Positions 1-64,000 of a stretch of DNA of 64,000 nt are shown here, piece after piece (within the stretch, counting starts at the first letter, position 1; the number at the start of each line of letters is the position of its first letter). Under the pieces are notes generated by a model, which was not told the DNA's origin, ran no database searches, and saw nothing but the letters and a program-made list of their open reading frames with translations. Made by a program: the position numbers and the translations under genes. This DNA is from Flavipsychrobacter sp. (lineage in GTDB: Bacteria > Bacteroidota > Bacteroidia > Chitinophagales > Chitinophagaceae). The stretch covers positions 2,681,336 through 2,745,335 of the forward strand of contig OZ245820.1 in the NCBI GenBank assembly GCA_965228505.1, given 5' to 3'.

Positions 1-587
1 TTCTTTGTTGAACTTAATAGTAGCATAGTCTGCCAGGCCGACTGATTTGTAAAATGGATAATCTGAACCAAGGAACATATCCAACCCTATAGCCAGTTGG
101 TCACTACCTATAGTAATCGCAGCATGGTTTTGCAATCCTGTGACCATATATATTACTTCAGGCACCTGGTAGTCTTTCAAATAGTACTTAGTGTATCTGA
201 ACCCTTTTGTTAGCTGTTCTTCAATATCTTTTGTTTCAGGATACTTTGCCAATACAGTATCAAATACACCACGGTAGTCTTTATGCGTCATAAAAGCCCT
301 GATACCTTCTTTGATAGCCATTGCAGTATCTGAATAATTGCCCCTGACTCCGAAACCCATTAGCTGATCCAGGTAGAAAGGCAGAAAATCAGGGTACTTC
401 TCTTCTAATTGCTGTAGCTCGGCAGCAAAATTGTTGGTATCAATATTGTACAGATCCTTATCAAAACGTTTGCTGTTGATTGATACATTAATATCCGTTA
501 CGTCAGGGGGAGTATCAGAATCACCTCCACAACCTATCAATGACAGTAATATTACTGGGAATAGTAATACTATATATACATTTCTCA
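1..587 (-). CDS. gldB: gliding-motility lipoprotein GldB-like (3' end cut by window edge)
   Basis: Not in the ORF track because it runs off the left edge. My own reverse-strand translation from ATG at 587 gives MRNVYIVLLFPVILLSLIGCGGDSDTPPDVTDINVSINSKRFDKDLYNIDTNNF..., open to position 1. It has a lipobox (LIGC). The RFD...YPDF...FRYTKYY...LDMFLGSDYPFY pattern matches my memory of the GldB family. Not searched. Confidence 0.5.
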
Positions 588-699
588 TACCACAAAAAGC
601 TTTACATCCGGCAAAATGCCCTTATTTTTACGGGCAAAAATAACATTACTCTTTTATTTGACTAATGATTATCTTATCAGTTATTAACTATATATAGAG

Positions 700-1518
700 A
701 TGAAGCACTTACTAACCATTATTATCTTACTCGCAATCACTACCACAGGCTTTGCACAGTACACTTACGGGGATCCCATACCTGTAAATGACGGGCCAAG
801 CGGCATTAAGAAAACCAGGTTTGGACTGTTCCTTGCACCTAATAGCTCATGGATGAAACCAACATCATCTAAAAGTAACGACGGACTTTATGATGTAAGC
901 AGTTCAGGAGGTATAATCGGATTTACCTGGGGCTTGATGGTAGATCATTTTTTTGCCGAGAACTATGGTATCGCAACAGGAATACAACTCAATACCACTG
1001 GTGGTAATATGACGGCAACCTACGCCGACCCTATACCTACAGGCAATGCAGGCATTAACCTCGTTAAATCTGCCAATATAGATTACAGGCTGCAATATCT
1101 GGAAGTTCCTTTCGGGTTAAAGCTGATGAGTGATAATCTATCAGGTGGTGTGCGTATTTTCGGTAATGTGGGCGTAACTGCTGCTATCAACATTTCTAAA
1201 AAAGGCAATTATGAGATCACATATACCGATACTGTTAGTGGTAATGGTACTATAAGCGATGTAGTACTGACCGGCGATAACGAAAAACTACGTGGAGGAC
1301 TTGCAATTACTCCTATCTTATTCCAAATGAACCTTGGTGGTGGTATAGAATATCAAGCTACAGATAAGATGAGTATTTATGTGGGATTGTTCTTCAATAA
1401 TGGTTTTGCCCCTGATGTAACCAGCCCTAAAGAGCTGAACCTTGATTTTGAAGGGAATTTCTCTGATGGGAATATTCGCTTGAATAATTTAGCATTGAAA
1501 CTGGGTATATTCTTTTAA
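700..1518 (+). CDS. outer-membrane beta-barrel (porin-family) protein
   Basis: 272-aa ORF with signal peptide MKHLLTIIILLAITTTGFAQ. It shows an alternating beta-strand pattern, is Gly/aromatic rich, and ends ...LKLGIFF (terminal Phe typical of OM barrels). Confidence 0.6.
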   Translation: MKHLLTIIILLAITTTGFAQYTYGDPIPVNDGPSGIKKTRFGLFLAPNSSWMKPTSSKSNDGLYDVSSSGGIIGFTWGLMVDHFFAENYGIATGIQLNTTGGNMTATYADPIPTGNAGINLVKSANIDYRLQYLEVPFGLKLMSDNLSGGVRIFGNVGVTAAINISKKGNYEITYTDTVSGNGTISDVVLTGDNEKLRGGLAITPILFQMNLGGGIEYQATDKMSIYVGLFFNNGFAPDVTSPKELNLDFEGNFSDGNIRLNNLALKLGIFF

Positions 1519-1541
1519 AAAATATTTTCAAACATACTCTG

Positions 1542-1570
1542 AGCCTGTACCGCTGGTACAGGCTTTTTCG
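1542..1570 (+). terminator. rho-independent terminator after the OMP gene
   Basis: Stem AGCCTGTACC (1542-1551) pairs with GGTACAGGCT (1555-1564), followed by TTTTT. Confidence 0.6.
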
Positions 1571-1608
1571 TGTAGGAAAGCCGATTGTTAAGTGTAATTT
1601 TGTGCTGT

Positions 1609-3291
1609 ATGAAAATTTTTCTTGCCCAACAGAACTACCATATAGGCAATTTCGAGGCTAATACAGAAAAGATCATAAGCGCTATTAATGAAGCTAAAAA
1701 GCAAGATGGTGACCTGATCGTATTTTCGGAGTTGGCAATATGTGGTTATCCTCCTCGTGATTTTCTTGAATTCAATGATTTTATTGAGCAAAGTCTGCAA
1801 GCGCTCAATAAAGTGAAGGAAGCTGCTGATACCATAGGTGTGATAGTAGGTTGCCCGAGCAGAAATCCGAAGGTAGAAGGCAAAGACCTGTTCAACAGTG
1901 CTTATTTATTGTATGAGCAAGAAGTAAAAGGAGTTGTGAATAAAACCCTGCTTCCTACTTATGATATTTTTGACGAATACCGATACTTTGAGCCGGGATA
2001 CGAGTGGAATGTGTTAGAGTTTAAAGGCAAAAAGCTGGCAGTCACCATTTGCGAGGATATATGGAATCTGGGAGACAATCCTCTTTACCGCGTTTGCCCG
2101 ATGGATATACTAATGGAACAAAAACCTGACCTGATGATCAACATCAGCGCATCTCCTTTTGATTATGCGCAAGCTGAAGAGCGATTAGGCATTGTAAAGA
2201 GAAACGTACAGAAATATCAAATACCAATAGTTTATTGTAATACCACCGGCTCTCAAACAGAGATAGTATTTGACGGAGGTTCGGTTGTAATGGATGCTAA
2301 CCAGAACCTTGTTGCAGAGCTACCGTATTTTAAAGAAGCACTACAATCTGTTGATCTGAATGATGATCATACTCTTCAACAGCCTGTCATCAGGAAAGCA
2401 GATGATATCCCATTTGCTGACCCTATGCCAAAAGACTTTGATAGTTGGCTGGATATACATGAAATATATGACGCACTCGTGTTAGGTATAAAAGACTATT
2501 TTGATAAGCTAGGTTTCCGAAAAGCAATTGTAGCCTCTTCAGGTGGTATTGACAGCGCGGTAACGTTAACACTTGCCTGCCATGCTATAGGCGCTGAAAA
2601 TGTAACTGCATTACTGATGCCTTCACAATTCTCTACATCGCATTCAGTATCCGATGCAGAACAATTGTCAAAAAACCTGAATAACCCTTACCATACCATT
2701 GCGATAAAAGATATATTCGAAACCTTCGACAGCAGTCTTAAGCCTATTTTTAATGATATGCCTTTCGGACTGGCGGAAGAAAATTTACAGTCTCGTATAA
2801 GGGGGACTCTAGTCATGGCCCTTGCTAATAAATTTGGTTACATCTTACTAAATACATCCAACAAAAGTGAACTAGCTACGGGTTACGGCACATTGTACGG
2901 AGATATGGCCGGTGGTTTAGGCGTGCTTGGTGACGTTTATAAAATGCAGGTATATGCTCTAGCTAAATATATTAATAGAAACGAAGAGGTTATCCCTACA
3001 CATATAATTGAAAAAGCTCCTTCAGCTGAGTTGAGGCATGAGCAGAAAGACAGCGACAGTCTGCCAGAATATAATGTACTCGACCCTGTGCTTTACCAGT
3101 ACATTGAACGCAGACAAGGACCAAAGGAAATTATCAAAATGGGATATGATGAAGCCTTGGTAAAAAGGATATTGAAACTGGTGAATATCAATGAATATAA
3201 GCGTAACCAGTTCTGCCCAATTATAAGGGTATCTCCAAAAGCATTTGGTGTTGGGAGAAGAGTGCCGATAGTAGGTAAATATCTATCGTAA
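1609..3291 (+). CDS. nadE: glutamine-dependent NAD+ synthetase
   Basis: N-terminal CN-hydrolase domain (MKIFLAQQNY..., ...VTICEDIW...) and C-terminal NAD synthase domain with SGGIDS PP-loop. The track ORF starts at 1585, but the ATG at 1609 (MKIFLAQ) is the usual family start. Confidence 0.9.
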   Translation: MKIFLAQQNYHIGNFEANTEKIISAINEAKKQDGDLIVFSELAICGYPPRDFLEFNDFIEQSLQALNKVKEAADTIGVIVGCPSRNPKVEGKDLFNSAYLLYEQEVKGVVNKTLLPTYDIFDEYRYFEPGYEWNVLEFKGKKLAVTICEDIWNLGDNPLYRVCPMDILMEQKPDLMINISASPFDYAQAEERLGIVKRNVQKYQIPIVYCNTTGSQTEIVFDGGSVVMDANQNLVAELPYFKEALQSVDLNDDHTLQQPVIRKADDIPFADPMPKDFDSWLDIHEIYDALVLGIKDYFDKLGFRKAIVASSGGIDSAVTLTLACHAIGAENVTALLMPSQFSTSHSVSDAEQLSKNLNNPYHTIAIKDIFETFDSSLKPIFNDMPFGLAEENLQSRIRGTLVMALANKFGYILLNTSNKSELATGYGTLYGDMAGGLGVLGDVYKMQVYALAKYINRNEEVIPTHIIEKAPSAELRHEQKDSDSLPEYNVLDPVLYQYIERRQGPKEIIKMGYDEALVKRILKLVNINEYKRNQFCPIIRVSPKAFGVGRRVPIVGKYLS

Positions 3292-3337
3292 CAAACACAA
3301 CCCTGATAGTACTTGAAGGCTACTAATACATAAAAAA

Positions 3338-3363
3338 AGCAGCAACCTTACGGGGTTGCTGCT
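3338..3363. terminator. bidirectional hairpin terminator between convergent nadE and the 187-aa gene
   Basis: AGCAGCAACC (3338-3347) pairs with GGTTGCTGCT (3354-3363). An A-run lies upstream and T-rich sequence downstream. Confidence 0.6.
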
Positions 3364-3390
3364 TTAATATTAAATCGAGAGAGACAATGC

Positions 3391-3954
3391 TTATTCCTGA
3401 GTAGCTGTGTATACTACATCTACAGCGTAAGTACCTGCAGGGTATGCAAAACCCGGTGTTGCTTTGTACTTGATGCTGAAAGTTTGGTTACCACCACGGT
3501 CTGCTGTAGTGATCAAGTCCTGATCTGAACTTGTCAGAGTTGAATATGATGTAGTAGAGAATGGATTAGCTACTGATCCACCGGTACCGTTAGCAGTTAC
3601 TTTAAGAGCAAGTACTCCGCTTACCGGCATGCTTGGTGCTGGTGTAGTGTTACCTGTATATGTAAAGTTAGCTGCGTTGGTCTTTACTGCTACTGAAAAA
3701 TTCTTGTTTGAACGTACTTTAAGCTCCTGTGCATCAGACTCAACACCGTTAGCATAATGGTTTACTGTAGTGAATGGGATGTTCACATCAGCACCTGTTG
3801 CTGAACTGTTACCAGTAAAGGTAATCTCGATAGCGTTGCTAAGAACTAAGTTAGTAGTCTGAGAAGCTGAAGCGTCTTGGTTAGACTGATTTTGAGCTTT
3901 TGTTGCGAAACTGATACAAGTCAAAATTGTTACGAATAATGCGATCTTTTTCAT
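3391..3954 (-). CDS. secreted Thr/Ser/Asn-rich protein of unknown function (possible surface or fimbrial-like subunit)
   Basis: 187 aa with signal peptide MKKIALFVTILTCISFATKAQ. The composition is beta-rich and low in charge, and it ends ...PAGTYAVDVVYTATQE. I recognise no family. Confidence 0.55.
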   Translation of the reverse strand: MKKIALFVTILTCISFATKAQNQSNQDASASQTTNLVLSNAIEITFTGNSSATGADVNIPFTTVNHYANGVESDAQELKVRSNKNFSVAVKTNAANFTYTGNTTPAPSMPVSGVLALKVTANGTGGSVANPFSTTSYSTLTSSDQDLITTADRGGNQTFSIKYKATPGFAYPAGTYAVDVVYTATQE

Positions 3955-4033
3955 AATTGTTTGTTTTTGTTAATGGTTAATGTTTGATTTTAATTGTTGT
4001 TTGTTTTGTTGTTTTTGTTTGTTTGTCGTTGAT
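3955..4033 (-). promoter_or_regulatory. long A/C-rich (CAAA-type) 5' leader of the 187-aa gene
   Basis: The plus strand is a TTG/TTTG-rich low-complexity tract directly abutting the start codon at 3954. On the coding strand it reads ...CAAACAAACAAAAACAACAAAACAAACAACAATTAAAATCAAAC... Confidence 0.3.
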
Positions 4034-4234
4034 GACAATACAAAGGTGCAACCACAGGTGCACTAGGGACGAATAAATGCGCTTTGTTAACGCCTGATTT
4101 GCAACCCACTAACAAACGGTTAACAAATTTATTTTTACACATAACTGACTATCAACAACTTACCTCTTAATGATGATTTCACTCAATAAAATTGTTAATT
4201 GAATATCTTTAAGTAGGAACAGTAATAATTCAAT

Positions 4235-6040
4235 ATGTTATTGATCAAGAGAGTAGCTACAATACTATTATGTATATGCTCAATACATATTTCTCAAGCA
4301 TCTTTAAAAGACAGTCTTGAGCATATTACTGCAACAGGAGGGGCAAAAGAGCAACTAGCTGCATACAAACAACTTGCAGCATTTACTGAAACTAAAGACT
4401 TTGAACAATCAATAATATATGGCACAAAGGGGCTCACAATAGCCAGAAGCATAGGTGACAGTGTTTCTATAGGTGAACTAAAAAACTTAATAGGTTCAGC
4501 ACAGTATTTTAAGGGCAATTTTGATCTTGCAGCGAATAATTATTACCAAGCCATTGGCATATTTGAAAGACATAATGAGCAACTTCATCTTGCTAATGCT
4601 TTCAATAATCTGGCAAAACTCTACAGAAAAACCAGAGAATTAGACAAAGCAGAGGAATACTATGATAATGCAATGCGCATTTTTAAGGTCATTGGAAATA
4701 AAGGCGGCATGGAGATGATATGGAATGAGTCGGGAGTTGTGTTTGAATACAGAGGTGATTATGAAGAAGCCATTAAAAGATATTCAAAAGCACTTACAAT
4801 AGCCAAAGAAACAGGTAACGAAATTGGCGTAAGTTATGCTTATAACAATCTTGCAGGGTCTTATGCCCTACTGCAAAATTTCGAAACATCGGAAAAATAC
4901 TTGCTGGAAGCTCTTAACGTGAGGAAGAAGCTCAATGACTCTTTCTCACTAGCTATCAACTATAGTGACCTTGGCGCACTTTATGATTCAATGAAGTTGT
5001 ACCCAAAGGCTATTGAAGCAGTTACTGAAAGCAACCATATAGCAAACAAGCTTTCATATCCTGAACTTATAGCTCATAACTACAAGCTGCTATCACATTT
5101 ATATCATCAAAACGGGGAACCGGAAAAAGCATATACAAATTATATACTGTCGGATAATATTTATGACTCACTTTTAAACATTGAAAAATCTGCGCAAATA
5201 GAGGAATTGAACACTAAATACCAGACAGAAAAAAAAGAAAAACAAATAGCCTTACAACAACTTGAGATAAGCCACAGAAACTACATCATTATAGCAATAA
5301 TTCTTATTCTTATATTAGCTGTACTTCTGGCCTACTCTTACTATAACAGATACAAAACAAAACAGGAGCAGAAACTGCAGCAAGAGATAATAAACCAACA
5401 AAAGCTGGCCACACAAGCAGTATTGGAGGCAGAAGAAAAAGAAAGAGCAAGAATAGGGCAAGACTTACACGATGGTGTAGGTCAGATAATCAGTGCAGTG
5501 AAGATCAACCTGTCTACCATACAAAACAGTATTTCATTTCATGATGAAAAAGAAACAGTAAAATTTGAGAATATTCTGAGCCTGGTGGATGAATCTTGTA
5601 AAGAGGTAAGGAGTATTTCTCATACAATGATGCCTAATGCACTATTAAGGTCAGGGTTATCATCGGCTATTCGTGACTTCATTAATAAGATCGACAATAA
5701 TATTATCGAAACGAATTTATATACAGAAGGCCTTGACAAAAGATTAAATACAGATGTAGAAACAATACTATACCGTGTTATTCAAGAATGTGTTAATAAT
5801 GTAATAAAACATGCCAAAGCCAGTCGTCTTGATATATCTATAATAAAAGAAGACCATGAAATAACTGCTACCGTAGAAGATGATGGTATTGGCTTTGATT
5901 CGACCGACACGAATAATACCAAAGGGATAGGTTTAAAAAATATTATAACACGCATCCAATACTTAAAAGGCACAGTAGTGTATGACTCACAACCTGGTAA
6001 AGGAACATTGATAATCATCAACCTACCATATAATAACTGA
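4235..6040 (+). CDS. TPR-repeat sensor histidine kinase (HisKA_3 / NarL-partner type)
   Basis: 601 aa. It has an N-terminal signal, TPR-like repeats, one TM (YIIIAIILILILAVLLAY), a coiled coil, an H-box ERARIGQDLHDGVGQ, and a HATPase_c domain (GIGLKNIITRI...GKGT). Confidence 0.85.
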   Translation: MLLIKRVATILLCICSIHISQASLKDSLEHITATGGAKEQLAAYKQLAAFTETKDFEQSIIYGTKGLTIARSIGDSVSIGELKNLIGSAQYFKGNFDLAANNYYQAIGIFERHNEQLHLANAFNNLAKLYRKTRELDKAEEYYDNAMRIFKVIGNKGGMEMIWNESGVVFEYRGDYEEAIKRYSKALTIAKETGNEIGVSYAYNNLAGSYALLQNFETSEKYLLEALNVRKKLNDSFSLAINYSDLGALYDSMKLYPKAIEAVTESNHIANKLSYPELIAHNYKLLSHLYHQNGEPEKAYTNYILSDNIYDSLLNIEKSAQIEELNTKYQTEKKEKQIALQQLEISHRNYIIIAIILILILAVLLAYSYYNRYKTKQEQKLQQEIINQQKLATQAVLEAEEKERARIGQDLHDGVGQIISAVKINLSTIQNSISFHDEKETVKFENILSLVDESCKEVRSISHTMMPNALLRSGLSSAIRDFINKIDNNIIETNLYTEGLDKRLNTDVETILYRVIQECVNNVIKHAKASRLDISIIKEDHEITATVEDDGIGFDSTDTNNTKGIGLKNIITRIQYLKGTVVYDSQPGKGTLIIINLPYNN

Positions 6041-6048
6041 TAATAATT

Positions 6049-6468
6049 ATGATCAATATACAACTAATCCCTAAAGAGAGCCTTGGCTCAATAATACCAA
6101 TGCTTAGGATATTAGACCCTAATATTCCTGAAAAGATACTTTTTGAACGGCTAGATGCTATGAAAGTAAATAATTATGAGTGTGTAGGAGTGTACGATAA
6201 TAACAAGCTGATAGGTATATCTGGTTTATGGTTTCTCGCAAAATATTATGTCGGCAAGCATGTTGAACCGGACAATGTGATCATTCATCCTGATTATCAA
6301 TCTCAAGGTATAGGAGACCGACTAATGGAATGGATATTTGAATATGCTAAAAGTAAAGGGTGTATAGCATCAGAACTTAACTGCTATGTAAGCAATAAGC
6401 GTGGGGTAAAATTCTGGGAGCGTCATGGCTATAAAACTATCGGATACCATATGCAAAAGAAATTCTAA
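6049..6468 (+). CDS. GNAT family N-acetyltransferase
   Basis: 139 aa with acetyl-CoA motif region HPDYQSQGIGDRLMEWIFEYAKSKG. Confidence 0.8.
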   Translation: MINIQLIPKESLGSIIPMLRILDPNIPEKILFERLDAMKVNNYECVGVYDNNKLIGISGLWFLAKYYVGKHVEPDNVIIHPDYQSQGIGDRLMEWIFEYAKSKGCIASELNCYVSNKRGVKFWERHGYKTIGYHMQKKF

Positions 6469-6493
6469 CCAGATATTTTCTATTCAATTAAAA

Positions 6494-6524
6494 AGCCTCG
6501 TCTCAGTTATACCAAGACGAGGCT
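6494..6524. terminator. bidirectional hairpin terminator
   Basis: AGCCTCGTCT (6494-6503) pairs with AGACGAGGCT (6515-6524), flanked by AAAA and TTTT. It lies between convergent genes. Confidence 0.6.
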
Positions 6525-6556
6525 TTTGTGTATCTATTATTTTTTTCTTCTTAAAA

Positions 6557-9500
6557 TTATCTGATAAGTGTCACTTCACCACGGTATGTTTCTACAGATC
6601 CGTCAGGAGAACCAACTCTTATCAGGTAGCTATATGTACCTATGTTCTGGTCTACTCCTTTCCAGGTTCCGTCCCAGCCTCTACCATTGTCAGTAGTACT
6701 GAATATCTCCTGACCCCAGCGGTTGAACACCCTGAACTCCATTACTTTCTGGAAGGTCAGGTTAGTGATCTTGAACATATCGTTCTTGCCATCACCATTC
6801 GGGCTGAATGCACTTGGAACAAACAGGTTATCTCTGTCGTCTATAGTTACATATAACGTATCGAATGCACGACAACCATTAGCTGAGATACCACCAAGTA
6901 CATAACGTGTGTCTTCAGTAGGCTGTGCGATAGGATAAGAGATGTTCGGATTGTTCAGAGATGATACCGGTGTCCAGTTGTACAGTCTTGCACCTGAAGC
7001 CAGTATCTGGAATGGTTTACCATACTTCACTGTTGTGTCTTCAGTAAGGATACGTACATCAGGTAGTGGTAGCACCTCTATCCTAGCATTCAGAGTATCA
7101 TAACAGAACACGCTGTCTGAAACCACTATTCTGTAGTCGGTAGTCTTAGAAGGTTTAATAGTAGGAGTAGGACACTCAAAGCAACTTACACCTTCGCCAT
7201 CTTTGATGTATTGACCATTATCATACTCATACCACCAGTAGCGCCATCCATTACCCAGACCTTGAATAGGTGTTTCTTCACCAAAACATATAGCGGTATC
7301 TACAGGAGAAATACTGTAGTCATGCTCCGGTACATAAATATCAAGTGTATCGCGCATCAAACAGCCACTACGTCCTATAGTCTGAACAACATATCTGGTA
7401 CTGCCCGGAACGTATCCAAGCGGATTTGCAATAGTACTATCAGATAAGTGTGGTCCTTGACTCCATACTATATCAAATGGTAACGGATCAGCTTCGCAAT
7501 AGCTGAACGTGAACGCCGGGCGTGCTGGCACCGCACTAATATTAGCGCTTTTATCTACTCCACAAATATTCTGTGTAGCACCGTTATCAGCAGCTAATAT
7601 TAAGCCTGAAGTATATGTAGTTGGTACGTACCTAACAACAGGAGGCGAGCTTGAAACGCCACAACCGGTATCTATAGCAGGGTTATCACTGTAACAAATC
7701 TGAACAATGAGGTTTCTGTTCGTATCTATAGTATAAGGTGTAGATAGTTGATATTCATGAACACCATCTTCAAATGTAACAGCAGGAGAATAGTATACTT
7801 CAGTCATACCGAAATTCTCGAAACCGTCACCTGCAACCAGGGAGTCTTTATCAGTACACTTTATAGATATTCTGAAGTTACTGTAAACATGGGTCGTGTT
7901 AGTAGCACCACTTGTCTCCAGACTGATACTACGTATGGTAGAAGAATACATTTTAGCGTTATCGAATTCGTCGTTCCTTATCAGGAATTGCTGTTTTGTA
8001 GACCTTACGGTATTGTACATGATAGGAGCATTCCTACCTATCGTATCTACAACAGTTTTACCAAAAAGTGCAGAACCATAAACAGTAGCCACATCAGGGT
8101 TATTACATAATGTTGGATTTCCTGTACCACAAGGCACGTTATTTTTAGGTGGTCTACCTTCAATGATAGCCTCTAACTGAAGATACCCCGGATTACACAT
8201 AACAAGTGCTTCTTCAGGCTGCCTTGGATTTTTAGGTGTTATTGATACTTTATTCGTTTCATCGATAAACACAACAACAGTATCCTTAGACTTACAAGCA
8301 CCTGTTAGCTGTGGTGCTTCAACGATATAAGATGTTGTAACAGGCGGTAATGCCTTAGGGTTATGTATATTTTCATTAGAGAGATACAACGGGCCTCCTC
8401 CGATAGTAGACCAGTTAATATCTAAATTATCAGTACCTCTGACAAATAGTTGCACCGAATCAGGATTAAGTTCACATATAGGTTTATCCTCGCCGGCATC
8501 TAAACCTAAAACAACTTTTAACTGTAGAACCGTATAGTTTTTAAATACAATAGAGAAACCTGTACCTGAACATGTAGAGTCTTTGGTAGTAATAATAAGC
8601 GTGTGTTCTTTAACATCATTTACAGTTGGTGTCCATGTAAAGTTACCTGTCACACTGTTAGTACCTCCTCCTGTAGTTGTAAACACAGAGCCCGGGATAT
8701 TAGATGTATTGGCCTCCATAAATACAGCACTATTAGGGTTTGATGATACTGATGATATGTCAAAATCAATATTACTACCAGGACATGCTATTAATACATC
8801 CTCATTGTTAATATCAACAATTGAAACATTAGTAAATGTTGTTGGTAATGAGTCAATTGCAGGAGGTGGTGATGCACACTGGAAAACATTCACCTGAACA
8901 TCGCGCATGATATAACCTAGTGGTATACCTGTTCCACGCTCATATTCATCACAACGGAATGCCATAACAAACATACCCTGATTATCAGGAACAAACCTCG
9001 CTGTAGCAGTTACATTATCAAAAGAGAAGTTAGCAGCAGTTGAAGTTAGTGGGTTGGCTATAGTATATGGCGCTGAATATGCTATCGGGTTGTTCTGCCC
9101 TTGTAAAGGCTCCTGTACTACCGTAACCATAGAATCTCCATTAGGATCTAACGGACCATTCAGATAATTAGACGGCTGATTAACACATATATAAGGTAAA
9201 GGTGGCTCAGTAAACCTCGGAGTACTATTATTATATTTTGTCAGGTTATTTAAACCTGCCTCTATATACATACTACCTGTACTTGTAAGATTTATGATAC
9301 TACCATTTCTACAACAACTAGACCACCAAAATCTCCAATCGGTCTGCGCTGAAGGCAAAATCAAAGTATCCTGAAACCTGCTAAGCACATAACCCGGATA
9401 TTGTTGGTTAGTTCGTACGCGGCAGGAGTTGATCGGCTTAAATGAAGCACACAGCTGATCAACCGTATCTCTATCAGGAGAGTTCATTGATATACTGGAA

Positions 9501-9775
9501 CTAAAGCCTGCATTCAATGATTCATAAAATATAGTAGCACTACTTGGCGCACCTGCTGAATTTGACTCACAAGCTCTGTATATATCAAACGTAATGATAT
9601 AAATATACTCTGTAGTACCGGAGCAACCATCTCCACCACCACCGATGTAAGTTAAATTCAAATCAACCGCTGCCAGGTGAGAAGCTACAGCTTTTTTGCT
9701 CACACCAATAGATACTCCTAAGGTGAGGACAAATAATACTAAGCTGTATAATACTCTATATAATTTTAGGTTCAT
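6557..9775 (-). CDS. large secreted adhesin-like protein with T9SS type-B (gliding-motility-associated) C-terminal sorting domain
   Basis: 1072 aa with a signal peptide. The C-terminus ...FVPSAFSPNGDGKNDMFKI...FRVFNRWGQEIF...GWDGTWKG...GTYSYLIRV matches the type-B CTD pattern. It contains repeated Cys-containing Ig-like modules (DTAICFGE...). Confidence 0.85.
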   Translation of the reverse strand: MNLKLYRVLYSLVLFVLTLGVSIGVSKKAVASHLAAVDLNLTYIGGGGDGCSGTTEYIYIITFDIYRACESNSAGAPSSATIFYESLNAGFSSSISMNSPDRDTVDQLCASFKPINSCRVRTNQQYPGYVLSRFQDTLILPSAQTDWRFWWSSCCRNGSIINLTSTGSMYIEAGLNNLTKYNNSTPRFTEPPLPYICVNQPSNYLNGPLDPNGDSMVTVVQEPLQGQNNPIAYSAPYTIANPLTSTAANFSFDNVTATARFVPDNQGMFVMAFRCDEYERGTGIPLGYIMRDVQVNVFQCASPPPAIDSLPTTFTNVSIVDINNEDVLIACPGSNIDFDISSVSSNPNSAVFMEANTSNIPGSVFTTTGGGTNSVTGNFTWTPTVNDVKEHTLIITTKDSTCSGTGFSIVFKNYTVLQLKVVLGLDAGEDKPICELNPDSVQLFVRGTDNLDINWSTIGGGPLYLSNENIHNPKALPPVTTSYIVEAPQLTGACKSKDTVVVFIDETNKVSITPKNPRQPEEALVMCNPGYLQLEAIIEGRPPKNNVPCGTGNPTLCNNPDVATVYGSALFGKTVVDTIGRNAPIMYNTVRSTKQQFLIRNDEFDNAKMYSSTIRSISLETSGATNTTHVYSNFRISIKCTDKDSLVAGDGFENFGMTEVYYSPAVTFEDGVHEYQLSTPYTIDTNRNLIVQICYSDNPAIDTGCGVSSSPPVVRYVPTTYTSGLILAADNGATQNICGVDKSANISAVPARPAFTFSYCEADPLPFDIVWSQGPHLSDSTIANPLGYVPGSTRYVVQTIGRSGCLMRDTLDIYVPEHDYSISPVDTAICFGEETPIQGLGNGWRYWWYEYDNGQYIKDGEGVSCFECPTPTIKPSKTTDYRIVVSDSVFCYDTLNARIEVLPLPDVRILTEDTTVKYGKPFQILASGARLYNWTPVSSLNNPNISYPIAQPTEDTRYVLGGISANGCRAFDTLYVTIDDRDNLFVPSAFSPNGDGKNDMFKITNLTFQKVMEFRVFNRWGQEIFSTTDNGRGWDGTWKGVDQNIGTYSYLIRVGSPDGSVETYRGEVTLIR

Positions 9776-9840
9776 TCCGTCTTTGTTTTATGGACTATAA
9801 TTCTATTCCGTTTATGTATCAACTCTGATACAATAATGTT

Positions 9841-12819
9841 TTATTGTATCAGAGTTACGTTACCTTGTTTTTTGATCGTTCTTCCGGCCGGAGTTACAGC
9901 TTCTATAGTGTATATGTATACACCTGTAGGTTGTAGCTCTCCGTTGAAGGTTCCATCCCAACCCATGTCCGGGTCTGTGGTCTGGAATACTTTCGTGCCC
10001 CAGCGGTTGAAGATGCTGTAGTCTTTAACCTGTACATCTCCTCTCCTGATCAGCTTCAATGTGTTGTTGCTACGCATATGTGGTGAGAACGCATTGGGCA
10101 TATCTATATAGCTGTCCGTGTTCACCAACACATCAACACTGTCTGTTACACTACAACCGCCCTCTGTGCGTGCCTGTATCACATATCTTGTGTTCACTCC
10201 GGGGTTCACCAATGGATTGGCTATATCTGCACGGCTAAGGCCCAGTGGAGGGAACCAGCTATAGTACAGACAGTTGCCTCCCGGATCCATGCGGTAGCTC
10301 TCTCCGGGATACAGTGTCACTGTATCAGGAAGGTCCACTATCGCCCTCGGGCGTACTGTGATGAATATCTGATTGGTATCCAGACAACCCGTGCTGTCCT
10401 TTCCGTATACGGTGAACAACTGGTCGGTTACAGGATATACTTTCGGTTGCTCCGCACTCACACTGCTGATATTGAAATCAGGAGACCAGTAGAAGCTAGG
10501 GGCACCGTTCGCATTCATAGCGATCACGATAGAATCTCCCGGACAGATAGCCGTATCTCCGGGTAGTTCCAGGTAATCAGCAGGGAATACCTCTATGTTC
10601 ATTGACTCGCTCGCAGAACAACCGGCCTGTGCGGTTGTAGCTGTCAGCGTCAGTGTAGTCGTCCCTTCCTGATTGGCCGTAAAGATCGGGTCTAAACGGT
10701 CAGGATAATCCAGTGAAGCACCAGGGGCCCAGCCGTAGGTATAAAGGGTATAACTGTTAGGCTGTACCACTCCGTTCAGCTTCATCGTATCTCCGAAACA
10801 TAGGCTCGCATCGTTATTTACCGCTACGGTAGGCACAGGCTCTACGGTCACCATGAACTTAGCAACACTGTCAGGACAACCTGTGTAGCTTCCTCTCAGT
10901 ATCACTTCGTAGGTACCGGTATCGCCCGGTGTTACTGATGTTTGTAATGCTGCAGGGTTAGCAAAGGCTGCCGTGATATCAGAGGAGGTCCACTGGTAGG
11001 TATATGCTCCGTCACCGCTGGCCCTGGTCCTGATACCCTCGCCGATACAGATGGCCGTATCAGGATTCTCTACACTGAAGCCGTCCAGTATCGTTACCAC
11101 TGTAGTATCCAGTGATTTACACCTGTTAACATCTGAACCTACTTCTACATAATAAGTACGGTCGTTGTTCAGCAGTACCTGTGGTCTTTCCACAGTATCA
11201 CTGCTCAGGCCTGTAGCAGGCGTCCACTTAATGTCATATGTTGCTCCTGTCTGTCTGTTGATCTTAAGGTCAAGGAAGAATGGATTGCCCGGGCATCCGG
11301 TAGTATCATTCTGGCCTCCCATATCAGGGCCTTGCTCTACGGTGATCACTACCGTGTCTTTATTTGAATTAGCACAGTAGCTGTTCACTGTTGAAGTTAC
11401 CTGATAAGTTGTGGTTACTGTTGGTACCCCCGTAGGGCCTGCACCTGTTGCCGGCATGTTAGGGTCATTACCACTCAGTACTTCCCATTCATATTGGCCG
11501 CCGCCGTTCACGCCAAGAAATATCGGTTCTCCCTGACAGATACTCGTATCAGGTGATGCTTCTGTTTTAGGCCATACGTATAATGTGATATCACGTACAT
11601 ATGTTAACAGAATACCCGGAGGCTTACAGGTGGAGTCACGGATCGTCAACTGGAAGCTCTGGGTCTTACCCGCATCTGCTGCTGTTGGTGTCCATGAAAA
11701 ACAGAACCTCAATGAGTCTGTTCCCTGATTGCTATATGAAGTACTGGCTCCATTGATAGAGATGCCCGGCTGGCCAAGGTTATCACCTGCCAGTATGATA
11801 GCATCGGTATCTGTAGCCACAATGTCAAAACAGAAATCCATCGGTTGTCCCACACATCCGCGGAAGATACCATTCAGTAATCCGAGTTTGGTAGTATCTA
11901 TCTGCGGGGTATCCAGTGCCGGTGCCTGTGTAGAACAAGGAATCACCTGTACCTGCACATCACGCATGATAGAACCTATCTGCTGGTTGTTACGATATTC
12001 ATCGGTACGGATGGTCAGTGCATGCGCACCTTGCTGGCCCGCCTGAAAGCTCATCTGGCCTGTAAGCGGGTTCAACGCAAATGTGTTATTGGTCTGGAAA
12101 GGGTTATTAGTGAAGTTGATAGCTGGTGACAATGTCCTTAAGCCTACCTGAGTTCCGGGGCCTTGACAACCACCTGAAGTAAGTGGCCTCATCAACTGAG
12201 TATATAATGAATCACCATCAGAATCACGAGCACCGTTATTGTAAGTATAAGGCTGGTTCAAACATACATACGGAATCGGTTTGATCGCGTAAAATGGTGA
12301 TGAATTGACCCAGGACACAGTACTGTTGAACGTGGTTTCAACATAAAGATTACCACCGGTAATATTCTGGCTTCCGTTACGTGCGTTAATAGAAGTGGAG
12401 AAACGCCATGAGTTACACTTCAAAGGCAGGGTCTCTATCCAGGTATACCACCACTCTCGGTAACCCGGCAGCGATGATGAACTGTTGATACACCTGTTGG
12501 GATACTGCGAACAACCTGCTGATACAGGAGATCCGTTAGACCTGTTATCAGGAGGCAATGTACCTGTCCACTTCTGCATTGTACGGGTAAAGGTCTGGTT
12601 GGTACAGTTGTTATAGATACAAAGCTGTACAGTACCGGGCTCTGAAATACCTGTACAATCACGATAAAACTTATAGAAGAACTGATAAGTTGAATCACTG
12701 ATGTGTACGTAAATGATCTCTCCACCTGCGGCGTGCGATGCTTTTGCCGTATTAGTAGTTCCAACAAAAGCAAATGTCAGACACACCAAGAACGCTAAAG
12801 AAAGTATTCTTTTTATCAT
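9841..12819 (-). CDS. large secreted adhesin-like protein with T9SS type-B C-terminal sorting domain (paralog of 6557-9775)
   Basis: 992 aa with a signal peptide. The C-terminus is ...MPNAFSPH...YSIFNRWGTKVF...GWDGTFNG...GVYIYTIEA. There are at least five repeats of the D(T/A)xIC.G(D/E)...Y.W type. The N-terminal domain aligns with the neighbouring gene. Confidence 0.85.
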   Translation of the reverse strand: MIKRILSLAFLVCLTFAFVGTTNTAKASHAAGGEIIYVHISDSTYQFFYKFYRDCTGISEPGTVQLCIYNNCTNQTFTRTMQKWTGTLPPDNRSNGSPVSAGCSQYPNRCINSSSSLPGYREWWYTWIETLPLKCNSWRFSTSINARNGSQNITGGNLYVETTFNSTVSWVNSSPFYAIKPIPYVCLNQPYTYNNGARDSDGDSLYTQLMRPLTSGGCQGPGTQVGLRTLSPAINFTNNPFQTNNTFALNPLTGQMSFQAGQQGAHALTIRTDEYRNNQQIGSIMRDVQVQVIPCSTQAPALDTPQIDTTKLGLLNGIFRGCVGQPMDFCFDIVATDTDAIILAGDNLGQPGISINGASTSYSNQGTDSLRFCFSWTPTAADAGKTQSFQLTIRDSTCKPPGILLTYVRDITLYVWPKTEASPDTSICQGEPIFLGVNGGGQYEWEVLSGNDPNMPATGAGPTGVPTVTTTYQVTSTVNSYCANSNKDTVVITVEQGPDMGGQNDTTGCPGNPFFLDLKINRQTGATYDIKWTPATGLSSDTVERPQVLLNNDRTYYVEVGSDVNRCKSLDTTVVTILDGFSVENPDTAICIGEGIRTRASGDGAYTYQWTSSDITAAFANPAALQTSVTPGDTGTYEVILRGSYTGCPDSVAKFMVTVEPVPTVAVNNDASLCFGDTMKLNGVVQPNSYTLYTYGWAPGASLDYPDRLDPIFTANQEGTTTLTLTATTAQAGCSASESMNIEVFPADYLELPGDTAICPGDSIVIAMNANGAPSFYWSPDFNISSVSAEQPKVYPVTDQLFTVYGKDSTGCLDTNQIFITVRPRAIVDLPDTVTLYPGESYRMDPGGNCLYYSWFPPLGLSRADIANPLVNPGVNTRYVIQARTEGGCSVTDSVDVLVNTDSYIDMPNAFSPHMRSNNTLKLIRRGDVQVKDYSIFNRWGTKVFQTTDPDMGWDGTFNGELQPTGVYIYTIEAVTPAGRTIKKQGNVTLIQ

Positions 12820-12993
12820 AACTGAAGTTATTACCTGTTTATTTATACCTAATATATCTTACAAAATAAAAATAAATATTAACAAATATAAGGCTTACAT
12901 GGTTTTTTTCGGGATTTAGTATTAATGGCTTTTATATTAATAATAAATATTACATATATAAGCAATCTACATTAGTAGACATGAAAATATATA

Positions 12994-14010
12994 TTAAGGT
13001 TGGTTTAACAATCTTAAAGATTCTAAATTATCTCTAACCATCTCAGCATCAATGCATTTCATACAATTAAAATGCTTTTTCGGGCATTTGTTATACCCTA
13101 TCTTACTACAGGGCCTACATGACAATTTATTATTCTCTAATATGATTGATTCACTACTCACAACATCCTTCAAATTATTATTTCCGTAATACGGGAACAT
13201 ACCCATTTCCGGAGTAGTGTTTCCCCATAGAGATATTACCTTTTTTTTGTAAGCTGCTGCCACATGCATTAAACCTGTATCGTTTGTAATGACTTGTTGC
13301 GCAAATTTGATCAGGCTTGCAGATTCATTAATACTAAACTTACCACAGGAATTGTAAACTTTGACATTATCAACTGCTGCTATCTCATCACCTTCTCCTT
13401 TGTCATCGGGGCCGCCCAGCAATATGATAGGATATGGAGATATACGGCAGAATTCTTTCCAGTTTTCAACAGGGTATTTTTTGGTATTATAAGAGCCGCC
13501 AATAACGCAAGCTATATAACCAGCCCAATGGCTCATAGGAATGTCTTTGTTTGTAACCTCCTCCTCTTTGGTAATAAAATAGTCTAGCCCTTTACCGTCA
13601 TTTTTTACGCCCAGTGTTCTAACAGCTTCAAAATAGCGGCTCACAATACTTTTGTCAGGTAGAATATTGATCTTGAAATTGACGTACAACCACTTTTTAA
13701 AATTCAACTTAGGGAATGAAAAACTCTCGCACTTAAGATTTTGTTTAATACGAAGACTGCGCAAATTTTTATGCAAGTCGATAATATAATCGTACTTCTC
13801 TTTTTTAAGGTCACGTATCAGTTCTTCAAAATTATCCTCCAGATAGTAATGCTTGTCTATATAAGGACTATTAGCTACAACAGGCCTGAAGGCAGACTTT
13901 GTAAGGTAGTGTACTTTGACATTCGGCAGCTGCTGCTTTAAACAACGCACAACCGGGCTGGTCAATACTATATCACCAATAGAAGAAAAGCGTACTATCA
14001 GTACTTTCAT
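12994..14010 (-). CDS. glycosyltransferase family 9 (heptosyltransferase-like)
   Basis: 338 aa. The N-terminus MKVLIVRFSSIGDIVLTSPVVRCLK and the ...NDTGLMHVAAA... motif are typical of GT9. Confidence 0.8.
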   Translation of the reverse strand: MKVLIVRFSSIGDIVLTSPVVRCLKQQLPNVKVHYLTKSAFRPVVANSPYIDKHYYLEDNFEELIRDLKKEKYDYIIDLHKNLRSLRIKQNLKCESFSFPKLNFKKWLYVNFKINILPDKSIVSRYFEAVRTLGVKNDGKGLDYFITKEEEVTNKDIPMSHWAGYIACVIGGSYNTKKYPVENWKEFCRISPYPIILLGGPDDKGEGDEIAAVDNVKVYNSCGKFSINESASLIKFAQQVITNDTGLMHVAAAYKKKVISLWGNTTPEMGMFPYYGNNNLKDVVSSESIILENNKLSCRPCSKIGYNKCPKKHFNCMKCIDAEMVRDNLESLRLLNQP

Positions 14011-14071
14011 CGAAGCAACCTAATAAATAATTAATTGTCTTCAACAGAGAATTATAAACTAATGTTGATAA

Positions 14072-15085
14072 CTAGAATGTGGGTGCATATTTCAGCTCAC
14101 ACCATGTTCTGTCTTCAGGAACTAATAACTCTTCTTTAGCGCCATTACTGATACCTATCACAGCACCGTGGTATTGCTTGGTATTAGGTAGAGGGCCTAA
14201 TACTTTAGCATATACTGTTTTGTCTGTACCGGGATTATATATTTTGATGATCGTTCCTCTCTGAGCGGTATTGTGAAATGCGTAGTACGTTTTTATGCTT
14301 TGCACTTTCCCTTTCATATCAAAAAATACTGCAGTGCCTTTTTCTTCACTGACAGTCTCTTCATTGCTGGTTTGCCACATGTACTTTTTCTCAATTTCAG
14401 AAAGTGTATCAAGAGGCTTTTTCTTAATTATGATAATGGTCTCGTTAGGATTATCTCCCTGCTTTCTTATAACCTCAGTTAACTCATTTATAGAAGTGAC
14501 CTTTTTTTCAGCACTAGCCTGTTGCTTGTTGTTTATATCGTTAACAGCACTACTTCCGGCAACTGCTTCATCCTGTTCAGCTAAAGATGATTCAGTTACA
14601 GTATGGTCATACATTACCCAACCAACAAAAAGCCTCATACCTTCAGTAATATAATTATTCTCCATACCATTCCACTGTTGCATTAATTTTTGCTGCACCC
14701 CTGAAACATGTGCTATACGAAAAAGGTTATCATACTGCTGAACATCATAATACAGAGCCTTGTGATTGTACTCATCATTCGGATCTTCTGTAACCTGATT
14801 ATAAGCTCCAAGTGGGATGTATAAAATAGAATCTTCACTAAGACCGGACTGATAGCTCATATTATTTAAGTCGGCAACCAAAGCAGGCGGCACATGAAAT
14901 CGGCGCGCTAACATGAATAATGTCTCTCCCTTTTTAACCTTGTGCCTTATTGCCCAGTTGTCATCATAAAACACCACTTTCAATGAATCTTTTTCAGGAG
15001 ACTCATCATCATAAACAACCTTCATCTGGGCATAAAGCGGGAGCATATATGTAATGAATACGATACTTAATATTATCCTCAACAT
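14072..15085 (-). CDS. LysM-domain peptidoglycan-binding protein with RlpA-like C-terminal region
   Basis: 337 aa with a signal/anchor. It has two LysM-like segments (HKVKKGETLFMLARRFHVPPALVADLN; YDVQQYDNLFRIAHVSGVQQKLMQQWN). The C-terminal part resembles a double-psi beta barrel (GTIIKIYNPGTDKTVYAKVLGPLP). Confidence 0.65.
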   Translation of the reverse strand: MLRIILSIVFITYMLPLYAQMKVVYDDESPEKDSLKVVFYDDNWAIRHKVKKGETLFMLARRFHVPPALVADLNNMSYQSGLSEDSILYIPLGAYNQVTEDPNDEYNHKALYYDVQQYDNLFRIAHVSGVQQKLMQQWNGMENNYITEGMRLFVGWVMYDHTVTESSLAEQDEAVAGSSAVNDINNKQQASAEKKVTSINELTEVIRKQGDNPNETIIIIKKKPLDTLSEIEKKYMWQTSNEETVSEEKGTAVFFDMKGKVQSIKTYYAFHNTAQRGTIIKIYNPGTDKTVYAKVLGPLPNTKQYHGAVIGISNGAKEELLVPEDRTWCELKYAPTF

Positions 15086-15123
15086 ATGCTTATTGAATCT
15101 TCAGATGCATTAAAATACAATAA

Positions 15124-16488
15124 TTATGCCCAATCAGCATCATTTATTTCCATACGGATACGCCAGTTTTTAGGCAGGTAATTATTAATACGGTTACCAA
15201 GTGCTTTTATCCAACCAATGCCAAGCCCATTATAGCATACAACGTACCATCCTTTCTTAAGGCCGTCTAATTCGGGGGCTTCTTTTTTTAAAAACTTTAA
15301 CGCTTGCTCTTTATTAAGATCTACTTTCTTTATAGCTGTAGATAATGACACGCTTAGGGCAACATCATGTGACGGCAACCAGTCTTTCTTTGTCGGTACA
15401 CCAAGCGATGTTCCTGTTTTTCGTAGATACAGATGTTTTTTCAGCAGATGGTAGTCGGCCTCATGAACCGGCTCTATGGCTATATAATCCTGTTCAGTAG
15501 ACAGGCATAAAAAATCGGTGTTTAATAAATAACTGCACTGATCATAGGATTTCTTATCGTGGGCATATTTATACTTAACCGGCTTGATTGCACCTGTATC
15601 TTCTTTTTTTCTCACTGCTGACATAAACAGGCCCTCCCCTTTTACTTTGCCGGAGAAAAAACGATAACCTGTTAATTTATTTTTCTCAGAAAGTGTTTCT
15701 TCTATACCCCAATTATCTTCAACGCTTATCTGCAAGCTATCTAACTTGAAGGTTGAGCCTAACCAGTCAAGAACATCTTCATTTTCCTCAACGGAATAAG
15801 AACAGGTAGAATATATCAGTACTCCATCTTCTTTTAAAGAAGGCCATATATCAGCAAGTATCCTTTGCTGTCTTTGGCTGCAAAGGGCTACGTTATTTTC
15901 GCTCCATTCGTCTATGGCTTTTTCATCTTTCCGAAACATGCCCGAACCACTGCAAGGGGCATCAACTACTATCACATCAAAATAACCTGTAAGCTTTTTG
16001 AAGCTACCCGGATCATTGCTGGCAACCCATGTATTCATATAACCCCAGCGAGTGATATTCTCTTCCAGTATAGATGCTCTGCTCCTGATCACTTCATTAC
16101 ATATCAAGAGACTATCATCTTCTAATAATGAGGCGATCAATGTGCTTTTACCACCAGGTGCAGCACAAAGGTCTAATACTCTCAGTCCGCTCCTGTCTGG
16201 CAGTAATTGCCTGAGCATATGATCGAGGAACATGCTTGATGCCTCCTGTACATAATAGGCTCCACTATGAAATAAAGGGTCGACTGTAAAGACGGGACGT
16301 TCCTCAAGATACCTGCCTGTAGCACACCAAGGCACAACTTCAGTGCCCAATTGTATACCCTCAGTTTTTTGAGGGTGCAATCTAATGGAAACCGGGACAG
16401 TTTCACCATGAGCATTAAGGAACCATTCCTTATCAAAACCTTTCACATCGTTCAGGCTCTTGAGTAATTGCTCAGGTATTTGTTTCAA
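15124..16488 (-). CDS. RsmB/RsmF-family rRNA cytosine-C5 methyltransferase
   Basis: 454 aa with SAM motif DLCAAPGGKST and catalytic region VVDAPCSGSGMFRK. The apparent start is TTG. Confidence 0.8.
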   Translation of the reverse strand: MKQIPEQLLKSLNDVKGFDKEWFLNAHGETVPVSIRLHPQKTEGIQLGTEVVPWCATGRYLEERPVFTVDPLFHSGAYYVQEASSMFLDHMLRQLLPDRSGLRVLDLCAAPGGKSTLIASLLEDDSLLICNEVIRSRASILEENITRWGYMNTWVASNDPGSFKKLTGYFDVIVVDAPCSGSGMFRKDEKAIDEWSENNVALCSQRQQRILADIWPSLKEDGVLIYSTCSYSVEENEDVLDWLGSTFKLDSLQISVEDNWGIEETLSEKNKLTGYRFFSGKVKGEGLFMSAVRKKEDTGAIKPVKYKYAHDKKSYDQCSYLLNTDFLCLSTEQDYIAIEPVHEADYHLLKKHLYLRKTGTSLGVPTKKDWLPSHDVALSVSLSTAIKKVDLNKEQALKFLKKEAPELDGLKKGWYVVCYNGLGIGWIKALGNRINNYLPKNWRIRMEINDADWA

Positions 16489-16498
16489 GTATTAAGCT

Positions 16499-17848
16499 TT
16501 AGTAATCAAAGTCGATGCCGGTATAGTTATGTGGTGTAATAGCTTTCAACTCTTTTTTAACACCAGCGGACACTTTGAGTGTTTTGATGAACTCATGAAT
16601 ATCCTGCTTTGTGATACTTGTTTTACCACGTGTCAGCTCTTTCAATGCCTCATACGGTTTAGGATAGTTTTCTCTGCGGAGAATTGTTTGAATAGCTTCT
16701 GCTACCACAGCCCAGTTATCTTCCAAATCATCTTTCAGTTTATTCTTGTTCAATAGTAGTTTACCCAAGCCTTTCTCCAGACTTTTTAATGCCAGGTAAC
16801 TATGCGCCAGTGGCATACCCACATTACGCAATACTGTGCTGTCTGTCAGGTCGCGCTGCAAACGGCTTACAGGCAGTTTGGCCGAAAGATGTTCGTATAA
16901 CGCATTAGCTATTCCAAGGTTACCTTCTGCATTTTCAAAATCTATCGGGTTTACTTTATGAGGCATAGCGCTACTACCCACCTCACCTTTTTTAGTTTTT
17001 TGCTTGAAGTACTCCATAGAGATATACGTCCATACATCTCTGGCAAAATCTACAAGAATATTATTGATGCGTTTCAGCGCATCAAACTGGGCAGCGATAT
17101 TGTCATAATGCTCAATTTGCGTAGTGAACTGCATACGCTCCAATCCAAGCTTACGCTCTACAAAATCGTTACCGAATTTTTCCCAATCACTATCAGGGAA
17201 CGCTACTTTGTGTGCATTGAAGTTCCCTGTTGCTCCACCAAACTTGGCCGCGTATGGAATATTCGACAACAAATACATCTGCCCTTCGAGCCTCTCAACG
17301 AACACCATCCACTCCTTACCCAGAGTAGTAGGAGAAGCAGGTTGCCCGTGCGTGCGTGCCAGCATAGGTATCTCTTTCCATTCTGACGCCATCTCTCTAA
17401 GCTGTTGCTCCAGCTCCTCCAACATAGGCAGGTACTGTTCTTCCAGTGCTTCTTTCCACAGAAGGGGTATTGCCGTATTATTAATATCCTGAGATGTCAA
17501 TCCGAAGTGTACCCACTCCAATGTATCTTCAGCACCTAACTCACTAAGCTTTTCTTTCAGGAAATATTCAACCGCCTTTACATCATGGTTGGTTACCTTC
17601 TCAATATCTTTTATTTGTTGGGCATCAGCTTCAGAAAAGTCGTTGTACAATGCTCTGAGCCTTGCAGGCTTGATAGCAGCAGGTAGTTTGAATACTTTTC
17701 TTTCAGCAAGAAAGAGATAGTACTCTACCTCTACCCTGACCCTGTACCTGATCAGGCCATATTCTGAGAAATATGCTGCTAAATTGGCTAATTGCTTCCT
17801 GTAACGCCCGTCTATTGGGCTGATAGCCGTAAGGGGTGATAATTCCAT
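16499..17848 (-). CDS. purB: adenylosuccinate lyase
   Basis: Fumarate-lyase signature GSSAMPHKVNP. The N-terminus is ...PIDGRYR. The track start at 17857 is TTG, and the ATG at 17848 (MELSPL) is more likely. Confidence 0.9.
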   Translation of the reverse strand: MELSPLTAISPIDGRYRKQLANLAAYFSEYGLIRYRVRVEVEYYLFLAERKVFKLPAAIKPARLRALYNDFSEADAQQIKDIEKVTNHDVKAVEYFLKEKLSELGAEDTLEWVHFGLTSQDINNTAIPLLWKEALEEQYLPMLEELEQQLREMASEWKEIPMLARTHGQPASPTTLGKEWMVFVERLEGQMYLLSNIPYAAKFGGATGNFNAHKVAFPDSDWEKFGNDFVERKLGLERMQFTTQIEHYDNIAAQFDALKRINNILVDFARDVWTYISMEYFKQKTKKGEVGSSAMPHKVNPIDFENAEGNLGIANALYEHLSAKLPVSRLQRDLTDSTVLRNVGMPLAHSYLALKSLEKGLGKLLLNKNKLKDDLEDNWAVVAEAIQTILRRENYPKPYEALKELTRGKTSITKQDIHEFIKTLKVSAGVKKELKAITPHNYTGIDFDY

Positions 17849-18014
17849 ATACTGCAAAGATAATACAAGTGTTGGTAGGTTGATATAGACTAAAACTAAG
17901 CTATCATGAATCTACTATAATAAGACTCCTGCCTATGATCTTTATATTTATTATCAACATAATTTTGCTGCAAAATATTACTCTGAACATACCTAATCTG
18001 GCAAACTGAACACC

Positions 18015-18491
18015 ATGACAAAGGTTTATTATCTTAAACTCATACTGCTAGTTCTACTCTGCTCTTGTTTTAAAGAGGAGCAAACAATATATAAAGCGTA
18101 CATAAGCAATGGCTCTGCACATAAAATTGACATACTGCCCTACAAAGGCGGGTATGTTTTCACTCAAAAAGCAATAAAGCTACAGCCAAATGAAAGTATC
18201 CAAGTAGCAGATGGCTGGCGAAGAGGTAAAAGTGGAAATGCAGGTTTTAGCTCAGAATACTTCTATGATATTGACTCAGCAGTAGTAGTATTTGATGATA
18301 CATATAAAGTGTCTCATTACGTAGAAAATCCAAATAGTTATTCAACTAATTTTTATGAATATTTTACTATTGGAAATATACTCAATAGTGCAACATATGA
18401 ATATGAATACGAAGATAAAAACAAACATTCAAGACATCAGACATATACCTACGAGTTCACAGATAGTGATTATGAGTTTGCAAAACAATAA
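18015..18491 (+). CDS. hypothetical lipoprotein
   Basis: 158 aa with lipobox LLLVLLCSC. I recognise no family. Confidence 0.5.
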   Translation: MTKVYYLKLILLVLLCSCFKEEQTIYKAYISNGSAHKIDILPYKGGYVFTQKAIKLQPNESIQVADGWRRGKSGNAGFSSEYFYDIDSAVVVFDDTYKVSHYVENPNSYSTNFYEYFTIGNILNSATYEYEYEDKNKHSRHQTYTYEFTDSDYEFAKQ

Positions 18492-18512
18492 TAAATCTCA
18501 TTAACAATAATT

Positions 18513-19052
18513 CTATTGCAGCTTAAATTGTTCTCTTGTAAGTTTCCATCTTGTTACGGGTTGCTCAAAGTTGAGAAATCCGGGTGTGGTTACATATTCT
18601 TTCTCTAACTGAAACCCCAACTTTGCTAGTGTTTTATTCGGGGCTGGATTTAAAGCGTAAGGTTCACAATAAATGGTTTCAAGGTTTAAGTTGTTGAAGA
18701 AGTATGGCAGGCTCATTTTTACTAATTGCTCGCCATAGCCTTTCTTCCTGATGGTTTTATCCCAAATATGCAGGTGCATGTAGGCCTCTTTACCAAACAC
18801 TATTTTATTCACATTACAATGCCCTATAGCTTTACCGTCTGCCTCCCAAATGGTTGCATAAGACTGCTTATCTTCAATGGGTGCATCCAACTGCGATCGC
18901 AACATTTCATACCAGAACTCTCTTGCAGGTAACTTACTCAACTCTACCCCCATACTTTCCATAAAAGCAGGGTCAGACTCCAGCCAATAGTTAGCTATGA
19001 GCTCAATATCCTGTTGCTCTATTTCACGAACCGATAGTTTCATTACTTCCAT
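18513..19052 (-). CDS. GNAT family N-acetyltransferase (RimJ/RimL-like)
   Basis: 179 aa. The pattern ...HLHIWDKTIRKKGYGEQLV... is typical of GNAT_3-type acetyltransferases. An alternative start lies at 19043. Confidence 0.75.
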   Translation of the reverse strand: MEVMKLSVREIEQQDIELIANYWLESDPAFMESMGVELSKLPAREFWYEMLRSQLDAPIEDKQSYATIWEADGKAIGHCNVNKIVFGKEAYMHLHIWDKTIRKKGYGEQLVKMSLPYFFNNLNLETIYCEPYALNPAPNKTLAKLGFQLEKEYVTTPGFLNFEQPVTRWKLTREQFKLQ

Positions 19053-19630
19053 TTGATGTTACAACCTACACTTGGTTTTTGAGGAGCATCATATGTTTTA
19101 CCATCCAATAAAGCATCCAACGCAGCACGCATATCGCTACCAGTAACGGGTATACCATTGCCGGGCCTTGAGTCATCTAACTGCCCGTGATAGAATGCTT
19201 CCAATTGCGCATCGAATATATACAGATCAGGAGTGCAGGCTGCATCGTAAGCTTTTGCTACATCCTGAGTTTCATCATATAGATATGGGAAAGGATAGCC
19301 TAGTTTTTGCGCTTGCTCTTTCATTTTATCAGGTCCGTCTTGTGGATAATTCTCAACATAATTACTACTGATAGCTACAAAACCTATGCCTTTGCCTTTA
19401 TAGTCATTAGCTAAATCAATCAGTCCCTGATTAACATGCAGTACGTACGGACAGTGATTACAAATGAACATGATCACAGTGCCGTTTTCTCCCTTTACAT
19501 CATTCAATGACAACACTTTGCCTGACACTGTATCAGGCAATGTAAATTCAGGTGCTTTTGTGCCCAACCCTATAGTATTTGATGGTGTTAGTGCCATATT
19601 GTGATCGTTTTTATACTGAGTACTTGTCAA
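19043..19630 (-). CDS. thioredoxin-fold (AhpC/TSA-like) protein
   Basis: 195 aa with redox motif CNHCPYV. An internal ATG at 19597 (MALTPSN) would remove the 20-nt overlap with the upstream gene and may be the true start. Confidence 0.7.
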   Translation of the reverse strand: MTSTQYKNDHNMALTPSNTIGLGTKAPEFTLPDTVSGKVLSLNDVKGENGTVIMFICNHCPYVLHVNQGLIDLANDYKGKGIGFVAISSNYVENYPQDGPDKMKEQAQKLGYPFPYLYDETQDVAKAYDAACTPDLYIFDAQLEAFYHGQLDDSRPGNGIPVTGSDMRAALDALLDGKTYDAPQKPSVGCNIKWK

Positions 19631-20891
19631 TAAGCTCCATTAGCTTATCTATTTCTCCTTTGTTATTGTAAATATGAGTAGATACACGTAAACAATTCAA
19701 GCCATTTTCAGGTACTGCTCGTATCCTTATCCTCTTATCCAAACAATGAATAAAGAATTCTTTATAATCAACATTACGTATCATGAAACCATTTATACCA
19801 CAATAAGATATACTTTCTGTTGGCGTTAATAATTCTACTTTATCTCCAAAACCCAGTAAACGCTCTTGTACATATGCACCTAAATACTTAACCCTGTTGT
19901 AGATATTTTCTATGCCGATGCTTTCAATAAATTCTATTGCTGCCATCACACCCATGGCATTGGGTAATGAGCGTGTACCACCAAAGTATTTATGTGCTGT
20001 ATCTTTCATATCGGCCATTAATGCCGGATCAACAGTAAGGTCCCAGTTTCCCATGTCACCTTCACCCCCGACAAAATAAGGTTGCACCATATCCTGCATA
20101 TTTTCATTAATATACAAAAACCCACTACCCTTAGGCCCCAGCATCCATTTATGGAAACACCCTGCGTATGTATCGCAACCAATATCCTGTAAATCAACAG
20201 GCAACATACCCGGCCCGTGCGCCCCATCTATACATGAATAAATACCTTTAGATCTGGCGAGTGTACAAATATCTTTTACAGGCAGCACCTGCCCCTGTGT
20301 ACAAGGAATGTGCGGAACAGCTATAACCCTTGTTCGTTTAGATATGAGGTCTTCTATCCTTTCAAGTGTTTCAGCAGCAGTTTTAGCAGGCGTGAATGTT
20401 TTGATAACAATACCATCTACTTGTTGGCGGCGGAGCCAAGGCAATGCATTACCTACATGTTCATGTGTGGTGAGTATCACTTCATCTTTCCTTTTTAACG
20501 GTAATCCCCACACAACAATATTGATCCCTTCTGTAACATTGTGAGTTAAGGCGATCTCTTTCTTATCAACATTTAAAAACCGGGCTATAGGTTTGACCGC
20601 CTTATTGTAACCATTATAATCACCATCTCTTTCGTTTATCATGATGCCTTTATGAACAGCGTCGATTACCGGGTATGGGGATGGCCCCATCGTACCATTA
20701 TTCAAATAAGCCCTGTCTTTTGTTAAAGGGAAAAGTTGGCGAACATTTTTCCAGTATTCTTCATCATCAGGTGCTACATCTCCGTTGTGTGTTTCAAGCT
20801 GTTTTTTTGCTGCTAAGACATCTATCTCACTGAATGAGCAAGCTGCTAATAATGCAGCCGATCTTAAAAAATTTCTGCGGCCAAATTCCAT
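19611..20891 (-). CDS. class V aminotransferase / cysteine desulfurase-like PLP enzyme with Tat-type signal
   Basis: 426 aa with twin-arginine leader MEFGRRNFLRSAALLAA and a PLP-lysine region GCFHKWMLGPKGSG. Confidence 0.75.
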   Translation of the reverse strand: MEFGRRNFLRSAALLAACSFSEIDVLAAKKQLETHNGDVAPDDEEYWKNVRQLFPLTKDRAYLNNGTMGPSPYPVIDAVHKGIMINERDGDYNGYNKAVKPIARFLNVDKKEIALTHNVTEGINIVVWGLPLKRKDEVILTTHEHVGNALPWLRRQQVDGIVIKTFTPAKTAAETLERIEDLISKRTRVIAVPHIPCTQGQVLPVKDICTLARSKGIYSCIDGAHGPGMLPVDLQDIGCDTYAGCFHKWMLGPKGSGFLYINENMQDMVQPYFVGGEGDMGNWDLTVDPALMADMKDTAHKYFGGTRSLPNAMGVMAAIEFIESIGIENIYNRVKYLGAYVQERLLGFGDKVELLTPTESISYCGINGFMIRNVDYKEFFIHCLDKRIRIRAVPENGLNCLRVSTHIYNNKGEIDKLMELIDKYSV

Positions 20892-20943
20892 AAGGTTATA
20901 GTTTGCATATGAAAGTAATACATATTAAACCTTATTAAAAGCA

Positions 20944-21423
20944 CTAATTATTTTTAGCTGGTATCAGTGTATAGCCATAACCATCATAATAATTGTCTGC
21001 CAGCTTAAGCGAATCGTTATAGATACCTTCTACTTTCCAGTTCACAAAACCTGATATTACGTATGTAGCATCTCCGGTGGTAATATCTCTCTGAGGCTTC
21101 CAATTTATTTTCTGACGTTTCTCCTCGCCATTTTCCTCCCTTATCATTTCATTATCAGTGATGGTAATAAATGTATTGTCGTAATGAGCAATATCATCCC
21201 CCGTAAGCCCTCCAATCCGGTACAACATCTGCCATTTTCTGTTTACTACATTTCTTTTGATCGTCTCCAATGGTTTATCGTGCAGAACTATATTCGATTC
21301 ATATTCAACATTCTCCTCCTTGCCGGTTTTACCTGCGGTCTGGCTACTTTTCATTTTAGAAGTAGTATCGCAAGAAATAACGAACAGAAATAAAAACGAG
21401 ATAAATAATGACCGGAGACCCAT
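20944..21423 (-). CDS. hypothetical lipoprotein
   Basis: 159 aa with lipobox FLFVISC. I recognise no family. Confidence 0.5.
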   Translation of the reverse strand: MGLRSLFISFLFLFVISCDTTSKMKSSQTAGKTGKEENVEYESNIVLHDKPLETIKRNVVNRKWQMLYRIGGLTGDDIAHYDNTFITITDNEMIREENGEEKRQKINWKPQRDITTGDATYVISGFVNWKVEGIYNDSLKLADNYYDGYGYTLIPAKNN

Positions 21424-21471
21424 ATGAGATAATTAATATGATGCGATGTAAATGTACTAAATCACGTTTCC

Positions 21472-22398
21472 TTATTCATTTCTGAACCTAGGATGGTACT
21501 GCTCCAACGTTTTGCGTAAATAACCTCTGTCTAAGTGTGTGTATATCTCAGTGGTAGTAATACTTTTATGTCCGAGCATTTCCTGTACTGCGCGCAGGTC
21601 GGCACCTGCTTCAACTAAATGAGTTGCAAAAGAGTGTCTTAATGTATGGGGGTGAATGTTCTTTTTGATACCGCTTTTCGCTGTCAGGTCTTTAAGTACA
21701 AGGAATACCATTACCCTGGATAACTGTCCTCCTCGCCTGTTCAGGAACAATATATCTTCACATCCTTTTTTGATGGTTTTCAGGTGCGGCCTGACATGAT
21801 CCTTGTATAGTTTTATCTGCTTTATTGCTGTATTTCCGATAGGTACCAACCTCTCTTTATTACCCTTACCGATCACCCTTACAAACTCGACATCCAGATA
21901 CAGGTCTGACAATTTCAACCCGACTAATTCACTCACCCTTAACCCGCAACTGTACATTGTTTCCAACATTGCACGGTTACGCTGTCCTTCAGGTGTACTA
22001 TGGTCTATTACACTAAAAAGCTGTTCAATCTCATCAATACTCAGGTGTACAGGCAGCCCTCTTTTTAACTTTGGCGCTTCTAATAATTCTGTAGGGTCTT
22101 CCCTGACCACCTCTTCTAACATCAGGTATTTAAAAAACGCCTTAATACCGCTTAGTATACGTGCTTGCGTATTGGCTGTAAGCTCCAATTCATTGATGTA
22201 TGCAAGAAATGATTGTAGGTGTGCCAGTTTGATAGATGTAATAGCGGTATTCTCCTGTTCATTATAAATGTACTCTCCTAATAGCTCAACATCGTGTATG
22301 TAGGCATTTACCGTATTGTCAGATAAAGAACGTTCGAGTTGTAAATAGGCTTTAAAACCTTTCAAATATGCTGCCCATACTTTGTTGTCTTTACTCAT
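21472..22398 (-). CDS. xerD: site-specific tyrosine recombinase XerD
   Basis: N-terminal SAM-like domain (YLQLERSLSDNTVNAY). Catalytic residues lie in ...GLRVSEL..., HTLRHSFATHL and EIYTHL. The likely start is ATG 22398 (MSKDNKVW), overlapping the marR stop by 8 nt. The track ORF extends to 22470. Confidence 0.85.
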   Translation of the reverse strand: MSKDNKVWAAYLKGFKAYLQLERSLSDNTVNAYIHDVELLGEYIYNEQENTAITSIKLAHLQSFLAYINELELTANTQARILSGIKAFFKYLMLEEVVREDPTELLEAPKLKRGLPVHLSIDEIEQLFSVIDHSTPEGQRNRAMLETMYSCGLRVSELVGLKLSDLYLDVEFVRVIGKGNKERLVPIGNTAIKQIKLYKDHVRPHLKTIKKGCEDILFLNRRGGQLSRVMVFLVLKDLTAKSGIKKNIHPHTLRHSFATHLVEAGADLRAVQEMLGHKSITTTEIYTHLDRGYLRKTLEQYHPRFRNE

Positions 22399-22849
22399 CG
22401 CGCATTTTGTCAAGCAGGTCGCCCATGCCCTGAGCTTCATCCGCAGTGATGTTATCTGCAATTTTAGCAAATACAGGTTTCAACGCAGGCTCTATTTCTG
22501 TAAGCAGTCCAAGCCCTTTTGGTGTGATTGCAATATCTACTCGTCTACGGTTCTCTTTGCTTTCGGTACGCGTTACCAACTCTTTCGCTACAAGTTTATC
22601 AATTAGTCTGGATACGTTCGACATCTTTTGTATCATGCGCTCTTGTATAGCATACAAGTTCATTGGATCTCCTTTTTGCCCTCTAAGTATGCGCAACACA
22701 TTATATTGCGGCTCAGTTATACCAAAAGGTTTTAACGTTTGTCCCATACGTTGCTGTAGCCATACTCCGGTGAACATGATATTGAGCATTGCTCTCTGGT
22801 ACGGATCAGTAATAGGCTTCGTTATAAGATGTTCCTCTATTTTCGGCAT
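22391..22849 (-). CDS. MarR family transcriptional regulator
   Basis: 152 aa with a winged-helix region (ITEPQYNVLRIL...RLIDKLVAKELVTR). Confidence 0.85.
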   Translation of the reverse strand: MPKIEEHLITKPITDPYQRAMLNIMFTGVWLQQRMGQTLKPFGITEPQYNVLRILRGQKGDPMNLYAIQERMIQKMSNVSRLIDKLVAKELVTRTESKENRRRVDIAITPKGLGLLTEIEPALKPVFAKIADNITADEAQGMGDLLDKMRDE

Positions 22850-22935
22850 AATGCAGAGCGATTTTAAAGTAAAGCGGCGAGTACAAAAATATACAATACT
22901 ATTTATTTATTAATATTGTCTGAAATGCAGATTTA

Positions 22936-23376
22936 ATGTTAAAGATCGCGATCATAAACGGACCTAACCTGAACCTGCTCGGTACACGTGAAAAAGACAT
23001 TTACGGTAGCCAAAGCTTTGATGGTTTTTTATCGGGTTTGCGCACTCAGTACCCTGATATTACGTTTAGCTACTTCCAAAGTAATGTTGAGGGCGAACTG
23101 GTGAACTATATACAAAATTGCAGGCTTAATTCTGATGGCATTATCTTTAATGGAGCAGGGTATACACATACCAGTGTGGCTATTGCAGATGCTATTGCAG
23201 CTATAGATGTACCTGTAATTGAAGTGCATATTTCAAATATATATGCAAGGGAAGATTTCAGAAAAACATCTTTGACAGCTACAAACTGCATTGGCTGTAT
23301 TACCGGGCTGGGGCTGAAAGGATATGAGCTAGCGCTACAATACTTTATAGCCAACTTAAGGCCTGAAACCTCTTAA
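22936..23376 (+). CDS. aroQ: type II 3-dehydroquinate dehydratase
   Basis: N-terminus MLKIAIINGPNLNLLGTREKDIYG and ...EVHISNIYAREDFR... are canonical. Confidence 0.9.
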   Translation: MLKIAIINGPNLNLLGTREKDIYGSQSFDGFLSGLRTQYPDITFSYFQSNVEGELVNYIQNCRLNSDGIIFNGAGYTHTSVAIADAIAAIDVPVIEVHISNIYAREDFRKTSLTATNCIGCITGLGLKGYELALQYFIANLRPETS

Positions 23377-24291
23377 AAAGGCTTCTACATCCATTCTTTT
23401 TTTGCCTTGTAACTGTAACTCGTCAAGATATAACCAGCCGTCTTTAGCAGCAAAGCGCAGATAGGTTTTACCATCAGTATCATAATCTCCCTGCTGCTTT
23501 TCTATATTGCTAACCTCTTCAATATGCGACTTATATACCTTTAATATTTTACCTTGTAACTCAGTAATGGCAGCCGGATATGGTGATAACCCACGTATAT
23601 GATCATGTATCTGTTTAACTGGCTTACTCCAATCTATATAAGTATCTTCTTTAAATATTTTAGGTGCAGGTTTCAGGTCGGTCTCAGGTATATCGTCTTG
23701 TGGTATTTCTGTTAATGAATTGGCTGCAAGGCCTTTTGCTGTTTCAACGATCAGGTCTGCCCCTTCCTTCATCAGCTTTTCGTAAAGTGTGCCTACATTA
23801 TCTTCAGGCAGTATCGGTACTTTCTTTTGCAGCAGAATATCTCCGGTATCAATTTCATGCTTCAGTTTAAATGTTGTTACGCCCGTCTCTTTCTCTCCAT
23901 TCATTATAGCCCTGTTAATAGGGGCTGCACCACGATATTGCGGCAATAAAGAACCATGTACATTGATAGTGCCCATGGGTGGCATGTCCCAAACTGCTAC
24001 AGGCAGCATCCTGAATGCCACAACAACCTGTAAATCAGCCTTAAGTGCAGCTAACTCATCCAAAAACACAGGATCTTTCAATCTTTCAGGTTGCAGTACC
24101 TGCAAGCCTTGCTTAAGAGCATACTCTTTTACTGCAGACTGTTGTAATTGCATGCCCCTGCCAGCCGGCTTATCAGGCGCAGTAATGACTGCTACTACAT
24201 TAGCACCTGCATCTACTAATGCTTTTAGTGATGCAACTGCAAATTCGGGTGTTCCTAAAAATATTATTCTGAGGTCTTCAAATGCCGACAT
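23356..24291 (-). CDS. fmt: methionyl-tRNA formyltransferase
   Basis: RIIFLGTPEFAV..., HGSLLPQYRGAAPI, plus a C-terminal formyltransferase domain. The track start 24300 is TTG, and the ATG at 24291 is likely. Confidence 0.9.
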   Translation of the reverse strand: MSAFEDLRIIFLGTPEFAVASLKALVDAGANVVAVITAPDKPAGRGMQLQQSAVKEYALKQGLQVLQPERLKDPVFLDELAALKADLQVVVAFRMLPVAVWDMPPMGTINVHGSLLPQYRGAAPINRAIMNGEKETGVTTFKLKHEIDTGDILLQKKVPILPEDNVGTLYEKLMKEGADLIVETAKGLAANSLTEIPQDDIPETDLKPAPKIFKEDTYIDWSKPVKQIHDHIRGLSPYPAAITELQGKILKVYKSHIEEVSNIEKQQGDYDTDGKTYLRFAAKDGWLYLDELQLQGKKRMDVEAFLRGFRP

Positions 24292-24367
24292 AAGCCACAA
24301 AACTAAAATGTTGTTAAGATAAACCTATGCTTTAAACCCTGAAAAGCTATTTTAGTCTTATAAAGGA

Positions 24368-24940
24368 ATGCTACAGCATATGCCTGAAGCCGATATCCAT
24401 ACAGACGATAACCATCTACTCGCTTCGTTCAACAATGAAGAGACAAAGGAAAAAGCCTTCACACAACTGGTAAAAAAGTACCAGCAAAAGCTGTATTGGC
24501 ATATCCGCAGGCTGGTCGTGACACATGATGACACAGACGATATATTACAGCATGTATTTATAAAGATGTGGCACAACCTGGGCTCTTTCAGAGGGGAATC
24601 AGGGCTGTATACATGGCTGTACCGTATAGCAACAAATGAAACCCTTACCTGGCTGGATAAAGAGAAACGAAGAAGAGCAGTCTCATTGGATATGGATGAT
24701 GGGCTCTTGAGCGAACAGTTAGTGGCGCAGAAGGGTTTTGATGCACGTAAAGCAGAGTGGAAACTTCAACAAGCAATACAGTCTTTACCTGAGAAACAGA
24801 GAGTAGTATTCAGCCTGAGATATTATGATGAAATGCCTTATGAAGAAATGGCAAAAGTACTGGACACTTCAGAAGGGGCGTTAAAAGCATCTTACCACCA
24901 TGCAGCAAAAAAAGTAGAAGCATTTATTAAACTAGGTTAA
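24368..24940 (+). CDS. ECF (sigma-70 family) RNA polymerase sigma factor
   Basis: 190 aa with region 2 (...LYWHIRRLV...DDTDDILQHVFIKMW) and region 4 (QRVVFSLRYYDEMPYEEMAKVLDTSEGALKASYHHA). Confidence 0.85.
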   Translation: MLQHMPEADIHTDDNHLLASFNNEETKEKAFTQLVKKYQQKLYWHIRRLVVTHDDTDDILQHVFIKMWHNLGSFRGESGLYTWLYRIATNETLTWLDKEKRRRAVSLDMDDGLLSEQLVAQKGFDARKAEWKLQQAIQSLPEKQRVVFSLRYYDEMPYEEMAKVLDTSEGALKASYHHAAKKVEAFIKLG

Positions 24941-24972
24941 ACCATAAATAATATATAAGGTCTAATAAAAAG

Positions 24973-25518
24973 ATGAAGCACCCGGAGGACATATCGAAGG
25001 AACTAAAAGAGCTGAGCAGCATATTGTCTGAACAGTCTCGTAGTATGCCTTATGAGGTACCTGATGGCTACTTCAACGAGTTTACTGTCAATATAGCTGA
25101 CCACCTGCAATTAAAAGAACAGGCAGGGGCAAATATGCCGGGTGTTGTTCCGGAAAGATATTTCGAGACATTACCATCTCAACTGCTCAATAAAATAAAA
25201 CAAGATACGCCTCGCAAAGGCAATACTATAAACCTAACTATCAGGTGGGCTGTAGCAGCGGCCTTGCTTGTACTGGTAAGTATCGGCGGCTACCATGTTA
25301 TGAATACCGGTGACAGTAGTTTTGAAAAGCAACTGGCCACCATACCAGAATCAGAGTTAAGTGAATACATAAACAATAACATCAACCAGTTTGATATTGA
25401 GACAATAGAAAACGAACTACTAGCCGACAACAATACTGGTATATCAACCCAACAGCTTCACGAAGATGATATAGTCAACTACCTGAATGAAACCGGTTGG
25501 GCAGATCAAATAAAATAA
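24973..25518 (+). CDS. putative anti-sigma factor (single-pass membrane protein)
   Basis: 181 aa immediately downstream of the ECF sigma gene, with one TM (WAVAAALLVLVSIGGY). The call rests on position only. Confidence 0.4.
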   Translation: MKHPEDISKELKELSSILSEQSRSMPYEVPDGYFNEFTVNIADHLQLKEQAGANMPGVVPERYFETLPSQLLNKIKQDTPRKGNTINLTIRWAVAAALLVLVSIGGYHVMNTGDSSFEKQLATIPESELSEYINNNINQFDIETIENELLADNNTGISTQQLHEDDIVNYLNETGWADQIK

Positions 25519-25524
25519 TAAGTG

Positions 25525-25983
25525 ATGAAAAGTATAGCAGGCATTTTAATATTGATACTTATAAGCTTAAGTGTATTCGCGCAGCGTCATGACGGTGGAC
25601 ACGATAAACATGAACGCATCAAAGCACTGAAGATCGGTTATATTACAGACAAGCTTGACCTAACAGCAAAGCAATCTGAAAAATTCTGGCCGGTGTATAA
25701 TGAATATGAGCGCAAACGCAGGGATGTACGAAGAACATTTTTCGAAGCCTACAAAGAAAAAAATCTAACTTCTGACAAGCACACGGCACATCAATATGTA
25801 AACGATAACCTAGACTACCAGCAAGCAGAGCTTGACCTGAAAAAAGAATACAAAGACAAGCTTTTAAAGGTTATTTCAGAACAACAACTTGCTGAACTAT
25901 ACCAGGCTGAACATGATTTTAAAAAGCGCCTGTTAGAAGAGCTGCATCACAGGAGAGGCAGTCATGGCGACAGAAAAAAATAG
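25525..25983 (+). CDS. periplasmic Spy/CpxP-like (LTxxQ motif) protein
   Basis: Signal peptide MKSIAGILILILISLSVFAQ, LTAKQ motif, helical and highly charged. The track start 25522 is GTG, with ATG at 25525. Confidence 0.45.
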   Translation: MKSIAGILILILISLSVFAQRHDGGHDKHERIKALKIGYITDKLDLTAKQSEKFWPVYNEYERKRRDVRRTFFEAYKEKNLTSDKHTAHQYVNDNLDYQQAELDLKKEYKDKLLKVISEQQLAELYQAEHDFKKRLLEELHHRRGSHGDRKK

Positions 25984-26730
25984 CTACAGCCTACTGACCG
26001 CATTGTCTACATCATGATAAAATAGAAACCTCCAGCCTTCTGCCCTGCCCTGTTCAGCGTATTTCTCCCTTAAAGCCAATGCTTTTTTACCATCATAGTC
26101 ATATTTGGCTACATATTTGATGACCATTTGCTTGCGCTGCGGTGCTTCATCGCCGCCAAAAAACACTTTGTCCTCACCATCATCAATCAGGAAAACTATA
26201 TGCTGAGGGCTATGTCCGCCTGAATGATAATACTTGATATAACTATCAATATCGCCTTCCGGTTCTTCTATCCATTTAACCTGCACTGAGGTAAGCAAAG
26301 GGTCAATATCTTCAGGATGAAAAGAAGGCATACCCTGTTCTAATGCAAACTCTGCTTCAGCCCTGTATATATAGTAATCAGCATTAGGGAACGAAGTTTT
26401 AACCAGTCCGTCCTTATCCTTATATACAACCCCACCGGAGTGATCTTTATGCAAATGTGTTAATAATACCTTAGTTACATCTTCGGGCGTATACCCCTGT
26501 TTTTTAAGGTTAGCATGTATCTGCAACTCACCGTTATCATTCTTGTAACCGAGCCCTGTATCCAGAATAATGACATCTTTTTCTGTTACTACAAGAAATG
26601 GCTGTATCTCAACCAACAGAGAGCCTCTTGCCCTGTCAGTCAACTCATCGTTATCAACATTAAAAGGATGAAACTGCTTATCATGCCCTACAGTAAAAAC
26701 ACCTTCGGATAAAGGGAATATTTTTGCCAT
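25984..26730 (-). CDS. MBL-fold metallo-hydrolase
   Basis: 248 aa with metal motif THLHKDHSGG. Confidence 0.8.
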   Translation of the reverse strand: MAKIFPLSEGVFTVGHDKQFHPFNVDNDELTDRARGSLLVEIQPFLVVTEKDVIILDTGLGYKNDNGELQIHANLKKQGYTPEDVTKVLLTHLHKDHSGGVVYKDKDGLVKTSFPNADYYIYRAEAEFALEQGMPSFHPEDIDPLLTSVQVKWIEEPEGDIDSYIKYYHSGGHSPQHIVFLIDDGEDKVFFGGDEAPQRKQMVIKYVAKYDYDGKKALALREKYAEQGRAEGWRFLFYHDVDNAVSRL

Positions 26731-26748
26731 GGGCGCAAAGTTAAGCCA

Positions 26749-28071
26749 TCAACGGATCATAACATGGCGATCAGCATCTAATCTTAACAATATGAATATA
26801 AGTATACTGAATGACAACAGAGAAGTACCCCCATAACTAAGCAATGGCAATGTAATACCTATTACCGGTGCCAGACCAATGGTCATTGATATATTAATAG
26901 CAAAGTGAAAGAAGAGTATTGAGGCAACACAATACCCGTATATGCGGCTGAATGCTGACCGTTGTTTTTCTGCAATAAAAAGAATGCGCATCATTAATGC
27001 GAGATATATGAGTACCAATGCTGTACTCCCTAAAAAACCGAATTGTTCACCAATTGCACAGAATATAAAATCAGTATTCTGCTCGGGAACGAATTCGTTT
27101 TTGGTAGATGTACCATTTAAAAATCCCTTACCTGCAAACCCGCCGGAACCTATTGCAATTTTTGACTGCCAAACGTTATACCCCGACACATTGATACTCC
27201 TGCGTTTACCAATATCTTCAGGGTCGAGATAAGCCTCCGGCACCTCTTGACCAATTGTTGTATAAATACGCTCTACCTGGTGTTTTTGCAGAACATTTTT
27301 AAATAAGAACGGTACTGCAAACTGGGAAAATAATATAGCGATCGCCCATGCACCAATCAATATCACCCTTGCCATCACCTCTCTACTAAGTGTTTTTCTT
27401 ATAAGAATACCAATAAGAATAGCAGCACCTGTGAGTAGGTAAAGCAATAACGTTTTATCAACAGTGAGTGTTATTATCGTAAGTGCAATACCCGAAAAGG
27501 CTGCAATGAGAATACCATGCGGCAAACCTTCGCGGTACATTACCAGAAAGAAAGAAAAGTACACCAAAGCTAATCCTGTCTCTTTCTGCAGAATGATGAG
27601 GATAGCCGGTACAAGTGCAAAGCCTGCCCCTACAAGCCTATGCGTGAAAGTCCTGAAATTGGTCTCAGAAGAAGATAAAAACTTAGCTAACGCAAGAGAT
27701 GTGAATATTTTACACATTTCCCCGGGCTGAAAACGAAATGCCCCTACACCCAGCCATGAGGATGACCCTTTTACACTGGTGCCTGCAAATATGGTAATCA
27801 ATAACAGAAATAAGCCAATAGTGTATGATAGGTAAGCTACTGATGAAAAGAACTTACTGTCAGTAAACATGATCAGTATGCCAACAAAAAATGATATGCC
27901 TAAAAACATCAACTGACGCGTATGGCTTTTACCACTCATCAGCCATGAGCTATCTGTACTGCGATACTCAACAGAGAATATCGCCAGTAAGCCAATTGCC
28001 ACCAGCAGGAGGTACAACAATATTGTTATACTATCCAGCCTGCTTACAAATGTTTTTTTATTACGGCTCAT
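26749..28071 (-). CDS. rodA: rod shape-determining protein RodA (FtsW/RodA/SpoVE family)
   Basis: 440 aa polytopic membrane protein directly downstream of PBP2. It has the conserved ...TDFIFCAIGEQFGFLG... segment. Confidence 0.85.
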   Translation of the reverse strand: MSRNKKTFVSRLDSITILLYLLLVAIGLLAIFSVEYRSTDSSWLMSGKSHTRQLMFLGISFFVGILIMFTDSKFFSSVAYLSYTIGLFLLLITIFAGTSVKGSSSWLGVGAFRFQPGEMCKIFTSLALAKFLSSSETNFRTFTHRLVGAGFALVPAILIILQKETGLALVYFSFFLVMYREGLPHGILIAAFSGIALTIITLTVDKTLLLYLLTGAAILIGILIRKTLSREVMARVILIGAWAIAILFSQFAVPFLFKNVLQKHQVERIYTTIGQEVPEAYLDPEDIGKRRSINVSGYNVWQSKIAIGSGGFAGKGFLNGTSTKNEFVPEQNTDFIFCAIGEQFGFLGSTALVLIYLALMMRILFIAEKQRSAFSRIYGYCVASILFFHFAINISMTIGLAPVIGITLPLLSYGGTSLLSFSILIFILLRLDADRHVMIR

Positions 28072-28074
28072 ATA

Positions 28075-30093
28075 CTACTTACCATATATACGGTCATACA
28101 GTTTATACGCTGCTACAGAATCTCTTGCTCTCTTTGTGCTATCAGCAATTCTTTCTCGCTCCAACCTGCGGTGATATCTTATGCTGTCCATATACTTCTG
28201 TTCTCTGTCTATCTCATATACATAAGGGCTAACAAGGTTAGCATTTAACAGTTTAGTTTCCAGAAATTTTCTTTTTGTTGCAATAGTGTCTGTAAGGTAC
28301 TTTTCCATCATAAGGCTGGCTACCGGCCCCGCCCATGTAGCACCATAGCCTGCATTTTCTACCACCACTGCTATAGCGATCCTGGGATCATCTTTAGGTG
28401 CGAAGGCTACAAATACCGAGTGGTCCTTCATTTTAATAACCTTGCCCCCTATCCTCGCTTTGTTCTCAACAGTACCTGTTTTAGCACACACTTTTATACT
28501 ATCAAGGTCGGCAACACGACCTGTACCTTTCAGCACCACATCATGCATACCATCTATCACCACCTGATAGGTCTCGTTCGAGATATTGGTCACTACATGT
28601 TTTTCGTGATAATCGTTGAGCATTGTATCGTTATACGCGCCACCTATGGTCTTTACCATATGCGGCGTGTAATAATAGCCCTTGTTCGCAATGATACACA
28701 TGGCATTGGCGAGCTGTAACGGCGTAAGTGCTATCTCACCCTGCCCCATACCTACGAACATGATATTACATGAGTTCCACGTACCTGCAGGATATATCCT
28801 GTTATAAGTGCCGGTATCAGGCAATGTACCCCCCAACTCAAAAGGCATATCCACCCCTGTAGGATGGCCAAACCCGAAATTATAATTGTACTCATACCAT
28901 TTGGCCACGCCATTCTTAACACCACCGAACTTTTCCGCATCTACCATCTTCCTGAAAATATGCACAAAGTAGGCATTGCAGGAGTTAGCCAATGCCAACC
29001 TCAAATTAGCAGCGTGACCTCCGCCACTATGTGTACAACCCAGCCTGCGCCCGCAATTATAATAACCACCACCACATGCAAAGCCAAAAGAAGGTGTGAT
29101 CACTCCTGCATCCAACGCTACCAGCGCAGTCATGGGTTTCATTGTAGAGCCGGGATTGTAGAACCCGCGAATGGCCCTGTTCAATAAAGGGTGTCGCGGG
29201 TCGACATACATATTACTGAAGTTTGCAGCACGTTTTCTGCCACTCAGCATATTAGGATCGTACGAAGGGGCACTGACCATAGCAATGATACCACCCGTTT
29301 TAGGCTCAATAGCCACCAACCCGCCGATCTTATTCTGCATCAATTGCTCGCCGTACTTCTGTAGCTCTGCATCTAAATATAACTCCAAGGAGCGCCCTGC
29401 CACCTCAGGTGTGTCTAATGCGCCTTTTTTATACGGGTCCGTAGGGCGGTTAAAATTATCCCGCTCCAGGAAGTGTATGCCTCGCTGTCCACGTAATACT
29501 TCTTCATAATGATACTCTAACCCTGAAATACCGATATAGTCACCTTGCCTGTATGAGCGATACCTGTCGGTCTTTAATTTCGATTTTGATATCTCACCGA
29601 TATACCCCAATATATGTGCAGCAGCCGAATCCGGATAAGTACGGATATAACGTTCTCCGAGTTCAAACCCGGGGAACTCAAAAATATTCTCCTGCAGACG
29701 GGCTGTCTGTGCCTGCGAGAGTTGTTCCATCATTACACTTTTGCGCAAAGGGCCATTACGCACTTTAGCACGATGAAACAGGCGGCTGTATTCGGCTGTA
29801 TCTATCTCCAATATCCTGCAAAGCGCCAGTGTATCTATGTCTTTAGGTACATTGTTGGCAGTTACCATCAGGTCGTACACCACCTTATTGTAGAGCATCA
29901 CATTGCCTTTACGATCGTAGATGACACCACGCGGCGGGTATACCACTTTACGGTAGATAGCAATATCATCTGCCAGTATCTTGTATTTGTCCTGAAACAA
30001 TTGCAGGTACAGCAGCTTACCTATGATGATGAGTGCCACCACAGTAAAAATGGACCAAATAACGTATCTGCGCGGTGCAGAGGCGAAAGACAT
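28075..30093 (-). CDS. mrdA: penicillin-binding protein 2 (elongation transpeptidase)
   Basis: 672 aa with an N-terminal TM, SxxK motif (PGSTMKP) and KTGT motif (AKTGTVEN). Confidence 0.9.
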   Translation of the reverse strand: MSFASAPRRYVIWSIFTVVALIIIGKLLYLQLFQDKYKILADDIAIYRKVVYPPRGVIYDRKGNVMLYNKVVYDLMVTANNVPKDIDTLALCRILEIDTAEYSRLFHRAKVRNGPLRKSVMMEQLSQAQTARLQENIFEFPGFELGERYIRTYPDSAAAHILGYIGEISKSKLKTDRYRSYRQGDYIGISGLEYHYEEVLRGQRGIHFLERDNFNRPTDPYKKGALDTPEVAGRSLELYLDAELQKYGEQLMQNKIGGLVAIEPKTGGIIAMVSAPSYDPNMLSGRKRAANFSNMYVDPRHPLLNRAIRGFYNPGSTMKPMTALVALDAGVITPSFGFACGGGYYNCGRRLGCTHSGGGHAANLRLALANSCNAYFVHIFRKMVDAEKFGGVKNGVAKWYEYNYNFGFGHPTGVDMPFELGGTLPDTGTYNRIYPAGTWNSCNIMFVGMGQGEIALTPLQLANAMCIIANKGYYYTPHMVKTIGGAYNDTMLNDYHEKHVVTNISNETYQVVIDGMHDVVLKGTGRVADLDSIKVCAKTGTVENKARIGGKVIKMKDHSVFVAFAPKDDPRIAIAVVVENAGYGATWAGPVASLMMEKYLTDTIATKRKFLETKLLNANLVSPYVYEIDREQKYMDSIRYHRRLERERIADSTKRARDSVAAYKLYDRIYGK

Positions 30094-30227
30094 GCTTTAA
30101 GAGTGAAAAATTTAAACTACTACAAACCTAGTAGAAAAAGATGATTTCTGCATAGGGTTGTCAGGTATGATTTTTCTGATAATGAGTACAGCCCTGATAT
30201 ACAGTAAAGAAAAATATGCGGTAAAAG

Positions 30228-30259
30228 TTTTGGCAATTTATCAGTTCGTCTTAACTTTG
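30228..30259 (+). promoter_or_regulatory. Bacteroidota sigma-A type promoter for tRNA-Gln
   Basis: TTTG at 30228-30231 and TAACTTTG (TAnnTTTG) at 30252-30259 with a 20-nt spacer. The tRNA starts 21 nt downstream. Confidence 0.45.
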
Positions 30260-30279
30260 CCGTCCCTGAAAAGGGAAAC

Positions 30280-30350
30280 AGTCCGATGGTGTAACGGTAG
30301 CACTACAGTTTTTGGTACTGTCTGTCTTGGTTCGAATCCAGGTCGGACTG
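30280..30350 (+). tRNA. tRNA-Gln (anticodon UUG)
   Basis: Hand-folded 71-nt cloverleaf:
- acceptor AGTCCGA/TCGGACT (7 bp)
- D stem GTGT/GCAC
- anticodon stem ACAGT/ACTGT with loop TTTTGGT (anticodon TTG)
- T arm CTTGG-TTCGAAT-CCAGG
- discriminator G, no encoded CCA. Confidence 0.85.
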
Positions 30351-30363
30351 CTTTAACAACAAG

Positions 30364-30400
30364 AAACGCTTTGTAAATCAATAGTTTATGAAGCGTTTTT
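30364..30400 (+). terminator. hairpin terminator after tRNA-Gln (island-derived side of attL)
   Basis: AAACGCTT (30364-30371) pairs with AAGCGTTT (30391-30398), followed by TTTTCTTTTT. Confidence 0.5.
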
Positions 30401-30467
30401 CTTTTTAGGGTACTGTATAGGGTACTACTTTTCTATAATTGCCTCTTTAGGGACTGTAAAAACTAAA

Positions 30468-31088
30468 CTATGTTTTACTCTTCATTAGTTTCTGCAATCT
30501 TACTGGCATAGCAAACAAGCTCCAGCGCAATTGATCGGCTTCATATTGCTCTTGTAGTTTCTTATCGTATAACAATGCTCTTTTTGTAGGCTTTCCCTTA
30601 TAGGTAGATGTACGCCTTTTATTACGCATCTCTTCCAGTTCCCTGTCTAACCTCCAATACTTATCATTAAACCTGCCTTTGTGAGAAGACAATTGCGAAC
30701 TGTAATATATTCTATTCTGATACGCATTTCTACTTTTCCAAATATCACAGCCGTATGCTTTGTATAATATCCTGCACCTTTTATCAGTAACAGGACAAAG
30801 GAAATAATAAACTTCTCCCTTGCCTAAGTTAGACGGTACTGATACCAATTGTACTTTATAGTCGTACTGTTCTTTATGCCCTTTACTATCAGTTGTTACA
30901 TAGCTGAGCCTGATATAACTATTTGCCCCTTCTAAATTGGCTACAATGCCAATACTACAACCTGAAGACCATGAATATTGTGAATGAGTAACAAAGCCTT
31001 TTTTAATGACTCCATTTGCTTGCAGTTCCTTTAGTTCTATTCTTTTAACCTCTCTTGTTGTAACAATTCCTGTCGTATAACGTCCCAT
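30468..31088 (-). CDS. hypothetical basic protein, fourth gene of the hsdMSR transcription unit
   Basis: 206 aa, co-oriented 42 nt downstream of hsdR. It has a Cys cluster YYFLCPVTDKRCRILYKAYGCD and a Lys/Arg-rich C-terminal half. I recognise no family. Confidence 0.5.
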   Translation of the reverse strand: MGRYTTGIVTTREVKRIELKELQANGVIKKGFVTHSQYSWSSGCSIGIVANLEGANSYIRLSYVTTDSKGHKEQYDYKVQLVSVPSNLGKGEVYYFLCPVTDKRCRILYKAYGCDIWKSRNAYQNRIYYSSQLSSHKGRFNDKYWRLDRELEEMRNKRRTSTYKGKPTKRALLYDKKLQEQYEADQLRWSLFAMPVRLQKLMKSKT

Positions 31089-31130
31089 ACTTAATAATTC
31101 TATATAAAGTTACTAAGTATTTAAAAAACG

Positions 31131-33986
31131 CTACTCTCCTCCCATGTTATTAATAAAGGTTTCAACAAAGTTCAACATCTTGTTTTTTATCCTTTCGGCT
31201 ATTGTTTTGCGTTCTCTGATACTCGGCTGTCCTTCATTACGTGCGCTTAATATATCATCCCTTAACGGTACGCGTTGTTCATAGGTATAACGCTCAATTA
31301 ACTCCTCCAGCCTTTTGCCGTCAAGGTTCTCTTCCTGTACTATAGCGTCAAAAGCCTTTTCCTGCTCAGCACTCCAGTATTTACTAAACTCCTCAGCTAC
31401 TTCATTACCGTCTTCAATACGTGGCATATTCTCCAGAATAAAGCGTTCTATGAGTTCCTTCTTGCTTCTTAACTGTGCTTCGCCACCTAACAGGTTTATA
31501 ATGTTCTTTCTTTGGTTTTCGTAATCCTCTCCCTCAGCATCTTTCATCTTAGCCAATAACTGTAGTATGTAATCTACATTTATCTCATCCCTATGTAATA
31601 GCTCCAGTGCAAAATCTACATCGTTGAGTATAGACTCCTTCTCTTTATCTCCTCCAGTTCTTACCTCATCATACAGATCAAGATATTTACTTCTATAGTC
31701 GGCAAATTCCTGTGCAGTCATATCCGTATCATCAAACTCAAAATCAACAAAGCAATCCAGCGTATTCTTTAGCCTCATTAAGTTTCTAAATGCCTGAGCA
31801 AACTCAAATTTTTCATTTTCTCCATGTAGGTCACTTACACTATCTACAGTTGGCACTATACTTTTAAGGTTGGCTACGGCTTCATTAAACTGCCTTATAT
31901 AGTCCTCATATGGCTCTAAGAAAATAACCTCTTTAGCATCTTTATTAGCAAATAAGGCTACAGCTTCATCCGTTAGGTCTTTCAGGTTTCTGAATACAAC
32001 TATATTGCCCTGACTCTTTTGCTCGTTCAATATTCTGTTAGTACGGCTATAGGCTTGTATCAGCCCGTGATACTTGAGATTCTTATCTACATAAAGTGTA
32101 TTCAGGTGCTTACTATCATAGCCCGTTAAGAACATATTTACTACCAGCAAAATATCAATCTCTTTATTCTTTACCCGCTTACCTATATCCTGATAGTATT
32201 TGTAAAATGCTTTACTGTCTTTAAGTGAGTGGCTGGTACTGAACATTTTGTTGTAGTCGGCTATATAGCTCTCCAGCTTCTCCCTGCTTTGCATATTTAC
32301 CGTTCCTGTAGCTTCCAGCTCATCTTCAAGCGTGCCGTTTGCGTCCTTATCCTCTTCATTCACATTGTATGAGAATATGGTAGCAATTTTCAGATTATGT
32401 TTTCCTGCTTCTTTTTTGGCTTTAAACAGGTCGTAATACTTCGCTATAATATCTATACCACTTACGCAAAATATGGCTGTAAACTCCCTGCTATGCGTTT
32501 TACGGTCATGGTTGGCAATGATGTAATCAACTATAGCCTCCAGCCTTTTAGGGGACTCCATCAACTCTTTTACATCTATGTCGTTTACGGGTATATCTAG
32601 ATCATTCTTACTGTCTTCTTTCTGCTTATACCTGCCTACATACTCCACACTGAACTTCAATACATTACCATCATTAATAGCATCTGTAATTACATACTTG
32701 TGCAGGCAATCGCCGAACAGGTCTTTAGTGGTACGCTTGCCCAGCTCATTTTTAGAGGCATTATCGGCAAATATGGGTGTACCTGTAAAGCCGAACATCT
32801 GATAATTATTAAAGAACTCAGTTATTCGCTTATGCGTATCTCCAAACTGTGAACGGTGGCACTCATCAAATATGAATACAATACGCTTATCGCGCAATGC
32901 CTCCATACTTTTCAGGTAGTTCTTTTTACTGATAGCCGTGTTTAGCTTTTGGATCGTGGTAACTATCAGTTGTGTATCATCTGTAAATTGCTTTACCAGT
33001 GTTTTTGTATCATCTGTACTGTCAACACTGCCTTCACTAAAGCTGTTGAACTCTTTTGCAGTTTGATAATCAAGGTCTTTCCTGTCTACCACAAACACTA
33101 CCTTATGTACTTGTGGCAGTTTGGTTATTATCTGGCTGGCTTTAAAAGAGGTAAGCGTTTTACCACTACCTGTAGTATGCCATATATAGCCGTTTTCAGT
33201 ACTGTTCTTTACCTTATCAATTATTGCTTCTACAGCGTTGTATTGATACGGGCGTAGTATCATTAGCTTTTTATCCGTCTCAGCTAATACGATATACTTG
33301 CATATCATTTTAGAGACATGGCAAGGCTCTAAGAATACCTTTGCAAACTCCTCAAGGTTCGTGATCTTTCTATTGTCTTTATCAGCCCAGAAAAAGGTTT
33401 GTTGAAAGGTCTCTTTATTCTTTTGGTTGGCTAGTAAGTTATTAGCGTAATACTTAGTATTGACACCGTTACTGATAACGAATATTTGTACATACTGAAA
33501 CAAGCCCTTGCCTGAACTGTAGGAATCTCTATGATAACGGTTGATCTGGTGAAATGCCTCTTTCATCTCCAAGCCTCTACGCTTTAGCTCTATCTGTACC
33601 AGTGGCAGCCCGTTAATGAGTATCGTAACATCATACCTGTTTTCGCGCTTGCCTGTCATGGTAATTTGCTGAGCTACCTGAAACTCATTCTGACACCAAT
33701 ACTCAAGGTTTAAGAACTCTATATACTGAGGCTTGCCCTCATCATTCGTAAACTGAAATTTATCGCGCAATAGCTTTGCCCTGTCAAATACACTGCCCTG
33801 ATTTAAGTGGTTGAGTATTTTGGCAAACTCATCATCACTAAAGGTGACATTATTATGCTTTTCTAGCTGCTTCTTTAAGTTGGCTAAAAGCTCCGCTTCA
33901 TCTTTTATAATTACCCGCTCATGGTTCAGCTCTTGCAATTGCTTTACAAGATTGCTCTCAAGTACTTGTTCAGGTTGTGTGGTCAT
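31131..33986 (-). CDS. hsdR: Type I restriction enzyme R subunit
   Basis: 951 aa with an N-terminal HsdR_N nuclease region, helicase motif I (TTGSGKT), motif II (FDECHRSQ) and a long helical C-terminal domain. Confidence 0.9.
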   Translation of the reverse strand: MTTQPEQVLESNLVKQLQELNHERVIIKDEAELLANLKKQLEKHNNVTFSDDEFAKILNHLNQGSVFDRAKLLRDKFQFTNDEGKPQYIEFLNLEYWCQNEFQVAQQITMTGKRENRYDVTILINGLPLVQIELKRRGLEMKEAFHQINRYHRDSYSSGKGLFQYVQIFVISNGVNTKYYANNLLANQKNKETFQQTFFWADKDNRKITNLEEFAKVFLEPCHVSKMICKYIVLAETDKKLMILRPYQYNAVEAIIDKVKNSTENGYIWHTTGSGKTLTSFKASQIITKLPQVHKVVFVVDRKDLDYQTAKEFNSFSEGSVDSTDDTKTLVKQFTDDTQLIVTTIQKLNTAISKKNYLKSMEALRDKRIVFIFDECHRSQFGDTHKRITEFFNNYQMFGFTGTPIFADNASKNELGKRTTKDLFGDCLHKYVITDAINDGNVLKFSVEYVGRYKQKEDSKNDLDIPVNDIDVKELMESPKRLEAIVDYIIANHDRKTHSREFTAIFCVSGIDIIAKYYDLFKAKKEAGKHNLKIATIFSYNVNEEDKDANGTLEDELEATGTVNMQSREKLESYIADYNKMFSTSHSLKDSKAFYKYYQDIGKRVKNKEIDILLVVNMFLTGYDSKHLNTLYVDKNLKYHGLIQAYSRTNRILNEQKSQGNIVVFRNLKDLTDEAVALFANKDAKEVIFLEPYEDYIRQFNEAVANLKSIVPTVDSVSDLHGENEKFEFAQAFRNLMRLKNTLDCFVDFEFDDTDMTAQEFADYRSKYLDLYDEVRTGGDKEKESILNDVDFALELLHRDEINVDYILQLLAKMKDAEGEDYENQRKNIINLLGGEAQLRSKKELIERFILENMPRIEDGNEVAEEFSKYWSAEQEKAFDAIVQEENLDGKRLEELIERYTYEQRVPLRDDILSARNEGQPSIRERKTIAERIKNKMLNFVETFINNMGGE

Positions 33987-34021
33987 AGTTGGTACAATTT
34001 ATTTATACACCTGCCCCGCAC

Positions 34022-35260
34022 CTATGCGGGAAACATTTGCTGTAATAAGCCTTTTTTAAACTCCTTACTTTGCTCCAGTTCTTTGTTTAGCACTATTATT
34101 TTATCATCTATACTGCTTAGATAATCAGCTATTTTTTGTTGTTCAGCTTTTGAAGGAATGGTAATATTTATATCCTCTAGGTATCTATAATATAAATTCG
34201 AAACATTTCCACCCTCTACCATTCGTGCAAATTGCTTTGATAGTGTATTAAAATAGTAACTTATGTATAACCCATTTTCACCAGTATTAAAAACTGAAAT
34301 CATTTCACCAATTGCTATGTCTTTAAATGGCAAAAAACTACATTTTGCAAAATCTTTTGGATCTTCACCAACACGCGGTACTAATACCTCTCCACCTTTA
34401 CTGAACCGTAGATTTTCAGGCTCAATATTAGTATAGGAGTATATTTTATCTACTATAGTATTAAATTTTGTATACAATTCTCCATATCTAACGCATGGCG
34501 TTTTAGCATCCTCAGATATAGACCATTTTGGAGCACTTTTACCATAATAGAAGTACCCTATATCTTTTATTGCTTTCTCCTCCCAATCAGGATAGTTATT
34601 ACCGTTATCATCCCCCGCTTTCTTCGGGGCAGGTTTAAAGCGTATTTGCTGGCTAAAGAGTTGTTGCATTACTCCTTTTTTGTATTGCTCCAGCAGTTCT
34701 TTTTTTCTACTCAGTTTTTGAATACGCTCATCCACAGCCGTTAAAAAATCAGCTATCTTTTGTTGTTCAGATTTGGTGGGTAATGGAATCGTAATCTTGT
34801 AAAAATCTCCATGATTTAAATCTGGTATAGTAGAAGTTCCCGCTAACCTTAATATTAAGTTTTGAACTTTGGTAGATACTAAATAATAATACAAAAATCC
34901 TTTTTCTACAATCTCTCTATTGTAGTCTATCTTAAAGAAGTTATTGTGAAAAGCACCAGTTACATTAGTTACTACCATGCCTGTATTGCCAGTTCTAGTC
35001 ATTAATATATCTTCCTCATCACATAGTACAGAACTAGTAGGGTTTTTAATATAATATTTGGCTTTAGAATTCTCTTTCAAAAACTCATTTGTTATATAAA
35101 AGTATGCTCCTTCTTCAGGTTCTTTAAGCCTATCAGCAATAGCAATCTGTAAGCCTTGGTTGATTTTTGAAATGTCCCTCATAGTTTTGAGTACCCATCC
35201 ATCATTAAACTCAGGAAAGCGCAAAGCAGGCAGGTTCTTTTTTTTCTGTTCTAAAATCAT
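34022..35260 (-). CDS. hsdS: Type I restriction enzyme S (specificity) subunit
   Basis: 412 aa with two target-recognition domains. Each is followed by a conserved helix (PLPTKSEQQKIADFLTAVDERI and IPSKAEQQKIADYLSSIDDKI). Confidence 0.9.
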   Translation of the reverse strand: MILEQKKKNLPALRFPEFNDGWVLKTMRDISKINQGLQIAIADRLKEPEEGAYFYITNEFLKENSKAKYYIKNPTSSVLCDEEDILMTRTGNTGMVVTNVTGAFHNNFFKIDYNREIVEKGFLYYYLVSTKVQNLILRLAGTSTIPDLNHGDFYKITIPLPTKSEQQKIADFLTAVDERIQKLSRKKELLEQYKKGVMQQLFSQQIRFKPAPKKAGDDNGNNYPDWEEKAIKDIGYFYYGKSAPKWSISEDAKTPCVRYGELYTKFNTIVDKIYSYTNIEPENLRFSKGGEVLVPRVGEDPKDFAKCSFLPFKDIAIGEMISVFNTGENGLYISYYFNTLSKQFARMVEGGNVSNLYYRYLEDINITIPSKAEQQKIADYLSSIDDKIIVLNKELEQSKEFKKGLLQQMFPA

Positions 35261-35263
35261 AGC

Positions 35264-36868
35264 TTAAAATGGTGTAGGTATGTTTAGTTGTTGGCAATAG
35301 TCGGCTATTCGCTTATCCGTTTCAGCTATGTCCTGCTCCAGTGCTTTCAGCTCATTGGCTACAGCTTCTATATCAACAGGCTCTTCCTCTTCAAAGGTGT
35401 CTACATAGCGCGGTATATTCAGGTTGTAGTCGTTTTCTTTCACCTCTTCCAGCGTAGCTACATAGCTGTATTTGTCTTCTGCTTTACGCTCTGTATAGGT
35501 GTCTATTATCTTGCTAATGTCTTCTTTGCGTAGCCTGTTTTGCTTGCCCACTTTCTCAAAATGGTTGCTGCTATCTATAAAGAGTATATCGTTAGGGTGT
35601 TCTTTACACTTCTTAAATACCAGTATGCAGGTAGGTATACTTGTACCATAAAACATATTGGCTGGCAGCCCTATTACAGCATCTAAATAATTGCGCTCTT
35701 CAATAAGGTATTGTCTTATTTGCGCTTCTGCTCCTCCTCTAAACAATACACCATGAGGCAATACTATTGCCATAATACCATTCTCGGCAAGCTGGTATAT
35801 CATATGTTGCACAAAGGCAAAATCGGCTGCACTTTTAGGTGCAAGCCTGCCATACTGGCTAAACCTGTCATCGGTATTAAACAGGCTCTTAGCACTCCAT
35901 TTGGCACTAAACGGGGGGTTAGCTACAATAGCCTCAAAACGCTCTTCAAGGTGTGCAGGGTGTTCCAGTGTATCATCTTGCCTGATGTCAAACTTGCTAA
36001 AGTGTACATCGTGCAATATCATGTTCATACGGGCTAAGTTGTAGGTTGTACGGTTCAGCTCTTGCCCGTAATAGTTGGCTACTTCTACCTCCTTACCTAT
36101 CCTTAATAGCAAAGAGCCACTACCACAGGTAGGATCATATGCACTCAGTATCTGCTTTTTGCCATTGGTCACCAATTTTGCCAATACCGTACTCACTGGC
36201 TGAGGTGTATAAAATTCACCAGCTTTTTTGCCTGCACCACTGGCAAACTTTCCAATCAGGTATTCATAGGCATCACCTAATATATCAGCATCGGTATCAC
36301 CCAGCTTAAAATCAATATTATTGAGGTGTGCCAGTATTTTGGCTATTAGCTTGTTTTTATCCTGCTCTGAGCGTCCTAATTTGGTACTGGTAAGGTCTAG
36401 GTCTTCAAAGAGCTTATTAAAGTCCTGTTCGCTCTCTGTACCCATTGTACTATTCTCAATATTGTTGAGTATAGCCGTAAGGTCTTCCAGTATAAAATTG
36501 CTTTTGGCTTCGCCGTGTGTATGTTCATCTTCCTGCTCCTCCTCTTCAACATTAGCACCTCCCTTTGCAGCAATAGCCCCAAACAACTCAGACGGGCGTA
36601 AGAAGTAACCCAACTTTAGCAAAGCATCTTCTTTTACATGCTCAATTATCTCCTCACCGTCTTCAGTCTTCTCTTGTATCTCTTCATATTTAATACCATC
36701 ATTTTTAAGTATCTCATTTGCATAAAGTGCAAACTTCTCAGACAGGTATTTGTAGAATATAAATCCGAGTGCATAATCTCTGAACTCATCCGCGTTCATT
36801 CTGCCTCTTAGTGTATCGGCAATGTTCCAAAGTTGCTGCTCTAGCTTCCTTTTTTGCTCTTCTGACAT
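35264..36868 (-). CDS. hsdM: Type I R-M N6-adenine DNA methyltransferase M subunit
   Basis: 534 aa with an HsdM_N region, SAM motif DPTCGSGSLL and catalytic NPPF (IVANPPFSAKW). Confidence 0.9.
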   Translation of the reverse strand: MSEEQKRKLEQQLWNIADTLRGRMNADEFRDYALGFIFYKYLSEKFALYANEILKNDGIKYEEIQEKTEDGEEIIEHVKEDALLKLGYFLRPSELFGAIAAKGGANVEEEEQEDEHTHGEAKSNFILEDLTAILNNIENSTMGTESEQDFNKLFEDLDLTSTKLGRSEQDKNKLIAKILAHLNNIDFKLGDTDADILGDAYEYLIGKFASGAGKKAGEFYTPQPVSTVLAKLVTNGKKQILSAYDPTCGSGSLLLRIGKEVEVANYYGQELNRTTYNLARMNMILHDVHFSKFDIRQDDTLEHPAHLEERFEAIVANPPFSAKWSAKSLFNTDDRFSQYGRLAPKSAADFAFVQHMIYQLAENGIMAIVLPHGVLFRGGAEAQIRQYLIEERNYLDAVIGLPANMFYGTSIPTCILVFKKCKEHPNDILFIDSSNHFEKVGKQNRLRKEDISKIIDTYTERKAEDKYSYVATLEEVKENDYNLNIPRYVDTFEEEEPVDIEAVANELKALEQDIAETDKRIADYCQQLNIPTPF

Positions 36869-36940
36869 AGGTTTTTATTAATGGGCATTAAAATACAAAA
36901 AGGAAAGATTTAGTATATAGGGTGAAAACACCCTTTCAGA

Positions 36941-36970
36941 AATAACCTAAATCCTTAGGGATTAGAGCCA
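36941..36970. repeat. repeat family C, copy 1 (inside the R-M island)
   Basis: AATAACCTAAATCCTTAGGGATTAGAGCCA matches 41710-41739 at 29 of 30 positions. Looser similarity continues ~10 nt on each side. Confidence 0.8.
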
Positions 36971-37146
36971 ATTAATGGTTTTAGAGCAATCCCCCCTCGC
37001 GCGCGCGTACTGGTTGTAAAACTCCAGCTATATGCTGAGAATTGTTAACATTTTCGCGCGTATGATGTCAGGTTTTATCAGGTTCATTACAACTATAAAT
37101 TTTATAAGTTTTCACAGTATACCTTAAGTGTGAAAAGCTATAAAAA

Positions 37147-38022
37147 TCAGCTTTCAATTAGTTCAATACTCTTTGCCTCAAACAAGGCTTTAAGAGCCTC
37201 CATATGGTCACATCTCCCCACATTTCTTACTATACCCTTAAAACGCTTAATACTGGCAAAATGAGCCTGTTTTTTACATTTCTTAATCTTTGCCCATTCC
37301 CTCGGATTGCTCCACTTATCATACACTTTCTTATCACAATTATTTAAGCTACTAGTATAAAGGCTGCTATCATCAAACACAAACCCATCAAAATAGTCTT
37401 TTAGCTTTTTCATTAATGCCAGCAAATTGCCTTTTACTGTAAGGTCTGCTAATGACTTTACACCACAGTCAGCAAAAAACCTTTGCTTCAGTCCTTTAAG
37501 CTCATATCTTAATATGTTCCTGTCTGATATATGGTACTGTTTTGCCTTATCATAAAGCTTTACCACATAATCGGTGTGCTTGTATTGTGTATAGTAGCCT
37601 GTTTTACTGTCTATAGGCACAGATGGCAATTTGCATTTATAGCAGATCACATCTTTAATAATCGCCTCAGCCGGCATTGCAGTATTTACATTTAACCCAA
37701 ACTCAAGGTTATGAATGTGCATGTTATATGGCTCAATACCTGTAAAGCAAGAAAGAATACTAATAGCTTTACAAAGCTCAGAAAAAGTAAAATCCGTATG
37801 GTTATGCCCTCTATGATAAAGCTTATGAAGACTACCTTCAATAATCATATACCGTTCAGACTTAACAACAAAATCAAAGCCATTCCATTGCCCTCTAATA
37901 GGATACTCATTCACCTCACCTGTATCAATATTTGACGTAACAGATAATATACTTCCAGCCCTCTCAATAAACTGTGAAATATCCTGCTTTAAGGTGACTG
38001 ATATTTTCAACCAGTCAACCAT
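37147..38022 (-). CDS. putative replication-initiation protein (phage/plasmid gene II/X-like)
   Basis: 291 aa. The N-terminus MVDWLKISV and ...IIEGSLHKLYHRGHNHTDF... resemble, from memory, the MIDWL... / G.p.K...GHN..G pattern of rolling-circle Rep proteins. Weak and unsearched. Confidence 0.35.
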   Translation of the reverse strand: MVDWLKISVTLKQDISQFIERAGSILSVTSNIDTGEVNEYPIRGQWNGFDFVVKSERYMIIEGSLHKLYHRGHNHTDFTFSELCKAISILSCFTGIEPYNMHIHNLEFGLNVNTAMPAEAIIKDVICYKCKLPSVPIDSKTGYYTQYKHTDYVVKLYDKAKQYHISDRNILRYELKGLKQRFFADCGVKSLADLTVKGNLLALMKKLKDYFDGFVFDDSSLYTSSLNNCDKKVYDKWSNPREWAKIKKCKKQAHFASIKRFKGIVRNVGRCDHMEALKALFEAKSIELIES

Positions 38023-38121
38023 TTACCGTACCTTTATACCAGTGAACGATTAGAGGTAACACTCTTATTGTTTGCAATTGTTGAACACAATAGAAAGGGA
38101 TAAGCCGCAATCTTATCCCTT

Positions 38122-38451
38122 TCACTTTTTATTGTTCTTTGCGCTGCCAATCTCTGAAAGAGCCTGCTCAACATCCTTCCTCCAATACCTCACTCTAGTG
38201 CCTACAGTACGCCCCTTCACGGTCTTGTTAAGCGTCCATTTGTGCAAGGTAGGCAAAGACACTCCTAATATCTTAGCTGCCTGTTTACGCGTCAATAACT
38301 CATCCTGCTTATCAGTATTTGTGTCTACTGATCTAGTTATTAAACTTACTCCTTCCTGAAATTCTGCTTTTACCGTTTCGGCTACTACTTGTCTTAATTG
38401 TTCTTCTGTTAGTACTATTAACTGTTGCATACTATATGTATTTGTATGCAA
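38122..38451 (-). CDS. excisionase-family helix-turn-helix DNA-binding protein
   Basis: 109 aa with the segment LLTRKQAAKILGVSLPTLHKWTLNKTVKGRTVGTRVRYWRKDVEQAL, typical of MerR/Xis-type HTH_17 domains. Confidence 0.6.
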   Translation of the reverse strand: MHTNTYSMQQLIVLTEEQLRQVVAETVKAEFQEGVSLITRSVDTNTDKQDELLTRKQAAKILGVSLPTLHKWTLNKTVKGRTVGTRVRYWRKDVEQALSEIGSAKNNKK

Positions 38452-38484
38452 GTTGGCGGGATTTTATTGTATTTGTTTTCGGAC

Positions 38485-38500
38485 TACTTTCGCGAAAGTA
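38485..38500. promoter_or_regulatory. perfect 16-nt palindrome upstream of the Xis-like gene (candidate operator)
   Basis: TACTTTCGCGAAAGTA equals its own reverse complement. It lies 34 nt upstream of the start at 38451 and is preceded by TCGGACT (38479-38485), the same heptamer as the tRNA acceptor 3' strand. Confidence 0.35.
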
Positions 38501-38507
38501 AATTTTC

Positions 38508-39236
38508 CTATTTCAAACTGTCTTTAAAGGGAATTTTAAACCTAGCTCTATTACTAGGGGATAATGAATTTTGTCTTTCGCTTATCTCCTTTTCTATAGT
38601 AGCCTTTTTAGCAACTATATCAAAATGCTGTAATAATAATTCAGTGTCTTTTCTTAATGAGTTACTAGGCTTTTCAATATAGCCCTTACCTATTAGCTCC
38701 TGTATAATAAAACCGAACTGTGCAGGCGTGCCAAGCCATTTGAGTTTATTTGTTGTATTAAGTAATCCTATTTCCTGATACCCTATGTCTTGCTTCTCTA
38801 TTCTTAGCGTTCTAGAGTCTAATTTTAATGATTCCTGTAAATAGTAAAAATCAACATCAAATTGTAGGCAAATCAAATAAATGTTATTAATTAAGTCTTC
38901 TCGAAGGCAGTAAAGTCTAAATAATACTTCCTGCTCTTTGGTCATTTTTTCAAAATCAAATTTACCCCTATCATATGCCTCTAGAGTTTGTTTATTTTCT
39001 TCAAGAATATATTTTACACCGTATGTTATTATGCTTAAAACCTCATGTATATATGCTCTTGTTTTAGTTTCATCTAGTTGAAATAAGTTTTGTTTGATTT
39101 CATTTAACAGCAATCTAAATGTTGTATTTTCAAACTCTGCACTTAACACTTCCTCGTTGCAATCTAAATCATCTTCGCTATTTCCAGTTAAACACTCAAT
39201 AATAGTTTTTAACCTTTCTAGTTGTTCAAATCTCAT
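38508..39236 (-). CDS. hypothetical regulatory protein (RteC-like C-terminal region)
   Basis: 242 aa. The C-terminal NKLKWLGTPAQFGFIIQELIGKGYIEKP...LLLQHFDI resembles, from memory, the RteC C-terminal pattern of Bacteroidota integrative elements. It overlaps the integrase gene's stop codon by 4 nt. Confidence 0.3.
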   Translation of the reverse strand: MRFEQLERLKTIIECLTGNSEDDLDCNEEVLSAEFENTTFRLLLNEIKQNLFQLDETKTRAYIHEVLSIITYGVKYILEENKQTLEAYDRGKFDFEKMTKEQEVLFRLYCLREDLINNIYLICLQFDVDFYYLQESLKLDSRTLRIEKQDIGYQEIGLLNTTNKLKWLGTPAQFGFIIQELIGKGYIEKPSNSLRKDTELLLQHFDIVAKKATIEKEISERQNSLSPSNRARFKIPFKDSLK

Positions 39237-40528
39237 AAATCAAAACCTTGCTTTACTCTAGTACTTTTTTGCCAGTTTAATTGCAAAATCTTAGCGTGTT
39301 CTTTTGGCGTTACTTTAATGTAGCTTAAAAATGCTTTTTCGGTCTTATGCCCTGTAATAGCCATTATAGTAATGGCAGGCACTCCATTTTTATAGTTATT
39401 AGTAGCAAATGAGCGTCTTGCAGTGTGTGTAGTTATAAGCTTGTGTTTTTTTAAGCTCTTAGTAATCCCAGTACCAGCTTTTGTAATGGTCTTACTTTGT
39501 GTCTCTTGCAATTCAGGTATATCAGCTATCTCTTTTAAATACTCGTTAGTCTTTTGGTTAGTTATTGCCTTTGGTAGCTCTCCATAATACTTATCTAATA
39601 TTCTTTGCACCTCAGGGTGTACAGGTATAGTTACGGGATTACTTGTTTTTTGCTGTACAATTTCAATAAATCCATCTTCTATATGCTCGGCTTTCAATTT
39701 ACTCAGGTCAGAAAACCTTAAGCCTGTATAGCAACCTACAATAAACAAATCCCTAACCTGTTCATGTCCTTTCCTATTAGTCAGGTCAATACGTGCTAAT
39801 GCTGCAATTTCATTCTCAGTAAGATATATGCTATCAGTCTTTTCAGATACCCTTTTAAACAACTTGCTTTTATATGCTAAGTTCTTATTAACACCTCTTT
39901 CTGTAGCATCATTAAGTATGGCTTTCAGGTTCTTAATATGCTTACCTATTGAGTTGGTACTTTGCAATTGCTTTTTTGACAAATACTCAGTAAATCCGTA
40001 ATAAAAATCAAGATCAATAGTATCAAAATCCACAGGGCGTTTAATAGTCTTTTGATACAACTTAATAAAATTCAGTGTCCCTTCATAAGTATTAATAGTA
40101 CCTGAAGTTACAGGCTTCCCATTAGGGTTTAAACGAATACCTTCTTTTGATTGAGCAATGAAGTTTTCAAAATAAGAGATAAAAGAGTTTTCGGAATTAG
40201 CAACTACTGTATCAGGCTTAATTTTTGCATCAAACAGGTCTTTTAACACATTCTTGCTAGGCTCTTCTTTTTTTGTAGCCACATAATCCCTATACACCTC
40301 TTCCATATCAGCCAACCAGCCCCGCAATAAATGGTTTGAGGCTGCAAATCCTGATAGCGTCCTTCTAAATTGTTGCTCTTTCTGATTCCAGTGTTTTGGC
40401 TCTATTGTTATTGGCAGGTAGTACTTTAAAAACGGTTTGCCATTTATTAAGACGCGTGCAAATAGTGGTGTTCTCTTCTTTGCCTTAACGTCTTTAAGGA
40501 AAAAGGTTACTCTCATAATGTTTTGCAA
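39233..40528 (-). CDS. site-specific tyrosine integrase
   Basis: 431 aa with an N-terminal arm-binding-like domain, a SAM-like core-binding domain, and a catalytic domain with GLRFSDL, HTARRSFATN and GHKTEKAFLSYI. Confidence 0.9.
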   Translation of the reverse strand: MQNIMRVTFFLKDVKAKKRTPLFARVLINGKPFLKYYLPITIEPKHWNQKEQQFRRTLSGFAASNHLLRGWLADMEEVYRDYVATKKEEPSKNVLKDLFDAKIKPDTVVANSENSFISYFENFIAQSKEGIRLNPNGKPVTSGTINTYEGTLNFIKLYQKTIKRPVDFDTIDLDFYYGFTEYLSKKQLQSTNSIGKHIKNLKAILNDATERGVNKNLAYKSKLFKRVSEKTDSIYLTENEIAALARIDLTNRKGHEQVRDLFIVGCYTGLRFSDLSKLKAEHIEDGFIEIVQQKTSNPVTIPVHPEVQRILDKYYGELPKAITNQKTNEYLKEIADIPELQETQSKTITKAGTGITKSLKKHKLITTHTARRSFATNNYKNGVPAITIMAITGHKTEKAFLSYIKVTPKEHAKILQLNWQKSTRVKQGFDL

Positions 40529-40716
40529 TGTTGAACATTGTAAAAATACGAAAATAGTACCCCAAAAATGACTGGGGGACTAAATGGGGGACTATTTTTT
40601 TTAATCAGCCTTTATTTAGCTTTATTTCTCTTAATCACCTGAAACACCTATAAACAGGGCGAAATACTGAACAGCATTATATTTCAGGAAAATTTAAGAA
40701 ACTAAAAAATACCATA

Positions 40717-40739
40717 GTTCGAGTTCAGGTCGGACTGCT
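40717..40739 (+). repeat. attR: partial copy of the tRNA-Gln 3' end
   Basis: GTTCGAGTTCAGGTCGGACTGCT versus tRNA GTTCGAATCCAGGTCGGACTGCT. The T-loop here is non-canonical (TTCGAGT), which fits an element-derived mimic. Confidence 0.75.
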
Positions 40740-40744
40740 AAAAA

Positions 40745-40767
40745 GCCCCTCTGAGAGGGGCTTTTTT
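40745..40767. terminator. hairpin terminator (probable ancestral tRNA-Gln terminator, also serves the convergent gene 40800-41282)
   Basis: GCCCCTC (40745-40751) pairs with GAGGGGC (40755-40761), flanked by AAAA and TTTTTT. Confidence 0.6.
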
Positions 40768-40799
40768 AGTTAATGCTTGTTATCAACACCAAGGGTCGA

Positions 40800-41282
40800 T
40801 TAAGAATGAGGTAAACCTAGTTCTCGTAACTGAAAAATAGAGTCCGCATTTTTATACTTTGCGATAATAAGATTTATACAACTGTATTTTTTATTTTCTT
40901 TAGTATTTACGCCGACCTCATACCTTCTTGAAAATGCGTATACATCATCACTACCTATGTTAATATCGCTAAATGGCATATCGGAGTTATATGGAATTTT
41001 CACCCTAGTCTTATCATCTAAAACATAATAATATTTTGATTCAATAGAATGCCCTTCATTATCTTCAAATTGTGTCCTAAGGATTCCATTTGTATCAATT
41101 TCATAAATTCTACATCCATCTTCATATTTAACAGGCTTACCATCTAAACAATTAAAATAAACAACAATAATTCCTTGATAATTGTGAGGTATATAAAATA
41201 TTTCCTGTCCTTTTACTTTACAACCACTTAGATAGTAGATAAATAAAAAAGCTACTATTATTGTAGTAATAATTCTCATCAT
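40800..41282 (-). CDS. hypothetical lipoprotein (array ORF 1)
   Basis: 160 aa with lipobox MMRIITTIIVAFLFIYYLSGC, in a very AT-rich region. I recognise no family. Confidence 0.5.
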   Translation of the reverse strand: MMRIITTIIVAFLFIYYLSGCKVKGQEIFYIPHNYQGIIVVYFNCLDGKPVKYEDGCRIYEIDTNGILRTQFEDNEGHSIESKYYYVLDDKTRVKIPYNSDMPFSDINIGSDDVYAFSRRYEVGVNTKENKKYSCINLIIAKYKNADSIFQLRELGLPHS

Positions 41283-41294
41283 TTAGGTTTGTAA

Positions 41295-41340
41295 CACCTT
41301 AAGTTCGGGAAAATTCAGGAAAGACGCTTAATGTCAACTA
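41295..41340. repeat. repeat family B, copy 1
   Basis: CACCTTAAGTTCGGGAAAATTCAGGAAAGACGCTTAATGTCAACTA matches 43486-43531 at 42 of 46 positions. It lies 13 nt upstream of the start codon of ORF 40800-41282. Confidence 0.8.
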
Positions 41341-41354
41341 CTATTGTTCCTTTA

Positions 41355-41412
41355 GGTCTTGTGACCACACCAATCAGAATCTGCATCAGTGTGTTGGTTG
41401 GTGACAACACCC
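41355..41412. repeat. repeat family A, copy 1
   Basis: GGTCTTGTGACCACACCAATCAGAATCTGCATCAGTGTGTTGGTTGGTGACAACACCC aligns to 42442-42499 with 53 of 58 identical. Confidence 0.8.
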
Positions 41413-41474
41413 GATTGAATAAACCTATTTGTCAACTCAAACCAACACACTAATAGTATAATTATATTTGATCT

Positions 41475-41714
41475 ATGGAAACAGTAACCTTTTATTTAGG
41501 AGAAGAAAACGGTACTTATAGTTCATCTTCTGTAGAGCCAATATGCGATTGCCATATCAATACTATGGCTGATAGTAAGCAAGGTATAATTGATAATATT
41601 AAAATGCTGATCAAAGATTTCATGGATAATGAATGGAAAAATGACGCTTACTGGAGTAAAGTGAATATTGATGAACTGGAAATTAAATTCATTGACTACG
41701 ATTTTACAGAATAA
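41475..41714 (+). CDS. small hypothetical protein, inverted relative to the array
   Basis: 79-aa acidic ORF filling an otherwise 520-nt gap. There is a faint HicB/UPF0150-like pattern (TFYLGEENGTYSSSSVEPICDCHINTMADSKQGIIDNIKMLIKDF). Its stop codon overlaps repeat C copy 2. Confidence 0.35.
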   Translation: METVTFYLGEENGTYSSSSVEPICDCHINTMADSKQGIIDNIKMLIKDFMDNEWKNDAYWSKVNIDELEIKFIDYDFTE

Positions 41715-41739
41715 CCTAAATCCTTAGGGGTTAGAGCCA
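41710..41739. repeat. repeat family C, copy 2
   Basis: AATAACCTAAATCCTTAGGGGTTAGAGCCA matches 36941-36970 at 29 of 30 positions. Confidence 0.8.
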
Positions 41740-41760
41740 TTTTAAAGGTTTTTTACCTCT

Positions 41761-41792
41761 GTATCAGTGTTGGTTGGTGTTTTACCAACCAA
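41761..41792. repeat. family A fragment fused to a 9-bp hairpin
   Basis: GTATCAGTGTTGGTTGGTG (41761-41779) matches the GCATCAGTGTGTTGGTTGGTG part of copy A1 with a 2-nt gap. TTGGTTGGT (41770-41778) pairs with ACCAACCAA (41784-41792). Confidence 0.6.
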
Positions 41793-41804
41793 AAGGGGAA
41801 AAAT

Positions 41805-42413
41805 TTACATTCCTGTTAGACAAATTTCATCTACGATATATGGGTGATAATCGATATAATACCCCGACTCATGTAGCTTTTTCAAAACACTTATAAAAAG
41901 ATATTTTTCAATCTTTTGCACATTCCTTTTAACCCAAAGCTTTCTAACTCTATTATATGTGTTAATACCCCCTAAATTTCTAACAAATACAGATGGGAAG
42001 TCGTCAACATAAAAAATTTCAGACGTTACAAATCCATTTATTTTTAGTAATGTGTTATTGCTTCTATATAGAAGATAACTAAATGAATTTTCAGTAAATA
42101 AATTGACAAATGGTGATTTCGGAATTATTAAAAATTTTATTTCAACAAAATAATACCCTAAAGTACTGTCTATGTGAACTATAGAAACTCTATTTTCAAA
42201 CTCTACATTAATATCGTCTATAGTATTAATATTTTTAACTGTATCCTTACCATTTATAACATAGCTAGTCTGATCATTCTGTAGTAAACATCCATTGTAC
42301 AGCTCATTTAAAAAGAGCAAATCCTCGAATACTAGTTTTTTTATATCCTCATGTTGCGCACGACTTACAAGACACATTGTAACAGTGATAAAAAGAGTAA
42401 ATATTCTTTTCAT
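41805..42413 (-). CDS. hypothetical secreted protein (array ORF 3)
   Basis: 202 aa with signal peptide MKRIFTLFITVTMCLVSRAQ. I recognise no family. Confidence 0.5.
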   Translation of the reverse strand: MKRIFTLFITVTMCLVSRAQHEDIKKLVFEDLLFLNELYNGCLLQNDQTSYVINGKDTVKNINTIDDINVEFENRVSIVHIDSTLGYYFVEIKFLIIPKSPFVNLFTENSFSYLLYRSNNTLLKINGFVTSEIFYVDDFPSVFVRNLGGINTYNRVRKLWVKRNVQKIEKYLFISVLKKLHESGYYIDYHPYIVDEICLTGM

Positions 42414-42436
42414 TTCAAATAATCATTTTTTTCTTT

Positions 42437-42505
42437 TGGTCGGTCTTGTGACCGTACCAATCAGAATCTGCATCAATGTGTTGGTTCGTGACAACAACCT
42501 AAAGG
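42437..42505. repeat. repeat family A, copy 2
   Basis: 69 nt aligning to 42951-43019 with 2 mismatches. 42443-42505 is identical over 63 nt to 42957-43019. Confidence 0.85.
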
Positions 42506-42522
42506 AAAATGATTTTACACTT

Positions 42523-42894
42523 TTAAAACTTAAAATAAATATTATGATTAGTTTCAACTGCTTTTTGTAATAGTTGAATAATCCTACTTACAAGAAATTT
42601 TTCTCTAACCTCTTTAATTTCAATTGTATATTTTTTCAATCTAAATGATATAATCTTTTTAACTTCTTGCGAATTCACCCAACCATCTTCATAAGGACCA
42701 ATCATACTATCGTTTACATCATTAATTAAATCTAGTACTTTCTGATCTAAAAGATATACATCCTCTATTGCTAAAGAAATAACATTTTCATTTTCAGTGT
42801 TGGAATAAGCCCAAGAAATTGCGTCAGAGTACTCCATGTCCCTTTCATCAAATTCTAAAGGCAATACAAATATTAAATAATTTTCACTAGTCAT
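42523..42894 (-). CDS. hypothetical acidic cytoplasmic protein (array ORF 4)
   Basis: 123 aa with no signal peptide and many Asp/Glu (MTSENYLIFVLPLEFDERDMEYSDAISWAY...). I recognise no family. Confidence 0.5.
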   Translation of the reverse strand: MTSENYLIFVLPLEFDERDMEYSDAISWAYSNTENENVISLAIEDVYLLDQKVLDLINDVNDSMIGPYEDGWVNSQEVKKIISFRLKKYTIEIKEVREKFLVSRIIQLLQKAVETNHNIYFKF

Positions 42895-42950
42895 TATTTT
42901 TCATGTGCTTTTGCTGTTGATTATAATTCTTTACATGATTACATTGCTTT

Positions 42951-43019
42951 TAGTCAGTCTTGTGACCGTACCAATCAGAATCTGCATCAATGTGTTGGTT
43001 CGTGACAACAACCTAAAGG
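42951..43019. repeat. repeat family A, copy 3
   Basis: See copy 2. The offset between copies 2 and 3 is 514 bp. Confidence 0.85.
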
Positions 43020-43024
43020 GGAGA

Positions 43025-43471
43025 TTATTCCATTCTTAAAACACGTATATACAAAAGCTTCTTAGTATCAGAACTGAAATCTAATATTAACCCCTCAATA
43101 CCAGGACGAAAGCCTCCAGCTTTTTCAGAATCCATGTTATTTGAATTATAAGTATAGTATACATAGGAAAATTGATCCTCAGGATGTAAATATGTTCTTA
43201 CTTCTGATGGATCTCCCAAATAATATCGTACCGAATCAACAGAAACACTATCAATAATACAGTTACGCAAACGATGTTCGACCACACTTCTATACCCATT
43301 GTTCGCTAAAGAATCAGTACGCCAATAATATGTAACATGTTTCAATATTTTTGTGCAATCATGCTGCACTGTTTGAGTTTGCTCTGGTACATTATATTCT
43401 ACCAGTTCAGGATACTTACATGCAAAACTGGTCCACACCAATAACAACAGTATGATTATTCTCCTTATCAT
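43025..43471 (-). CDS. hypothetical lipoprotein (array ORF 5)
   Basis: 148 aa with lipobox MIRRIIILLLLVWTSFAC. I recognise no family. Confidence 0.5.
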   Translation of the reverse strand: MIRRIIILLLLVWTSFACKYPELVEYNVPEQTQTVQHDCTKILKHVTYYWRTDSLANNGYRSVVEHRLRNCIIDSVSVDSVRYYLGDPSEVRTYLHPEDQFSYVYYTYNSNNMDSEKAGGFRPGIEGLILDFSSDTKKLLYIRVLRME

Positions 43472-43485
43472 ATTAAAGCTGGCTG

Positions 43486-43531
43486 CACATTAAGTTCGTG
43501 AAAATTCAGGAAAGATGCTTAAAGTCAACTA
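43486..43531. repeat. repeat family B, copy 2
   Basis: CACATTAAGTTCGTGAAAATTCAGGAAAGATGCTTAAAGTCAACTA lies 15 nt upstream of the start codon of ORF 43025-43471 and 9 nt from the stop of the core gene at 43540. Confidence 0.8.
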
Positions 43532-43539
43532 TCATTTTC

Positions 43540-46101
43540 CTACCACTCAAACTTCTCGCTATCCTCATCTACGGTAAGTCCGCCCAGCAAGCCTAACATA
43601 CCCATATCTAAACCTATACGCACACCCGTCATCCGGTTATTGAAATTGTCCCATGACTGTACCACATCAACCCTTAAGAACCTGAATATCTTATACCCGA
43701 GGTTGTCTATGCCTATAAATGCTTCTGTATAATAGTTGTTAGTGTTGATGAACAGGGTGTTAGTTCCTGCTACTACATTCCACCTGGCCCTGCGCAATAG
43801 CGGCAGTTTATTGGTCAACAACCCGTTCATGTTATACTCGATATGTGCTTCGGCATACAGGTCGGTCGTGTTGCTGTATTGGTAGTATGGTGCCAACTGG
43901 AAACTACGCAGGTATGGCGATGCAATGATGAGCCTGTTGTCTGCAATGTGCATCATGTCGGGCAGGCTTACATAGTTCTTATTCAGAAAACCTCCTACAC
44001 CTATATTGTATTCAATACTACCCAGCAGTTTCATATTCATATAGTCAGACACGGCAAAACGCCAGTTGTCAAAATCTACTTTACTGTTCAGCAAGCCCGG
44101 TATACCCTTATCATATTCCAACGTAAACACAGGCCATTTACTGTACTGCGGCGAGAGAAAATCAGGATATTGCACATAGGTCACTCCCGGCTGATAAGAC
44201 ACAGATGCTTTAGCCAATACAGCATTATGCACCTCCCAAAGCATACCAGAAAGCTGGTCAGGCACATTCGGAGTAAAGAGCTTTTCTCCATCGCCCGAAA
44301 AAGTATAAAAAGACGTGTTCGCAACAGGCAGTCTGCGCTGGAAACCACCCTTGAACTTAAAGGCAAAACCATTACCGAAATTCCTGCCCACAAATGCTGC
44401 TGCCGTCCATCGCTCGTAGAGCTTCATGTAATTCCTGCCGTAGAGCAATGTAGTAACGGTATTGTACAAAGGGGTGATGGTATTTCTCGGGTTGTACTGG
44501 AAAATGTATTTACCACCTTCTACCCCCAGCCACCATTTTCTACTGCGCCAGCTTCTGTCGTTGGTGGTATAAGTAATACGCCCGTATGTATTAAAATGGG
44601 TGTTACTGAAACCATATCTGGTACCTAATACTGTATTAAGTGTTTTGCCGGTATCTATCTGATGGTCCCACCAGAATTTCGGGGAAACGACCACACCTTC
44701 TACTGTGTTGTATTCCATCATACCATTCATCAACGAGTTGGTGGCAAAACGGTGTTTGTTCTCTTTTGTTGTATAGCTGTACCCACTCAATAGCAGGTCT
44801 CCCGCCTTGAATTTATTGCGCAGCCTCCTCATCGAGTCCCTGTATTCGGGCGAGGATAACTTTGCATGTATACTGTCCCGTTTGTTATAATCTACTCTTT
44901 CATCCTCTTCAAGCGGAAGCACTCTGGCATCCGTCCAATAGCTGGTATCTTTCTTCTTGGCATTCTTATCGTATGAGCTGATCACTTTATCTTTAAACAA
45001 GCTATCAGGTAACGGCTCATTTATTTTATGTGCATCATAAACTGCCACGAAGTTGCCTGTAAAATCCATACCCAGAAACTTTAATGTAGGATATTGCACC
45101 TGACTTTTTATCACCCATGTATCTTTCTTGAGCGGCAGGTATGTTTGTTCAATTTGCAGAGAGTCTATACCTGTCAGGTTCGACTTTTTAGTCAACCAAA
45201 GGTTAAGGCTGTGTATTGCCCAGTCTTTATCTACTATGTAAATAGTACCGCTGAACAATGGCTCGTATAGCCTGCGTGGAGTAACATCTATCTTGTAAAT
45301 AGTGTAGTCGTCCTGCATGAACTGTCCCTGAAAACGGTATTTATAATACAGCAGCGCATTTTCACTTATGGGTGATATAAACCCCCTCTCACTGATCTCC
45401 CAGAGCGGATTCACATTGTTATCATAGAAAGAAACAATAGGCGGCATTCTCGACAAACCGAAACCATTAGGATTACCACTCTCACGTACAGAACGGATAA
45501 CAGTTCGCTCCTTTTTCCCGTCAGTATAATAGTCTGCTTCCTGCTCGCTCAGGTATAATATCCCTAAACTGCTGGAATCGGCACCGCCACCACCAGATGA
45601 CTCCATATCATCACCTGAAATATCAAAACCGAAAATATTTGAAGGCATCTCTCTATTACGGATAACACCTTTCATATAAATAGAGGTTTGCAGTTGTTCT
45701 ATCTGCTCTTTATGGAATTTCCTTCTTTTTATTGCCTTTCTAATAATGGCATACGCCGGGTCTTCGGCATTGGCTTTTACAACCACATCTTTCATCTGCA
45801 GTGCCTGCTCTGCTAAAGAAAAATCGTGTGTAATAGTCTCCCCTTCTTTTATCGTAACAGTATACGTCGCTTTTTCAAAACCCATATACTGGCAATACAC
45901 AGTATACTGTCCGGGGCTGAGCTGTAGTATATACTCTGCTTTAGCATTAGCCGCAGTACCCATAGTGGTACCCTTTATATAAACTGTTGCATAGGGTAAG
46001 GGCTCACCTTTGGTGTCAGTGATCACACCTTTCAAAACACCACAGTAACTAATAAAAGGGGTCAAGCAAGAAAATAAAGTAAGTAGTATAGCTCTGGTCA
46101 T
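43540..46101 (-). CDS. carboxypeptidase-regulatory-like domain plus DUF5686-type outer-membrane protein
   Basis: 853 aa with a signal peptide and an N-terminal CarboxypepD_reg pattern (GVITDTKGEPLPYATVYIKGTTMGTAANAKAEY). The long Tyr/Asn/Gly-rich beta region ends ...EKFEW. Confidence 0.7.
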   Translation of the reverse strand: MTRAILLTLFSCLTPFISYCGVLKGVITDTKGEPLPYATVYIKGTTMGTAANAKAEYILQLSPGQYTVYCQYMGFEKATYTVTIKEGETITHDFSLAEQALQMKDVVVKANAEDPAYAIIRKAIKRRKFHKEQIEQLQTSIYMKGVIRNREMPSNIFGFDISGDDMESSGGGGADSSSLGILYLSEQEADYYTDGKKERTVIRSVRESGNPNGFGLSRMPPIVSFYDNNVNPLWEISERGFISPISENALLYYKYRFQGQFMQDDYTIYKIDVTPRRLYEPLFSGTIYIVDKDWAIHSLNLWLTKKSNLTGIDSLQIEQTYLPLKKDTWVIKSQVQYPTLKFLGMDFTGNFVAVYDAHKINEPLPDSLFKDKVISSYDKNAKKKDTSYWTDARVLPLEEDERVDYNKRDSIHAKLSSPEYRDSMRRLRNKFKAGDLLLSGYSYTTKENKHRFATNSLMNGMMEYNTVEGVVVSPKFWWDHQIDTGKTLNTVLGTRYGFSNTHFNTYGRITYTTNDRSWRSRKWWLGVEGGKYIFQYNPRNTITPLYNTVTTLLYGRNYMKLYERWTAAAFVGRNFGNGFAFKFKGGFQRRLPVANTSFYTFSGDGEKLFTPNVPDQLSGMLWEVHNAVLAKASVSYQPGVTYVQYPDFLSPQYSKWPVFTLEYDKGIPGLLNSKVDFDNWRFAVSDYMNMKLLGSIEYNIGVGGFLNKNYVSLPDMMHIADNRLIIASPYLRSFQLAPYYQYSNTTDLYAEAHIEYNMNGLLTNKLPLLRRARWNVVAGTNTLFINTNNYYTEAFIGIDNLGYKIFRFLRVDVVQSWDNFNNRMTGVRIGLDMGMLGLLGGLTVDEDSEKFEW

Positions 46102-46155
46102 AGATAGTTTTTACAGCATAATATTAACTGTAAAATGCGTAAGGTTACGTTAAAA

Positions 46156-46791
46156 TCAGAAGAGGCCGTTTATCTCAGCATCTATACGCTTTACTACTTC
46201 TGCAAGGTCATCATCACCATCTGTAAAATCCAGGTCTTCAATATCTACTACGAGTAATGAACCATCTTTATAGTTATCGATCCATTTATCATAATACTGA
46301 TTGAGCCGCTTGAGATAATCGAGTCTTATATTCTCCTCGTATTCACGTCCTCTTTTTTGTATCTGGTCTACCAACTTAGGTATTGAGGCTTTGAGGTAAA
46401 TAAGCAAGTCAGGCGGTTGCACCATTTTTATCAGCGTGTTGAAGAAGGAAGTATAGTTATCAAAATCACGCTTGTTCATCAGCCCCATATCATAGAGGTT
46501 GGGCGCAAAGATGTACGCGTCCTCATAAATTGTACGGTCTTGTATAACGGTGTCTTTACCTGAACGTATCTCTTCAAGCTGACGGAGGCGTGTATTTAAG
46601 AAATAGACTTGAAGGTTGAACGACCAACGATGCATATCCTCATAGAAGTCTACCAGATAGGGATTCTGGTCTATATCTTCAAAATTAGGCTTCCACTTAT
46701 AATGTTTTGCTAATAGCTCGGTAAGTGTTGTTTTACCTGCACCGATATTACCGGCTACTGCTATGTGTTTAATCGACTTCTTTTTTGCCAT
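46156..46791 (-). CDS. deoxynucleoside kinase
   Basis: 211 aa with P-loop IAVAGNIGAGKTT and the dNK pattern ...NPYLVDFYEDMHRWSFNLQVYFLNTRL... Confidence 0.85.
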   Translation of the reverse strand: MAKKKSIKHIAVAGNIGAGKTTLTELLAKHYKWKPNFEDIDQNPYLVDFYEDMHRWSFNLQVYFLNTRLRQLEEIRSGKDTVIQDRTIYEDAYIFAPNLYDMGLMNKRDFDNYTSFFNTLIKMVQPPDLLIYLKASIPKLVDQIQKRGREYEENIRLDYLKRLNQYYDKWIDNYKDGSLLVVDIEDLDFTDGDDDLAEVVKRIDAEINGLF

Positions 46792-46936
46792 ATCCTCTAA
46801 ATAAAAGACAGTGGATAAATTGTGCAGGCTATTTTTTTGCCATCACACAACTTTAAGATACAATTTTAGTACCCTAATTTATACCCGATGCGAATAAAAC
46901 AGGAAAAACTTACTTCTAATAATAAACTATGAGAAA

Positions 46937-47935
46937 TTAATAATAACTTATACCGACCAGCTTCCTTGCTTCTGCTATGGTTTTTGAAGCACTCTCACGT
47001 GCTTTTTCGGCACCTTCTTTAAGAATCTTTTTAAGGTATGCCTCATCATTTTGCAGCTCGATTGTCTTTTCGCGTATCGGTGAAACAAAATTGACCATAT
47101 CTTCTGCCAACTGCTTTTTCATATCACCATAACGAATATTACAATCATTATACGCCTGCTCATATTCTGCTACAACTTCTTTAGCAGATACCAGGCTCAT
47201 TAAGTGAAAGATATTCTGAATATACTCCGGCTTTTCGCTGTTAGGCTCTGTAGGACCCGAATCCGTTTTCGCTTTTTTTATTTTTTTGCGGATCACATCA
47301 TCTTCATCGGCCAGAAATATAGTTGCGTTCTCATTCTCGCTTTTACTCATTTTACCTTTCCCGTCAAGGCTGGGCACTTTTATGAGTTCATTACTGAAGT
47401 TAAATGGATGTGGCTCAGGGAACAATTCTCCATATCGATTATTGAAGCGGTTCACAAAATTGCGAGCCATTTCTATGTGCTGCTCCTGATCTTTTCCAAC
47501 AGGCACTTTTACCGCCTTATGAATAATAATATCAGCACTCATCAATACAGGGTAGGTCAACAATCCCGCATTTACATTCTCAGGTTGTTGGCGCACTTTA
47601 TCTTTGAATGTTGGTACTTTTTCCAGCTCTCCTTTATACGCTAACATATTTAGCAATAGATACAACTCAGGTATTTCAGGTATATCGCTCTGAGCATAGA
47701 GTGCTACTTTATCGGGATCAAGACCACAAGCCATATTCTCTGCTACTACCCTGAACACATTTGCCTTCAAATCTTTGGGGTCAGGATGTGTAGTCAGCGA
47801 ATGATAATCTGCCACGAAAAAATAGCAATTATACTCTTCCTGCATCTGCACATAATTCTTCATTGCACCGAAGTAATTACCTAAATGCAGGTATCCTGTT
47901 GATCTTATTCCGCTAACAACTATCTCTTTGCTCAT
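46937..47935 (-). CDS. trpS: tryptophan--tRNA ligase
   Basis: Class I motifs HLGNY and KMSKS. The likely start is ATG 47935 (MSKEIVVSGIRSTG). The track ORF extends to 47977. Confidence 0.9.
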   Translation of the reverse strand: MSKEIVVSGIRSTGYLHLGNYFGAMKNYVQMQEEYNCYFFVADYHSLTTHPDPKDLKANVFRVVAENMACGLDPDKVALYAQSDIPEIPELYLLLNMLAYKGELEKVPTFKDKVRQQPENVNAGLLTYPVLMSADIIIHKAVKVPVGKDQEQHIEMARNFVNRFNNRYGELFPEPHPFNFSNELIKVPSLDGKGKMSKSENENATIFLADEDDVIRKKIKKAKTDSGPTEPNSEKPEYIQNIFHLMSLVSAKEVVAEYEQAYNDCNIRYGDMKKQLAEDMVNFVSPIREKTIELQNDEAYLKKILKEGAEKARESASKTIAEARKLVGISYY

Positions 47936-47975
47936 AACGGGCGGCAAGATACAAAATGACAGCTGAAGGATAATC

Positions 47976-48000
47976 AAAAATGAGCCTAAATAGGCTCATT
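47976..48000 (-). terminator. rho-independent terminator after the BlaR1-like gene
   Basis: TGAGCCT (47981-47987) pairs with AGGCTCA (47992-47998). On the minus strand it is followed by TTTTT. Confidence 0.55.
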
Positions 48001-48049
48001 CTTAAAACAATACTTTTCCAAACAAATGATAATGTCTATCGTAATAACA

Positions 48050-49504
48050 TTATTCTGTAGTAGTTATATTACTTGACTCTTCTTTTTTTACATCAAGAGA
48101 AGCTGCTGCTTCTTTTAAACCCACCTGATTGCTACTCATTTTTATCTTCAGCCCTTCACCATTATAAAGCCTATTGGCAACATCTTTTTTAGTCAATGAC
48201 TCATCTTCAATTTTAAATGTTTTACTGCCTTTAACTCGTGGTGTAGCACGTTGCGTAAGTTTACTTGTTTCAGACTTGTCATTTAATGTAGCTACCGGCG
48301 GTGGGGGCAAGGGCGGATTATCACCATCTGATTCCGGAGGCAGCTTAAAGCTAACAGGCAATAAATACTCTACAGGCACTTTCTTACCATCTTTTTCTCC
48401 CGGTGTCCATTTAGGCATCTCTTTGACAGCACGTATAGCTTCTTTTGCTAGCCTTTCGTCAATCGGCTCCTCATTAACTGTCGTAACGTTAGTAACCGTT
48501 CCATCTTTGTCAATAACAAATTGCACTAATACTTTACCTTCTACCCTATCGTTAAAAGCTGTTGCCGGATAATTAATATTTTCTATTAAATACTTATTTA
48601 TACCATATGCAAACTGTGGTTTTTTAGATAGCATACTATTGTCTTTACCTACAATTGGTGCTACCTCTTTTGTTTGCTCACAGCTTTGCAGTGTCACTAC
48701 ACTAATACATAATGCAAGAATGGTAGTAATTGCAATCAGTGTCCTTGTTTTTTGAGAGGTTTTATTCGTGTTTAACATCATGATTCTACGTTTTATCGGG
48801 TGAAAAATAAATGAATGTGTAAATGGTAATGTGCAGGTCTTAAACAGCGAAGACAGTAATAGTTGCGAGTACTCCTTACGCTCGACCCCTACAGCAGCAT
48901 CGGCCTGATATTCATGCACCAGTACTAATTCTTTTTTAATGAAGTGCAGCAGTACATTGGGCCATAGCAAAGCAGTTAACAAGTCGATAAATATTATATC
49001 AAGCGTATGGTGTTGCCGTATATGGGCCATCTCATGTTTAATAATAGTATCGTTGATATCTGAACCGCTTAGGAAAATGTAGTGTCTCCAGCTACCAGGA
49101 CCGTAACCTGTGTTTTTTAACAGTATGTACTCACCATAATGCTCTTTATCGGCTTTACTTATTACTCTTCGAAGTAAAAAGTATTTATACACCATAAAGC
49201 ATAGGAACACGGCTGCTACTAAGGAATACACAATAAGCAACATTGGTAGTAAGCTTTGCGAGCTACCTGTCTTTACCGTTGCGTTAGTAACCAATATTTC
49301 CGGTAATATATTTGACATTGCTATTGACCTTGTTTCTGGTCTCAATTGTTGTGGCAGATATATAAATGGTAATAGGGCTGGCAATATCGTAGTAGACAAC
49401 AAGTAAACCCTGTTAAACTTGTGCATGGGCTTATCTCTCAATAGCAGCAGATAAACCAACAGTAACAAACCTGTGTATATGATGACTTGAAGTAAATAGA
49501 TCAT
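48050..49504 (-). CDS. BlaR1-like M56 peptidase fused to a TonB C-terminal domain
   Basis: 484 aa polytopic protein with HEMAHIRQHH (HExxH) and a C-terminal TonB-like domain (...EGKVLVQFVIDKDGTVTNV...), followed by a Pro-rich linker. Confidence 0.8.
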   Translation of the reverse strand: MIYLLQVIIYTGLLLLVYLLLLRDKPMHKFNRVYLLSTTILPALLPFIYLPQQLRPETRSIAMSNILPEILVTNATVKTGSSQSLLPMLLIVYSLVAAVFLCFMVYKYFLLRRVISKADKEHYGEYILLKNTGYGPGSWRHYIFLSGSDINDTIIKHEMAHIRQHHTLDIIFIDLLTALLWPNVLLHFIKKELVLVHEYQADAAVGVERKEYSQLLLSSLFKTCTLPFTHSFIFHPIKRRIMMLNTNKTSQKTRTLIAITTILALCISVVTLQSCEQTKEVAPIVGKDNSMLSKKPQFAYGINKYLIENINYPATAFNDRVEGKVLVQFVIDKDGTVTNVTTVNEEPIDERLAKEAIRAVKEMPKWTPGEKDGKKVPVEYLLPVSFKLPPESDGDNPPLPPPPVATLNDKSETSKLTQRATPRVKGSKTFKIEDESLTKKDVANRLYNGEGLKIKMSSNQVGLKEAAASLDVKKEESSNITTTE

Positions 49505-49509
49505 AACAA

Positions 49510-49890
49510 CTATTTTTCAGGGTTAGCTTTTTTAATTTCATTCAATATGTCTTCCAGTTCATTGATGCTTATATCTTTTTCTTTTGCGAAAAACGACATC
49601 ATATTTGCGAATGAGCCATCAAAGTATTTTCCGACGAACTGTTTCATGCTTTTTCTGCTGTACTCATCTTTAGATACAAGAGGGAAATAACGGTTAGATT
49701 TACCAAACGTCTCATGATCAGCAAAACCTTTTTCTTCCAATATCTTCACTATCGTACTTACTGTATTATAATGTGGTTTAGGCTCTGGCAGCTTATCTAT
49801 TATATCTTTGACAAAGGAATGCTCCAGATCCCATAACACCTGCATGATCTCTTCTTCCGCTTTTGTTAGTTGTTTGAAATTCTTCTTCAT
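49510..49890 (-). CDS. BlaI/MecI/CopY family transcriptional repressor
   Basis: 126 aa with a winged helix (LTKAEEEIMQVLW...YNTVSTIVKILEEKG), located upstream of the M56 sensor. Confidence 0.85.
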   Translation of the reverse strand: MKKNFKQLTKAEEEIMQVLWDLEHSFVKDIIDKLPEPKPHYNTVSTIVKILEEKGFADHETFGKSNRYFPLVSKDEYSRKSMKQFVGKYFDGSFANMMSFFAKEKDISINELEDILNEIKKANPEK

Positions 49891-49994
49891 GAACTAATCT
49901 TTTAGTAAAACTACTAATAATTTAGTTTAAAAACTAAAAAATTAGTTGATTATTTATTTTTAGGTTTGTCTAAATTTTTATTTAGATAATTACA

Positions 49995-50819
49995 GTGGAG
50001 CAATTAACTGAATATTTTGTTTCGATAGGGCCTGTAAAAAGTGCTTTACTGGCAACGACATTTACATGGCTGCTAACTGCACTGGGAGCATCTCTTGTAT
50101 TCTTATTCAAGAGCTTGCACAGAGGGCTACTGGACGCCATGCTGGGTTTTACCGGTGGCGTAATGGTGGCTGCAAGCTTCTGGAGTCTCCTCAACCCTGC
50201 TATTGAAATGTCAGAAGACCTATACCCGAATATGATATGGATGCCTGCTGCGGTAGGTTTTCTCTTAGGCGCATTATTCATATTTACACTTGATAGGTTC
50301 ACGCCGCACCTACATCTTAATTTTGGTTTAGACGAAAAGGAAGGTGTTCCAACAAAACTTCGCCGTACAACACTTCTTATTCTTGCAATAACATTACACA
50401 ACATACCAGAAGGCCTTGCTGTTGGTGTGCTTTTTGGAGCAGCGGCTAATGGCATGCATGATGCAAGTATCGCATCAGCAATAGCATTGGCTATAGGCAT
50501 AGGCATACAAAACTTCCCCGAAGGCATTGCTGTGTCAATGCCATTACGCAGGCATGGGGTTACGCGTTTCCGTAGTTTCTGGTATGGGCAGTTATCGGCA
50601 ATAGTTGAACCATTAGCAGGTGTGGTAGGTGCATTTGCAGTAATGTATGTAGAGCCGATATTACCATTCGCTTTGTCTTTTGCAGCAGGTGCTATGATTT
50701 ACGTTGTTGTAGAGGAAGTAATACCCGAAACCCAAAGGGATAAATACACAGACATTGCCGTATTGGGCTTCATAGGTGGGTTCATTATAATGATGGTACT
50801 TGATGTTGCTTTAGGATAA
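49995..50819 (+). CDS. ZIP family divalent-metal (zinc) transporter
   Basis: 274 aa polytopic protein with HNIPEGLAVG and QNFPEGIAVS motifs. The antisense ORF 49982-50527 is a shadow. Confidence 0.85.
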   Translation: MEQLTEYFVSIGPVKSALLATTFTWLLTALGASLVFLFKSLHRGLLDAMLGFTGGVMVAASFWSLLNPAIEMSEDLYPNMIWMPAAVGFLLGALFIFTLDRFTPHLHLNFGLDEKEGVPTKLRRTTLLILAITLHNIPEGLAVGVLFGAAANGMHDASIASAIALAIGIGIQNFPEGIAVSMPLRRHGVTRFRSFWYGQLSAIVEPLAGVVGAFAVMYVEPILPFALSFAAGAMIYVVVEEVIPETQRDKYTDIAVLGFIGGFIIMMVLDVALG

Positions 50820-50820
50820 C

Positions 50821-52026
50821 CTACTCTTTTAATAACCGGGTTATACTCATATTAATGATGAGTAACAAACTAATGTAAATAAACACCAATGCACCCCACA
50901 TCTCGATAGTAGGAAACTTATCGATCACCAGCCCTAAGCCATATAAATAACGAGCTACCCTTATATTAATGATAAGCAATAGAATAGCAGAAATACACAT
51001 AACCCATGTTATAGTAAATAGATGCCTCAAAAATAAAAACCTATGCAAGTACCTTGGGCTATAACCAAGTAGTAACAGGCACTTTACTTTTTCAAGATTA
51101 TTATTCCTATTAACATACGTGAAAAAGAAAAGAAGAGTTATACCAAATAGTAAAAGCAAGACCGATAATATCCGGATAGAATAAATAACAGTATTAACTA
51201 CTTCACGTAATTTATTCCACCTTAACAGATCATTATTAGTCACATAAGACCTGTCTAATAAAAATTGCACAAAACCCTCATCAGACGGATCATTTACTTG
51301 AGCTATCAACCTTACAGGAGGCGTGACAGCTTTATCACCAAATAATAAATTACCATATTCTACAAACTGCATAGGTACGAGTATTGAACTGATGCGATCT
51401 GAAAACCCGACTACTTTTGCTGTATAACTCTCAGAGAACAAACCTATGCCAACCTTCATATTAAACTCAAGTGTTCTTATTGTCCCTTCAGATAACTGAG
51501 GAACCCCCTCGTTAGGCGCAATACCATAGTTATATAGGTTGAGAAACTCTCTTGACACAATAACAGGTATCTCTCTTTTACCTTGTTGCCAATTCCACTC
51601 AACCGGTCTTGAAAACAAAAAACGATCAGGGACAGCTTCTACAAAGAGTTTAGTAGAGAAGCTCAATGTATCGCCACTATTCATAGATACTTCTACTGGA
51701 AAAGAAGCGGAGTTATATATCCCTACATCAATAACTTGTGGTAAAGAAGCCAATACATCGATCTCTTTTATACTGAATATACCGGGCTTTTGCTCTGCTA
51801 ATTTTCCATTTTGTATTTCTTTACTAATAGTGAGATAAGTACTCCCAAGTGGGTCTTTCGTATTTCGCCCATTGAGCAAACCATCAAAAGCAGACCATAA
51901 CAATACAGTGAGCAATAGCAAAAGCGTACCGGCACAGAGCATTACGAGTGAAGGCCACAGATATTTATTTCCGTCCTGACTAAGTAACAGGTTACGCAAT
52001 ATTTTTTTTCTCTGCTTTCTGCTCAA
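50821..52026 (-). CDS. ABC transporter permease (FtsX/MacB-like topology)
   Basis: 401 aa with an N-terminal TM, a large extracytoplasmic loop and three C-terminal TMs. It overlaps the upstream ATPase gene by 4 nt. Confidence 0.55.
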   Translation of the reverse strand: MSRKQRKKILRNLLLSQDGNKYLWPSLVMLCAGTLLLLLTVLLWSAFDGLLNGRNTKDPLGSTYLTISKEIQNGKLAEQKPGIFSIKEIDVLASLPQVIDVGIYNSASFPVEVSMNSGDTLSFSTKLFVEAVPDRFLFSRPVEWNWQQGKREIPVIVSREFLNLYNYGIAPNEGVPQLSEGTIRTLEFNMKVGIGLFSESYTAKVVGFSDRISSILVPMQFVEYGNLLFGDKAVTPPVRLIAQVNDPSDEGFVQFLLDRSYVTNNDLLRWNKLREVVNTVIYSIRILSVLLLLFGITLLFFFTYVNRNNNLEKVKCLLLLGYSPRYLHRFLFLRHLFTITWVMCISAILLLIINIRVARYLYGLGLVIDKFPTIEMWGALVFIYISLLLIINMSITRLLKE

Positions 52027-52667
52027 AGCATTAGTTTTTTATCATAAACGAAATAATCGTTTTCAATTGTATCTGTTATCAGTATTCCAGCGCGCGATAC
52101 TGAAGTTATCTCATTTATCAAAGCTGTTGCTTTACCTTTATTATAACTATCCTGATATGAAAAAGGAGTATCAAGCAACAACCAATCAAATGGTTGGGCC
52201 AATGCACGTATAATAGCCACTCTTTGTTGCTCACCAAGAGAAAGCTCTTTTACTATTGTATGCATCTTATCTTTCAAACCCAACTTTATTAGCCATTTCT
52301 CAACATCGTATTCAGAAACGGTATCAGTTAACCCGCGTTGTAACTCTATGTTATCCATAACTGTCAGTATGTCAAACAACTTCAGGTCTTGGAATACGAT
52401 TGATAACGATGATGCTCTTAATCTGGAAACATCAGCCTTATTGGCTTCTATAAGGTTGTATACACTCCAATGAACCTCTCCCGAATAGTCTTTGCGAATA
52501 CCATAAAGAATATCTGTGAAAAGTGTTTTTCCTGAACCTGATGGTCCTTGTATCAAAACACGCTCTCCTTGGTTAAAGGTCAATTCCTGCCCCCAAACCC
52601 ATGAGCTTGCAGCAGTTACTTTATCCTTTAAAGGGTCGGGAATCAGATGATTGATACTAAGTCGCAT
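52023..52667 (-). CDS. ABC transporter ATP-binding protein
   Basis: 214 aa with Walker A GPSGSGKT and signature LSLGEQQR. Walker B reads LLLDTP, with Thr where the catalytic Glu is usual. Confidence 0.8.
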   Translation of the reverse strand: MRLSINHLIPDPLKDKVTAASSWVWGQELTFNQGERVLIQGPSGSGKTLFTDILYGIRKDYSGEVHWSVYNLIEANKADVSRLRASSLSIVFQDLKLFDILTVMDNIELQRGLTDTVSEYDVEKWLIKLGLKDKMHTIVKELSLGEQQRVAIIRALAQPFDWLLLDTPFSYQDSYNKGKATALINEITSVSRAGILITDTIENDYFVYDKKLML

Positions 52668-52781
52668 GAATGTTAAAAGTCAAAGCTTTTAAACTATAAT
52701 ATTATGGTAAAACGTTCCAAAAGTAATGAAACATTTGTGCGGGAACGATATATATTATTTTGAATTTCGTTATATTTAGAT

Positions 52782-54569
52782 ATGGCGCAACGGATATTTG
52801 ACATTGTAGCAAAAAGAGCGGAAAGCCGCCCTGATTCTGTATTGCTGGCAGCTAAAGAGAATGGCCAATGGCGTGAATATTCCACAAAAGAAGTATGGGA
52901 TACAGCAAAGAAACTATGTGGAGGGCTGGAAGAAACAGGCATTAAGAATCAAATATTAACACCTGAACAGCAGGAAAAGATAGCTATAATATCACCTAAC
53001 AGGCCCGAGTGGATCATAACAGATTTAGGTGTACAAATAAGTGGCGCAGTACTTACTCCACTTTACCCTACTATCAGCCCGGGTGAAATGGAGTATATAC
53101 TGAAAGAATCTGAAGTAAGAATAGTATTTATTGCTAACCAGGAGCTATATGATCGGTTCAAGCCTGCTTTTGACAATTGCCCTGATGTAAAGTATATCTA
53201 CTCGTTTGACAAAGTAAATGGAGCTGAACACTGGACAACGATAATTGATAAGAATGCAGATCCTGACCAAAATGTAATAGATAAAATAGATGAAAGTACG
53301 TTAGCTACTATCATATACACTTCGGGCACTACCGGCAACCCTAAAGGTGTAATGCTCAGTCATAAAAACATAGTCAGCAATGTAAATGACTCTATGCCTG
53401 CCTTTTCTTTTGCTGAGGTAGATGCTAAAACACTTAGTTTCCTTCCTCTCAACCATATTTTTGAACGTACCGTAACATACATATACATTGATGCGGGCTT
53501 ACGTATATACTATGCAGAAAGTATGGAAACTATAGGCGATAATTTGAGAGAAGTAAAGCCACTCGTCTTCACAACAGTTCCCAGACTATTGGAAAAAGTA
53601 TATGAAAAAATACTTGGTAAAGGGTTAGACCTAAAAGGCATAAAAAGAATGCTATTCTTCTGGGCATTGCGTTTAGGGTTTAGATATGATAATATTAATC
53701 AGGGCAATTGGTGGTACCGCTTTCAACTCAATTTAGCCAACAAGCTTATTTTCAGTAAGTGGAGAGAAGCCTTGGGCAATAATATTAAAGCTATAGTTAC
53801 AGGTTCAGCACCATGCCAGCCCAGGCTGATCAGGGTCTTTACAGCAGCACGTATCATCATCATGGAAGGCTATGGACTAACTGAAACATCACCCGTAATA
53901 TCAGTGAACAGGTTTGAGAGCGAGAACAGGCGTATAGGTTCAATAGGGACACTCATAGATAATGTGGAAGTAAAAATTGCGGATGATGGCGAGATCATGT
54001 GTAAAGGTGATAACATCATGATGGGATATTATAAACACCCGGAAATGACGGCAGATGTAATGACAGCAGATGGATGGTTCAAAACAGGTGACATCGGCGA
54101 ATGGGTAGAAGGACGTTTCCTTAAGATCACTGACAGGAAAAAAGAAATATTTAAAACTTCGGGTGGTAAATATGTTGCTCCACAGGTGATAGAAAACAAA
54201 TTGAAGGAAAGCATTTTTATTGAGCAGATAATGGCATTGGGAGCCGGCAAAAAGTTTGTTAGCGCATTGATAGTACCTGCCTTTGATCACATACGCAATA
54301 ACCTGAAAGAAAAAGGTATAAACGCTCCGGCCAGTAATGAAGAACTAGTCAAAATGCCTGAAGTAATTGACATCATTCAGAAGCAAATTGATAAATACAA
54401 TCCACAGTTCAGTCAACCTGAACAGGTAAAGAAATTTGTGTTGTTGCCTAATGAGTGGACAATTGATACAAAAGAGCTCACACCATCACTTAAGATCAAA
54501 AGGAAAATAATACTGGAAAAATTCAACAAAGAAGTTGATAGTATATATGTTGATGGTACTATGTACTAA
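52782..54569 (+). CDS. long-chain fatty acid--CoA ligase (AMP-binding family)
   Basis: 595 aa with AMP-binding motif IIYTSGTTGNPKGV and later GYGLTETS and TGDIG motifs. Confidence 0.85.
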   Translation: MAQRIFDIVAKRAESRPDSVLLAAKENGQWREYSTKEVWDTAKKLCGGLEETGIKNQILTPEQQEKIAIISPNRPEWIITDLGVQISGAVLTPLYPTISPGEMEYILKESEVRIVFIANQELYDRFKPAFDNCPDVKYIYSFDKVNGAEHWTTIIDKNADPDQNVIDKIDESTLATIIYTSGTTGNPKGVMLSHKNIVSNVNDSMPAFSFAEVDAKTLSFLPLNHIFERTVTYIYIDAGLRIYYAESMETIGDNLREVKPLVFTTVPRLLEKVYEKILGKGLDLKGIKRMLFFWALRLGFRYDNINQGNWWYRFQLNLANKLIFSKWREALGNNIKAIVTGSAPCQPRLIRVFTAARIIIMEGYGLTETSPVISVNRFESENRRIGSIGTLIDNVEVKIADDGEIMCKGDNIMMGYYKHPEMTADVMTADGWFKTGDIGEWVEGRFLKITDRKKEIFKTSGGKYVAPQVIENKLKESIFIEQIMALGAGKKFVSALIVPAFDHIRNNLKEKGINAPASNEELVKMPEVIDIIQKQIDKYNPQFSQPEQVKKFVLLPNEWTIDTKELTPSLKIKRKIILEKFNKEVDSIYVDGTMY

Positions 54570-55144
54570 AACTCTATCCCCAGATTATTCTTGAATATCT
54601 TAATGGCAATAGCCAGAAGAATCACACCAAAAAACTTACGAACCACTGTTATCCCTGATGGCCCCAGCAGTCTTTCTACCAACCTCAAAGACCTGAGGAT
54701 AATAAAAATAACTATAAGATTGATCGTTATAGCGATCAAAATATTAAATGAATGATATGTTGCCTTTAAAGACATGATAGTTGTCAATGTGCCGGAACCT
54801 GCAATTAATGGAAAGGCAATAGGCACAATGCTGCCGGATTTTGAATCCTGCTCCCCTTTGAAGAACTCTACACCCAACACCATTTCTAACCCGAGTATGA
54901 AGATCACTATAGAGCCTGCAATGGCAAATGAGCTGATATCTAACCCTAATAACTCCAGGAACTTGTCTCCTATAAAAAAGAACCCGAACATCAGCAGTGC
55001 AGAAACCAATGTAGCCTGCACAGAGCTAATATCTCCCATCTTCTTCTTCAACGACAGCAATACAGGCACAGAGCCAAGCATATCTATTACTGCAAAGAGC
55101 GTAAGTGAAGTAGTTATTATTTCTGCTAATGATATATTCTCCAA
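54566..55144 (-). CDS. MarC family (UPF0056) integral membrane protein
   Basis: 192 aa with six predicted TMs and the family-typical FAVIDMLGSVPV N-terminus. Confidence 0.75.
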   Translation of the reverse strand: MENISLAEIITTSLTLFAVIDMLGSVPVLLSLKKKMGDISSVQATLVSALLMFGFFFIGDKFLELLGLDISSFAIAGSIVIFILGLEMVLGVEFFKGEQDSKSGSIVPIAFPLIAGSGTLTTIMSLKATYHSFNILIAITINLIVIFIILRSLRLVERLLGPSGITVVRKFFGVILLAIAIKIFKNNLGIEF

Positions 55145-55234
55145 AGCGTAATTTGATGCAAAAATACATTTGTTTTGTCTGGTTTTCAGATAGGTTGTAG
55201 AATACCTATTTTTACACCCTCAAAAAAGATAGAC

Positions 55235-56482
55235 ATGGCGATAGATAATTATAATCATAGCGCAGCAGAAAGGCTGATGCGGTATGTGCAGATAGATACT
55301 CAAAGCGACCCTAACTCCGATTCTCAACCATCTACTGAAAAGCAGAAAGACCTGAGCAGGTTATTGGTTGAGGAATTAAAAGGCATGGGCATTGATGATG
55401 CGGAACTTGATGAGCATGGATATGTTTATGCTACAATACCTGCAACAACAGACAAAGAAGTACCTGTAATTTGCTATTGCGCCCATGTTGATACCGCGCC
55501 TGACGTGAGCGGTAAAGGAGTAAAACCAAGGTTACACAAAAATTATGATGGCGGAGACATTACCTTCCCTGATGATAAAAGCGTGATACTTAGCCCTGAC
55601 AACCACCCATACCTAAAGGAGCGTGTTGGTGACGATATAATAACCGCATCAGGCAGTACACTACTTGGTGCAGATGATAAAGCCGGAGTAGCCATTATCA
55701 TGGATCTTGCAAAGTACCTTATTGATAACCCTCAGATAGAACATGGTACAATACGCATCCTGTTCACACCAGACGAGGAGATAGGGCGTGGTGTTAATGC
55801 AGTTGATATGGAGAAGTTGGGTGCTCAGTTCGGCTATACATTAGACGGAGGTACTCGTGGCGATCTTGAAGGCGAATCATTTTCTGCTGATGGCGTGACC
55901 ATACACTTTAATGGGATCAGTGCACACCCCGGCTATGCAAAAGACAAACTGGTAAGCGCTATCAAAGTAGCCTCTACCTTTATGGATAAGCTGCCTAAAA
56001 ATGAGTGGAGCCCGGAAACAACCGAAGGCAGGGACGGTTATGTGCATGCAGTAAGCATAGAAGGCCTGATAGAAAAGACAACACTTGAATTTATCATACG
56101 TGACTTTGAAACATCTAATTTAGCAGAGCATGAAGAGCGATTGAAGAAAATAGCAGAAGAAGCTGTTGCTGAATACCCCGGTGCTACTATGGAATTTATA
56201 GTAAAGCAGCAATACCGCAACATGAAAGAAATGCTAGACCCTAACCCTGAAGTGATGAATAATGCAGAAGAAGCATATAAAAGAGCGGGTCTTACTGTAA
56301 CACGTAAGAGTATAAGAGGTGGAACAGATGGCTCAAGACTATCATTTATGGGTATGCCATGCCCCAATATTTTCACAGGAGAAATGGCCATACATTCTAA
56401 ACAAGAATACGTGAGTGTTCAAGACATGGAAAAATCAGTAGAAGTATTAGTACACCTGGCACAGATATGGGCAGGTAAATAA
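55235..56482 (+). CDS. pepT: peptidase T (tripeptide aminopeptidase, M20B)
   Basis: RLMRYVQIDTQSDP..., AHVDTAPD, GADDKAG, FTPDEEIGRG. The track start 55175 is TTG, and ATG 55235 (MAIDNYN) is likely. Confidence 0.9.
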   Translation: MAIDNYNHSAAERLMRYVQIDTQSDPNSDSQPSTEKQKDLSRLLVEELKGMGIDDAELDEHGYVYATIPATTDKEVPVICYCAHVDTAPDVSGKGVKPRLHKNYDGGDITFPDDKSVILSPDNHPYLKERVGDDIITASGSTLLGADDKAGVAIIMDLAKYLIDNPQIEHGTIRILFTPDEEIGRGVNAVDMEKLGAQFGYTLDGGTRGDLEGESFSADGVTIHFNGISAHPGYAKDKLVSAIKVASTFMDKLPKNEWSPETTEGRDGYVHAVSIEGLIEKTTLEFIIRDFETSNLAEHEERLKKIAEEAVAEYPGATMEFIVKQQYRNMKEMLDPNPEVMNNAEEAYKRAGLTVTRKSIRGGTDGSRLSFMGMPCPNIFTGEMAIHSKQEYVSVQDMEKSVEVLVHLAQIWAGK

Positions 56483-56502
56483 TTTTATACAATAAATAAA
56501 AG

Positions 56503-57009
56503 ATGAATAAGCAACTAAAAACAATACTATTAACAGTACTCACACTATCAGTTTTCGCCATTGCATTGGTAGAACTAAGTGGAGTAAGCAGCACTGCACT
56601 ATTCAATAAATATGGCATTGGCGAAGGAGGCAGTCATGTTCATCATGATGAGTCAGAAATAGAGATGAGAGAAAAAAAGGCAAATGAAATGCCTAAAACC
56701 AACATCAGCTTTGACGACACTAAGCATGATTTCGGTACCATAACTGAAGGTGAAAAAGTTCGCCATGCCTATCACTTCAAGAACACAGGAGACAATCCGC
56801 TTTTCATCACCAAAGCTGTCGCCTCATGTGGATGTACTGTCCCTTCATACCCTAAAGAACCGATACCACCGGGCGGCGAAGGTGAAATAGTAGTTGAATT
56901 CAACAGCCAAAACCGTGTAGGACACCAGCAAAAAAATGTATTAGTATACAGCAACGCACAGGAATCGTCTATGTCCATTGGTTTTACCGCCGAAGTAGTT
57001 GAAAAATGA
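56503..57009 (+). CDS. DUF1573 domain-containing protein
   Basis: 168 aa with an anchor/signal and the characteristic F.F.N.G..PL.I......CGCT.P pattern (HFKNTGDNPLFITKAVASCGCTVP). Confidence 0.75.
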   Translation: MNKQLKTILLTVLTLSVFAIALVELSGVSSTALFNKYGIGEGGSHVHHDESEIEMREKKANEMPKTNISFDDTKHDFGTITEGEKVRHAYHFKNTGDNPLFITKAVASCGCTVPSYPKEPIPPGGEGEIVVEFNSQNRVGHQQKNVLVYSNAQESSMSIGFTAEVVEK

Positions 57010-57887
57010 GCACAACAGAATTGACATTCATACAACGCATACAACAATACTTATCGCTGATAAAGTTCAGCCATACTGTTTTTGCATTACCCTTTGCATT
57101 GATAGGATTTTCTCTTGCTGTTATTTACGAACAGCAGAACTTTGAATGGCACTTATTGATAAAGATGCTCCTATGTATGGTCTTTGCCCGCTCTGCTGCA
57201 ATGGCATTCAATCGCTACCTTGACAGGAATATAGATGCACTGAACCCCAGAACAGCCAAACGAGAAATACCGGCAGGTGACATAAAAGCTAATAATGCAC
57301 TCTTCTTTGTCATAGCCAACTGTGTCTTGTTTATCGTTACCTGTTACTTTATCAATACCCTTGTTTTTTATTTATCCTTTGTAGCACTATTTGTAGTACT
57401 GTTCTATAGCTATACAAAGCGATTCACTGCTTTATGCCATTTGGTATTGGGGTTAGGCTTGTCGCTAGCTCCTATTGGGGCATATCTGGCAGTAACAGGC
57501 TATTTTTCATGGGTACCGTTACTCTTTTCAATAATAGTGTTAACATGGGTGTCCGGCTTTGATATTATATATTCATTGCAGGATGAGGGTTTTGATAAGG
57601 AGCATAAACTACACTCAATACCCGCAGCGCTTGGTATCAAAGGAGCATTATTTGTCTCTTTGATGCTTCATGCCATTACAACATCGCTGATCATCACTAC
57701 GGGATATATGGCTTCATTCAACTGGATATATTGGATAGGTGCCGCAATTTTTATAGGACTACTCATATACCAGCACAGACTTGTAAAGCCTGATGACCTC
57801 AGCAAGGTCAATATAGCATTTATGACAACAAACGGCATTGGCAGCATCGTATTTGCCGTATTTACTATACTTTCTTTATTTTTCTGA
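57006..57887 (+). CDS. UbiA-family aromatic polyprenyltransferase
   Basis: 293 aa polytopic protein with Asp-rich motif NRYLDRNIDALNPRT and a second motif DIIYSLQDEGFD. It overlaps the upstream gene by 4 nt. Confidence 0.8.
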   Translation: MSTTELTFIQRIQQYLSLIKFSHTVFALPFALIGFSLAVIYEQQNFEWHLLIKMLLCMVFARSAAMAFNRYLDRNIDALNPRTAKREIPAGDIKANNALFFVIANCVLFIVTCYFINTLVFYLSFVALFVVLFYSYTKRFTALCHLVLGLGLSLAPIGAYLAVTGYFSWVPLLFSIIVLTWVSGFDIIYSLQDEGFDKEHKLHSIPAALGIKGALFVSLMLHAITTSLIITTGYMASFNWIYWIGAAIFIGLLIYQHRLVKPDDLSKVNIAFMTTNGIGSIVFAVFTILSLFF

Positions 57888-57889
57888 AT

Positions 57890-58609
57890 ATGAACATCGC
57901 GATAATAGGCTACGGTAAAATGGGTAAAACCATTGAAAAAATTGCTATTGAAAGAGGGCATGAAATAGTGCTGAAAATTAGCTCATCGAATGCTGAAGAC
58001 CTGAATACTGAAAACATCAAAAAAGCAGATGTAGTTATTGAGATGACCCAACCTGAAGCGGCAAAAAACAATATTCTTTTTTGCCTGAACAACGGTGTTC
58101 CTGTAACAAGCGGGACTACAGGCTGGAATGCTGATATACCAATGGCAGAGCAGGCAGCTAAAGATAATGATACTGCATTCTTATATGCTTCTAATTATAG
58201 TGTTGGTGTCAACATCTTCTTTGAAGTGAACAAGCTACTCGCAAGACTGATGAATGAGCAGACAAACTATGAGGTGAGCATGACGGAAATACACCACACT
58301 CAGAAAAAAGACTCACCCAGCGGTACAGCCATTACATTAGCAGACCAGATACTTGATGCCATAGCAAGAAAAAACAAATGGAGCGAAGAAGAAAAAGCAG
58401 ATAATATACTACACATTACAGCTCTGCGTGAAGAAGGTGTTTTCGGTACACACAGCATAAAATATCATTCTGAAATTGATGATATTGATATTACACACAC
58501 TGCCAACAATAGAAATGGCTTTGCATTAGGCGCGGTGTTAGCAGCGGAATACATAGCTGATAAAAAGGGCGCCTTTTCTATGCAAGATGTATTGGGAATA
58601 AATAAATAG
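57890..58609 (+). CDS. dapB: 4-hydroxy-tetrahydrodipicolinate reductase
   Basis: 239 aa with NAD fold MNIAIIGYGKMGK and EIHHTQKKDSPSGTA (E.HH..K.DaPSGTA). Confidence 0.9.
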   Translation: MNIAIIGYGKMGKTIEKIAIERGHEIVLKISSSNAEDLNTENIKKADVVIEMTQPEAAKNNILFCLNNGVPVTSGTTGWNADIPMAEQAAKDNDTAFLYASNYSVGVNIFFEVNKLLARLMNEQTNYEVSMTEIHHTQKKDSPSGTAITLADQILDAIARKNKWSEEEKADNILHITALREEGVFGTHSIKYHSEIDDIDITHTANNRNGFALGAVLAAEYIADKKGAFSMQDVLGINK

Positions 58610-58626
58610 TATCTCTGTTATATAAC

Positions 58627-58651
58627 AAAAGCCCCTCTCAGAGGGGCTTTT
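58627..58651. terminator. bidirectional hairpin terminator between dapB and the DPP-IV gene
   Basis: AAAAGCCCCTC TCA GAGGGGCTTTT. It is the exact reverse complement of 40741-40765. Confidence 0.6.
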
Positions 58652-58653
58652 GT

Positions 58654-60813
58654 TTATTTCAAGTGAGTATCAAAGTAGTCTGTTATTTTCTGCATCAGGT
58701 GTACCCTGTCCTTGCCTCTTACATTATGCGGGTGCGCAGGGTAAACAAAATAATCTATTTGCTTACCTGTCTTTACAGATTCTCTAATCAGTTTCATTGA
58801 ATGCTGCCATACAACTACATCATCCTGAGCCCCGTGAATGAGGAGTAGTTTACCATCCAGATTATCCACTTTCGTTAATAAGTTCGCTTCTTCATACCCT
58901 TCAGGGTTTTGTTCCGGCGTATCCATATATCGTTCGGTATACATTATCTCATACATCTTCCAGTCAATAACAGGGCCTCCGGCTACACCTACTTTAAATA
59001 CACCCGGATGGCGCAACATAAGTGAGGTGGTCATAAACCCACCGAAGCTCCAGCCATGTACACCCATCCTGTCTGCATCTACATACGGCAGGCTTTTTAA
59101 GAATTCCACCCCTTTAAGTTGGTCTTCCATCTCTACCGTTCCTAAATGCCCCCATGTAGCCTGCTCGAAGGCTAAACCACGATTGCTGCTACCACGCCCA
59201 TCCATAGTAAACACAACATAGCCTCGTTGAGCCAAATACTCGTACCACAGATTACCACTGGCAGGGAAACTGTTTCGTATAAGTTGCACATGCGGTCCGT
59301 TATACAAGTATACTATTACCGGGTACTTTTTGTTGGGGCTGAAATCAGTTGGTAATATCAGCCTTCCATATAGGTCAGTACCATCCTCAGCTTTCAGGTT
59401 AATACTTTTTATTTCAGGACGGTCATAATCTTTCAGGGGATCTGCCGCAGTTTTCAATTCCACAGCATACCTGCCATCAATACGTCTCACTAAAGTACGC
59501 TTAGGTACATCTGTATTATTGTACTCATCCAATATATACTCCCCGTTACTATTTATTTCAACACTATGCCAACCTGACTCCATAGTAATTCGCTCCATCT
59601 TCCCGTTCCTCCAGTCAAGACTATAAATATGCTTTTCTAACGGAGATACCTTTGTTGTGCTGATAATTAGTTTTTTGTCTTGCTCGTTAATAGCATCGAT
59701 ACTATTTACTAACCAATCTCCCTTTGTCAGTTGCCTGATAAGTTTCCCTTGTGTGTTATATAGATACAAGTGCATATATCCATCTCGCTGACTCCACCAA
59801 ATAAACTTGTCCTTCTCATTCGGTAGAAATGTTAGGCTATGCTGAGGCTCTACATAATGCTCATAGGTTTCTTCAAAAAGTGTTTTTACAAACGTTCCAG
59901 TTGATGCATCATATTGGTTCAACCATAAATGATCCTGATCGCGATTGAGTACTGCTATGTATATATACCTTTCGTTCGGCCCCCATGTAACACAAGTCAG
60001 ATATTGATCTTTAGGACCTTCTACCTGCATTTTTACGGACTTTCCTGTTTCCGGATTGTAGACCAATAGCTGTACTTCGTGTGATGTTTGCCCAGCCATT
60101 GGGTATTTCACCATCTTGGTTTTTGCAGGTGTTTCAGCCCAATCGACAACGGGATAATCTGCCACCATAGTTTCATCCATTCTGTAATAAGCCAGATAGT
60201 TGCCCTGTGGTGACTGGAATATACCACCTGATATACCAAACTCTACGCGGTGAACAGCCTGTCCGTTGATCACATGTTCATTATCATCGTTTGTTACTTG
60301 TCTGGTAGTTCGATCACGATCTATCATAAATAGATTGTTATCTACAGTATAAGCTACATTCTGAAATTCATCAACAGTAATATTAGCTGCATTCTTTGGC
60401 ACAGAAACCCATTTTGACCATATTACACCACCATCCGAAACAAAACCCTGAACAAGATCAGTCCCGTCTCTCATCCATACAAGTCCACCTGACAACCAGT
60501 GTAAGTATGGTAATGAGTTAAAATCCTGCTCCCTTTTATAGCTCTTATTCAACGCTGACAAGGTAAGTACAGTGTCAATCACCTCAGAAGGAAAGTTGAT
60601 GGATACCCAATATTGCTCTTCTTCAGTTTTTACAACATGGTATAGTTTATTTGTACCCGGCTCCCAACTAGTGCTTTTTAGCCCTTCAGGTGCTAATGTG
60701 GTATATATACCATTTGTGGCCTCTTCAATAGTATATTTTTTATCCTGTGCCTGTACGGTGCATATCGCCAGTAATGACAAAAGCACTGATCCTATTTGCT
60801 TTTTCCCTATCAT
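58654..60813 (-). CDS. S9 family peptidase, dipeptidyl-peptidase IV-like
   Basis: 719 aa with a signal peptide, an N-terminal beta-propeller region and a C-terminal alpha/beta hydrolase with nucleophile motif HGWSFGG. Confidence 0.85.
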   Translation of the reverse strand: MIGKKQIGSVLLSLLAICTVQAQDKKYTIEEATNGIYTTLAPEGLKSTSWEPGTNKLYHVVKTEEEQYWVSINFPSEVIDTVLTLSALNKSYKREQDFNSLPYLHWLSGGLVWMRDGTDLVQGFVSDGGVIWSKWVSVPKNAANITVDEFQNVAYTVDNNLFMIDRDRTTRQVTNDDNEHVINGQAVHRVEFGISGGIFQSPQGNYLAYYRMDETMVADYPVVDWAETPAKTKMVKYPMAGQTSHEVQLLVYNPETGKSVKMQVEGPKDQYLTCVTWGPNERYIYIAVLNRDQDHLWLNQYDASTGTFVKTLFEETYEHYVEPQHSLTFLPNEKDKFIWWSQRDGYMHLYLYNTQGKLIRQLTKGDWLVNSIDAINEQDKKLIISTTKVSPLEKHIYSLDWRNGKMERITMESGWHSVEINSNGEYILDEYNNTDVPKRTLVRRIDGRYAVELKTAADPLKDYDRPEIKSINLKAEDGTDLYGRLILPTDFSPNKKYPVIVYLYNGPHVQLIRNSFPASGNLWYEYLAQRGYVVFTMDGRGSSNRGLAFEQATWGHLGTVEMEDQLKGVEFLKSLPYVDADRMGVHGWSFGGFMTTSLMLRHPGVFKVGVAGGPVIDWKMYEIMYTERYMDTPEQNPEGYEEANLLTKVDNLDGKLLLIHGAQDDVVVWQHSMKLIRESVKTGKQIDYFVYPAHPHNVRGKDRVHLMQKITDYFDTHLK

Positions 60814-60890
60814 GTGTCAACTTTATTGATAATTATTGGTTAAAAATATGCGTTAATTAAAATATATCGCAATTCTTAGTAGGGTATCTT

Positions 60891-61937
60891 ATGAGGTATA
60901 TATGCTTATTCTTGTTCATCATTCTAGCAAAAAGCGTTTTTGCTTTTGATGACAACTTCAATAGTGATGAATGGTGGGCAAGACTACCAATTGAGCATCA
61001 ACCCGTTTATAATAATATTCAAGAAATTGACACCTCTATAATTGTTATTACCAACAGGATATTATTAGCAGATACCAACCGTTACATGAGTGAGTATAAG
61101 GGTAAAGGCGAGCTGCATTATCTATTTGTTTATACATACAAAGGCCAATGGCATGTATTGTTACAAAAAAACCTATCAGATGCTTTGAATAAAACTCCTG
61201 ATTTGAATAACGACTGGGTAATATACACAGAAGGTATGGGCAAAATATTTACGTCAGGAGTAAACAGGGGTATGATGATGTCATCACAATACAATGTGAA
61301 TGTAATGCTCCTTGACTACCCTAGCATTACGACTACAAAAAGTATGATAGGGAATTATTTTTTTGCCATCAAAAATGCCAGGCATGCTTATGAAGATTTT
61401 TATCCGGTTATCAAAAATGTCAAAAGCTTAAAAGAGTCAGGACAGTTTGGAGAAGGGAATCTCAGTCTTTTCTTCCACAGTATGGGTAATTATCTTTTGC
61501 GTGAAATTGCAAAAAGGGAGTTGCTACAATCCATCAACACCACTAAATGGGTAGACAATCTGATTATAAATGCTGCATGTATAGCTGAACAAGATCATGC
61601 TGACTGGTTATCGAATATAAAGTTCGCTGACAACATTTATATTCAATATAATCCCAAAGACAAAGTCTTAAAAGGTGCAGAAATTGCAGCCCTATGCAAA
61701 CAGCTTGGAAGATACCCTCAATACCCGATTGTTACAAAAGCACATTATGTGAACTTCAATGATGTTGCTGGAGAAGGGCACAGCTACTTTCTAAGTATAC
61801 AGGGACGTACAGTGATAACAGATGCAGCCTATCAATACTATAATGTAATTCTACATGGAGAAGAAGTGAATCTTGCAGACTCCAACCACTTCAAAATATC
61901 CGACCATAAACAAATAGGGGTTAGTGCATTGCCCTAA
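60891..61937 (+). CDS. alpha/beta hydrolase (DUF900-like)
   Basis: 348 aa with a signal peptide and nucleophile-elbow-like FFHSMGNYLL. Confidence 0.55.
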   Translation: MRYICLFLFIILAKSVFAFDDNFNSDEWWARLPIEHQPVYNNIQEIDTSIIVITNRILLADTNRYMSEYKGKGELHYLFVYTYKGQWHVLLQKNLSDALNKTPDLNNDWVIYTEGMGKIFTSGVNRGMMMSSQYNVNVMLLDYPSITTTKSMIGNYFFAIKNARHAYEDFYPVIKNVKSLKESGQFGEGNLSLFFHSMGNYLLREIAKRELLQSINTTKWVDNLIINAACIAEQDHADWLSNIKFADNIYIQYNPKDKVLKGAEIAALCKQLGRYPQYPIVTKAHYVNFNDVAGEGHSYFLSIQGRTVITDAAYQYYNVILHGEEVNLADSNHFKISDHKQIGVSALP

Positions 61938-62761
61938 AGAGTATTAACAACAGCTTTCAGCTTTGTTAATTTTTGCATTAAGTCATCTAACCGATCCAGA
62001 TGTAACATATTGGCCCCATCTGATTTTGCTGTGGATGGGTCCGGGTGTGTTTCTATGAAAAGACCATCTGCACCTGCGGCTATACCTGCGCGGGCAATTG
62101 TTTCTATCATTTCAGGGTTACCACCAGTTACACCACTGGTTTGATTTGGTTGTTGTAACGAGTGTGTGCAATCTAATACTACCGGAACATTGAAAGATCG
62201 CATTGTAGGTATAGCTCTGTAATCTACTATAAGGTCTTGGTAGCCGAATGTTGTACCACGCTCAGTGAGCATTACTTGTTCGTTACCGCTTTCAATTATT
62301 TTATCTACAGCAAATTTCATTGCCTCAGCACTAAGGAACTGTCCTTTCTTCACGTTGACAACTTTGTCTGTTTTTGCAGCAGCTACCAAGATATCTGTTT
62401 GCCTGCAAAGGAATGCAGGAATTTGAAGTACATCTACGTACTCTGCCGCGATTGCAGCTTCTTCAGCAGTATGTATATCAGTTACAACGGGCACATCGAA
62501 TTCTGCCTTTACTTTCGCTAATATCTTTAAACCTTCTTCATCACCAATACCTGTAAAACTATCCAGCCTAGTCCTGTTTGCTTTTCTGTAAGATGCTTTA
62601 AATACTAATGGAATATCATGTTTTCGGCATACAGACAATATCTTCTCAGCGGTTTTCATAACAACCTCTTCACCCTCTACTACACATGGGCCTGCCAGTA
62701 AAAAGAAATTGTCTTTAGTGTATGAGCTTCCGAAAAATGCCTGTAAATATTCCTGATTCAT
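61934..62761 (-). CDS. kdsA: 3-deoxy-8-phosphooctulonate (KDO-8-P) synthase
   Basis: 275 aa with ...FKASYRKANRT..., DVLQIPAFLCRQTD and DCTHSLQ motifs. Confidence 0.9.
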   Translation of the reverse strand: MNQEYLQAFFGSSYTKDNFFLLAGPCVVEGEEVVMKTAEKILSVCRKHDIPLVFKASYRKANRTRLDSFTGIGDEEGLKILAKVKAEFDVPVVTDIHTAEEAAIAAEYVDVLQIPAFLCRQTDILVAAAKTDKVVNVKKGQFLSAEAMKFAVDKIIESGNEQVMLTERGTTFGYQDLIVDYRAIPTMRSFNVPVVLDCTHSLQQPNQTSGVTGGNPEMIETIARAGIAAGADGLFIETHPDPSTAKSDGANMLHLDRLDDLMQKLTKLKAVVNTL

Positions 62762-62786
62762 TCGGTAAAAATAAACTTTCTGATAT

Positions 62787-64000
62787 TTAACATTCAGGAA
62801 GACTTAAAGGGATATGAGTTTCTTCCTCTCCACGCACGTGAACTGCAAGGCCACCCTCAGCTGTCTCCTTATACTTCAGGTTCATATCCTGTGCGGTATC
62901 CCACATGCTTTTCACTACGTGGTCAAGTGACACTTTTGCGTTATCAGGATTACTCTGTAGTGCCAATTGCGATGCTGTTATCGCTTTTATAGCTCCCATT
63001 GTGTTACGTTCTATACAAGGCACTTGTACCAACCCGCCTACCGGGTCACATGTCAACCCCAGATGGTGTTCCATCGCTATTTCAGCAGCCATGAGTGCTT
63101 GTCTTATGTTACCACCCAAACCTTCTGTTAGTGCTGCTGCAGCCATAGATGCAGACACTCCGATCTCTGCCTGACAACCACCCATTGCTGCTGATATAGT
63201 AGCTCCTTTCTTAAAGATGCTACCTATCTCTGATGCTGTAAGCAAAAAGTTAATGATCTTCTCTTCGTCATTTCCATCATTAAAGATGATGTAGTACAGT
63301 AATACAGCAGGTATCACACCTGCAGCTCCGTTTGTAGGTGCCGTTACTACTCTCCCAAATGAGGCATTCTCTTCGTTGACAGCTAATGCAAAGCAGCTAA
63401 CCCAGTCAAGCGTATATTTAAAACTATTACCTTCTGCCTTGATCACGTCTACCCATTCATTATAATTACTATACGACTTACCATGCAACAACCTCGTATT
63501 CAGGTTGGCTGCCCTTCTTTTCACATGTAAACCTCCTGGCAACTCTCCTGTAACATGGCAACCTCTATAAATACAGTCGCGCATTACCTCCCATATCTTC
63601 AAAACTCCCTCTTTGGTTTTTTCTTCAGTACGCCATTCAGATTCATTTTCTAATACTATATCAGAGATGCTCAATCCGGTTTTACGTCCCCAATGCAAAA
63701 GGTCTTGTGCTTTTTCAATAGGGAAAGGTAACTCTACCTGTCCGTGTGCAATATTGTCTTCTGCCTCTTTTATTACAAAACCACCACCTATAGAATAAAA
63801 AGTTTCTGCGATTTCTTCTCCATTCTCAAATGATGCTAAAAAGGTTACCGCATTCGGATGAAAAGGCAAACTTTCCGTGTAAAGGAATTCAAGATCAACT
63901 TTCGGATCAAATACTAAGGTTTTCTCACCGGCAATAGTTATTTGTTTCTCTCTGTTTATCTGTTCTATCCTTGGGTCAACCTTATCTACTTCAAAAGTCA
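62787..64000 (-). CDS. sdaA: L-serine ammonia-lyase, iron-sulfur dependent, single-chain form (5' end beyond window)
   Basis: Alpha-domain motif [16 protein letters not shown]. The frame stays open upstream of the track start (TTG at 63869) to position 64000 in my own translation (...[49 protein letters not shown]), so the N-terminus lies outside the window. Confidence 0.85.

Follow-up and report, generated by a model that had tools for sequence, protein, structure and literature searches.

A strain-variable array of small genes with a palindromic repeat at its junctions in Flavipsychrobacter sp.: a possible cassette array at a polymorphic-toxin hotspot

Main finding

Between a core gene of the DUF5686 family and tRNA-Gln, a 64,000-nt stretch of Flavipsychrobacter DNA (the window, to which all coordinates refer) carries a GC-poor array of five small genes, the content of which varies between strains with copies of a palindromic repeat, here called A, at the junctions. 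Our best reading of this arrangement, which we hold tentatively and with somewhat less than even confidence, is an integron-like or rAID-like cassette array that is tied to a polymorphic-toxin hotspot. The observation made in the initial annotation, which was based on the letters of the DNA only, is confirmed, while its interpretation is partly supported.

Anatomy of the locus

The host is a soil-type member of the Bacteroidota, family Chitinophagaceae, outside the Bacteroidales. On its 5' side, the variable locus has a fixed boundary, a core gene encoding a protein with CarboxypepD_reg and DUF5686 domains (43540..46101, minus strand; Pfam DUF5686 at 7.6e-201), which is 96-97% identical to its counterparts in the sister-strain loci L018 and L005, with the homology ending exactly at the stop codon. 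The closing end of the array lies beside the 3' end of the tRNA gene and is marked by a terminator-like hairpin (40746..40760) that is rich in G+C, has T runs on either strand and is conserved in L018. The five ORFs span 40800-43471. They were found where the initial annotation had placed them, and its further statements on the layout also stood: a member of repeat family A, B or C was recovered in each gap by repeat and profile searches, the quoted signal and lipoprotein N-termini (3/5 products) are correct, the window's array lacks any gene of toxin size, and the composition is unlike that of the flanks, with a GC content of 0.31 vs 0.400 +/- 0.024 (minimum 0.346) in 2.8-kb windows of the core.

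The last gene of the array, ORF160 (40800..41282, minus strand, 160 aa), encodes a DUF6843 lipoprotein (Pfam 1.5e-14) with a weak PDB match to 4o4a, a 'putative lipoprotein' (E 0.009); its counterpart in L018 (DUF6843 at 1.7e-14) likewise ends the array there. ORF79 (41475..41714, 79 aa) is acidic, has its own TATATTTG box at 41463 and, as noted initially, is inverted, being on the plus strand vs the minus strand for the other four. ORF202 (41805..42413, minus strand, 202 aa) is a secreted ORFan belonging to a module common to L018 and L019; among 5.8e9 proteins only itself and one homologue from the same 90%-identity cluster were found. It is followed on the map by ORF123 (42523..42894, minus strand, 123 aa), an acidic, cytoplasmic protein of the DMP12 family according to Pfam and PDB matches, and by ORF148 (43025..43471, minus strand, 148 aa), a lipoprotein-like ORFan with the N-terminus MIRRIIILLLLVWTSFAC. 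ORF148 gave zero matches in Pfam, NCBIfam, PADLOC, PHROG and PDB, forms a single-member cluster, and its AlphaFold2 (AF2) model is unusable (pLDDT 34.6).

Repeats A, B and C

The initial annotation had listed three copies and one fragment of repeat A. All of them were recovered, but the profile search defines A as a somewhat longer imperfect palindrome of ~85 nt, copies of which share 79-96% identity over 76 nt in pairwise repeat searches of the window. The full copies lie at 41341..41426 (nhmmer E 2.1e-24; 3' end truncated, running into B), 42425..42509 (E 7e-27) and 42940..43025 (E 2.8e-25), all on the minus strand and co-oriented with the array genes. A half copy at 41758..41800 (minus strand, profile positions 8-50) comprises unit 1 and the first part of the spacer and ends in CTGATACAGA. 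A partial A-like segment at 41429..41454 (plus strand), upstream of ORF79, is inverted and was detected through the inverted-repeat pairs I6 and I7 with A copies. A 30-mer from A occurs three times in the window vs zero times in 100 shuffles.

Structurally, A has two palindromic units of 26 nt in inverted arrangement, which read approximately TTGGTTGGTG-TTGT-CACCAACCAA and TTGGTACGGTC-ACAA-GACCGACCAA, on either side of a highly conserved spacer of 15-18 nt, CAC TGATGCAGATTCTGA. The palindromy is also evident from the profile, which matches its own reverse strand, and from folds of the single-stranded DNA with z scores of -2.3 to -4.6; compensatory changes were found at 0 of 18 predicted pairs for any fold. 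Many of the invariant columns fall in the central spacer, which would fit a crossover region that needs a match with the partner site. Because nearly every copy has a similar right half, the data do not pin the crossover point down.

The window holds three full copies and one half copy of A, L018 seven full and two half copies, L005 and L031 one copy each. All 12 full copies are in gene-sense orientation with exactly one per junction, and they begin 10-24 nt past the preceding stop codon, or ~85 nt after a 212-aa gene in L018. The gene-repeat-gene-repeat layout described at the outset is real and clearer still in L018. Half-A junctions of the 41758-41800 type are present twice in L018, and all half copies stem from a single historical junction. 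A dispersal of A beyond the locus, raised as a check initially, was not seen in the available sequence: outside the array, the profile detected no copy in the remaining ~61 kb of the window, nor in the DNA that flanks the locus in the sister strains. Searches with the most conserved 19-20-mer gave no genuine copy in one representative genome per GTDB species, in metagenomes or in viral contigs, the 20-mer being found in none of the 185,579 species represented. Within the sequence inspected, which amounts to ~2% of the genome, A is apparently specific to species and locus, although it may also occur elsewhere in the genome in a few dispersed copies.

Repeat B occurs directly upstream of ORF160 (41295..41345, minus strand) and in the gap that separates the end of the DUF5686 gene from the start of ORF148 (43486..43536, minus strand), with 88% identity between the copies; B also stands ahead of the SprB gene in L031 and, in L018, of both a 105-aa gene and the gene for the DUF6843 protein. 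Repeat C flanks ORF79 on the 3' side (41710..41751) and has an 86% identical second copy (36941-36982) inside the neighbouring restriction-modification (R-M) island; its 24-nt core occurs twice vs zero times in shuffles.

Variation between strains

The interval from the DUF5686 gene to tRNA-Gln is filled differently in each of the three strains compared. The window strain has five genes at this site and L018 has 9-10, including a ParE toxin-antitoxin pair, which sits inside one cassette with its own -7 box. In the third strain, L031, the site is occupied by genes for a giant toxin of the Rhs type, for a small membrane protein and for a SprB/CHU_C protein. The Rhs-type protein of L031 exceeds 3,406 aa and has a C-terminal domain of ~230 aa with GHSLG; downstream of its gene come a 102-aa multi-transmembrane ORF and, next, A and B. 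The presence of this toxin at the locus is one of the points in favour of the initial interpretation. The cargo is foreign, unrelated from one cassette to the next and also includes BatD-like and DUF3887-like proteins.

The cross-strain comparison proposed initially revealed a variable locus, in which modules are gained, lost and reordered with A at the junctions. The ORF202 module (window 42499-41714, L018 9916-10700) is 97% identical between the two strains and has a different upstream neighbour in each; in the A copy upstream of ORF202, the left halves differ in 8 of 41 columns and the right halves in 1 of 27. The ORF79 module (window 41794-41289, L018 8492-8997) is 95% identical and is followed downstream by ORF160 in the window vs the 105-aa gene in L018. 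This module, with the order C-ORF79-A-B, is apparently present twice in L018, the second time represented by its flanks with a scaffold gap between them. Moreover, two A copies in the window share identical left halves although the genes before them differ, a pattern suggestive of gene conversion or homogenisation. The observed reshuffling could be produced by homologous recombination alone.

The neighbouring R-M island

Outside the array, a 10.4-kb type I R-M island (30353..40716, minus strand) with hsdR/S/M, an HTH protein and a tyrosine integrase, as assigned by Pfam, is inserted in tRNA-Gln (30280-30351). Its attR (40717..40739, plus strand) is the duplicated 3' end of tRNA-Gln and matches 30330-30352 at 21/23 bases. 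The integrase (39233-40528) lies ~270 nt from the array, which is situated upstream of it on the same strand, unlike the rAID-1 layout. L018 lacks the island: there, the positions corresponding to 30352 and 40717 are contiguous, an intact tRNA-Gln directly follows the DUF6843 gene and the array is intact and larger. The initial annotation had linked the array to this tyrosine recombinase; the link fails, since the integrase belongs to the R-M island and the strain without the island has the larger array. The array is independent of the neighbouring integrase, and the adjacency is real but incidental. A recombinase dedicated to the array was found in none of the three strains, the only recombinases nearby being the island integrase, missing from L018, and a core gene of XerC/D type ~19 kb away.

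ORF123 and polymorphic toxins

ORF123 matches the Pfam family DMP12 at 2.9e-6 and the PDB entry 3w1o at 9.5e-7 over its full length; with a pI of 4.55, it is acidic and has no signal peptide, the last two points as in the initial annotation. Among its 64 representative homologues, those in L029 (Aureibacter) and L020 are encoded by genes that overlap the stop codon of ORFs for Rhs C-terminal toxins, which is the position of an immunity gene. These upstream ORFs contain the Rhs-core end motif followed by a conserved C-terminal domain and are 53% identical over 107 aa. In Neisseria, the gene of DMP12 itself belongs to the operon that lies 3' of maf-3 (PMC3643605), and Neisseria maf islands contain DMP12/NMB2123 (PMC3643605, PMC3150448). 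Hence, ORF123 is a candidate orphan immunity protein. The proposed immunity function found support for ORF123 alone of the five: profile searches gave the other four proteins no link to immunity by family, and none was seen by context or structure, with both AF2 models having failed. These four may be immunity or defence factors.

Possible origin and function of the array

We consider it possible, at a little under even confidence, that the array consists of horizontally acquired, strain-variable gene cassettes at a hotspot between the DUF5686 core gene and tRNA-Gln. A cassette would then comprise one gene or one toxin-antitoxin pair followed by A. We infer that A is the recombination site at the cassette boundary, an analogue of attC, and that a trans-acting recombinase encoded elsewhere acts on it; homologous recombination between A copies would add further reshuffling. 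Most of the cargo consists of small proteins targeted to the envelope, accompanied by at least one candidate orphan immunity protein of the cytoplasm, ORF123 of the DMP12 family. The array would therefore be a stock of defences against the polymorphic toxins of competitors, the same locus carrying an Rhs toxin in a sister strain.

The serious contender, which we regard as possible though doubtful, is a passive-repeat hotspot. The locus would be the variable tail of an Rhs polymorphic-toxin, tRNA-adjacent island, A a locally amplified REPIN- or MITE-like palindrome or a hairpin structuring transcripts, with no dedicated recombinase. The strain differences would result from horizontal transfer followed by homologous recombination via the flanking core genes and the copies of A, B and C. 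Such an origin would suit an array that lacks an adjacent recombinase, the homogenised left halves of A, the apparent duplication of the ORF79 module within L018, and a tRNA-Gln site that is demonstrably a hotspot for other elements. Like REP, BIME, REPIN and MITE sequences, A is short, palindromic and intergenic, has inverted repeats at its ends and forms a stable hairpin. However, MITE-like spread predicts random orientation and irregular spacing, and the uniform sense of 12/12 full copies, one per junction and 10-24 nt past the stop codons (85 nt at a single junction), does not fit; neither does the confinement of A to one locus in the available ~2% of the genome, with none in the ~61 kb around it. 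Target-site duplications are not evident, a RAYT/Y1 transposase was not seen in the window, and the same repeat on unrelated foreign genes is left unexplained. Exchange at Rhs loci probably proceeds via homology of the core-encoding region and not via intergenic palindromes. The present locus resembles the Rhs, CDI and Maf loci with orphan C-terminal toxin/immunity modules in its DMP12-family ORF123, in the Rhs toxin and small membrane protein of the sister strain and in the variable small genes downstream, but toxin C-terminal fragments are missing from the window array and its modules are separated by a structured repeat instead of rhs core remnants.

The more specific assignments fare worse. 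A classical integron array without integrase (CALIN), in which A is attC and an IntI-type integrase is encoded elsewhere, is very improbable, even though the formal layout of co-oriented genes and palindromic repeats of 57-141 nt fits. Sedentary chromosomal integrons and CALINs (Cury et al. 2016, PMC4889954) share with our array the gene-repeat-gene order, ~85-nt imperfect palindromes in one orientation that are near-alike within a species, as in the Vibrio VCRs, a toxin-antitoxin cassette that brings its own promoter-like box, and cargo of foreign composition and unknown function. Yet the RYYYAAC...GTTRRRY pair of R''/R' core motifs is absent from both strands of the window and L018 arrays, there is no attI site and no IntI in the window (the island integrase scores 18.8 bits on the integron-integrase model vs a cut-off of 265), and one module is inverted. 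Furthermore, A is built of two local palindromic units plus the conserved spacer, whereas attC forms a single stem of R''-L''...L'-R' boxes with conserved structure and variable sequence. The classical integron membership raised initially is therefore not borne out, nor is membership of the rAID-1 (recombinase-associated acquired interbacterial defence) clusters of gut Bacteroidales, which we rate as hardly likely. The rAID-1 criteria of co-oriented short genes, a GC content of 41% or less and repetitive intergenic sequence (2019, bioRxiv 10.1101/471110; PMC12247911) agree with what we find, as do the mixture of envelope-targeted and cytoplasmic small proteins, the strain-variable content and at least one gene, the candidate immunity gene, of a family found at a polymorphic-toxin immunity position. 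But here it is the core DUF5686 gene and not a XerD-like recombinase that stands 5' of the array (3/3 strains), the array is bordered by a tRNA gene and, in one strain, by the gene of an Rhs toxin, and the host belongs to the Chitinophagaceae, whereas close homologues of the recombinase have been reported only in Bacteroidales (10.1101/471110). Its repeat, apparently specific to species and locus, is also absent as a 20-mer from the species representatives, which should include gut Bacteroidales. Equally improbable is an ordinary operon at the species level that encodes housekeeping lipoproteins and has conserved regulatory leaders. The signal or lipoprotein N-termini and the retention of ORF160 at the array end in two strains speak for it; against it stand a GC content under the minimum of core 2.8-kb windows, ORFan products with no relatives outside their own 90%-identity cluster (5.8e9 proteins) and the toxin-antitoxin pair and Rhs toxin at the same locus in sister strains, and it is contradicted by the strain comparison, as the contents differ in all three. 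Finally, it is scarcely credible that the array is cargo of the tRNA-Gln integrative island, moved by the island integrase. The proximity of the integrase and the second copy of repeat C inside the island would agree with such an origin, but the array lies outside attR, and L018, its scaffold taken as correctly assembled, refutes it by having the array without the island.

Composition and gene order of the array

The interval 40740-43539 is a real cassette array, rich in AT and variable among strains, whose junctions carry a palindromic repeat specific to the species. It is located at a polymorphic-toxin and tRNA hotspot, between the core CarboxypepD_reg/DUF5686 gene (DUF5686 gene) and tRNA-Gln. 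The coordinates that the initial annotation had assigned to the five small ORFs are correct, as are the N-termini quoted there. The proposed AT-rich composition could be confirmed for the interval, which has a GC content of 0.31 compared to 0.400 +/- 0.024 in the core, where the minimum is 0.346 in 2.8-kb windows. Four genes are co-oriented in the window and at least eight in the corresponding array of a sister strain, the metagenome scaffold L018, in which the array has a GC content of 0.32. Read in the sense of the array genes, the order in the window is DUF5686, repeat B, ORF148, repeat A, ORF123, A, ORF202, a half copy of A with repeat C, ORF79 (inverted), A with B, ORF160, a terminator and the tRNA end.

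The three repeat families A, B and C are real as well, and none of them was found in shuffled sequence. Repeat A occupies 41341-41426, 42425-42509 and 42940-43025, with a length of approximately 85 nt in the profile search and 76 nt in repeat finding, and the profile search also returned the half copy at 41758-41800. The two copies of B (41295-41345 and 43486-43536) are 88% identical. Repeat C is present once in the array (41710-41751) and once in the type I restriction-modification (R-M) island in tRNA-Gln (36941-36982, between a 291-aa ORF and hsdM); the two copies are 86% identical and represent the sole sequence common to island and array. Short ORFs on the plus strand at 41331-41453, 42295-42570 and 42905-43039 share peptides such as LVTVPIRICINVLV, because their reading frames run through the A repeats; they are repeat artefacts and not paralogous genes. 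Comparison with plasmid and phage DNA gave no similarity.

Structure and distribution of repeat A

The consensus of 11 copies of A, which have a mean column identity of 81%, reads ...TTTCCCTTTT GGTTGGTG TTGT CACCAACCAA CAC TGATGCAGATTCTGA TTGGTACGGTC ACAA GACCGACCAA AAGGAAAAA. The repeat is built from two 26-nt palindromic units that are mutually inverted around a spacer of 15-18 nt, into which many invariant columns fall. Complementarity also exists between the outer arms, CTTTTGGTTGGT and ACCGACCAAAAG, hence two foldings are possible, either two hairpins or one long stem. The profile of A matches its own reverse strand, and as single-stranded DNA the repeat folds stabler than shuffled sequence, with z values from -2.3 to -4.6. 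RNAalifold detected no compensatory pairs among the 11 copies, so that the structure of A rests on symmetry and energy only; the MAFFT alignment of the copies is out of register at its left end, i.e. in the region of the long outer stem.

All 12 full copies of A stand in the sense of the array genes, one per junction. They start 10-24 nt past the preceding stop codon, with one exception of 85 nt in L018, and end 4 to approximately 130 nt ahead of the next start codon. The other approximately 61 kb of the window and the flanks of the locus in the sister strains hold no copy, and the central, most conserved 19-20-mer gave chance or coding matches only, whether in viral contigs, in 241 million metagenome records or in one genome for each of 185,579 species. 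Such matches were rejected as true copies; their identity to the whole of A is approximately 36/76. Most of them fall by chance into one conserved gene of the Segatella copri complex, which encodes a yihY/BrkB-like membrane protein (loci L001, L003, L004, L009-L014). The Rfam scan of 40000-44000 (E up to 10) returned only sub-threshold matches, which come from the terminator hairpin, and none for A.

Some further ideas on A were given up. Its likeness to the att sequence of tRNA-Gln is limited to GGTCGG and was judged to be chance. An inversion of the ORF79 module by recombination between two A copies was rejected, because the left junction is without the predicted hybrid structure. The argument that the cassettes are promoterless, as A has no -7 box, was abandoned because this strict box is rare even before core genes: the Bacteroidetes -7 box (TAnnTTTG) was found upstream of only 4 of the 29 core genes with upstream gaps. 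Inside the arrays, the exact box occurs only before ORF79 (window 41463-41470) and before the ParE cassette (L018:7904-7911).

Variation of the locus among strains

The initial annotation had proposed to compare strains for gain, loss or reordering of cassettes, and in this comparison the locus is hypervariable: three strains differ in their content, and A marks the places where modules are joined. The same locus in other members of the species was reached via exact-protein look-ups with dNK, the ORF202 cluster mate and PBP2 only; look-ups with DUF5686 and four array ORFs gave no match. In L018, which is a scaffold of 109 kb, the DUF5686 gene is 97% identical to that of the window, and the homology stops exactly at its stop codon. 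It is followed by 9-10 small genes and then by an intact tRNA-Gln, PBP2 and RodA. The complete order is DUF5686, A, a 212-aa (BatD-like) gene, A, a 179-aa gene, A, a 77-aa gene with ParE, half-A with C, ORF79 (inverted), A with B, a 105-aa gene, A, a 149-aa gene, A, ORF202, half-A with C, the scaffold gap, A with B, DUF6843 and tRNA-Gln. A short contig from another sample (L019) shows the same order as part of this array. The gap of 100 N (L018:10701-10800) lies inside an apparently duplicated C-ORF79-A-B module. Here the assembler evidently failed on the repeat, so that a second ORF79 is probably present in the actual array of L018.

Closely similar modules have different neighbours in the two arrays. 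The ORF202 module is 97% identical between window and L018, and it is preceded by ORF123 in the window but by the 149-aa gene in L018. Likewise, the ORF79 module is 95% identical and continues with ORF160 in the window, whereas the 105-aa gene follows in L018. When the A copies upstream of ORF202 are compared between window and L018, the left part differs in 8 of 41 columns and the right part in 1 of 27. Because the right part is similar in almost all copies of A, the exchange point can be placed only somewhere within A.

The third strain is represented by contigs from the two sides of the locus. On the DUF5686 side (L005), A comes straight after the DUF5686 stop codon. In this region (L005:13258-13433), the 3' end of A (..GACCGACCAAAAGG|) is joined exactly to a 94-nt stretch, after which the contig ends, and this stretch is 95% identical to the last hsdR codons of the R-M island in the window (31140-31234); a deletion, a capture event or the assembly itself could account for the join. 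On the tRNA side (L031:1-9820), an ORF exceeding 3,406 aa is followed by a multi-transmembrane ORF of 102 aa, by A with B and by the gene for a SprB/CHU_C protein of 959 aa, a substrate of type IX secretion. In L031, the 80 nt adjoining tRNA-Gln correspond to window positions 30352-30431 at the left end of the island, thus remnants of the R-M island flank the L031 content. The giant ORF contains the Rhs-core end motif YRFGFNGQEKDNE...RIYDSRLGRFMSVDP...IDLDGA, followed by a C-terminal domain of approximately 230 aa with a GHSLG motif and sub-threshold alpha/beta-hydrolase/lipase matches, and a small membrane protein is encoded next to it. Hence, in a sister strain this chromosomal site is occupied by a polymorphic toxin.

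The R-M island and its integrase

One island lies between the tRNA-Gln gene (30280-30351) and attR, where the 3' end of this gene is repeated (40717-40739). It encodes a tyrosine integrase, in which Arm-DNA-bind_5, SAM_5 and Phage_integrase domains were identified, together with hsdR/S/M and an HTH protein. Positions 30352 and 40717 of the window are contiguous in L018, and therefore the 10.4-kb R-M/integrase island is a separate, later insertion; the array is present in L018 without it. The integrase is encoded on the same strand as the array, and the array lies upstream of it, outside attR. A link between the array and this neighbouring integrase had been considered, but seen from the array the integrase is outside attR and on the 3' side, and it is absent from L018; the array is independent of it. 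No recombinase accompanying the array was found in the window, in L018 or in the third strain, and the nearest other recombinase candidate is a core Xer-type gene approximately 19 kb away (21472-22470); further candidates may be encoded elsewhere in the genome. Between hsdR and the attL end at tRNA-Gln, a 206-aa ORF without family match is located (30468-31088).

Comparison with known systems and possible role of repeat A

Cassette arrays such as integrons and the rAID arrays of gut Bacteroidales are the clearest case of bacteria storing foreign genes in order. How rAID arrays get built is still an open question (PMC12247911). Recombinase-less arrays have been blamed on poor assemblies. The array described here is found in a complete chromosome without an adjoining recombinase. 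The definition of rAID-1 includes a XerD-like tyrosine recombinase that directly precedes the array in the same orientation and shares at least 44% identity with BF9343_RS08045, at least two co-directional downstream genes with a GC content of at most 41%, repetitive intergenic motifs and a Bacteroidales host (Ross et al. 2019, bioRxiv 10.1101/471110; PMC12247911). Co-oriented low-GC genes (0.31-0.32, below 41%) are also found here. Each junction holds a repeat, which in sequence may or may not correspond to the published rAID-1 motifs (figure logos). However, the gene on the 5' side in the window, L005 and L018 encodes CarboxypepD_reg/DUF5686 and not a XerD-like recombinase. Moreover, the host TrpRS shares 90% identity with the enzyme of a Chitinophagaceae MAG and 83-84% with that of Flavipsychrobacter, which places the host outside the Bacteroidales. 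Hence, the suggested membership in rAID-1 had to be discarded, because of the missing 5' XerD-like recombinase and the wrong bacterial order.

The same applies to a classical integron, to which the layout had also been compared, as neither an IntI integrase nor R''/R' attC cores were found. The NCBIfam integron-integrase model reached 18.8 bits (cut-off 265), on the island integrase only, and no other recombinase adjoins the array; a regex search of both strands of the window and L018 arrays gave no candidate pair of attC cores R'' (RYYYAAC) and R' (GTTRRRY). Nevertheless, A resembles the sites of integron and CALIN arrays in its size of approximately 85 nt (attC palindromes have 57-141 nt), in its presence once per cassette and in its single orientation. 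The locus works like an integron or rAID-1 array, but falls outside both by their defining tests. REP/REPIN elements are dispersed over a genome in many copies and are associated with a RAYT gene. In contrast, A appears restricted to one locus and one orientation in the sequence covered, namely the window (approximately 2% of the genome) and the sister-strain flanks, and no Y1 transposase was seen among the window genes scanned. It shares terminal inverted repeats with MITEs, but its orientation is uniform and target-site duplications are not evident at the 12 copies. The array also differs from the orphan-module tails of Rhs loci: its intergenic repeats are structured, and the window contains no fragments of toxins. 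For Chitinophagaceae, a literature search yielded no account of arrays of this kind.

Several features together fit a cassette array with A marking the cassette boundaries. There is one A per junction, uniformly oriented and close behind a stop codon; it is palindromic, with four half-sites and a conserved spacer; the cargo is foreign and unrelated, with a toxin-antitoxin pair forming one unit; and reassortment between strains took place at the repeats. A would mark the boundaries most plausibly as a recombination site, a role to which we give slightly less than even confidence. A could also be a passive palindromic or RNA-level element, with homologous recombination doing all the rearranging. 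The left halves are identical in two A copies of the window, and the ORF79 module is apparently duplicated in L018, which shows that homologous processes act at the locus; we regard a purely passive A as the main rival, somewhat less probable than a recombination site.

If A is taken as a recombination site, the array could belong to an undescribed integron-like gene-capture system of Chitinophagia, with A-bounded cassettes and a non-IntI recombinase encoded elsewhere, independent of integrons and of Bacteroidales rAID; so far-reaching a proposal is tentative and, in our estimate, unlikely. Its cassette site would be the double palindrome of approximately 85 nt, with four TTGGT-N-GGT half-sites around the conserved spacer, on which a recombinase, possibly of the Xer type, would act in trans. 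Next to an Rhs toxin hotspot, such a system might keep a stockpile made up of toxin-antitoxin pairs, orphan immunity genes and even genes for large surface proteins and, if true, would mean that the cassette-array principle was invented independently. The defined palindromic repeat and the three natural strain variants with modules swapped at repeats represent a small tractable system, in which one could ask whether A serves for recombination and what enzyme uses it.

Array cargo and the DMP12 family

The initial annotation had regarded the ORFs as candidate immunity genes. Profile searches are compatible with this for ORF123, a member of the DMP12 family with homologues behind Rhs C-termini, but gave no informative match for the other four ORFs. 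Two of these, ORF148 and the DUF6843 member ORF160, resemble lipoproteins, whereas ORF202 is a secreted protein and ORF79 an acidic one. None of the four had a functional match, and PADLOC, PHROGs and NCBIfam yielded nothing meaningful for the array proteins. Among 5.8 billion proteins, no relatives of ORF202 and ORF160 were found beyond the 90%-identity cluster mate from the sister strain, and word-indexed homologue searches with both returned the queries themselves only. Single-sequence AF2 models of ORF148 (pLDDT 34.6) and ORF202 (pLDDT 41.7) were unusable. From location and targeting only, we infer that ORF148, ORF160, ORF202 and ORF79 may have an immunity role.

ORF123 matches the Pfam family DMP12 (PF16779) over residues 5-123 with 27.7 bits, barely above the cut-off of 27, and PDB 3w1o over residues 3-123 (9.5e-7). 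Among 1.84 billion representative proteins, 64 relatives were identified in a full HMMER scan, almost all of them stand-alone proteins of approximately 120 aa, and both relatives with taxon names belong to the Bacteroidota. The closest relative (locus L020, 58% identity) and the homologue from Aureibacter (L029) are both encoded by genes that overlap the stop codon of their upstream ORF. These two upstream ORFs, both of them orphan Rhs C-terminal ORFs, have a common C-terminal domain, 53% identical over 107 aa and without a Pfam family match, which may be an undescribed toxin domain. The remaining homologues are solitary or amid small unknown genes. In Aureibacter tunicatorum (AP025305; L029:7024-8372), the ORF overlapped by the DMP12-family gene is an orphan Rhs C-terminal ORF that opens with the Rhs-core end motif YGFNGKEKDDE...YNLGARMYDARIGKMFSVDP..., and a 2,896-aa RHS-repeat protein is encoded approximately 6 kb upstream of it. 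In Rhs, CDI and Maf systems, such an overlap corresponds to an orphan Rhs C-terminal toxin and its immunity gene. The DMP12 gene of Neisseria is located in an operon 3' of maf-3 (PMC3643605). Taken together, the Rhs C-terminal overlap of the homologues and this position in Neisseria make ORF123 a credible candidate for an orphan immunity gene. They also suggest that the DMP12 family, which carries the annotation 'DNA mimic', in fact confers immunity to toxins of the Rhs/Maf type; this would alter the annotation of such genes. The Aureibacter module lies in another recombinase-rich DMP12-family neighbourhood, with two adjacent tyrosine-recombinase genes upstream and a Y1 (IS200/RAYT-type) transposase downstream (L029:4325-6024, 9584-10177), and the large RHS gene is found further upstream than the tyrosine-recombinase pair.
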